This document shows, in pieces, positions 1 through 32,000 of a DNA stretch of 32,000 bases (positions are counted from its first letter, which is position 1; each line of letters starts with the position of its first letter). The DNA comes from Duganella rivi (lineage in GTDB: Bacteria; Pseudomonadota; Gammaproteobacteria; Burkholderiales; Burkholderiaceae_D), in contig NZ_WWCK01000006.1 of assembly GCF_009857435.1 (NCBI RefSeq), positions 237,029-269,028 of the forward strand, read 5' to 3'. Made by a program: the position numbers and the translations under genes. The notes below the pieces were generated by a model. The model saw only the letters and a program-made list of their open reading frames with translations, was not told where the DNA came from and did not search any database.

Positions 1-1142
1 AGGTCTTTGATGACGTAACCGAGATTGGCGCTGTATGGGCTCTCGCCTTCGAGGAAGCCGGCCGGCACCACCTGCGGCGCCAGCAGCTTGCCGGCAGCCG
101 TTTCATCGAGCATGGCTTGCAGCTGCTTGTTGTCGTTGCCCATGTCACGCACGCTGGTGACGCCGGTCGACATATTCAGCGCGCCAGACCAGCGGTCGAC
201 GTGGCCGTGCAGGTCGAACAGGCCAGGCAGCACGATGCGGCCGGCGGCGTCGATCACGTTGTCGGCGTTGCGCGTTGGCGAACCGGCTGGCTGGATGGAG
301 GTGATGCGGCCGCGCAGCACATAAATGTCGGACGGCTGGCCGACAGTGGCTTTCTCGCTATCGAAGATGCGCGCGTTGCGCACCACGGTCAGGCCGTCGA
401 GCGGGTGCTGCAACTTGGCGGCGGCGTCGGTCAGCATCTGCTGCTCGGCGGCTTTCTGGCGCTGGCCCAGCACCGGCGCGGCAGACTGCCAACCCTCTTC
501 CAGCACGTTGCCGAAGCCCGGCATGATCACGCCGAACAGGCGTGGTTGCGCGCCGGCGGTGGCCCAGTAGAACGACGGCGACAGGCCGATGCCGGTTTGC
601 GCCAGCAAATTCACGGTTTGTTTCTGGCCGGTGGCGCTGGTGACTTCCACGCTATCGAGCACGCGCTGCGACAGGGTGCCCGATGGCAGCAGCGGCAGTT
701 TGCCGTCCGGCGTTTTCGCTACCGCACTAATGGCCACCGATGCTACTTCAAACGAGGAATTCAGCGGCAGGTAGGCGGCCGCGCCGCTGACGGTTTTGGC
801 GCCCTGCTCGGAGGTCGACTTCCACGTGGCCTGATCGCCCTTGCGGCTGAACTGCTCGTTCACCACCGCGCCAAAGGTCGAATTGCCTTTGACGGCGTAC
901 TCGGTCATGGTGCCGTCCGCGCCAACGCGGAATTGTTCCTCCAGATCCGGGCCGCGGCCGTTATCCTTGTATCCGAAAATGACTTTGGTCAGGCCGTCGT
1001 CATGACGCTCGACGATCTGCTGGCCGATTTGCTTGTTGGCGTTTTCGGAGATGATCAGGTACTTGGTGGTGGTCGTGGCGGCGTGCGCGCTAAAGGCAGC
1101 GGCCAGTGCGAGAGGCAGTACGGCGAGGCGTTTGTTCAGCAA
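1..1142 (-). CDS. Secreted amidohydrolase-family protein (partial; C-terminus lies beyond window start)
   Basis: Absent from the ORF track because it runs off the window edge. The reverse strand is open from TTG at 1142-1140 (GGAGA about 6 nt upstream) down to position 3. Translation starts MLNKRLAVLPLALAAAFSAHA (signal peptide) and contains VIDAAGRIVLPGLFDLHGHV (HxH metal-binding region of the amidohydrolase superfamily). The + strand ORF 117-1163 is its antisense shadow. Confidence 0.8.
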   Translation of the reverse strand, partial: MLNKRLAVLPLALAAAFSAHAATTTTKYLIISENANKQIGQQIVERHDDGLTKVIFGYKDNGRGPDLEEQFRVGADGTMTEYAVKGNSTFGAVVNEQFSRKGDQATWKSTSEQGAKTVSGAAAYLPLNSSFEVASVAISAVAKTPDGKLPLLPSGTLSQRVLDSVEVTSATGQKQTVNLLAQTGIGLSPSFYWATAGAQPRLFGVIMPGFGNVLEEGWQSAAPVLGQRQKAAEQQMLTDAAAKLQHPLDGLTVVRNARIFDSEKATVGQPSDIYVLRGRITSIQPAGSPTRNADNVIDAAGRIVLPGLFDLHGHVDRWSGALNMSTGVTSVRDMGNDNKQLQAMLDETAAGKLLAPQVVPAGFLEGESPYSANLGYVIKD

Positions 1143-1144
1143 GT

Positions 1145-1906
1145 TCAATCTCCTTTTGTTTGAGCGGCGCACACCGGGCAAGCGCCATTGCGCCCGACGA
1201 TGATGCTCGTCCATTCCATGTGTAATCCGTCTAACATCATCAAGCGTCCGGCCAGCGAGCCGCCCACGCCCATCAGCAGCTTGAGCGCTTCGGCCGCCTG
1301 CATGGCGCCAACCACGCCCACCAGCGGCGCGAACACGCCCATGGTGGAACAGGCCACGTCTTCAAATTGCTGATCCTGCGGGAACAGGCAGGAGTAGCAA
1401 GGCTGCTCACCGCTGCGGGGATCGAAAACGCTGATCTGGCCATCGAAGCGGATCACCGCGCCCGACACCAGCGGTTTATTCGCGGCCACGCAAGCGCGGT
1501 TCACGGCGTGGCGGGTGGCGAAGTTGTCGGTGCAGTCGAGTACCACGTCGGCGTCGGCGACCAACTCGGCGAGGCGCGCATCATCTACGCGCTCGTTCAG
1601 CGCGGTGACGATGATTTCAGGGTTGATTTGCTGGAGCGTGAGGCGCGCCGATTCGGCCTTGGACTGGCCGACGCGCTCCGTGGTGTGGGCGATCTGGCGC
1701 TGCAAGTTGGTCAGATCGACCGTATCGTTATCGACCAGCGTGATATGGCCAACGCCGGCCGACGCCAAATACATGGCGGCCGGCGAACCGAGGCCGCCGG
1801 CGCCGATCACCAGCGCGTGCGCGTCCAGCAGATTTTGCTGGCCTTCGATGCCGATTTCGTCGAGCAGGATATGGCGCGAGTAGCGCAGCAATTGTAAGTC
1901 GTTCAT
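1145..1906 (-). CDS. moeB: Molybdopterin-synthase adenylyltransferase MoeB (ThiF/MoeB/HesA family)
   Basis: 253 aa. Has LRYSRHILL, the Rossmann motif VIGAGGLGSPAAMYLASAGVG, and paired CxxC motifs (CYSC, CPVC). Stop lies 2 nt from the downstream gene start. Confidence 0.9.
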   Translation of the reverse strand: MNDLQLLRYSRHILLDEIGIEGQQNLLDAHALVIGAGGLGSPAAMYLASAGVGHITLVDNDTVDLTNLQRQIAHTTERVGQSKAESARLTLQQINPEIIVTALNERVDDARLAELVADADVVLDCTDNFATRHAVNRACVAANKPLVSGAVIRFDGQISVFDPRSGEQPCYSCLFPQDQQFEDVACSTMGVFAPLVGVVGAMQAAEALKLLMGVGGSLAGRLMMLDGLHMEWTSIIVGRNGACPVCAAQTKGD

Positions 1907-1936
1907 CGTCGCTCTGCGGCGGTGGCGCGCAGCGGT

Positions 1937-3322
1937 TTATTTGGACAGTTTGACCGGCAAGCCTTTGAAGTGATTCAGCGCCTGCTCCAGCTGGAAGTCT
2001 TCCTTGGAGCCGAATTCCACCGGCTTGGCTTTCTTGGCCAAGGCAGCGATGGCTTGTTCCTCTTCCTGCGGATCGCGCTTGGCCGCTTCCGCTTGCGGAT
2101 CCTTGTCGTTGCCGAGGTGTTTTTGCAGGTCGGCTTCGCGCACGCGCAAGCGGTTCAGGCCATCGCCTTCCGCCGTTTCATCGACTTTCAAATCCGGCGT
2201 GATGCCCAGTGCCTGGATGGCGCGGTTCTTCGGCGTGTAGTAGCGGGCGGTGGTCAGCTTGACGGCGGTATCGGCGGTCAATTGGCGCAGGGTTTGCACC
2301 GAGCCTTTGCCAAAGGTCTGCTGGCCGATGATGGTGGCGCGCTTGTAGTCTTGCAGCGCGCCAGCCACGATTTCGGACGCCGAGGCGGAGCCGCCGTTCA
2401 CCAGCACCACCATCGGCACGTCTTTCAGTGCGGCCGGCAGCTTGGCCAGCGGGTCGGTCTTGGCGCGCGGCGCGTAGAATTCCTGGCGGCCGTAGAAGGT
2501 CTCCTTGGAGCTGACCAGTTGGCCGTTGGTGGAGACGATCACCGAGTCTTTCGGCAGGAAGGCGGCCGACACGCCGATCGCGCCCGGCACCACGCCGCCC
2601 GGATCGTTGCGCAGGTCGAGCACCAGTCCCTTGATGTTCGGGTCTTGGTGGTACAGGGCGGTGATTTTCTTCGCCATGTCTTCCACCGTCGGTTCCTGGA
2701 ATTGCGAGATGCGCACCCACGCGTAGCCCGGTTCCACGATCTTGGCCTTCACGCTTTGCACGCGGATTTCTTCGCGCACGATGTTGAACACCAGCGGCTT
2801 GTCTTCGTCCTTGCGGCTGATGGTGATGCTCACTTTGGAGCGCGGTTCGCCGCGCATCTTTTTCACCGATTCATCCAGCGACACGCCTTTAATCAGGGAG
2901 CCGTCGATGCGGGTGATAACGTCGCCAGCCTTGATGCCGGCCTTGAACGCGGGCGTATCTTCAATCGGCGAGACCACTTTGATGTAGCCGTCTTCCAGCG
3001 CCACTTCGACGCCAACGCCGACGAATTTACCGGCCACGGTCTCGCGCATTTCGCGGAAGGCTTTTTTATCCAGGTAGACCGAGTGCGGATCGAGCGAGGA
3101 CACCATGCCGGAAATGGCTTCGGTCAGCAGCTTTTTGTCGTCGACGTTTTCGACGTAATCGCTCTTGATCAGGCCAAACACGTCGGATAGCTGGCGCAGT
3201 TCCTCAATCGGCAGCGGACTGCCGGTAACTTTTTGCGCAATGGCGGAAAACTGGAACGAGGCGGCAACACCAGCCACCATACCGAGGCCGATCAGGCCGA
3301 TGCTCTTGACTTTGTTGCCCAT
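1937..3322 (-). CDS. Carboxy-terminal processing protease (S41 family, PDZ-containing)
   Basis: 461 aa with an N-terminal signal/anchor, a PDZ region (GVGVEV...GDVITRIDG) and an S41 catalytic region (GGSASASEIVAGALQD ... TFGKGSVQ). Confidence 0.9.
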   Translation of the reverse strand: MGNKVKSIGLIGLGMVAGVAASFQFSAIAQKVTGSPLPIEELRQLSDVFGLIKSDYVENVDDKKLLTEAISGMVSSLDPHSVYLDKKAFREMRETVAGKFVGVGVEVALEDGYIKVVSPIEDTPAFKAGIKAGDVITRIDGSLIKGVSLDESVKKMRGEPRSKVSITISRKDEDKPLVFNIVREEIRVQSVKAKIVEPGYAWVRISQFQEPTVEDMAKKITALYHQDPNIKGLVLDLRNDPGGVVPGAIGVSAAFLPKDSVIVSTNGQLVSSKETFYGRQEFYAPRAKTDPLAKLPAALKDVPMVVLVNGGSASASEIVAGALQDYKRATIIGQQTFGKGSVQTLRQLTADTAVKLTTARYYTPKNRAIQALGITPDLKVDETAEGDGLNRLRVREADLQKHLGNDKDPQAEAAKRDPQEEEQAIAALAKKAKPVEFGSKEDFQLEQALNHFKGLPVKLSK

Positions 3323-3336
3323 TTTTCCCGCGAACC

Positions 3337-4890
3337 TTAAAACTTGACCCAGCCAGCCGGATCGAATGCTGCGCCCTGATGGCGAAGTTCAAAGTATAGC
3401 CCCGATTCCTCGTTACCGCCGCTGTTACCTGCGCTGGCAATGGGGTCGCCGCCTTTGACGATGTCGCCGACCCGTTTGAGCAGCGATTGGTTATTGCCGT
3501 AAATACTCATGTATTGGCCGCCGTGATCGACGATGATCAGGTTGCCGAAACCGCGCAGCCAGTCGGCGAACACGACACGGCCGCCGGCCACCGAGTGCAC
3601 GTCGGCGCCCTCGGAAGTGCGGATGAAGACGCCCTTCCAGCTTGGGCCGTCGCCGCGCTTGGAACCGAATTTGGCGGCCACCTTGCCCGCCACCGGGGCA
3701 CGCAGCTGGCCTTTTAAGCTGGCGAAGGCGCCGGCCGGCATGGCTGGCGCCAGCGCGATGTCGGCCGGCTTGGCCGGCGGCGTGTTTTCTACCGAGGCGG
3801 CCGCGCCGGCGCCACTACCGGCAGCGCCGGATCCGCTCCCGCCCTGGCCAGCGGCGGCGGCGCCACTGCTGCCGCCTGCCCCGCCGACACCCGGACGCGT
3901 AGCGGCCACTTTCGGCTCGTCGGCGTCGATTGCATCGGCTGGGTTCGGGGTGGCCGGCTTGATGGTGCCGGACTTGGTATTGCTGTTGGCCTTGGCAAGG
4001 CGCTGGCGCTCCGCCTCGGCGGCCTTGGCCTTGGCCAGCGCCCGGGCGTCGGCTTCCGCCTTGGCTTTGGCGGCGGCGCGGGCGGCGGCCAGTTGTTCCT
4101 GGCGTTTCTTCTCGGCGGCAGCGGCGATGGCTTGCTCGGCGATCAGCTTGTTCAGCTTGTCGACCAGCCCGGTCATGCGCTGCTCGTCGCGTTCGAGGTT
4201 GCCGGCTTCTTTGCGCTGGGCCACCAGTTTCTTCGACAAGGTGGTCAGCAAGGCGGCGCGGCGCGCCTTCTCCTGCTCCAGCTTGGCTTTTTGCTGTAAT
4301 TGCTCCTGAGCGATTTCTTCCAGCTCGTCCTTGGCGTTCTGCGCCTCTTCCTGGTTGACCTCGACGGCCTTCAGGTTGGCGCGCAGCGAGTCCAGCAAGC
4401 GCGCCTGCGCCTGCGAGACGTAGGCCATCATCTGCAAATCGCGGTTAATCCGATTGGGATTGTCGCCCGACAGCAGCAACTTGATGCGGTCTTCGTTCCC
4501 GGCCACGTACTGCTCGCGCAGCAGCTTGGCCAGCTGCTGCTTTTGACTGGCGACCGTGGCCGCCAGCTTGTCATGCACGGCCGACAACTGCACCAGCTTG
4601 ACGTTGGTATCGGCCTGCTCTTGCTGCAGGTCGCGCAGCGAGCGGTTGGCGTCCGAAATCGCCTGTTCGGACTCGGCCAGCGTATCGGCCGCGTCGTCCT
4701 TGGCGGATTCAGTCTTGCTGATGTCTTTCTTGAGCGCAGACAGCTTCTGCTGCACGCCGGCGCGTTCAGCCTCGGCGGCAGCTTTTTGCTTGCTGCGCTC
4801 GGTTGCCTTGCCGAAGGGAGCGGCTTGCGCTCCCAGCGACGATAACATCAGCAGCAGGAGCGCTGCTTTACGGAACGAAGGAGACGACAA
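3337..4890 (-). CDS. envC: EnvC-like murein hydrolase activator (coiled coil + degenerate LytM/M23 domain)
   Basis: The track ORF extends to 4953 but would overlap gpmA. In-frame TTG at 4890 gives the signal peptide (M)SSPSFRKAALLLLMLSSLGAQA|AP and starts 1 nt after the gpmA stop. Long Q/E/A/K coiled coil, an Ala/Gly/Ser low-complexity linker and a C-terminal M23 fold. The HxH position reads GLYFELR and the middle His position reads SIYGN, so the catalytic residues are degenerate. Confidence 0.8.
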   Translation of the reverse strand: MSSPSFRKAALLLLMLSSLGAQAAPFGKATERSKQKAAAEAERAGVQQKLSALKKDISKTESAKDDAADTLAESEQAISDANRSLRDLQQEQADTNVKLVQLSAVHDKLAATVASQKQQLAKLLREQYVAGNEDRIKLLLSGDNPNRINRDLQMMAYVSQAQARLLDSLRANLKAVEVNQEEAQNAKDELEEIAQEQLQQKAKLEQEKARRAALLTTLSKKLVAQRKEAGNLERDEQRMTGLVDKLNKLIAEQAIAAAAEKKRQEQLAAARAAAKAKAEADARALAKAKAAEAERQRLAKANSNTKSGTIKPATPNPADAIDADEPKVAATRPGVGGAGGSSGAAAAGQGGSGSGAAGSGAGAAASVENTPPAKPADIALAPAMPAGAFASLKGQLRAPVAGKVAAKFGSKRGDGPSWKGVFIRTSEGADVHSVAGGRVVFADWLRGFGNLIIVDHGGQYMSIYGNNQSLLKRVGDIVKGGDPIASAGNSGGNEESGLYFELRHQGAAFDPAGWVKF

Positions 4891-4891
4891 A

Positions 4892-5638
4892 TTACTTGGC
4901 CTTACCCTGGTTAGCCACCGCAGCCTGAGCGGCGGCAATCGCGTCGGCATCACCGAGGTAGTAGTGACGGATCGGTTTCAGCTCAGCGTCCAGCTCGTAC
5001 ACCAGCGGGGTGCCGTTAGGGATGTTCAGGCCAACGATATCGCTGTCGCTGATGCCGTCCAGCATCTTGATCAGGGCGCGCAGGCTGTTGCCGTGGGCCG
5101 AGATGATGATTTTCTTGCCGGCCTTGATGGCTGGAGCGATTTCCTCATCCCACACCGGTACCACGCGGGCCACGGTGTCTTTCAGGCACTCGGTCAGCGG
5201 AATTTGTTCTTTCGACAAGCCGGCGTAGCGCGGATCGTTGAACGAAGCGCGGTCGTCGCCCGCTTCCAGCGCCGGCGGCGGCGTGTCATAGCTGCGGCGC
5301 CAAACGAGCACTTGCTCGTCGCCGTACTTGGCGGCGGTCTCGCCCTTGTCCAGGCCTTGGAGCGCGCCGTAGTGACGCTCGTTCAAACGCCAGTCGTTCT
5401 TGATCGGCAGGTACATCATGTCCATTTCGTCCAGCGCCAGCCACAGCGTGCGCACTGCGCGCTTCAGCACCGAGGTATAAGCCAGGTCGAAGGTGTAGCC
5501 GCCGTCCTTCAGCAGCTTGCCGGCCTGCTTGGCCTCATTGATGCCTTTTTCGGTCAGATCAACGTCGGTCCAGCCGGTGAAGCGGTTCGACAGGTTCCAG
5601 GTGGATTCGCCGTGGCGCATGAAAACGATTTTGTACAT
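4892..5638 (-). CDS. gpmA: 2,3-bisphosphoglycerate-dependent phosphoglycerate mutase
   Basis: 248 aa. Has the N-terminal [10 protein letters not shown] (RHG catalytic motif) and is full length relative to the dPGM family. Confidence 0.95.
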
Positions 5639-5738
5639 GTGGACTATCTTTTCAAGAAAAGTTGGAAAACCGGTGCTTTGAGAACTCTTACAGCTTCTAT
5701 TTTATAATGCGCAGATTGAGTTCAACCATTGGATTACT

Positions 5739-6140
5739 GTGAAATTCTTCATTGACAATATTTTTCTGATCGCCATCGTGCTGGTTTCCGGCGGCGCCCT
5801 GCTGTGGCCGTCCTTAACCGTGCGCGGCAAGCGCGGCAGCCCGCAAGACATTACTATGTTGATTAACCGCGGCAAAGCCACCATTTTAGATGTGCGCGAC
5901 GCCAAGGATTACGCCGACGGCCACTTGCCTGACGCCAAGAATATCCCGCTGGCCGAGCTGGACAAGCGCCTGCCGGAGCTGGACAAGTTCAAGAGCCGTA
6001 GCCTGATCGTGGTCGGCAAGAGCGACGCCCGTGGTTCGGCCGCCGCCGCCAAGCTGGGCAAAGCCGGCTTCGGCGACGTGGTTAACCTGGAAGGTGGCGT
6101 TGCCGCATGGCAAAAAGCCGGCCTGCCGCTGGCTAAGTAA
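5739..6140 (+). CDS. Membrane-anchored rhodanese-like domain protein (YibN-like), cysteine-free
   Basis: 133 aa with a GTG start and an N-terminal TM helix (IFLIAIVLVSGGALLW). The rhodanese fold is LDVRDAKDYADGHLPDAKNIP...LIVVGKSDARGSAAAAKL...GGVAAW. The protein contains no Cys at all. Its position upstream of grxC-secB-gpsA mirrors E. coli yibN. Confidence 0.85.
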   Translation: MKFFIDNIFLIAIVLVSGGALLWPSLTVRGKRGSPQDITMLINRGKATILDVRDAKDYADGHLPDAKNIPLAELDKRLPELDKFKSRSLIVVGKSDARGSAAAAKLGKAGFGDVVNLEGGVAAWQKAGLPLAK

Positions 6141-6155
6141 TTGGAGGAAAGCAAG

Positions 6156-6416
6156 ATGACTGCCGAAGTGATTATGTACACCACCGCCGTGTGCCCGTAC
6201 TGCATCCGCGCTGAGCGCCTGCTGGAATCCAAGGGTGTGACCGGCCTGAAGAAGATCCGCGTGGATCTTGACCCTGAGCAACGTATTTCGATGATGCAAA
6301 AGACCGGTCGCCGCACCGTGCCGCAAATCTATATCGGCGAGACCCACGTCGGTGGTTTCGACGATTTGTATGCGCTCGATCAAGCTGGCGGCTTGTCGCC
6401 CTTGTTAAATGGCTAA
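6156..6416 (+). CDS. grxC: Glutaredoxin 3
   Basis: CPYC active site and the TVPQIYIG..HVGGFDDL motif. ATG at 6156 is preceded by GGAGGAAAG, and the track start at 6141 is a TTG inside that RBS. Confidence 0.9.
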   Translation: MTAEVIMYTTAVCPYCIRAERLLESKGVTGLKKIRVDLDPEQRISMMQKTGRRTVPQIYIGETHVGGFDDLYALDQAGGLSPLLNG

Positions 6417-6576
6417 TAGCCACCAAATACAACGTACGTCGGGCGGAAAGCCTTTAAAACCATAATGGTTTTGATACAATTGCCCTCGCGTTTGATTTGA
6501 GCTGTCTTCTAGCCATACCAAGCAAACATCATCCGGGCGGCCGGTGCCGCTCGATTTACTATAACGAAAGCGTTCC

Positions 6577-7050
6577 ATGTCTGAAGAAAATCTGCAACCA
6601 GTATTCCAAATCCAACGCGTCTACCTGAAAGACCTGTCGCTGGAACAACCTAATTCGCCGGCTATCTTCCTGGAACAGGAAGCACCGACCATCGAAGTCG
6701 CGCTGGACGTCGGCGCCGAGCCGCTGGCTGACGGCATCTTCGAATCGACCGTGACCATCACCGTGACCGCTAAAGTCAAAGACAAAGTGGCATTCCTGGT
6801 TGAAGGCAAACAAGCTGGTATCTTCGAAGCCCGCAACATTCCAGCAGAACAGCTGGATCCACTGCTGGGCATCGGCTGCCCGAACATCGTGTACCCATAC
6901 CTGCGCGCCAACATTGCTGACGTGATCACCCGTGCCGGTTTCCCACCAGTGCACCTGGCCGAGATCAACTTCGAAGTGTTCTACCAGCAGCGTCAACAAG
7001 CGATCGCTGAAGCAGCCGCTGCTGCCCCAGCCGCTGACGCGACCCACTAA
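6577..7050 (+). CDS. secB: Protein-export chaperone SecB
   Basis: 157 aa with [19 protein letters not shown]..., the [33 protein letters not shown] hallmark and an acidic/Ala tail. Confidence 0.95.
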
Positions 7051-7110
7051 GTAATTCCCCCGCCGCCGGACGCTCGTCCGGCGGCAGTTTTCCCCATCCC
7101 AAGGTAAGCC

Positions 7111-7554
7111 ATGACATTTCCCCGTTTAATCGCTGCTCTGACCATGACGCTGGCTGCTGCCGCGAGTCAGGCATATGATTTCAAAACGGTAGGCGCTGCG
7201 CCCGTGATCTTGTACGACGCGCCGTCGACCAAGGGGGGCAAACTGTTTGTCGTACCGCGCGGCGCCCCGCTGGAAGTGGTGCTGGCCTACGGCGAATGGC
7301 TGAAAGTCCGTGACGTCAACGGCGAGCTGGCGTGGACCGAGGCTAAAGGCCTGAGCACCAAGCGCAACGTCATCGTCAAAACCCCGAATCTGAAAATCCG
7401 CTCCACGCCGGATGATGCGGCCAGCGCCGTGTTCACCGCCGACAAGGGCGTGCTGCTGGAACTGAGCGAAAGCGTGGCCGGCGGCTGGATCAAGGTGCGT
7501 CATCGCGACGGCCTGGTCGGTTACGTCAAAAATTCCGAAGTCTGGGGCATATAA
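7111..7554 (+). CDS. Secreted tandem bacterial-SH3 domain protein
   Basis: 147 aa with signal peptide MTFPRLIAALTMTLAAAASQA and two SH3b-like repeats (LEVVLAYGEWLKVRDVNGELAWTE; LLELSESVAGGWIKVRHRDGLVGYV). Confidence 0.75.
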   Translation: MTFPRLIAALTMTLAAAASQAYDFKTVGAAPVILYDAPSTKGGKLFVVPRGAPLEVVLAYGEWLKVRDVNGELAWTEAKGLSTKRNVIVKTPNLKIRSTPDDAASAVFTADKGVLLELSESVAGGWIKVRHRDGLVGYVKNSEVWGI

Positions 7555-7594
7555 TTGCCGTAGCGGCGCACTCCCACGCGCCGAATGAGATCCC

Positions 7595-8617
7595 ATGCAA
7601 GATAAGAACAAACAGGCGGGCATCGCTCGCAAGGTGAGCGTGCTCGGCGCAGGCGCCTGGGGCACGGCCGTGGCCATGGCGCTGGCCCAGCGTCACGACG
7701 TGCTGCTGTGGGGCCGCAATGCTGCTGCCCTGCAGGCGATGGCGCTTGCCCGCGAAAATCCCTACCTGCCCGGTTATGCTTTCCCTGAGCGTCTGCAAGT
7801 GGCGGCCGATTTCGATGCGGCGCTGGCCCATGTGGCCGAGCACGGCAGCCTGCTGATTGCGGCCTGTCCAGTAGCTGGCTTGCGGCCGCTGCTGCAATCG
7901 CTCAAGGGTCGTTCCATTCCCAACGTGGTGTGGCTGTGCAAGGGCTTTGAATACGACACCGGCCTGCTGCCGCACCAGATTGTGCGTGAAGTGCTGGGCG
8001 ATACGGTGCCCGGTGGTGCGCTGTCGGGGCCGTCGTTTGCGCAGGAAGTGGCCAAGGGCTTGCCGTGTGCGCTGACCATTGCGTCGGACTCGGCGGCATT
8101 GCGCGCCAGCGTGGTGGAGACTGCGCACGGCGGCAATATGCGCGTGTATTCGAGCGAGGATCTGGTCGGCGTGGAAGTCGGCGGCGCGGTCAAGAATATT
8201 TTGGCAATTGCTACCGGTGCGGCTGATGGTCTGGGCCTGGGGTTGAATGCGCGCGCGGCGCTGATTACGCGTGGCCTGGCGGAGATCACCCGCCTCGGCG
8301 TGGCGCTGGGTGGCCAGACTGAGACCTTCATGGGTTTGACCGGCATGGGCGACTTGATTTTGACCTGCACCGGCGACCTGTCGCGCAACCGCCGCGTCGG
8401 CCTCGGGCTGGCGCAGGGCAAGGCGCTGGATGTGATCGTGCAGGAGTTGGGGCATGTAGCCGAAGGCGTGCCGTGCGCCAAGGCCGTGCGCGAACTGTCG
8501 GCCAAGCTTGGTGTTGAGATGCCGATCACCAATGCGGTGGCTGGGGTGCTGTTTGACGGCGACCAACCCCAAACCATGGTCGCCCGCTTGCTTTCCCGCG
8601 ACCCCAAGGACGAGTAA
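7595..8617 (+). CDS. gpsA: NAD(P)H-dependent glycerol-3-phosphate dehydrogenase
   Basis: 340 aa with [12 protein letters not shown] (Rossmann), [22 protein letters not shown] and [12 protein letters not shown] motifs. The exact start is uncertain. Confidence 0.93.
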
Positions 8618-8681
8618 ACGGGTTAAAACGCTCTTCCCCCCGCCCCAAGACACCGCCAACAATCGGCCACGACAGTGGCGT

Positions 8682-8711
8682 GGGGTCTGACCCCGTACGG
8701 GGTCAGACCCC
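8682..8711. terminator. 30-bp perfect palindrome between convergent genes (likely bidirectional stem-loop terminator, no U tract)
   Basis: GGGGTCTGACCCC-GTAC-GGGGTCAGACCCC has 13-bp arms, and each arm is itself a GGGGTC-N-GACCCC palindrome. It sits between the gpsA stop (8617) and the DUF2461 stop (8726). Confidence 0.6.
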
Positions 8712-8725
8712 TGGAGCTTTAGGGG

Positions 8726-9415
8726 TTATTCCTCTTCCACGTCAGACTTCGCCTCACGCATCCACGCGACCAGCGGGTAAGCGTCTTTGAGGCCGGCCGC
8801 CAGCGTCGGCACCAGCAGCTCCGGCTTGTTCAGCTGCAAATCAATCTCCGTCCACACAAAGAAACTCTTCAGCTTGATGTACTCAATGTGCTCATGCTCT
8901 GGATCGAAGCCTTTCGGCGGACGCTGCAACTTGCCTTCGTTCTGAATATCGCCATACGTCGCCACCAGCTTCTTGTTCTTCAACACTTTGCGGAAACCCG
9001 CCGCATCCTCAACCATGTGCTGGCGCAGCGCTTTCAAACGGTGCGGCGGCGGCATGTACTCGCCGGCGCCGAACAGCAGCTTGCCGCTGCCATCAATCTG
9101 CATGTAGTAAGTCGGCCCGCCAGCCTTGCTTGGACGGCGCATATCATTCGGCGCCACCGCCGCCGAGAAGCGCGTCTTGTACGGGCTCTTGTCATGCGCA
9201 AAGCGCACGTCGCGGTTGATGCGGAACATGGCTTTCTTCGGATTGCTGAACTTGACCTGCGCATCAAACTTGCCCAGTTCGGCAATCATCTCGGTCACCA
9301 CTTGCAGGAATTCTTCGCGCAAGATGTCGTAACGCGGCTTGTTCATGATGAACCACGGGCGGTTGTTGTTGGCTTCCAGTTCGCGCAGGTATTGGGTCAG
9401 GTCTCGCAGATGCAT
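8726..9415 (-). CDS. DUF2461 (TIGR02453-like) family protein
   Basis: Start moved to ATG 9415 (AAGGA 5 nt upstream), 7 nt after the upstream gene stop. Motifs: NNNRPWF..., FRINRDVRFAHDKSPYKT, GGPTYYMQI. Confidence 0.8.
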   Translation of the reverse strand: MHLRDLTQYLRELEANNNRPWFIMNKPRYDILREEFLQVVTEMIAELGKFDAQVKFSNPKKAMFRINRDVRFAHDKSPYKTRFSAAVAPNDMRRPSKAGGPTYYMQIDGSGKLLFGAGEYMPPPHRLKALRQHMVEDAAGFRKVLKNKKLVATYGDIQNEGKLQRPPKGFDPEHEHIEYIKLKSFFVWTEIDLQLNKPELLVPTLAAGLKDAYPLVAWMREAKSDVEEE

Positions 9416-9422
9416 GGTGTCC

Positions 9423-10586
9423 TTATTTCGCATTGGCCGGCCGCTTGCCGACCGTGATATCCAGCGTGGTTTCGCGGTTTTTCCGCAAGACCGTCATTTT
9501 AGCTTTTCCGCCGGGAGCGAGTTGGGCGATGAGATTGAGCATGCTGGTGGTGTCCTTGACCGGCTTGCCATCGACCGACAGCAAGATGTCACCCGGCTTG
9601 ATGCCGCCCTTGTCGGCCGGGCCGTTGCGCACCACGCCGGCAATGATGGCGCCGCTCTCGCGCGTCAGGTCGAAGCTGGCGGCCAGCTCGGGCGTGATTT
9701 CCTGCGTTTCCACCCCGATCCAGCCGCGCACCACGTGGCCCGACTTGATAATGGCCTCCATCACCGACTTGGCGGTGGTGACCGGGATCGCAAAGCCGAT
9801 CCCGACCGAGCCGCCGGTCTGCGAGTAAATTGCCGAGTTGATGCCCAGCAGGTTGCCGCTGGAATCAACCAGCGCCCCGCCCGAGTTGCCGAAGTTAATC
9901 GCCGCGTCGGTCTGTATGAAGTTCTCGAAATGGTTGATGTGCAGGTTGTTGCGCCCCAGCGCAGAGATGATGCCCATGGTCACGGTCTGGCCGACGCCAA
10001 ACGGGTTGCCGATGGCCAGCACCACGTCGCCCACTTGCGCCTGCTCGGCCTGCCCCAGCACGATCACCGGCAATTTCTCCAGCGCGATCTTGATCACGGC
10101 CAGATCGGTCTCCGGGTCGGTGCCGACCAGCTTGGCGGCAGCTTTGCGGCCGTCGGCCAGCACCACCTCGATTTCATCGGCCGCTTCCACCACGTGGTTG
10201 TTGGTCAGGATGTAGCCCTGCGCCGAGACGATCACGCCCGAGCCGAGGCTGGATTCGTCGTCGCTATCCTCGTCGCGCTCGCCGAAGAATTTTTTAAAGA
10301 AGGGATCGCGCAGCAGCGGATGCTTGCCGCGCTTGGGTTTCTTGCTGGTGATGATGTTGACCACGGCCGGCATGGCGCGCGCCGCCGCCGCCCGGTAAGA
10401 GCCGCCAGCCGACTGCGGCGGCTTGGATGGGCCCGCCTCCAGCATCGCCGCCGGATGCTCGACGCTGCCCATTTGCTGCACGCGCACCGGCGCCGGCTGC
10501 TCGCGCCGGCCCACCGCCGTGTAGACGAAATACAGTGCCAATACGACGGTCACCGTTTGCGCAAACAATAACCAAAGTCGTCGCAT
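9423..10586 (-). CDS. Periplasmic S1C serine endoprotease with one PDZ domain (DegS/AlgW-like)
   Basis: 387 aa with an N-terminal TM anchor. Catalytic triad context is TNNHVV (His), DLAVIKI (Asp) and GNSGGALV (Ser), with a C-terminal PDZ (GAIIAGVVRNGPADKGGIKPGDILLSVDG). Confidence 0.9.
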   Translation of the reverse strand: MRRLWLLFAQTVTVVLALYFVYTAVGRREQPAPVRVQQMGSVEHPAAMLEAGPSKPPQSAGGSYRAAAARAMPAVVNIITSKKPKRGKHPLLRDPFFKKFFGERDEDSDDESSLGSGVIVSAQGYILTNNHVVEAADEIEVVLADGRKAAAKLVGTDPETDLAVIKIALEKLPVIVLGQAEQAQVGDVVLAIGNPFGVGQTVTMGIISALGRNNLHINHFENFIQTDAAINFGNSGGALVDSSGNLLGINSAIYSQTGGSVGIGFAIPVTTAKSVMEAIIKSGHVVRGWIGVETQEITPELAASFDLTRESGAIIAGVVRNGPADKGGIKPGDILLSVDGKPVKDTTSMLNLIAQLAPGGKAKMTVLRKNRETTLDITVGKRPANAK

Positions 10587-10622
10587 CGCAGTCCAGCCTG
10601 CCGCCTTGGCGGCGGCCTTGAA

Positions 10623-11060
10623 TTATTTTTTGAGAGAGTCGCGGATTTCGCGCAGCAGCACAATATCTTCCGGGGTCGGTGGCGGCGGTTCTGCCGCAGC
10701 GGCGGCCGCTTCCTGCTTTTGGCCCAGGTTGCGCGCCTTGTTCATCAGGCGCACCATCTGGAAGATCACAAACGCCAGAATGATAAAGTTCAGCAAGATG
10801 GTAGCAAAATTCCCGTAAGCGAACACGGCGCCCAGTTTCTTCGCTTCCGCCAGGCTCAGATTCGCGGCTTGGCCGTTCAGCGGAATGTAGTAGTTGGCAA
10901 AGTCCAGGCCGCCAAACAGCTTGCCGATCGGCGGCATGATGATGTCGGCCACCAGCGAATCGACGATCTTGCCGAAGGCGCCGCCGATGATCACACCGAC
11001 CGCCAAATCGACCACATTGCCCTTCATCGCGAACTCTTTAAATTCCTGCATCATTGCCAT
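10623..11060 (-). CDS. mscL: Large-conductance mechanosensitive channel
   Basis: 145 aa. [33 protein letters not shown] is near-identical in pattern to the E. coli MscL N-terminus. Confidence 0.95.
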
Positions 11061-11402
11061 ATTTTTATCCTCGCTGTGTGGTCAATTGTGAACAAAACTG
11101 CGCTTGGATCATACTATTTTTTCAATTGGATTCCAAACACGCTTGCTGTTTACGCATTTACAAGCCGAATTACGCTATAAATTGACCTACATCAATTTCT
11201 GCTCATGGCCCAAGCTCCTATCATCGCTGCGGGAGCCGTGTACGGCTGACTAAAATCTTGGGGAACGAGCAACGTTGGTGCTAGAGTTGCATCATGCATA
11301 CTTTATAATGTAGTGTTGCTGGATTTCGTACCTTGGTTTCAGTTTTTCAGTTTGTACACAGTTCTCAAGATTTTGTTCGCACTTTGACTGATTGGGGTTT
11401 GT

Positions 11403-12011
11403 ATGAGTAACGAAAAGCAGGTCGATTCAGGCCGTCGCGGATTGCTGGTCGCGACTGGCGCTGCCGGCGGGGTCGTAGGTCTGTCCACCGCGGGCGCATT
11501 AGTAAGCACCTTCCAGCCGTCCGAGCGCGCGAAAGCGGCCGGTGCGCCGGTCGAAGTAGATATCTCCACGCTCAACCCCGGCGAGATGAAGACCGTGGAA
11601 TGGCGCGGCAAGCCCGTCTGGATCATCAAGCGCACCCCGGAAATGGTGGCGTCGCTGAAAAAAACCGACGGCAAAGTGGCGGACGCCGAGTCCAAGCGCA
11701 ATCCCGAAGAATTCACCCCTGAATACGCCCGCAACGAGTGGCGCTCGCGCAAACCGGAATTACTGGTCGCGGTCGGCATCTGTACTCACCTGGGCTGCTC
11801 ACCTTCCTCCAAATTTACCCCCGGCCCGCAGCCTTCGCTGCCGGATGACTGGGAGGGCGGCTTCCTCTGCCCTTGCCACGGCTCGACCTTTGACATGGCC
11901 GGCCGCGTGTTCAAGAACAAGCCGGCGCCGGACAACCTGCAAGTCCCGCGCCATATGTATCTGAGCGACACCAAGCTGGTTATCGGTAAAGACGAGAAAG
12001 GCGAGGCATAA
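11403..12011 (+). CDS. petA: Ubiquinol-cytochrome c reductase Rieske iron-sulfur subunit
   Basis: Tat-like SGRRGLLVATGAAG signal and Rieske boxes CTHLGC and CPCHGS. Confidence 0.95.
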   Translation: MSNEKQVDSGRRGLLVATGAAGGVVGLSTAGALVSTFQPSERAKAAGAPVEVDISTLNPGEMKTVEWRGKPVWIIKRTPEMVASLKKTDGKVADAESKRNPEEFTPEYARNEWRSRKPELLVAVGICTHLGCSPSSKFTPGPQPSLPDDWEGGFLCPCHGSTFDMAGRVFKNKPAPDNLQVPRHMYLSDTKLVIGKDEKGEA

Positions 12012-12012
12012 G

Positions 12013-13425
12013 ATGGGTGCATTCAAGGAGACAAAATTCCCGGCCGATGCACCGGCCGCACAAAAAGCCTTGGGCTGGGTGGATGACCGCTTCCCACTCA
12101 CCAAGCTGTGGAATGATCAATGGGGCAAATACTACGCCCCGAAAAACTTCAATTTCTGGTACATCTTCGGTTCGCTCGCCATGCTGGTGCTGGTGCTGCA
12201 AATCGTTACCGGCATCTTCCTGACCATGCACTACAAGCCGGACGCCAACCTGGCCTTCGGTTCGGTCGAATACATTATGCGCGAAGTACCGTGGGGCTGG
12301 CTGGTGCGCTATATGCACTCGACCGGCGCCTCGGCCTTCTTCATCATCGTCTACCTGCACATGACGCGCGGCCTGCTGTACGGCTCGTATCGCAAACCAC
12401 GCGAACTGATCTGGCTGTTCGGCTTTGCCATCTTCCTGTGCCTGATGGCCGAAGCGTTCTTCGGCTACCTGCTGCCTTGGGGCCAGATGTCGTACTGGGG
12501 CGCGCAGGTGATCGTCAACCTGTTTGGCGCGATTCCGCTGATCGGCCCTGACCTGTCGCTGTGGATCCGCGGCGACTACGTGGTGTCGGACGCCACCCTG
12601 AACCGCTTCTTCGCCTTCCACGTGATCGCGATTCCGCTGGTGCTGCTGGGCCTGGTGGCTGCGCACCTGATCGCGCTGCACGAAGTTGGTTCGAGCAACC
12701 CGGACGGCATCGAAGTCAAGGAAAACCTGGGCCCGGACGGCCACCCGGTCGACTCCATCCCATCGCATCCGTACTACACGGTGCACGACCTGTTTGGCGT
12801 GTCGGTATTCCTGACCATCTTCAGCGCGGTGGTGTTCTTCGCGCCGGAAATGGGCGGCTACTTCCTCGAGTACAACAACTTCCTGCCGGGCGACTCGCTG
12901 AAGACCCCGCTGCACATTGCGCCGACCTGGTACTTCACCGCGTTCTACTCGGTGCTGCGCGCCACCACCGCCGACTTCATGTGGGTGCTGATGTTCTTCG
13001 TGGCCGCCTACGTGGTGTTCATCTGGCTGAAATCGCGCCTGGCGACCGGCGTCAAGACCGTGATTGCCGTGATTGCGCTGGTGGCCATCGTCGGCATGCT
13101 GCCGCAGGTGCTGGATGCGAAATTCTGGGGCGTGGTGTTCTTCGGCTCCTCGGTGGTGATCCTGGCCTTCCTGCCTTGGCTCGATAAATCGCCGGTGAAA
13201 TCGATCCGCTACCGCCCGGACTGGCACAAATACGTGTACGCCGTGTTCTTCATCTCGTTCCTGACCCTTGGTTACCTCGGCACCTTGCCGCCGACCGAAG
13301 GCCGCACCATCGTGTCGCAAGTGTGCACCCTGCTGTACTTTAGCTTCTTCCTGTTCATGCCATGGTGGAGCGCCATGGGCACGTTCAAGAAGGTTCCAGA
13401 CCGCGTGGTCTACCACGGCCACTGA
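12013..13425 (+). CDS. petB: Cytochrome b (bc1 complex)
   Basis: 470 aa multi-TM protein starting 2 nt after petA. Conserved WNFGS-like FNFWYIFGS, the PWGQMSYWGA motif and haem-ligand His contexts are present. The 533-aa minus-strand ORF 11980-13581 is its shadow. Confidence 0.95.
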   Translation: MGAFKETKFPADAPAAQKALGWVDDRFPLTKLWNDQWGKYYAPKNFNFWYIFGSLAMLVLVLQIVTGIFLTMHYKPDANLAFGSVEYIMREVPWGWLVRYMHSTGASAFFIIVYLHMTRGLLYGSYRKPRELIWLFGFAIFLCLMAEAFFGYLLPWGQMSYWGAQVIVNLFGAIPLIGPDLSLWIRGDYVVSDATLNRFFAFHVIAIPLVLLGLVAAHLIALHEVGSSNPDGIEVKENLGPDGHPVDSIPSHPYYTVHDLFGVSVFLTIFSAVVFFAPEMGGYFLEYNNFLPGDSLKTPLHIAPTWYFTAFYSVLRATTADFMWVLMFFVAAYVVFIWLKSRLATGVKTVIAVIALVAIVGMLPQVLDAKFWGVVFFGSSVVILAFLPWLDKSPVKSIRYRPDWHKYVYAVFFISFLTLGYLGTLPPTEGRTIVSQVCTLLYFSFFLFMPWWSAMGTFKKVPDRVVYHGH

Positions 13426-13447
13426 TAAAGTACACAAAGGACAACAC

Positions 13448-14212
13448 ATGAACTTCCCGAAACGATTGCTTGCTATTTTGGCATTGTTACCCGGCCTGGC
13501 CTTGGCCAACGAGGGCGGAATCACCCTCGACAAGGCGCCGGATCGCTCAAATAACCTCGCAGCATTGCAGCATGGCGCCAAACTGTTCGTAAATTACTGC
13601 CTGAACTGTCATAATGCGTCCTCCATGCGCTACAACCGCCTGAAAGACCTGGGCTTGAGCGAGGAGCAGATCAAGGCCAACTTGCTGTTTACCGGTGATA
13701 AGGTCGGTGAAATGATGACCACCACCATGAATCCGAAAGATGCGAAAGCATGGTTCGGCGTGGTGCCGCCGGACTTGTCGGTGATCCAGCGCGCGAAAGC
13801 GTCTGGCGCCGGCAGCGGCAGTGATTACCTGTACACCTACCTGCGCAGCTTCTACAAGGACGACACCCGCCCAACCGGCTGGAATAATCGCCTGGTAGAA
13901 AACGTGGCCATGCCGCACGTGCTGTGGGAATTGCAAGGTGTACAACAAATCACCACCGAGGAAGTCGCCGATCCGCACGAGCACGGCAAAATGACGCATC
14001 AATTTGCTGGCTATAAGCAAGTGTCGGCAGGTAAACTAGACAAATTGGAATATGACACTGCCGTGGCCGACCTGGTCGGCTACATGGAGTGGATGGCGGA
14101 GCCTGCAGCGCAGACCCGCAAAAAACTGGGTGTCGCGGTGGTGCTGTTTATGACGCTGTTTGCCCTGCTGGCATGGCGCTTGAATGCGTCGTTCTGGAAA
14201 GAAGTGAAATAG
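13448..14212 (+). CDS. petC: Cytochrome c1
   Basis: Start set at ATG 13448 (AAGGA upstream), because the track start at 13268 overlaps petB. Has signal peptide MNFPKRLLAILALLPGLALA, haem motif CLNCH and a C-terminal TM anchor. Confidence 0.9.
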   Translation: MNFPKRLLAILALLPGLALANEGGITLDKAPDRSNNLAALQHGAKLFVNYCLNCHNASSMRYNRLKDLGLSEEQIKANLLFTGDKVGEMMTTTMNPKDAKAWFGVVPPDLSVIQRAKASGAGSGSDYLYTYLRSFYKDDTRPTGWNNRLVENVAMPHVLWELQGVQQITTEEVADPHEHGKMTHQFAGYKQVSAGKLDKLEYDTAVADLVGYMEWMAEPAAQTRKKLGVAVVLFMTLFALLAWRLNASFWKEVK

Positions 14213-14217
14213 TCGAG

Positions 14218-14245
14218 AGCGCCGGTTTGGCCGGCGCTTGTTTTG
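14218..14245 (+). terminator. Rho-independent terminator after petC
   Basis: AGCGCCGG-tttgg-CCGGCGCT followed by TGTTTT, starting 6 nt after the petC stop. Confidence 0.7.
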
Positions 14246-14327
14246 CGATGCCCGCGTTTGGCGGGCGATCGATCCGGGTGAGCCGTTCGCGGTCTCGCCC
14301 TGTTTGTTCTTCTAAGGAACTAGAAAA

Positions 14328-14939
14328 ATGATGGTTCTCTACTCGGGTACGACCTGCCCATTCTCGCAACGCTGCCGTCTGGTCCTGTTTGAAAAAGGCA
14401 TGGACTTTGAAGTGCGCGATGTCGACTTGTTCAACAAGCCGGAAGATATCTCGACCATGAATCCGTATGGTCAGGTGCCGATCCTGGTGGAACGCGAATT
14501 GATCTTGTACGAATCGAACATCATCAATGAATACATCGACGAACGTTTCCCGCATCCGCAACTGATGCCGGCCGACCCGCTGATGCGCGCCCGCGCGCGC
14601 CTGATGCTGTTCAACTTTGAAAAAGAGCTGTTCGTCCACGTGCACACGCTGGAAAGCGAACGCGCCAAGGGCAACGACAAGAGCCACGACAAGGCCCGCG
14701 CAGAAATCCGCGACCGCCTGACCACGCTGGCGCCGCTGTTCCTGAAAAACAAATACATGCTGGGCGACGAGTTCTCGATGCTGGACGTGGCGGTAGCGCC
14801 GCTGCTGTGGCGTCTGGATCACTACGGCATCGAACTGTCGAAGACCGCCGCGCCGCTGATGAAGTACGCCGAGCGTATCTTCTCGCGTCCTGCGTACATC
14901 GAAGCGCTGACGCCGTCGGAAAAGGTGATGCGCCGTTAA
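14328..14939 (+). CDS. sspA: Stringent starvation protein A (GST-like)
   Basis: 203 aa. LYSGTTCPFSQRCRLVLFEKGMDFE..., VPILVERELILYESNIINEYIDERFPHPQLMP. Confidence 0.93.
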   Translation: MMVLYSGTTCPFSQRCRLVLFEKGMDFEVRDVDLFNKPEDISTMNPYGQVPILVERELILYESNIINEYIDERFPHPQLMPADPLMRARARLMLFNFEKELFVHVHTLESERAKGNDKSHDKARAEIRDRLTTLAPLFLKNKYMLGDEFSMLDVAVAPLLWRLDHYGIELSKTAAPLMKYAERIFSRPAYIEALTPSEKVMRR

Positions 14940-15017
14940 TGGTTCATTGAAGCACTACGGCGCGCTGGCTGGCACTTGCTGGCGGCGCGCCGTGTTTTAC
15001 CGCAGTCTGGAAGACCC

Positions 15018-15503
15018 ATGTCTGAAATCTCAACCAAGCCCTACCTGCTGCGCGCCATCTACGAGTGGTGCACGGACAGCGGCTACACTCCCTACCTCGC
15101 GGTCAAAGTCGACGCCAGCACCACGGTGCCGATGGAATACGTGAAAAAGGGCGAAATCGTGCTCAACATCAGCTTCGGCGCCACCTCGGGCCTGAAGATG
15201 GACAACGACAGCATCCGCTTCCACGCCCGCTTCGGCGGCGTTTCGCGCGAAATCTACATCCCGGTCAACAACGTGATGGCGATTTACGCCAATGAAAACG
15301 GCCAAGGCATGGCGTTTGAACCGCAGCTGGGCCAGCAGTCGGCGCCAGCGGAAGACGTGGTGGAAGACGCGCCAGCAGCACCGGTGTTGTCGGCCGTGCC
15401 GCCAGCGGTGAGCGAAGCCAAAACCGAAGCGCCGATTGTGCCGGGTGACGACACCGATCCCCCGAAAAAGGGCGGCCGCCCTACGCTGACCCGTATCAAA
15501 TAG
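15018..15503 (+). CDS. sspB: ClpXP specificity-enhancing factor SspB
   Basis: ATG at 15018 gives MSEISTKPYLLRAIYEWCTDSGYTPYLAV, a disordered Pro/Ala linker and a C-terminal GGRPTLTRIK ClpX-binding-type tail. Confidence 0.9.
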   Translation: MSEISTKPYLLRAIYEWCTDSGYTPYLAVKVDASTTVPMEYVKKGEIVLNISFGATSGLKMDNDSIRFHARFGGVSREIYIPVNNVMAIYANENGQGMAFEPQLGQQSAPAEDVVEDAPAAPVLSAVPPAVSEAKTEAPIVPGDDTDPPKKGGRPTLTRIK

Positions 15504-15529
15504 CGTATAATTCGCCCCGTACAAGTTAC

Positions 15530-15605
<76 letters not shown>

Positions 15606-15621
15606 GTAAAATCAAGCACTT

Positions 15622-15650
15622 AGCCCAGCCCTCACCGGCTGGGCTTTTTG
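15622..15650 (+). terminator. Rho-independent terminator after tRNA-Thr (element-borne copy)
   Basis: AGCCCAGCC-ctcacc-GGCTGGGCT followed by TTTTT. A near-identical hairpin is repeated at 27721-27750. Confidence 0.75.
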
Positions 15651-15660
15651 TTATCTAACG

Positions 15661-15682
15661 CCATGTAGGCACTGTGTAGGCA
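15661..15682 (+). repeat. Two tandem 11-bp units CCATGTAGGCA/CTGTGTAGGCA (candidate integrase arm-type sites, P' side)
   Basis: The 23-bp string GCCATGTAGGCACTGTGTAGGCA (15660-15682) recurs exactly at 27513-27535. Confidence 0.55.
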
Positions 15683-15763
15683 TTTTGCTTCGCTATAGGT
15701 GTCGCGTTCCGTACACTTGATTAAACTTGATTTGACAATCGAATTAGCGTACCCTAACACGCT

Positions 15764-16885
15764 ATGCAAAAGACCTTACACAGCTCCACTATTAAAACTG
15801 CCCTTGCTGAGCTCGGATGGTCACAAAAAGAGCTGGCGGAACAGGTAGGGGTCACGGCTCAAGCAGTGACCAACTGGCTGAAGGGCAGTGACTTCCCTCG
15901 TCCGGACAAACTACTCAAGTTGGCAATGTTGCTCAAGCTTAGCTTCGCCGAGCTGGTTGCCCCGGAGGCAAACGCGCCTGTTGTGGCCTTTCGAAAAAAA
16001 GCCGGGGCCAAAACGACAGATGCACATCGCCTAAAAGCTATGGCAATGGGCACAATGCTGAAGCCGCTTGTTGAGTATCTGCCAAAGCTAAGAGCTCTGC
16101 GCACAAAGATTAATAATCCTTCCTTAGAGTACCGTTCGCTGCAGAATGCCGTTAAAGCGGTCAGAGAAAAGCTTGGTATTGGAATGCAGGCGCCATTGCG
16201 CTATCAACACATAATCGGCGAATTTGCAGCAAACGATGCGATTCTTGTGCCTGTACTTTGGGGCCAAAAATTGCGGCATGAAAATGCTTTGCACATCCTC
16301 CTGCCTGAAGAGCAGGTGACATTTATATTTTTGAATCTCGATACGCATATTGAGGATTTCAAATTCTGGATGTCTCATGAATTGGCTCACGTCTACACTC
16401 CGGAACTTGCTGGCACGGATGCGGGAGAGGATTTTGCCGATGCTTTCTCCGCAGCGTTTCTCTTCCCGGAAGACGTCGCAAGTATTGCGTACAGCGACGC
16501 TATAAAAAAGCAGACTCAACACAGCGAACTTGGTGTGCTGCAGCGATATGCAGCAGAGCATTCAATCTCAATATTTACTGTTTATTGTGAGATTGAAAAA
16601 TACGCTGTAGCAAAAGGTCTACCAAAGTTAAGGACTCAAGAGCAGCAATTACACGCTGTACGGACAGTAACGCGGGGCGAGCTCGTTAGTGAAATCTTAT
16701 TTAAACCACTCCCTCCTGAGCCAAGCGCATTAATTGCTTCCGCGCATTCTGTTTTCCAATCGCAATTCTTTGACGCGATGCGTCGTATGTTGCGGGAAAA
16801 AGGAACCGGTCCCGGCTATCTCCAGCAAGTCCTAGATGTAAGTATTCATGATGGGGCGGCACTTCATTCAGAGTTGCTCCATTGA
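15764..16885 (+). CDS. Fusion protein: XRE-family HTH + ImmA/IrrE (COG2856, M78-type) zinc metallopeptidase + uncharacterised C-terminal domain
   Basis: 373 aa with HTH LGWSQKELAEQVGVTAQAVTNWLKG, HExxH as WMSHELAHVY, and the downstream family signature EDFADAFSAAFLFPED. AT-richer than flanking DNA. Confidence 0.85.
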   Translation: MQKTLHSSTIKTALAELGWSQKELAEQVGVTAQAVTNWLKGSDFPRPDKLLKLAMLLKLSFAELVAPEANAPVVAFRKKAGAKTTDAHRLKAMAMGTMLKPLVEYLPKLRALRTKINNPSLEYRSLQNAVKAVREKLGIGMQAPLRYQHIIGEFAANDAILVPVLWGQKLRHENALHILLPEEQVTFIFLNLDTHIEDFKFWMSHELAHVYTPELAGTDAGEDFADAFSAAFLFPEDVASIAYSDAIKKQTQHSELGVLQRYAAEHSISIFTVYCEIEKYAVAKGLPKLRTQEQQLHAVRTVTRGELVSEILFKPLPPEPSALIASAHSVFQSQFFDAMRRMLREKGTGPGYLQQVLDVSIHDGAALHSELLH

Positions 16886-17472
16886 CACTTGTTCTGTTAG
16901 ATACGAACGCTTATCTCCGCCTAGCCAAACGAGTGGTTCCGATGCTGGGAGTGCCGTTTGGTCAGAAAAAATATGTCCTTACGATTCTGAAGGACGTGGA
17001 AGACGAAGTGCACCGCAGCGCCACCTTACGGGCCAAATTCCCTTGGTTTGATGGGGATAATTTCTCAGCCGAGCGTTTGGCCAAGCAGGTGCGTCTTAAG
17101 CCGGAAGAACGTGCTCAACTTAATTCGGCTTCCAGTGTCTTACACGGGTGGGTTTTAAGAGATATCCAGAGCTACATGACCAATGGGCGCTCCCCACCGT
17201 CTGAAACGGATTGCTTTATATTGGCTTTCGGGCAAGTACGAGCTGCAATAGTCGTCACAGATGACTTAGGGATGCATAAGCTTGCAAGCGATTTCGGAAT
17301 CGATGTGTGGCATGGTTATGAACTTGTTTCCAAAATGTTAAGCGCAAAAATGCTGACGAAGGAACAGGTTCGTGAAATAGTCGAGGCGATTGAGCGAAAT
17401 GGCGATGCAACTGCAACGTGGATTGCGTCCAAACATACGACTTTCGTCAAGATTTTCGGTGTAAAAGAATAA
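16882..17472 (+). CDS. PIN-domain nuclease-like protein (DUF4411-like as I recall)
   Basis: 196 aa. The TTG start overlaps the upstream TGA (ATTGA). Acidic PIN positions appear in canonical order: LLDTNAYL, DVEDEV, SETDCFILA, VVTDDLG. The next in-frame Met would delete the first motif, which supports the TTG start. Confidence 0.75.
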   Translation: MTLVLLDTNAYLRLAKRVVPMLGVPFGQKKYVLTILKDVEDEVHRSATLRAKFPWFDGDNFSAERLAKQVRLKPEERAQLNSASSVLHGWVLRDIQSYMTNGRSPPSETDCFILAFGQVRAAIVVTDDLGMHKLASDFGIDVWHGYELVSKMLSAKMLTKEQVREIVEAIERNGDATATWIASKHTTFVKIFGVKE

Positions 17473-17495
17473 CAGGCCGGAAATGGCATCACTGG

Positions 17496-18062
17496 CTAGG
17501 CGCTTTGCAAAACACTCAATACGCTTGCGCGCGATATTCCAAACTGACGCCCCAAAGCGCTGACACTTTCGCCAGTCGCGTACTTTGCTACAATTTCCAC
17601 GCGCTGCTCGGCCGTCGTCTTAGCCGGGCGGCCCAGCGTTTTGCCTTCGCTCTTAGCGCGAGCGAGACCAGCTTGCGTCCGTTCCACCAACAAATCACGC
17701 TCCATCTCTGCCACAGCAGCCAGCATGGTCAGCATCATCTTGCCGGCCGGCGAGGTCAGGTCTAGTTTGCCCAGCTGGAGCACGATGACGGCAATCTTGC
17801 GGCTCGCCAGCAGCTTCACCGTGGCGCCGACGTCCTGCGCATCGCGACCCAGACGATCCAGCTTCGCCACCACCAGCGTTTCCCCATTCCGAATCTGACC
17901 GAGCAGCGCGGCGAACTGCGGGCGCTGCGTCGCACTGGTCTTGCCGCTGATGGTGTCGGAAAACCAGAAGTCCACCTGATGGCCGGCCGCTTGAATCTCA
18001 ATGCGCTGATTGTCAGCGCTCTGTTCGGTAGTGCTGACGCGGCCGTATGCAAAGGTTGCCAT
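17496..18062 (-). CDS. Small serine recombinase (resolvase/invertase family)
   Basis: Start set at ATG 18062 (GGAGAG upstream). MATFAYGRVSTTEQSADNQ carries the catalytic Ser motif, followed by LVVAKLDRLGRD and a C-terminal HTH (GESVSALGRQFGISRASV). 188 aa. Confidence 0.9.
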   Translation of the reverse strand: MATFAYGRVSTTEQSADNQRIEIQAAGHQVDFWFSDTISGKTSATQRPQFAALLGQIRNGETLVVAKLDRLGRDAQDVGATVKLLASRKIAVIVLQLGKLDLTSPAGKMMLTMLAAVAEMERDLLVERTQAGLARAKSEGKTLGRPAKTTAEQRVEIVAKYATGESVSALGRQFGISRASVLSVLQSA

Positions 18063-18082
18063 GGTGTCTCTCCGGTTAAGAC

Positions 18083-18195
18083 TGTTAGAAAACACTGTTA
18101 GAATATATTCACCTGTTAGGAATTGCAAGGGATATATTTCCAACATGGCGAATGCTTCCCTTTCATGGATGTTAGAAATCGTTCGTTTTCTAACA
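18083..18195. promoter_or_regulatory. res-like recombinase binding region: 26-bp dyad plus three direct half-sites
   Basis: Dyad TGTTAGAAATCG-TT-CGTTTTCTAACA at 18170-18195 has 12+2+12 geometry with one mismatch. Direct TGTTAGRA half-sites start at 18083, 18096 and 18114. All lie in the divergent intergenic region immediately upstream of the recombinase gene. Confidence 0.6.
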
Positions 18196-18281
18196 CCGGT
18201 GATATTGCAGAAAAAATCATGTATGCTGGAAACACCAAACGCATTGAAACTTCGACGTTATAACCAGCACAGGAGGCAACT

Positions 18282-18572
18282 ATGGGTGGTGCGAAACGGA
18301 TGATGGAGGAAGAAGAGTCAAAGCGCCAAGTCGCTTTGGGAATTGCTATCGAAGCCGGCGTTTTAGAGCAATGCCCTAGTCACGACGACTGCGTGTATCT
18401 CGGTGGTGAGGAAATCGAAAGCGCTTATAAGCTTGCGAATTACAAAGTTTCGCATGGTGAGCTCGCAGACGTCTTCGACGACCGGCGAGAGATGACAGAC
18501 ATCATCAAGGCAGTAGTCGACGATAACTCTGCCGATGAATGTTACGCGTGCACGAAGAATTGGAAAGAATAG
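18282..18572 (+). CDS. Hypothetical acidic 96-aa protein with split Cys4 pattern
   Basis: Strong RBS (AGGAGG 7 nt upstream of the ATG). Cys pattern is CPSHDDC ... CYAC. About 22 Asp/Glu against about 11 Lys/Arg. No family recognised. Confidence 0.7.
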   Translation: MGGAKRMMEEEESKRQVALGIAIEAGVLEQCPSHDDCVYLGGEEIESAYKLANYKVSHGELADVFDDRREMTDIIKAVVDDNSADECYACTKNWKE

Positions 18573-18670
18573 AAGGGCTACGCGTTTCGAAGGGGATAGC
18601 GTTTCGCCCCCCTTGTCAGAACAATAAGGGAGTGCTCTTTTGCCACCCCCTTTGTCTTCCAGCGCCAGCA

Positions 18671-19072
18671 CTATGCTGGCACCGCCGCGTGCGGGAACCA
18701 CCGCGCGATGTTCGCCCGCTCGGCGGTCACCACTTTTTCCAGCATCTGCTGCAGCCGGTCTAGCTGGCCCACCATGTCTACGAGGCAGGCGGCCGGGTCG
18801 TGCAGTACCAGCCAGATTTCCGGGTCTGCTACGTTGAACTCCAGCTGCAGGCCGACTGGTGACGCCAACGGCGGCCGGTCAGGTTCACGCGCGGCGGCGA
18901 TGCGGGCTGCCTGTTCCAGCTCGGGCCGCACCTGGTCGAACAGTTCCACCACCGTGGCGCCGCTGGCCAGCAGATGGCGCACATGGCACCACACCTTCAA
19001 CCGGTCGCCCGCCCGCGCAATGCTCGTGCGCCACTCCAGCACCGGCGCGTCACTCTTCCGCGCGCGGCTCAC
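18671..19072 (-). CDS. Hypothetical protein (133 aa), third gene of a coupled triplet
   Basis: GTG start overlaps the upstream stop (GTGA). GC3-rich codon pattern. No motif recognised. Confidence 0.6.
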   Translation of the reverse strand: MSRARKSDAPVLEWRTSIARAGDRLKVWCHVRHLLASGATVVELFDQVRPELEQAARIAAAREPDRPPLASPVGLQLEFNVADPEIWLVLHDPAACLVDMVGQLDRLQQMLEKVVTAERANIARWFPHAAVPA

Positions 19073-19293
19073 TTCACACCTCCGTGGTCGCTCACAAGCT
19101 TTATGCGGCCAGGCGACGTCGGCGCGCTCTCGAGCGGGAACATCTTGGCGACCATGTTGGCGAAGTCAATGATGTCGGAGCGCCAGTAAGGCGCCGTGGC
19201 ACGGTAGCGTTGCAACAGCTTGTTCTCGTCGGCGGTCAGCGTGAGCGGCACCAGTGCGAGGGCGGCGGCCTCTTCCTTCGATGGCGGTTTCAT
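19069..19293 (-). CDS. Hypothetical protein (74 aa), second gene of a coupled triplet
   Basis: ATGA overlap with the upstream gene and GTGA overlap with the downstream gene. No motif recognised. Confidence 0.55.
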   Translation of the reverse strand: MKPPSKEEAAALALVPLTLTADENKLLQRYRATAPYWRSDIIDFANMVAKMFPLESAPTSPGRIKLVSDHGGVK

Positions 19294-19601
19294 ACGGCAA
19301 CTGCGCTTTCTGCCTGCGCGCGGCGCCAGATGGCGTGGCCTTCCGCTTGGCCGGCATAGTAGGCGTCATCCTCGGCGGTGGCCGGGTCGTACAGCTTGGG
19401 AATGCGGCGGCCCTCGATGCGGAACTTCAGCGCCGCCAGCACGCCGTGCTTGTACGCCGGGCTGCGCGGGTCGCGCGGCACACAAAAGGCGGCGGCGAAC
19501 AGTTCGTCAGCAGTGGCGCTGGCGGCTGGCGCGGACAGTGAGTTAATGGTGGGGAATTGCGATTGCGCCGTGCTGGCGCTGGGCGTGGTGGTGCCTGGCA
19601 T
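19290..19601 (-). CDS. Hypothetical protein (103 aa), first gene of a coupled triplet
   Basis: Start set at ATG 19601 with GGAGG 9 nt upstream. The track start at 19634 lacks an RBS. Ser/Thr/Ala-rich N-terminus followed by a conserved-looking core (FCVPRDPRSPAYKHGVLAALKFRIEG). Confidence 0.6.
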   Translation of the reverse strand: MPGTTTPSASTAQSQFPTINSLSAPAASATADELFAAAFCVPRDPRSPAYKHGVLAALKFRIEGRRIPKLYDPATAEDDAYYAGQAEGHAIWRRAQAESAVAV

Positions 19602-19759
19602 GTTGTAGCCTCCAATGTCGGTGATGAACCGCATCCCACGCTCTCAAACGTGGGGGAGCAGCAAGTGACAGGGTTGAGAGACCGGTGACATAGGAAACCG
19701 GCAGGCCGAAGCCTCCCTGCCACCGCTTGCTCATTGAAGGGCGAACGGAGGCACACGCG

Positions 19760-19781
19760 AAAAAAAAACGGCTTGCGCCGT
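19760..19781 (-). terminator. Rho-independent terminator downstream of the FRG gene
   Basis: Minus strand reads ACGGC-GCAA-GCCGT followed by nine T. It lies about 90 nt after the FRG gene stop. Confidence 0.65.
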
Positions 19782-19868
19782 CTGTGCGCCCATGTCTTTT
19801 CTGGCTCTCACCCCAGACACCGTCTTTGTCCGGTGCTTTTTTAGAATAGGCCAGTGCAACCGTTTGCG

Positions 19869-20774
19869 TCAAGAGGTTTTACGTTTGTAAGGTGTTGCGC
19901 TTGGGGTTTGTGCACTCGCCATTCGTTGAGGGTTGAAGCTCAATACAGACTGTTTATCTTGGAATTTTCCTCGCACCGCAAAACGATTCGGCTCTCTGCT
20001 GCTATCTTCGTAAGAAAGGATTTTTTTCGGAGGGTTTTGGAGATGTCTAGCCACCATATCTTCGAAAGCTTTCTTGCATACAGCTTCGACCGATGGCATT
20101 AGCTGAATGGCAGAAATGCCCATCAAACTTAATTCCCGCATCACCACTGGCCGAAGCTCGGAGGGGATTTCGTATTTGGTTAAATACTTTGTAGCGTCAG
20201 TTTCGTTAGCTCGGATATGCGCCTCGATGTCTACTACATTTGACCAAGTGAAACAGCCCTGCTGTGCAGCTAGCTTGTGATTGCCGATTATTCGGGGGCG
20301 AAGCATCGATACGTTAGGTCTTTCATCTGCGACGTCCTTGCTTTGCGGCTTATCGCGTACCCAAGCCTCCTCGTCAAAACAGTAAATCGCGACGTTCTCG
20401 CTCTGGACGGAAAAACTATCTACCCCCTCAAAGGCGAAATACGCAGCGATGAAGGGGGACGAACTCCAATCCAAAATTGGTGTGGGGAACCCATTGTGCT
20501 GAAGGAAAGCCAGAAATTCCGCTAAGCCTAATTCGCTGGATAGATCCCAACTTTTCCCAGTCCATGCCTCGACCGCCTCTTGTACTTGAGGTAAGACTTG
20601 GTTGATATAGACCAGCATGTCGCCGACATTCCGAACGAAAGGGGTTCGGTGTAGCGCTGATGTTAAGGACCAAGTTGCGTTTCTCTGTCCGCGATAGACC
20701 ATATTGCGTCGCGTGCGAATGTGCTCGCCTACCAGCGCCTTGTACTGTTCCCAAGAAATTAGATTCATACCCAC
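19869..20774 (-). CDS. FRG-domain protein
   Basis: 301 aa (GTG 20774; alternative ATG 20768). FRG signatures: VYRGQRNATWSLTSALHR, LQHNGFPTPILDWSSSPFIAAYFA, NHKLAAQQGCFTW. Visibly AT-richer than the neighbouring backbone. Confidence 0.85.
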   Translation of the reverse strand: MGMNLISWEQYKALVGEHIRTRRNMVYRGQRNATWSLTSALHRTPFVRNVGDMLVYINQVLPQVQEAVEAWTGKSWDLSSELGLAEFLAFLQHNGFPTPILDWSSSPFIAAYFAFEGVDSFSVQSENVAIYCFDEEAWVRDKPQSKDVADERPNVSMLRPRIIGNHKLAAQQGCFTWSNVVDIEAHIRANETDATKYLTKYEIPSELRPVVMRELSLMGISAIQLMPSVEAVCKKAFEDMVARHLQNPPKKILSYEDSSREPNRFAVRGKFQDKQSVLSFNPQRMASAQTPSATPYKRKTS

Positions 20775-21250
20775 TCGCCTAGTTTTTCGTCAGTATGTCC
20801 ATATAGTGGAGCTCAAGCAAGTGGGGCAGACTGGGCGAGTGACGCCCCGAAAATTTGGGCCATGCCGCTGACGCCGGAAAAATTTCCGGGGTCGTCGGCG
20901 GGTGTCGTTCCTCCGAACGATACCGATATCCCGGTTTGCACCATACCCAAGGTAAGTCGCAGATTTGCAAGGGACGAATAGTCCCCTACAAGCTGCCCAC
21001 TTTCCGGGTTATTACCAACGCACGCTCAACACCTGTTGAGCAGCCGTTCAACGCTCGTTGCCACTTGCTTGATATCGGATAGGAACCGGCTGGGTTTCCG
21101 TTGGAGCTCCCACGCCTTACCAGATGAGCAATTAATGGCGGAGTTCATGTGTTGCGCACTGCCGAAATTTTTCAATCAAAATCAAGTTTTGCAGTTATGT
21201 CAACTAATGTTGTTTTACATTAGTCTCACTACTACTCAAGGAGCTAAATC

Positions 21251-21427
21251 ATGAAGATTAAATTTTTTATGCAAGCCGATGCTGGTCATGGAAAGTACCC
21301 AAGTCCAGTGATGACATGCATCTATCCCGACGGTGCGGCGCACGCATTGGAGGACGCAATCCGTCAGATAAGTGAGTTTTGGGGGAGTGACTGGTACAAG
21401 CAAGGCGTGCAGTACGCAGTGAATTAG
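21251..21427 (+). CDS. Unannotated small ORF (58 aa), hypothetical
   Basis: Below the 60-aa track cutoff. ATG is preceded by AAGGAG (7-nt spacer). Translation: MKIKFFMQADAGHGKYPSPVMTCIYPDGAAHALEDAIRQISEFWGSDWYKQGVQYAVN. A GGGCTTCGAAGCCC hairpin follows. Confidence 0.5.
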   Translation: MKIKFFMQADAGHGKYPSPVMTCIYPDGAAHALEDAIRQISEFWGSDWYKQGVQYAVN

Positions 21428-21734
21428 ATGCAGCGAAGGCCCATCGAAGGGGCTTGCAAGGGGGCTTCGAAGCCCTTCGGGCGCCATGACCTGCAACGCG
21501 TTGCAGGCGTTGCAGGCGCATTTCAGGTGCGTGTCGTCGGGACAGGCGCGACTTGTCCTGAGGGACAGCGCGGGAAAGGTATGGGGACGGGCGGCGATGA
21601 TGCTCCTGAAAATTTAGGAGCGCGCCGCCGGCGTCGATATGGGATTTTCCATATCGGGATTTCTTCTCTAATTCGGGGCGATGCAGGATTTCCCGCATCG
21701 GTAGCGAGCATGTGACGGAGGCAACCAGCGCCAG

Positions 21735-21941
21735 CTATTCGTCCCAGTTCAGCGGCCCAGGCGGCCGATACAGCATCGGGGGCTCGTTGCCACCACAGAA
21801 ATACCGCTGCTTGGTACCGGCATTGGCCGGACGCATGACGGCCACGCCGCGAGAACGGGTGATGGCGAGTGGCAGCAGTGGCGCATCGGTGAAAAAATCA
21901 TCGGTGAGAAGGTGCGGGAGTTGGGCGGCGGCAGCAGTCAT
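21735..21941 (-). CDS. Hypothetical protein (68 aa)
   Basis: ATG 21941 has GAGG upstream, and GC3 is better than in the overlapping + strand ORF. No motif recognised. Confidence 0.4.
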   Translation of the reverse strand: MTAAAAQLPHLLTDDFFTDAPLLPLAITRSRGVAVMRPANAGTKQRYFCGGNEPPMLYRPPGPLNWDE

Positions 21942-22169
21942 GGCCTCTAATCTTAGCACGCTCAGCTGCGTACCTTGATGCGTACCTACTACGGATAAGA
22001 ATGATCAATTTCTTCGGGAAATCAAGGCATTAACTGCGCACAAATAGGTGAATCTCCCTGTGAAATAAGGGTAAACACGATTGGTACTCAGCAGGAGTTG
22101 TGAAGCGATATAAACGGATAACGCTATATCCAAGTATCGGCCCCTGCGGCCTTCACCTAGGAGTTTCTT

Positions 22170-22340
22170 ATGCGTTCTATCATTCGTGTCGTTTCTATCT
22201 TGTTCTTGGTCCGTGTTCTGGTGGGTAGCGTCACCATGCCCGGCCTGCACGGCTCGCAGACCATCGCGCCGTGTTACGCTCGCCCGGAGCATACCGTCAA
22301 TGCTCACTGGTCTCGCGCGCCGCTTGCTCCAGCACCTTGA
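22170..22340 (+). CDS. Unannotated small ORF (56 aa) with hydrophobic N-terminus
   Basis: TAGGAG lies 7 nt upstream of the ATG. Translation: MRSIIRVVSILFLVRVLVGSVTMPGLHGSQTIAPCYARPEHTVNAHWSRAPLAPAP. Its 3' end overlaps the convergent DUF2280 gene by 44 nt. Confidence 0.3.
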   Translation: MRSIIRVVSILFLVRVLVGSVTMPGLHGSQTIAPCYARPEHTVNAHWSRAPLAPAP

Positions 22341-22656
22341 TGGCCAGCGGTAGGTTGCCGGCCGCCTCGGCGCGGTCGGCCATGCGCTGCAGCAGTATCA
22401 GGCGGTAAGAGCGGCAGGCGATGGGGATGTTCTCCATTTCGGCCAGTAGTTTGGCTCGCGTCTCGTAGAACATCTCCCGCCAGTGCGCGCCCAGCTTGGC
22501 GCCGGCCCGGCGCTCAGGGTGCCACGCCTCGATGCGCTGGCGCGTCAGCACCAAGCCAAAATTTACTTTGACGGAGGCGGCCACCTGCTCAGGGGTGTCA
22601 AAGCACGCGAGCCCTTGCAGGATATGGATTGCGACGGGGGTAGGTAAGTGAGCCAT
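22297..22656 (-). CDS. DUF2280-like phage protein (small-terminase-associated family, as I recall)
   Basis: 119 aa. The pattern IHILQGLACFDTPEQVAASVKVNFGLVLTRQRIEAWHP...RAGAKLGAHWREMFYETR...IPIACRSYRLILLQRMADRAEAAGN matches my memory of DUF2280 proteins encoded next to phage terminase genes. Confidence 0.65.
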   Translation of the reverse strand: MAHLPTPVAIHILQGLACFDTPEQVAASVKVNFGLVLTRQRIEAWHPERRAGAKLGAHWREMFYETRAKLLAEMENIPIACRSYRLILLQRMADRAEAAGNLPLAIKVLEQAARETSEH

Positions 22657-22686
22657 GGTGTCGTTTTTGTCAAACCAGGTAAAGGC

Positions 22687-23010
22687 TCAGGGCGCGGACG
22701 AGCGCTCATCGCCAGCAGTCAGCAGCATGCCGTCCAGCTCGATGATGTCGGCGGCCTGCAGGTGGCCGCGCTGCTTGGCGCAGGCCTTGGCCAGTTCGCG
22801 CAGGGCGGCCAACTCCTTGCGCTTGAGCTCGGTCAGCTGGCGGCCGGCCTCGTTCTGCTGGATGACGCGCTGCAAGCACCAGCCGTCATCGCCACCCGCG
22901 CGCAGCTGGGCATCGATGCGGCGCTTTTCCTTGCCCACGGCCAGGCGGCGGGCGTGGGCGGTGTGCCAGCGCAATGCGGCGGCGGTCAGTTCTTTGTCGT
23001 TCATGTTCAC
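22687..23010 (-). CDS. Hypothetical protein (107 aa)
   Basis: Good GC3 pattern and lies in the same-strand gene train. No motif recognised. Confidence 0.55.
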   Translation of the reverse strand: MNMNDKELTAAALRWHTAHARRLAVGKEKRRIDAQLRAGGDDGWCLQRVIQQNEAGRQLTELKRKELAALRELAKACAKQRGHLQAADIIELDGMLLTAGDERSSAP

Positions 23011-23117
23011 CTCCGTTTACCCAGCAAGGCCCGAAACTGCGCCGTGGTGACGCGATTAGGCCTCGTCTAGTGGGGTAGCCTAGCCAAGCAGCGCCAGCCG
23101 CTCAGTGGGCCGATTTC

Positions 23118-23729
23118 TCAATCCTTGATGGTGCCGCCGGTTTTGAAGTAGGCGGCGCGGTCGGGGTGCGGCATCTGCTCCAGCTGGGCTCGGGTGATGA
23201 CCTTGGCGCCTGCGTTTTGCGCGGTCGGTGCAGGTGCGGGCTTGCTGGCGCCATCAATGACCGTGCCGCCGCTGCGGACGTGCTGGGCGCGTTCTTGTGG
23301 ACTCATCGCATCAAACTGCTGACGGGTTGCCGTGCGGCCGGCGCCGGGCTGGCCGGCGGGCGACGCGGCCCCTGCTTTCTTCGTAATCATGTCGCGGTTG
23401 GGGTATGCCGCCACCAGCTGTTCAATCGCTTCATCCAGATTCGCCAGTTCACCAGGACGGCGATGGCTGTACATCGGCACGCCTCCGGCGCCGTACGCCA
23501 CCAACTGGCCTTTTTCCAAACGCAGCCCACCGCCAAACGCCGAGGCGGCCACCTCGGATGGGATGTTGAGGTTGTCGGCGACATACTTCGATGCGGCAAA
23601 GGCCTGATTGCGCACCATCGTCATGGCGGCGCCGGCGTCGAATGCGATTTCAGTGCCGTCGTCCAGCTTGTACAGGGGATGGCCGTTTTTCAGGATCACA
23701 TTGCCATTGGAGTCGAGTTTGATCTTCAT
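23118..23729 (-). CDS. Hypothetical phage-type protein (203 aa); N-terminus resembles phage scaffold-like proteins; C-terminal internal duplication
   Basis: MKIKLDSNGNVILKNGHPLYKLDDGTEIAFDAGAA resembles N-termini of podophage scaffold-type proteins as I recall. The two C-terminal repeats are TRQQFDAMSPQERAQHVRSGGTVID and TRAQLEQMPHPDRAAYFKTGGTIKD. Confidence 0.6.
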   Translation of the reverse strand: MKIKLDSNGNVILKNGHPLYKLDDGTEIAFDAGAAMTMVRNQAFAASKYVADNLNIPSEVAASAFGGGLRLEKGQLVAYGAGGVPMYSHRRPGELANLDEAIEQLVAAYPNRDMITKKAGAASPAGQPGAGRTATRQQFDAMSPQERAQHVRSGGTVIDGASKPAPAPTAQNAGAKVITRAQLEQMPHPDRAAYFKTGGTIKD

Positions 23730-23795
23730 GGGGTCTTGCCTTTCAGTTCAGGTTCCGGGTACCGCCCGGCCGGTTGTTTGGTCTTCGGTGGCGCA

Positions 23796-24149
23796 CTACC
23801 GACGAAAAACGTCGTCAGTCAGCGGCGGAGGTGGCACGCGCTGGGGCGGGCCGGTGGCGGGCACGAACTCGCCGCGGTCGCTGCACCAGGTCGCGGCCGG
23901 GAGGTCGTTGTCTCGCTGACGCTGGTAGTCGCCGGCAAAGGCCTGGCGGGCAGGCTTGCCGACGGGCTGGTGGCGGCGCGCGCCATTCCCCACTGGGGGA
24001 TGGGCCGAGGTGTCGGAAAGATTTCCGGCACCTGCCGGTGTCGAATTGGCGCGCGAGCACTGAGCCGAGTTTTTGGCCGAGTGCTGGTGCGGGTCGGTGC
24101 GCGGGGTGTCCAAAATATTTTGGATGCCCTGCGCTATGCCAGACGCCAC
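23796..24149 (-). CDS. Hypothetical protein (117 aa)
   Basis: This is the best GC3 frame among several overlapping ORFs. It overlaps the upstream gene by 16 nt. The start is uncertain. Confidence 0.4.
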   Translation of the reverse strand: MASGIAQGIQNILDTPRTDPHQHSAKNSAQCSRANSTPAGAGNLSDTSAHPPVGNGARRHQPVGKPARQAFAGDYQRQRDNDLPAATWCSDRGEFVPATGPPQRVPPPPLTDDVFRR

Positions 24150-24397
24150 ATGCGCGTGCCGAAGCCGGAATGCTGGTGCTCACCGAACACGCGGTCAACC
24201 AGCAGGCCCTTGCGCACCAACGCGGAGAGGCAGGCATTCGCGCCGCCGGCGGCGCAGATCCCGCGCGCGGTGTTCCAGCCGCCCAGTTCTTTGACGGCAC
24301 CGAGGGTACGGATTTGCGCGGCGGTCAGGGGCAAATTTTTATCCTCGGTCAGCGGTTGTCCAATCCCGTCCGTGTGAAATACTGGTTTCGTGTTCAT
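24134..24397 (-). CDS. Small winged-helix-like DNA-binding protein (87 aa)
   Basis: LTAAQIRTLGAVKELGG...ACLSALVRKGLLVDR resembles a MarR/wHTH recognition region. It lies about 100 bp downstream of the iteron array. Confidence 0.6.
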   Translation of the reverse strand: MNTKPVFHTDGIGQPLTEDKNLPLTAAQIRTLGAVKELGGWNTARGICAAGGANACLSALVRKGLLVDRVFGEHQHSGFGTRMWRLA

Positions 24398-24498
24398 TGC
24401 ATGGTGGCTTTCTGCCCTTCGGGCGTTTGTGATTAAGGTCGGGTTCGGCGTTGCCGTCGGCGTGAAAACTGCGCATGCAGATGGCTTCTCTAGATGGT

Positions 24499-24625
24499 CA
24501 CCGTGAGACGGTGTAGAGAGATGGGTAAAAACAGGCCTGATTGCACCGTGAGACGGTGTAGTGGGCGAGGTCTCTACACCGTGAGACGGTGCAATAGGAG
24601 GCCTCTCTACACCGTGAGACGGTCT
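24499..24625. repeat. Iteron/operator array: four direct copies of the palindromic core ACCGT-GAG-ACGGT
   Basis: Cores are at 24500-24512, 24545-24557, 24578-24590 and 24611-24623, giving spacings of 45, 33 and 33 bp. Copies 1-2 extend rightward (GTAGAG) and copies 3-4 extend leftward (CTCTAC), which are halves of a 25-bp palindrome CTCTACACCGTGAGACGGTGTAGAG. Confidence 0.85.
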
Positions 24626-24632
24626 AAGGACG

Positions 24633-25052
24633 TTAATTTTTCCTGAGCTGTTTTTGAAGGTAGGCGCCGCGCTCGAAAGCCGCTGCTACGCCGGCGTCGT
24701 AGCCGTCGATTTTGTCCAGCGTGCGCCAGGTGACCGCGTACCAGCCGGCCTTGTTCGGGCGTTGGCCCTTCGCTGTCTCGAAGATAAATCCGGCTTCCAG
24801 CAGCTCCCGCTTCGCTCGGGTGATGACATCGTTGCTAGTCCAGCCTCGTGATGCGAGGTAGGCGGCCGAAGCGAGCAAACGGCCGTTGTTGTCGCGCACG
24901 AACTGACGAGCGAACTCCATCAGTAGGCTGCGCGCTGGATGCGAAAGACGGGCATAGGCGGGGCAGTCGAGAACAGACCAAGGCAACGCTACGAAGCCGC
25001 CGCCGTCGCGCCCTGAGTCGCCTTTCTTGCGGTTGCTGCGGTCAATACCCAT
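24633..25052 (-). CDS. Winged-helix protein of island Rep/regulator type (139 aa)
   Basis: GGAGG RBS. FVALPWSVLDCPAYARLSHPARSLLMEFARQF...NNGRLLASAAYLASRGWTSNDVITRAKRELLEAGFI...RPNKAGWYAVTW. I recall this pattern from small replication/regulatory proteins of tRNA-linked islands. The stop lies 10 bp from iteron 4. Confidence 0.65.
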   Translation of the reverse strand: MGIDRSNRKKGDSGRDGGGFVALPWSVLDCPAYARLSHPARSLLMEFARQFVRDNNGRLLASAAYLASRGWTSNDVITRAKRELLEAGFIFETAKGQRPNKAGWYAVTWRTLDKIDGYDAGVAAAFERGAYLQKQLRKN

Positions 25053-25160
25053 TCAGCCTCCGCATCCTTTCAGGCAAGCGGAAACCAGCACCAGCACAGC
25101 GGGAGATGGCGGCGGTACCTGGCGCAGCGTGGCCGCGCGCAGGCTATGGATGGTCATCAT
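25053..25160 (-). CDS. Possible 35-aa bridging ORF
   Basis: Its ATG overlaps the upstream TGA (ATGA), and its TGA directly abuts the next ATG (TGAATG). Translation: MMTIHSLRAATLRQVPPPSPAVLVLVSACLKGCGG. Below the track cutoff. Confidence 0.3.
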   Translation of the reverse strand: MMTIHSLRAATLRQVPPPSPAVLVLVSACLKGCGG

Positions 25161-25561
25161 TCGCCGTCCTTTCGCTCGCGCATGCGAAGCCACCCCATCA
25201 CAGCGCGGCGGCCGGCCTCGGTCAGACTGTAAATGCCGCGTTTGATTCTGCGGCCGTCGCGGTCGGTATCATCGATCATCGTGCAAGGCAGGCCACTCTT
25301 GCCGAGGCCGAGCTCGCGAATGTTCAGAATCGCATCTGGTGTATTGGCGCAGCCGATGGTGTCGTCGAGGTGCTTGCGCGACATTGGGCGAATTAACAGC
25401 GCGTGGAGGGCGCGCAAATAGCGCGGATTGGCAGTGCCGAAAAATCGAGCAACAGTTGATGTAGAATCTGGAATTGGAACTGTGTTGCCGAAGAGGTCTG
25501 GGATTGCTTGGTCGCGCCCGGGCCCTTTCTTTTTTTGGGGCTTCCTTATCGGCCGCTTCAT
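25157..25561 (-). CDS. Hypothetical basic wHTH-like protein (134 aa)
   Basis: Start set at ATG 25561, which overlaps the upstream TAA (TAATG). Has a Lys/Arg-rich N-terminus (MKRPIRKPQKKKGPG). The track extension to 25831 overlaps the AlpA-like gene in another frame and reads as Cys/Arg-rich nonsense. Confidence 0.6.
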   Translation of the reverse strand: MKRPIRKPQKKKGPGRDQAIPDLFGNTVPIPDSTSTVARFFGTANPRYLRALHALLIRPMSRKHLDDTIGCANTPDAILNIRELGLGKSGLPCTMIDDTDRDGRRIKRGIYSLTEAGRRAVMGWLRMRERKDGE

Positions 25562-25794
25562 TACGCACCTCCGACCATCGCTTCTGCAGTAGCCATCACC
25601 GGCCACAGCAAAAACTTGCCGCGCTTGATTGGGCGCACCCCGCAGCACTCCCCCTTCAGGCAGTGATTCTTGCGTACCGTTTGCGGCGCCAGGCACCACG
25701 CACGTGCAAATTCGTCGGTGGTGATGTGGTCGCGTCCTTGGGCCACAGCGGCCAGAGCCGCAGGCACGTGGACATTGTTGGCATTCATATGCAT
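25561..25794 (-). CDS. AlpA/excisionase-type HTH protein (77 aa)
   Basis: ITTDEFARAWCLAPQTVRKNHCLKGECCGVRPIKRGKFLLWP fits the excisionase/HTH_17 pattern (HTH followed by a basic wing and a W/F). It is the first gene of the leftward operon next to int. Confidence 0.6.
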   Translation of the reverse strand: MHMNANNVHVPAALAAVAQGRDHITTDEFARAWCLAPQTVRKNHCLKGECCGVRPIKRGKFLLWPVMATAEAMVGGA

Positions 25795-25807
25795 ATCGTT
25801 CTTTCAT

Positions 25808-25843
25808 AAAAAAAGCCCGCCTCCAGGTCATGGATAGCGGGCT
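25808..25843 (-). terminator. Intrinsic terminator T1 (minus strand)
   Basis: AGCCCGC (16-nt loop) GCGGGCT followed on the minus strand by seven T. It ends 14 nt upstream of the AlpA-like ATG. Confidence 0.6.
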
Positions 25844-25854
25844 TGGTAGTGACG

Positions 25855-25880
25855 AAAAAAAACCAGCGGGATGCGCTGGT
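25855..25880 (-). terminator. Intrinsic terminator T2 (minus strand)
   Basis: ACCAGCG-catcc-CGCTGGT (minus-strand reading) followed by eight T. Confidence 0.65.
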
Positions 25881-25907
25881 CGGTGTGCATTACGGATTAT
25901 TGAGACG

Positions 25908-25929
25908 AAAAAAAACCCGCATTGGCGGG
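25908..25929 (-). terminator. Intrinsic terminator T3 (minus strand)
   Basis: CCCGC-CAAT-GCGGG followed by eight T on the minus strand. It shares the flank TTTTTTTTCGTC with T2. Confidence 0.65.
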
Positions 25930-26181
25930 CTGAACTGAGATTACTTTGGACGAGCGAAGCTTACGCGGCGGTAAGGCCCTCTCGCGGATGTTCTGCTTCG
26001 GGCGTGCTTCCTAGTCCTTCCTAGCGGTGAGGCTCGAGGCCTGCATTACGACACGGAGAACAAATGTGGGTGAAACCGTTATTGCCTTTTACTGGGCGAG
26101 CAAATCCCGCCTGTGTGCGTAATGTACTGCACCGCAAAGGAATTTGTCCACCCCTTTATCTACGTATCGCAATCGATGAGG

Positions 26182-27489
26182 TCAAGTGGCAGGCACCAGA
26201 CGCAGCACCGCTGGCGTTGGCTGAAACTGAATGCCCGCTTGTTCAAGCATCCAACTCTCAATCTGAACATGCCACTTCCGCAGCAAGTCCAGTGGCCGCT
26301 TGATGTAGTTCTGCTCGCGGACGCCCTGCGGCGCATGGCCTTGGATCTGAGCAGCTATACCGGCCGGCATCTCCACCCACTCGCTCAACGTTGCGAAGCT
26401 GCGGCGCAGTCCGTGCAAGGTAAGATGCGGCAGGCCGGCGGCGGCAACCGCTTCGTTATGGGCGATGCGCGGCTCGGCTAATTTTCCTGAATCGGCGCTG
26501 GGACTGCTGAAAACCCACTCATTGCGACGTGGAAGCCCAGCCAGCAGGTGGGACACGAACGGCGTCAATGGCACCATTCGGAAATCTTCCATCTTGTCCT
26601 TCAGTTTGAGACTGCCCCACTGAAAATCGACATCAGCCCAGCGCAGTCCGGCGACCTCTTCGCGGCGTGCACCAATCATTAGCAGCGTCTGAAGATATGC
26701 GGCGATGACCGGGTTACCTATCTTGCGCACCTCACCGAACCAAGCTGCCAGCTGCTCGCGCTGCAGCAGGTCATGTTTGACCTTCGGTTTGCCCAGAATT
26801 TCACGCGCCCTGCTGCTCTTTGCAGCATTCACCGTGACAACCGCAGCATAAGCAGGATGCCTAGAGCACCAGTTCAAAAAGGCTTTGAGCAGCCGCATGG
26901 CCAGCCGCGCACTGGACGGGCGCAATGCCGCTTCAATCTTGGCCCAAGCCTCTATCCTCGCATCGGTCAAGTCCACCAGGCGCTCGCCGGCCAGCGCAGA
27001 CAGTGGCCCAGCCTTGGTCAGCTTCGGACTGCGCTTTCGCTTTTCGCCGCCGGTCTGGATGATTTTTCTATGCGCAGAAATTTGATGTTCGCCCCAGTGC
27101 GGTGTGCGCTCAGCCACGTAGACCGGCCAGGCGTCGCCCAGCGTTATCGAATTGCGCACCGCAGCGGCAGCAGTCTCTGCCCTCACCGCTTCCTGCGCCG
27201 CTTGCTGCTCAGCGCGCAACTGGCGCGGGTCGATGCCTTGGTCAGTCTGTGCCTTATGGCGGGTCGCCTCAGCTTGGGCTTTCGCTACCGTCCACGTCCG
27301 AGTGTCGCCAATGGTGATGCGGATGGTTTTGCCCTGCAGGCGGGTTTCGAAGATGTACGAGCGCGCGCCGGCGGCGGTGACACGCAAGCCCAAGCCCGGC
27401 GTCTTCGCATCCCACATAATGCTCTGCTGCTTGCCGGACTCGCATTGAAATGCGGCCACCCGGTCGGCCGTGAAATTCACCTTCGCCAC
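26182..27489 (-). CDS. int: Tyrosine site-specific integrase (P4-type, DUF4102-like arm-binding N-domain)
   Basis: GTG 27489 (GGAGAG upstream) gives (M)AKVNFTADRVAAFQCESGKQQSIMWDAKTPGLGLRVTAAGARSYIF. The catalytic region has ARREEVAGLRWADVD, HGLRRSFATL, GHAP and REQNYIKRP (Tyr). The track N-terminal extension to 27591 is rejected. Confidence 0.92.
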   Translation of the reverse strand: MAKVNFTADRVAAFQCESGKQQSIMWDAKTPGLGLRVTAAGARSYIFETRLQGKTIRITIGDTRTWTVAKAQAEATRHKAQTDQGIDPRQLRAEQQAAQEAVRAETAAAAVRNSITLGDAWPVYVAERTPHWGEHQISAHRKIIQTGGEKRKRSPKLTKAGPLSALAGERLVDLTDARIEAWAKIEAALRPSSARLAMRLLKAFLNWCSRHPAYAAVVTVNAAKSSRAREILGKPKVKHDLLQREQLAAWFGEVRKIGNPVIAAYLQTLLMIGARREEVAGLRWADVDFQWGSLKLKDKMEDFRMVPLTPFVSHLLAGLPRRNEWVFSSPSADSGKLAEPRIAHNEAVAAAGLPHLTLHGLRRSFATLSEWVEMPAGIAAQIQGHAPQGVREQNYIKRPLDLLRKWHVQIESWMLEQAGIQFQPTPAVLRLVPAT

Positions 27490-27502
27490 CTGTCTGCTCT
27501 CC

Positions 27503-27535
27503 CCATGTAGGCGCCATGTAGGCACTGTGTAGGCA
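27503..27535 (+). repeat. Three tandem 11-bp units CCATGTAGGCG/CCATGTAGGCA/CTGTGTAGGCA (candidate arm-type sites, P side, over the int 5' region)
   Basis: Positions 27513-27535 are identical to 15660-15682. The units lie 14-46 bp upstream of the int start codon. Confidence 0.55.
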
Positions 27536-27665
27536 GATTCTAGCAAACTAAGGGAAAGAATCGGCAAGTTTCGCCAGTACCAAAATGGCAAAAATAGTGG
27601 ATTTCCCCTATGAGAATGGCATTTTTCGGCACCGAAGGGAAACTATCGAAAACCAAAATCCCAGC

Positions 27666-27712
27666 GATTTGTAATCATCAGGTGGCCAGTTCGAAACCGG
27701 CAGTCGGCACCA
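27666..27712 (+). repeat. attR core: displaced 3' fragment of tRNA-Thr (not a functional tRNA)
   Basis: Identical to 15559-15605. It lacks the 5' acceptor, D arm and 5' anticodon stem. Confidence 0.85.
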
Positions 27713-27720
27713 AATCAAAA

Positions 27721-27750
27721 AGCCCAGCCCTCACCGGCTGGGCTTTTTTG
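27721..27750 (+). terminator. Original chromosomal tRNA-Thr terminator hairpin
   Basis: AGCCCAGCC-ctcacc-GGCTGGGCT followed by TTTTTT. Confidence 0.7.
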
Positions 27751-27808
27751 CTTTCCCCCGTCTGATTTTCAGCAAAGCCCCCAGCTGCAACCTTCGATAC
27801 GCTGCGTT

Positions 27809-28064
27809 ATGGCTGATCGAAAAATCATCGACAAATCGTCACCCATTCCGAAAAAGCGCGGGAACGGTCTTGTTCGTTGCGAGGTGTGGGTCGATTCGAA
27901 TGGGACGGTCACTCGCTACAAACGGTCGGGCCGTTTATGACAACCACCATCATGTCCACCATCGCCATTACATGGGTAAGGTCGAGCTCGTTACTTATAC
28001 GAATTTTGACGATATCCAGACACGCTTCGACCACGACTGGACCTCACTTCTGAGGCAAACATGA
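27809..28064 (+). pseudogene. Frameshifted toxin-like gene (DUF6516/TumE-like as I recall)
   Basis: Frame A (27809-27940) reads MADRKIIDKSSPIPKKRGNGLVRCEVWVDSNGTVTRYKRSGRL*. A different frame (the track ORF 27870-28064) reads ...NGRAVYDNHHHVHHRHYMGKVELVTYTNFDDIQTRFDHDWTSLL. The two halves together resemble one roughly 85-100-aa protein, with the break near 27925-27940. The end overlaps the next gene start (ATGA). Confidence 0.5.
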
Positions 28065-28423
28065 AAACTACCGTCATCAACAACGCGACCGTCGAAGAGT
28101 TCCTTGAGCAAGGCCGCATGATCGCCAAGCTGATCGATCAAGGACAGCCGCTACCGAAATCGAGCACCATCAGTTTCGAAGATCCCGAAGACTTGCTGAA
28201 ACTGCTGCGCAGCGACACTCTTGCTCTGTTCCGTGCGATCAAAGAACGGCCTGATTCCGTTACCACGATCGCAGCACGCTTGCAGCGTGAGCGTGACGCT
28301 GTCCAGCGCGACATTCTGGAACTGGAAAGACTGGGAATCGTGAAGATCAAGCGGCACCACACAGGTGCGGAACATGTCCAGCTCACCGCACAAAAATTCA
28401 AGCTGGACGCCGATATCATTTAA
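28061..28423 (+). CDS. wHTH antitoxin-like transcriptional regulator (COG4190/HVO_A0114-like)
   Basis: 120 aa. SFEDPEDLLKLLRSDTLALFRAIKERPDSVTTIAARLQRERDAVQRDILELERLGIV is a typical wHTH of this antitoxin-like family. Confidence 0.7.
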   Translation: MKTTVINNATVEEFLEQGRMIAKLIDQGQPLPKSSTISFEDPEDLLKLLRSDTLALFRAIKERPDSVTTIAARLQRERDAVQRDILELERLGIVKIKRHHTGAEHVQLTAQKFKLDADII

Positions 28424-28489
28424 TTTCACGCAGGCGCGGCTTGGGCTGGGCTACACTTGGCGCTTCACCCTATACCAAGGAGCCGAGAC

Positions 28490-29374
28490 ATGACCCGCAA
28501 GACCGCCGCTGATTTTGACCCGGAAGTTCTGAAGCTGTTCGATCAATACGTTCACGGCGGTATCAGCCGGCGCGATTTCTTGTCGTCGGCGGCGCGCTAT
28601 GCGGTCGGTGGCGCCACAGCCGCCAGCTTGCTTACGGCGCTGAGCCCTAGCTTTGCCGCACCGCTGGTCACGCCGGACGATAAGCGGCTCAACGCCCGCT
28701 TCGTCGAACTGCCTTCGCCTGACGGCAACGGCACCGTGCGCGGCTATCTGGTCTCGCCGAAAGATGCCAAGGGCAAGCTGCCGCTGGTGTTGGTCGTGCA
28801 CGAAAACCGCGGCCTCAATCCGCACATTGAAGACATCACGCGCCGCCTCGCGCTGGATGGCTTCCTCGCTTTCGCACCGGACGCGCTGCACACACTGGGC
28901 GGCTATCCCGGCGATGAGGACAAGGCCCGCGCCCTGTTCGGCAAGCTGGATCAGACCAAGACCCGCGCCGATTTCGTCACCGCCGCGCGCTGGCTGCAGC
29001 AGCAGCCTGAAGGCAACGGCAAGCTGGGCGTGGTCGGCTTCTGCTACGGTGGCGGCATCTCCAATTATCTGGCGACGCAGCTGCCCGACCTGCTGGCGGC
29101 CGTCCCGTTCTACGGCTCGCAGCCGAAGCCCGAAGACGTCGCCCGCATCAAGGCGCACCTGCTGATCCACGACGCTGAAAAAGACGAACGCATCCGCGCA
29201 GGCTGGCCGGCTTACGAAAAAGCGCTTAAGGAAGCCGGCGTGAATTTCCAGTACCACGTCTATCCCGGCACCGAGCATGGCTTCAACAACGACACCACGC
29301 CGCGCTACGACGCCGCCGCTGCCAAGCTGGCATGGCAGCGCACCACCGACTTCTTCCGCGCCCGCTTGGCCTAG
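28490..29374 (+). CDS. Dienelactone hydrolase family protein with Tat signal
   Basis: ATG 28490 (AAGGAG upstream). Has the Tat motif SRRDFLSSAA, nucleophile motif GFCYGGG, and a C-terminal HGF. Confidence 0.88.
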   Translation: MTRKTAADFDPEVLKLFDQYVHGGISRRDFLSSAARYAVGGATAASLLTALSPSFAAPLVTPDDKRLNARFVELPSPDGNGTVRGYLVSPKDAKGKLPLVLVVHENRGLNPHIEDITRRLALDGFLAFAPDALHTLGGYPGDEDKARALFGKLDQTKTRADFVTAARWLQQQPEGNGKLGVVGFCYGGGISNYLATQLPDLLAAVPFYGSQPKPEDVARIKAHLLIHDAEKDERIRAGWPAYEKALKEAGVNFQYHVYPGTEHGFNNDTTPRYDAAAAKLAWQRTTDFFRARLA

Positions 29375-30159
29375 GGAGATGCCGCGTAACGGCGCGTCAA
29401 GGCATCGACCTCTTGCGCGCCGTGCGCGCCCAGCCAGTTCCACACGGCCTCCATCTGCTGGCGATGCTGCTGGTAGTACGCGCGATTCGCGCCCAGCCAC
29501 ATGAACGACGTGCGCACCGGCTTATCGAGCCGCGCCAATTGCTGGCCGTAGCGCGCCGTCAGGTAGCTATCGAGTGCGGTCGGCGTCAGCAGCGCCAGCG
29601 TGAAGCCGTCCACGCGCTTCATGCGCACTTTGTCGAAGTTGTTCCACGAGCTGAAGCTGCCGTCGTCGATCTGCAGGCCGGCCGCCTTCAGCTGCGCCGC
29701 CAGCATGGTGCCTTGGTTGGCGGCGAGGATACGCGTTTTAAAGTATTGCAAGGGATCGGTACTGGATGGCAGCTTGTCCGCCGTCCGCACGAACACATAA
29801 GATGCGGTGCGCAGGCCGCGCTTGCGGTCTGGCTCGCCAGTGGCGGTGGTGGCGATCACGTAGCCGGCATCGGGTTCGTCGGGCGCGTCGGCCGGCGCGA
29901 TATCGACCGCGCCGCTCACCAGCGCGATGCGCACCCGCGCCACCGGCAGCCGCACCAGCACCACCGGGCAGCCCACGGCACGCAGCGCGTCGCGGAACAG
30001 TTCCACCAGCACGCCCGGCTGCTCCGGCACCTCGGCGCCATTGCCCATGAAGTAAGGCACGCGCTCGCGGTCGGAATAGCCCACGCGTACCGGCGCGCAC
30101 GGCTCAGCGGCATGCGCTCCAATACCAACTAGCAGTAACAGGCTCACCCAGTGTTTCAT
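29371..30159 (-). CDS. Periplasmic substrate-binding-domain protein (type 2 PBP-like)
   Basis: Start set at ATG 30159, giving signal peptide MKHWVSLLLLVGIGAHA. The fold assignment comes from the general pattern only (RVGYSDRERVPYF...). Convergent 4-nt overlap with the hydrolase gene. Confidence 0.6.
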   Translation of the reverse strand: MKHWVSLLLLVGIGAHAAEPCAPVRVGYSDRERVPYFMGNGAEVPEQPGVLVELFRDALRAVGCPVVLVRLPVARVRIALVSGAVDIAPADAPDEPDAGYVIATTATGEPDRKRGLRTASYVFVRTADKLPSSTDPLQYFKTRILAANQGTMLAAQLKAAGLQIDDGSFSSWNNFDKVRMKRVDGFTLALLTPTALDSYLTARYGQQLARLDKPVRTSFMWLGANRAYYQQHRQQMEAVWNWLGAHGAQEVDALTRRYAASP

Positions 30160-30298
30160 TTTTGACCTTATGAATACGTCGAGTGTATAACGCGACTTAT
30201 TCATAACGCAACATTGAACGTTGCCATTCGGGATCGTCTTTTGCCTTGCGCAGCACCGGCGCGGTCTTGTCATAGACCGGCGCCAGCCCATGCGGCGC

Positions 30299-31138
30299 TC
30301 AGGATTTTGCGAAGGCCAGGAAGTCGGCGTTGAACTGATCCTTGTGGGTATCGGTCAGGCCGTGCGGTGCGCCGGCGTAGACGATCAGCTTGGCGTCCTT
30401 GACGAACTTGGCGGAGGCCAGTGCGGCAGCCTTGATCGGCACGATCTGGTCGTCATCGCCGTGGATGATCAGGGTCGGCTTGTCGAACTTTTTCAGGTCT
30501 TCGCGGAAGTCGGTTTCCGAGAAGGCCTTGATCGAGTCGTAGGTGTTTTTAAAGCCGCCCTGCATGCCCTGCGAGTACCACGCCTGGATGATGCCTTGCG
30601 ATGGCTTGGCGCCCGGACGGTTGTAGTTGTAGAACGGGCCCGAAGCGATATCGAGATACAGCTGGCCGCGATCGGCCAACTGGCCGTTGCGGATACCGTC
30701 GAACACTTCGATCGGCAAGCCGTCCGGGTTGCTCTCGGTTTTCAGCATCAGCGGCGGCACGGCCGAAATCAAGCCCAGCTTGGCGATGCGCTTGGTGCCG
30801 TGACGGCCGACGTAGCGCGCCACTTCGCCGCCGCCAGTCGAGAAGCCGGCCAGGATGATGTTGTTCAAGTCCAGCGCTTCGATCACTTGCGCCAGGTCGT
30901 CGGCGTAGTGATCCATGTCGTTGCCTTCCCAAGGCTGGCTCGAGCGGCCGTGGCCGCGGCGGTCATGGGTAATCACGCGGAAACCGTTATTGGCGAGGAA
31001 GAACGCAGCCGATTCCCAGCTGTCCGAGCTGAGCGGCCAGCCGTGGCTCAGGATGACTGGCTGGCCGGTGCGTGGGCCCCAGTCCTTGTAGTAGATCTGT
31101 ACGCCGTCGCGGGTGGTGATGGTGGAGCTAGTGTTCAT
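30299..31138 (-). CDS. Alpha/beta hydrolase (non-haem haloperoxidase/arylesterase-like)
   Basis: ATG 31138 (AAGGAAG upstream). [22 protein letters not shown]..., [11 protein letters not shown], nucleophile elbow [17 protein letters not shown] and APHGL. The track extension to 31549 is rejected. Confidence 0.9.
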
Positions 31139-31291
31139 GATCTTCTTCCTTTTAGTCGATGTATGGATAATCAGTGTTGTGCTACAGTCATTACGTTCTG
31201 CAGCTGCGATGGAATGAATCTTAGACCGCGCAAAACGTTTGCGGAACAGACAACACTGCAAGGCCACTTTGCAAAAACGCAGACCCCATAC

Positions 31292-32000
31292 ATGGCAACA
31301 AGCAACGACTTCGACTGGAACGACATCCCGCTGATTCTCGCGCTGGCCCGCAGCGGCAGCATGAGTGCGACCGGTCGCCAGTTGGGTGTGGACGCATCGA
31401 CCATCAGCCGTCGCATTGCCGCCGCCGAGAAGGCGCTCAAGCTGCGCCTGTTCATCCGCGATAACACCGGCTACCAGCTGACCGACGCCGGCCAGGTGTT
31501 CGTCGAACACGGCGAAGCGGTGTACGGCAATGTGCAAAGCATGTTGCAAGCGTCATCGCAGGAGGCGGACGCCACCGCCGGCCCGGTCAACATCACCTCC
31601 ATCGATTTCCTGTTTGACTACTGGCTGCTGGAACACGTTCCCGCCTTGCACGCGCAGCACCCGCAGCTGCAACTGACGCTGCAAGCGGAAAATCAAAACC
31701 TCTCCTTCACCCGCCGCGAAGCCGACTTCGCGCTGCGCCTCGGCAAGCCCAGCGAAGATGCCGCGCTGGTGATGCGCAAACTGGGCGATCTCGGTTTCGC
31801 CGTCTACGGCCACGCCAAGTTTGCCGACACGCCGCGCGGCTGCTGGGGCGCGCAACCGTGGATCGCCTATGACGACACGCTGGCCGGCACCGCCGAAATG
31901 CAATGGCTGGCCGCGATGGAACCGCAGCCGCGCAAGGTACTCAAGGTGAATAGCCTGAGCACCATGGTGCGCGCCTGCCGCGCCGGCGTCGGCATGGCGC
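31292..32000 (+). CDS. LysR-family transcriptional regulator (partial; runs off window end)
   Basis: Absent from the track because there is no stop in the window. [49 protein letters not shown] is a LysR HTH. It is divergent from the hydrolase gene. Confidence 0.85.

Follow-up and report, generated by a model that had tools for sequence, protein, structure and literature searches.

A candidate RosmerTA-type cassette pairing a fused XRE-HTH/M78 peptidase protein with a PIN-like nuclease in a tRNA-associated island of Duganella rivi

The locus and its genomic island

The window, by which we mean the whole analysed stretch of 32,000 nucleotides from Duganella rivi, contains two overlapping genes, here called A and B, whose features are collected in Table 1. 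Both open reading frames could be identified exactly where an earlier note on this DNA had placed them, and all motifs quoted there are present. The note had read gene A as an HTH and an M78 peptidase followed by an extra C-terminal domain, and gene B as a PIN protein. This reading is supported by Pfam, by AF2 models and by structural matches to IrrE and to PIN proteins.

Table 1. Features of the A-B cassette and of the surrounding island; positions refer to the window.
Feature	Position	Strand	Description and evidence
tRNA-Thr (TGT)	15530..15605	+	ARAGORN, Rfam; integration target
tRNA terminator hairpin	15622..15650	+	AGCCCAGCC...GGCTGGGCT and T-run; terminator scan, inverted repeat; a second copy lies at the opposite end of the island (27720-27748)
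Tandem direct repeat (candidate operator)	15715..15731	+	ACTTGAT-TAA-ACTTGAT, 10-nt period; overlaps the -35 of the putative A promoter
Putative A-B operon promoter	15727..15760	+	-35 TTGATT (15727-15732) or TTGACA (15732-15737)
Putative A-B promoter, -10-like element	15750..15755 or 15755..15760	+	TACCCT or TAACAC, respectively; comparative evidence
Gene A	15764..16885	+	ORF, ATG start, 373 aa; single-chain XRE-HTH / M78 zinc-peptidase / helical C-terminal domain
XRE-type HTH domain of A	15791..15955	+	aa 10-64; HTH_3 7e-12
HTH-peptidase linker of A	15977..16018	+	PVVAFRKKAGAKTT, aa 72-85; conserved, modelled as beta-strand (E73-78)
M78/ImmA-IrrE zinc-peptidase core of A	16238..16528	+	aa 159-255; Peptidase_M78 (Pfam)
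C-terminal domain of A	16529..16882	+	aa 256-373; all-helical, pLDDT about 88-97
Gene B	16882..17472	+	TTG start, 196 aa; PIN-like nuclease, candidate toxin; ORF, alignments, AF2 model
P4-type tyrosine integrase	26182..27591	-	Arm-DNA-bind_3 and Phage_integrase, phrog_1 integrase; context, outside the cassette
attR	27666..27748	+	right copy of the tRNA 3' half (27666-27712) and terminator hairpin; exact 32-nt match, alignment

The cassette is located between the tRNA gene and a resolvase gene, so neither neighbour is a separate small XRE gene. The last 47 nt of the tRNA (15559-15605) represent the left copy (attL) of a direct repeat, whose right copy is identical over 47 nt in the alignment of the island ends, includes the repeated hairpin and adjoins the P4-type integrase. 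With attR as its border the island comprises about 12.1 kb, and the A-B cassette is, as had been claimed, the first cargo inside attL. The description of the block as AT-richer than its surroundings is correct as well, with a GC content of 0.47 over 16.0-17.5 kb vs about 0.55-0.65 in the flanks. Further regulatory parts of phage type are present in the island, among them a C4 antisense RNA. A search with Rfam for an RNA antitoxin or another structured RNA in the cassette gave only the tRNA.

The XRE-HTH/M78 protein

The HTH sequence LGWSQKELAEQVGVTAQAVTNWLKG corresponds to residues 17-41 of A. In addition to the Pfam match to HTH_3, profile matches to the HTH domains of ImmR, HipB and the 434 repressor were obtained from the PDB, and Foldseek identified HTH domains with a TM of up to 0.86. 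Peptidase_M78 is found by Pfam with 4.8e-5 and a score which is only marginally above the gathering score (23.6 vs 22 bits), and A matches phrog_2439 with 2e-21. The core of the AF2 model (pLDDT 89.4) has IrrE as its best structural match (3dti and 3dte, probability 1.00, 171-176 columns).

The HELAH motif of the peptidase is H205-E-L-A-H209 (16376-16390). The third zinc ligand is E222 (16427-16429), which lies inside an E-x-x-A-D-x-F motif within EDFADAFSAAFLFPED (residues 222-237). A therefore combines the PF06114 match, the HExxH motif and the downstream Glu ligand in E-x-x-A-N/D-x-F-A that characterize Peptidase M78/COG2856 proteins. H205, E206, H209, E222 and D226 are invariant in all 74 species loci compared in this study and in 38 database homologues. 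A degenerate protein or pseudo-protease can be ruled out, since the zinc ligands and the catalytic Glu are among these invariant residues.

Fourteen HMMs for RmrA, the antitoxin of RosmerTA systems in PADLOC, match A at E < 1e-3. The best of them, PDLC03949 (1.3e-16), aligns residues 6-237 of A with profile positions 3-229 of 363; these matches were judged without a curated cut-off and leave the C-terminal third of A unaligned. Judged from its sequence, the product of gene A is a candidate RmrA-like antitoxin-repressor.

The PIN-like protein

The acidic residues of B are located in the motifs LLDTNAYL (D7), DVEDEV (E40/E42), SETDCFILA (D110) and VVTDDLG (D127/D128). In a deep alignment which extends down to 24% identity, D7, D110, D127 and D128 do not vary and E42 is nearly invariant; all PIN catalytic residues are kept in 74 of 74 loci. 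The AlphaFold model of B has a pLDDT of 84.5. The top 50 matches of a Foldseek search with this model against the PDB are all PIN proteins (VapC, FitB, HARP, SMG6 and Nmd4; TMt up to 0.66), headed by VapC Rv0301 (E 3.7e-4, TMt 0.65), and profile matches to VapC6 and HARP were obtained. [quoted passage not shown] The earlier assignment of B as a PIN protein can be accepted on the basis of the model, the PDB matches and the invariant acidic residues, although B stays below the sequence thresholds.

The match to Pfam DUF4411 (PF14367) is partial (aa 78-129, E 0.022) and reaches 15.0 bits, the gathering threshold being 23.5, and the match to PIN_5 (E 0.026) is likewise below threshold. Among 59 members of the B family, 5 match DUF4411 (E < 0.01), 13 match PIN_5 and 8 match PIN. 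B appears to be related to DUF4411 and is not a member of that family as currently defined. No RmrT, Pfam or NCBIfam model is matched above threshold; a search of B against PADLOC gave zero matches at E <= 1, and the RmrT models match none of the 59 family members.

Compared with a typical VapC, B has about 60 additional aa; the model shows an insertion at about aa 45-105 and a helical extension at the C-terminus. The NCBI annotation gives a protein of 176 aa, and this start call cuts off the catalytic D7 of the putative toxin. We prefer the longer form, because the family alignment supports it.

Linkage and distribution of the pair

In each of the 74 species genomes with enough sequence a full-length homologue of A is found directly upstream of B. 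This linkage across species is far beyond chance. The earlier note had stated that its proposal would fall if homologues of the two genes were unlinked, which is not the case. The partnership persists at 28-39% identity, and the subfamily comprises about 1,200 clustered proteins for each of A and B. In the window the stop of A and the start of B overlap by 4 nt in cATTGAc. An overlap of 4 nt is found at 63 of the 74 junctions (with a TTG start of B in 58 and a GTG start in 5) and an overlap of 1 nt at 4 more, so that 67 junctions overlap; at the remaining 7 the genes are separated by 4-13 nt. The translational coupling proposed earlier for this locus is supported.

The flanks of the cassette are almost all unrelated, with 50 groups among 61 upstream and 42 groups among 59 downstream flanks. 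A homologous pair is encoded in 54 of 5,426 complete E. coli genomes, where the A homologue is 39% identical and the pair adjoins a type I R-M system with RecQ and DprA. The native E. coli proteins are recorded as WP_001172094.1 / WP_001136617.1. In another lineage the cassette is the terminal cargo of integrase-bearing int/Exc/Phage_GPA elements, and elsewhere it is found beside a 941-aa AAA_15/AAA_21 ATPase downstream of gyrB, where 16 kb of sequence show no integrase. Adjacency to a tRNA gene can be ruled out as a general property, as it was seen at 1 of 44 loci. A tblastn search gave no match among 50,697 phage records and one distant match only among 72,556 plasmids. The A-B pair is a self-contained, horizontally mobile module. 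It shows the general features of a type II toxin-antitoxin (TA) operon, being a conserved two-gene operon which is mobile, patchily distributed and probably autoregulated.

This layout, which is the classic one if autoregulation applies, would also suit a cassette that serves mainly as an addiction module of its element and does not act against phage. Once the island is lost A would no longer be made, and segregants would be killed by the PIN toxin as the more stable of the two proteins (post-segregational killing). The terminal position of the cassette in integrase-bearing elements, namely in the window, in the int/Exc/Phage_GPA elements and in the E. coli element, is in line with such a function. 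However, the cassette also occurs beside the large ATPase downstream of gyrB, its neighbours are often defence genes, and plain addiction needs no protease domain that is invariantly intact. The RosmerTA systems tested so far protect against phage, and the two roles are compatible with each other. We regard addiction as the main function as unlikely.

A candidate operator and a probably leaderless transcript

The sequence ACTTGAT-N3-ACTTGAT lies 29-35 nt before the start of A at all 74 loci, carries no more than 2 substitutions there and was not found in downstream control regions. In the 32-kb window it occurs once, at the promoter of A itself, and it is also conserved upstream of the E. coli homologue in spite of only 39% identity between the proteins. 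We consider this tandem repeat a candidate operator for the HTH domain of A. Against this speaks that dimeric XRE proteins usually recognize inverted and not direct repeats. That the repeats are integrase arm sites of the island can be ruled out, as they travel with the cassette into unrelated contexts. A second repeat, two copies of TGTAGGCA at 15664-15685, lacks conservation at the other loci and is perhaps part of the island.

The promoter given in Table 1 is based on comparative evidence; a generic sigma-70 scan called no promoter upstream of A in the window, where the -10 element scores only 3/6. A -10-like hexamer with at least 4/6 matches and a spacer of 16-17 nt is found at 73 of the 74 loci and ends 6-10 nt before the ATG. 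None of the 74 loci shows a motif resembling a Shine-Dalgarno sequence upstream of A, and for this reason the A-B mRNA is probably leaderless or nearly so. The position of the repeat over the -35 element together with the missing Shine-Dalgarno sequence points to autorepression of a leaderless operon. This operator and promoter arrangement is what is new here.

An operator overlapping the promoter which drives B, and the combination of HTH and M78 domains, are also what would be expected of a master switch of the ImmR/ImmA type (or of the IrrE/DdrO or CapH/CapP type), of which the combination is the hallmark. A would then control the island or a downstream effector by lifting transcriptional repression in response to a signal ('protease-gated transcription'). 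In this case B would act as an effector nuclease that is induced, and not as a toxin which protein contact neutralises. The phage-type regulatory parts of the island, with their C4 antisense RNA, would suit such a switch. Several observations argue against it and make it, in our opinion, quite improbable. The single operator in the window leaves no visible island regulon, and the joint movement of A and B into unrelated contexts indicates that A serves no particular element. B is translated together with A from one mRNA, so repression alone cannot separate the synthesis of the two. The large partner-specific C-terminal domain of A co-occurs with B at all depths. Finally, deletion of rmrA is lethal in the tested systems, which implies direct neutralisation.

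The C-terminal domain of A

The last 120 aa or so of A lie outside every RmrA profile alignment obtained with PADLOC, as these end at about residues 237-256. A structural match for the domain was sought in the PDB and among viral structures, and none was found. Upstream of B homologues the domain is kept at 28-35% identity. It is specific to this family and has no known relative. The earlier note had considered the domain as a possible signal sensor of a candidate protease-gated module, for which DNA damage or ssDNA may be the cues. We propose that it binds and neutralises the PIN partner, and a partner-specific, toxin-binding part fits the data at least as well as a sensor.

A homology search with the domain alone yielded 4 short fragments out of 8 candidates, the word index giving too few seeds. 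Co-variation with B was estimated by the mirror-tree approach and gave r values of 0.77-0.84 for all domains of A. The partial r was 0.39 for the N-lobe, 0.32 for the C-terminal domain, 0.24 for the HTH and 0.21 for the M78 core. There is no clear winner among the domains, and the C-terminal domain is not singled out as the part in contact with B.

A model for the function of the cassette

We consider the A-B cassette to be a RosmerTA-type mobile two-gene TA module, which most likely acts in abortive infection or otherwise against phage and incidentally as an addiction module of the island. We assign this reading a probability of roughly 60%. It agrees with the earlier proposal of a toxin or defence module. 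A matches the RmrA profiles, and TA as well as anti-phage activity was shown for other systems of that class. For a toxic B neutralised by A, and for protection against phage by the pair, the strict linkage and the defence-type neighbourhoods lend indirect support.

In this model B would be a nuclease with a PIN fold, most likely acting as an RNase comparable to VapC and HARP, and would be toxic when free. The N-terminal XRE HTH of A would bind ACTTGAT-N3-ACTTGAT over the -35 element and autorepress the leaderless A-B transcript. The helical C-terminal domain, possibly with the N-lobe, would keep the PIN protein inactive. Translation of B by coupling from a weak TTG inside the stop of A would hold the toxin below the level of the antitoxin. 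The intact M78 domain would be the switch, which upon an infection or stress cue cuts A or the A-B complex, or remodels it, and so frees the nuclease.

A more specific version concerns the linker between HTH and peptidase. P72, A75, K78, K83 and T84 are invariant, F76, R77 and T85 reach a conservation of at least 90%, and 'VAFRK' is retained in homologues at 35-39% identity. We speculate that residues 72-85 form a cleavage or pseudo-substrate segment. A could then be a LexA-like 'sense, cut and release' device. When phage or stress gives the cue, the chain would be cut by its own M78 domain, either in cis or inside a dimer, at P72-V-V-A-F-R-K...K-T-T85. This single cleavage would lift the repression of the operon and at the same time release or activate the PIN RNase, which the C-terminal domain had held. 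We regard this version as doubtful. If true, it would be the first mechanism for the protease in RosmerTA-type antitoxins and would also demonstrate the recognition of a direct-repeat (head-to-tail) operator by an XRE domain.

The roles of the two proteins could also be reversed or shared, with the M78 protease protein as the toxic or effector part and the PIN-like protein as its modulator. A precedent exists in PD-lambda-2, a related Xre-peptidase system tested by Vassallo (2022), where the Xre-peptidase component (PD-lambda-2B) is toxic alone and is rescued by a HigB-like partner. COG2856 was moreover labelled 'T - predicted Zn-dependent protease', and hence as a possible toxin, by Makarova (2009). 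For the present family such an assignment seems highly improbable. B keeps every PIN catalytic residue at 74 of 74 loci, which would be unexpected if it only modulated its partner. The order of the genes and the weak TTG of B agree with a design in which the antitoxin comes first and little toxin is made, and in RosmerTA systems RmrA behaves as the antitoxin.

The locus opens no new category of systems, as Xre-HTH/M78 antitoxins with swappable toxins (RosmerTA) have already been recognised. It does define a coherent and strictly linked subfamily. The putative toxin B has no Pfam, NCBIfam or PADLOC model, and because of this current defence finders report an orphan RmrA or nothing. With the tandem ACTTGAT repeat and the probably leaderless transcript, the regulatory side of the model can be tested directly, and the native homologue in E. 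coli offers a place to ask what the invariant protease of this class senses and cuts.

Comparison with known systems

VapBC and FitAB share with the cassette the PIN fold with its acidic quartet, which provides the best structural matches of B, and a toxin gene translationally coupled downstream of a gene for a DNA-binding antitoxin that autoregulates, as A probably does. In contrast, VapB and FitA are proteins of about 70-90 aa of the RHH, AbrB or Phd type with a disordered toxin-binding tail, whereas A, at 373 aa, joins an XRE HTH to an intact metallopeptidase, and its helical C-terminal domain is folded. A canonical type II VapBC operon has a small RHH, AbrB, Phd or MerR antitoxin upstream, and the XRE-M78 protein A does not conform to this.

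ImmR/ImmA of ICEBs1, DdrO/IrrE of Deinococcus and CapH/CapP of CBASS consist of members of the same XRE HTH and M78 protease families, and A has weak similarity to the capH and capP profiles. These systems rely on signal-dependent proteolytic inactivation of a repressor by a separate protein, and control a regulon or a neighbouring system. A differs from these two-protein switches in having HTH and protease on one chain, an operator only at its own promoter, and a nuclease as the linked partner. The C-terminal domain of IrrE is GAF-like, that of A all-helical.

RosmerTA systems are likewise two-gene modules carried on mobile elements, with a Zn-peptidase antitoxin of the ImmA/IrrE type, often with an N-terminal HTH, and with varied toxins that are interchangeable and unrelated to one another. 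They were shown to be toxin-antitoxin systems which defend against phage, and their antitoxins could not be deleted (Millman 2022; Ernits 2023). In three Pectobacteriaceae strains rmrA is essential. The earlier note regarded the arrangement as one that had not been studied experimentally. We found no experiment on the PIN-partnered subtype; the RosmerTA class as such, however, has been tested in the two studies just cited. In one RosmerTA-like system that was tested the toxin is checked partly by ClpP, so that sequestration alone may not fully account for its control. In the window the RmrA component is present without an adjacent RmrT, as B matches no PADLOC RmrT profile, and the C-terminal 120 aa of A are family-specific. 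The characterised RmrT of Gordonia phage Kita is a membrane-depolarising protein, whereas B is a predicted PIN nuclease. Because systems of the RosmerTA-like kind have already been described, the A-B pair is best placed in a known class, of which it is a new member not yet catalogued.

The novelty implied by the earlier note cannot be upheld, in view of the 14 RmrA profile matches and of predictions made in 2009, 2017 and 2023. Makarova (2009) catalogued 60 COG2856-PIN pairs, including fused HTH-COG2856 genes with a PIN-like toxin gene downstream. Matelska (2017) catalogued the same pairing for the families DUF4411.1, COG2405, PIN_14, PIN_20 and PIN_26, and Ernits (2023) noted PIN-like partners for the ImmA/Rosmer node. 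B differs in staying under the Pfam gathering score of DUF4411 (15 vs 23.5 bits). The architecture of the cassette is exactly that of the three-component Xre-COG2856 (DUF955) and PIN systems predicted by Makarova (2009) and Matelska (2017), in which a fused HTH-Zn-peptidase gene is followed by the gene for a PIN-like protein of one domain that conserves at least four acidic residues.

The gene pair and its conservation

The cassette comprises the gene of protein A, which combines an XRE-type HTH domain, an M78 zinc peptidase and a helical C-terminal region, and the downstream gene of the PIN-like protein B. Both ORFs are located exactly where the earlier note had placed them, and all peptide motifs quoted there were found in the translations. 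The stop codon of A and the start codon of B share 4 nt, the TTG of B being part of cATTGAc. As had also been described, the block is AT-richer than its surroundings (GC 0.47 across both genes versus roughly 0.55-0.65 on both sides). Gene A starts 158 nt behind the 3' end of a tRNA-Thr(TGT) gene.

Features of the cassette and of the island that contains it (window coordinates)
Feature	Position	Strand	Remarks
Tandem direct repeat ACTTGAT-TAA-ACTTGAT	15715-15731		between tRNA terminator and A start
A	15764-16885	+	ATG start, 373 aa
B	16882-17472	+	TTG start, 196 aa
Serine recombinase/resolvase	17496-18146	-	directly downstream of cassette, convergent
Lambda ea8.5-like protein (PF20735)	18282-18572	+	
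C4 antisense RNA, RF01695	19650-19738	-	Rfam 53.5 bits, gathering score 45
FRG-domain protein	19869-20774	-	also phrog_4962
phrog_546 protein	22297-22656	-	phage-family ORF
P4-type tyrosine integrase	26182-27591	-	adjoins right repeat, distal to intact tRNA

Scanning one genome per species for relatives of B gave 80 loci, and the upstream region was evaluated for the 74 of them with at least 1,150 nt 5' of the B relative. In all 74 an A homologue of full length (aa 1 to about 371, 53-66% identity) is encoded on the same strand directly 5' of B, so that the unlinked homologues which the earlier note had named as an argument against such a pair were not encountered. The 4-nt overlap is present in 63 of these loci (58 with TTG, five with GTG) and a 1-nt overlap in four more, which gives 67/74; the remaining seven junctions are gaps of 4-13 nt. 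The neighbourhoods of the pair are unrelated, as grouping sorted 61 upstream flanks into 50 and 59 downstream flanks into 42 groups, and a tRNA was found near the cassette in only one of 44 loci. Even B relatives with 28-35% identity are preceded by an A relative (about 35%), whose C-terminal domain is recognisably homologous. The two genes behave as an autonomous module. That the pair is a plain addiction module of the island is a rival explanation.

Protein B is a PIN-like protein

On the level of primary sequence the assignment of B is weak. The Pfam families DUF4411 (E 0.022) and PIN_5 (E 0.026) do not reach the threshold, and no match was found in NCBIfam, PHROGs or PADLOC. The AlphaFold model (pLDDT 84.5, pTM 0.79) matches exclusively PIN nucleases in the PDB, among them VapC Rv0301 (E 3.7e-4, TMt 0.65), VapC11, FitB, HARP RNase P, SMG6 and Nmd4, and a profile derived from the deep family alignment matches VapC6 (2lcq, E 1e-4) and HARP sequences. 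In this alignment, which extends down to 24% identity, D7, P20, W55, D110, D127 and D128 are invariant and E42 is nearly so; the acidic residues of the PIN set are present in all 74 loci. Model, profile and invariant acidic residues together settle the PIN fold. Members of the family touch the models PIN_5 (13/59), PIN (8/59) and DUF4411 (5/59), which points to an uncurated PIN-like family located between these three. An exhaustive profile search yielded no more than 378 representatives of it after clustering at 50%.

The N-terminal LVLLDTNAYLRLAKR of B is invariant in the family alignment, and the TTG start assigned in the earlier note is therefore correct. Most homologues are annotated with 196-200 aa. 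The public NCBI entry for the identical Duganella rivi protein comprises 176 aa, begins at the internal Met21 and, at the start of gene B (window 16882-16941), is devoid of the LVLLDTNAYLRLAKR segment with the catalytic D7; it looks like a start-codon miscall due to the TTG start.

Protein A combines an HTH domain with a conserved peptidase

In protein A the HTH_3 domain (aa 10-64, E 7e-12) is recognized by Pfam, and Peptidase_M78 (aa 184-252) exceeds its gathering score of 22 only barely with 23.6 bits. From 38 homologues AlphaFold produced a model with high confidence along the whole chain (pLDDT 89.4, pTM 0.80). Crystal structures of IrrE (3dti and 3dte) align with the core of this model over 171-176 columns at a probability of 1.00, and numerous XRE HTH domains match its N-terminus. 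All parts of the zinc site are present, namely H205-E-L-A-H209 and E222, the latter within the M78-typical E-x-x-A-D-x-F...L-F-P motif. These residues are unchanged in the 38 database homologues and in 74/74 genomic loci, which argues for selection of the protease as an enzyme.

The C-terminal part (aa ~256-373), which the earlier note could not assign, is confidently predicted to be an all-helical domain (pLDDT about 88-97), for which no convincing structural match was obtained in the PDB or in a viral structure library. The linker between HTH and peptidase (P72...VAFRK...KTT85) is conserved and forms a beta-strand in the model; one may speculate that it could be a site of self-cleavage or act as a pseudo-substrate.

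The region upstream of A

The ACTTGAT tandem repeat (up to two substitutions allowed) precedes A in all 74 loci, 29-35 nt before the ATG, within sequence that is otherwise unalignable between loci. It is kept even in front of the E. coli homologue with 39% protein identity and occurs only once in the 32-kb window. The 8-mers AACTTGAT and ACTTGATT were found in 71/74 upstream regions versus 0/73 downstream controls. A direct repeat is an unusual site for XRE proteins. The second ACTTGAT copy includes a -35-like TTGATT, which is followed after 16-17 nt by a -10-like hexamer (at least 4/6) in 73/74 loci, ending 6-10 nt before the ATG. The -10 of this window scores 3/6 only, and a generic promoter scan did not call a promoter upstream of A. 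A Shine-Dalgarno-like motif 5' of A was found in none of the 74 loci. The simplest reading of these sequences is an operon with little or no leader, in which the candidate site of its own HTH protein would cover the -35. A rival reading takes the pair as an ImmR/ImmA-type transcriptional switch.

Between tRNA terminator and cassette promoter there is another tandem direct repeat, TGTAGGCA(CTG)/TGTAGGCA(TTT) (15664-15685, plus strand, 11-nt period). In contrast to ACTTGAT, its conservation does not extend to the regions 5' of A in other genomes. It may thus be part of the island, e.g. as integrase arm-type sites, and not of the cassette.

Genomic settings of the cassette

The last 47 nt of tRNA-Thr (from 15559) and its terminator hairpin (to 15650) recur at 27666-27748, the copies differing by an 8-nt indel (GTAAAATC at the left end only). 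Together with the integrase these repeats define a tRNA-Thr island of about 12.1 kb (15606-27712), of which the cassette is indeed the first cargo. Several more island ORFs (e.g. 23166-24377, 403 aa) gave no family match. The C4 antisense RNA, the immunity RNA of the P1/P7 type, suggests that a control module of phage origin, for immunity or antirepression, has been kept in the island. In minus orientation this RNA lies just upstream of an ORF of 114 aa (19290-19634), for which neither Pfam nor PHROG gave a match. The stretch 5' of the tRNA (12013-15503) is presumably housekeeping, as we take the ORF translations to be cytochrome b-like (12013-13425), cytochrome c1-like (13268-14212), GST/SspA-like (14328-14939) and SspB-like (14976-15503). 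On this reading the insertion point of the island would be immediately behind the petABC-sspAB region.

Elsewhere the cassette occupies the terminal cargo position in a small element with integrase, excisionase and Phage_GPA genes. In metagenomic Pseudomonas-like contigs (L081-L086, locus coordinates 3820-6645) it is found beside a 941-aa AAA_15/AAA_21 ATPase at the hotspot downstream of dnaN-recF-gyrB. In sibling contigs IS elements or split genes interrupt the ATPase gene or stand in its place, which looks like a variable defence hotspot. The E. coli homologue (39% and 30% identity) is encoded by 54 of 5,426 complete genomes, for example within an integrative element at uvrA-ssb of an ST131 chromosome (L097, NZ_CP051609.1, 3105182-3124875), and an identical segment is carried by the conjugative IncF plasmid NZ_OX030731.1 (L096). 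The L097 element is inserted between ssb and downstream genes and has two tyrosine recombinases and two hypothetical genes; behind the E. coli cassette come a small HTH gene and a type I R-M system, among whose genes those of a RecQ-family helicase and of DprA are interspersed. No cassette homologue was found in a phage genome collection.

Proposed function and relation to RosmerTA

Fourteen PADLOC profiles of RmrA, the Zn-peptidase antitoxin which together with the toxin RmrT constitutes RosmerTA, match A (best E 1.3e-16), and all alignments end at about aa 237-256. We propose that B would act as a PIN RNase-type toxin, and A as its antitoxin and as autorepressor of the operon via the tandem operator. 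The family-specific C-terminal domain of A would be the likeliest toxin-binding part, since the RmrA alignments stop before it, whereas it accompanies B at all depths that were sampled. A co-variation test, however, singled out no domain of A as the one in contact with B. The invariant protease could serve as a trigger-responsive switch, and coupled translation of B from its weak TTG would hold the toxin below the antitoxin. For this model as a whole we estimate a probability of roughly 60%. A reversal of the toxin and antitoxin roles is a further rival reading.

This study defines a putative PIN toxin family absent from current models, corrects the start codon of B and describes a conserved candidate operator with a predicted leaderless promoter. 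The E. coli homologue is suitable for probing the function of the protease domain in the whole class.

Makarova et al. 2009 arrived at 60 pairs of COG2856 and PIN genes and found the fused Xre-COG2856 protein often upstream of PIN or RelE toxins, and Matelska et al. 2017 listed DUF4411, COG2405, PIN_14, PIN_20 and PIN_26 3' of HTH-DUF955 fusions. Millman et al. 2022 described RosmerTA as a TA system with anti-phage activity and were unable to delete its antitoxin. The system was extended by Ernits et al. 2023, who validated a member encoded by a phage and proposed regulation in the style of HTH cleavage; their ImmA/Rosmer antitoxin node has N-terminal HTH domains and PIN-like partners. A HigB/Xre-peptidase system, PD-lambda-2, was tested by Vassallo et al. 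2022. In three Pectobacteriaceae strains rmrA is essential, and RmrT-type toxins were linked to the essentiality of ClpX and ClpP. For members with a PIN partner our literature search revealed no experiment. The architecture as such is thus already known and predicted, and the RosmerTA class is validated. The observation of the earlier note stands, while its interpretation as a protease-gated toxin or defence module is supported in part only. The locus is an uncatalogued RosmerTA-like pair of predicted Xre-M78 antitoxin and PIN-like toxin and represents a known kind of system.
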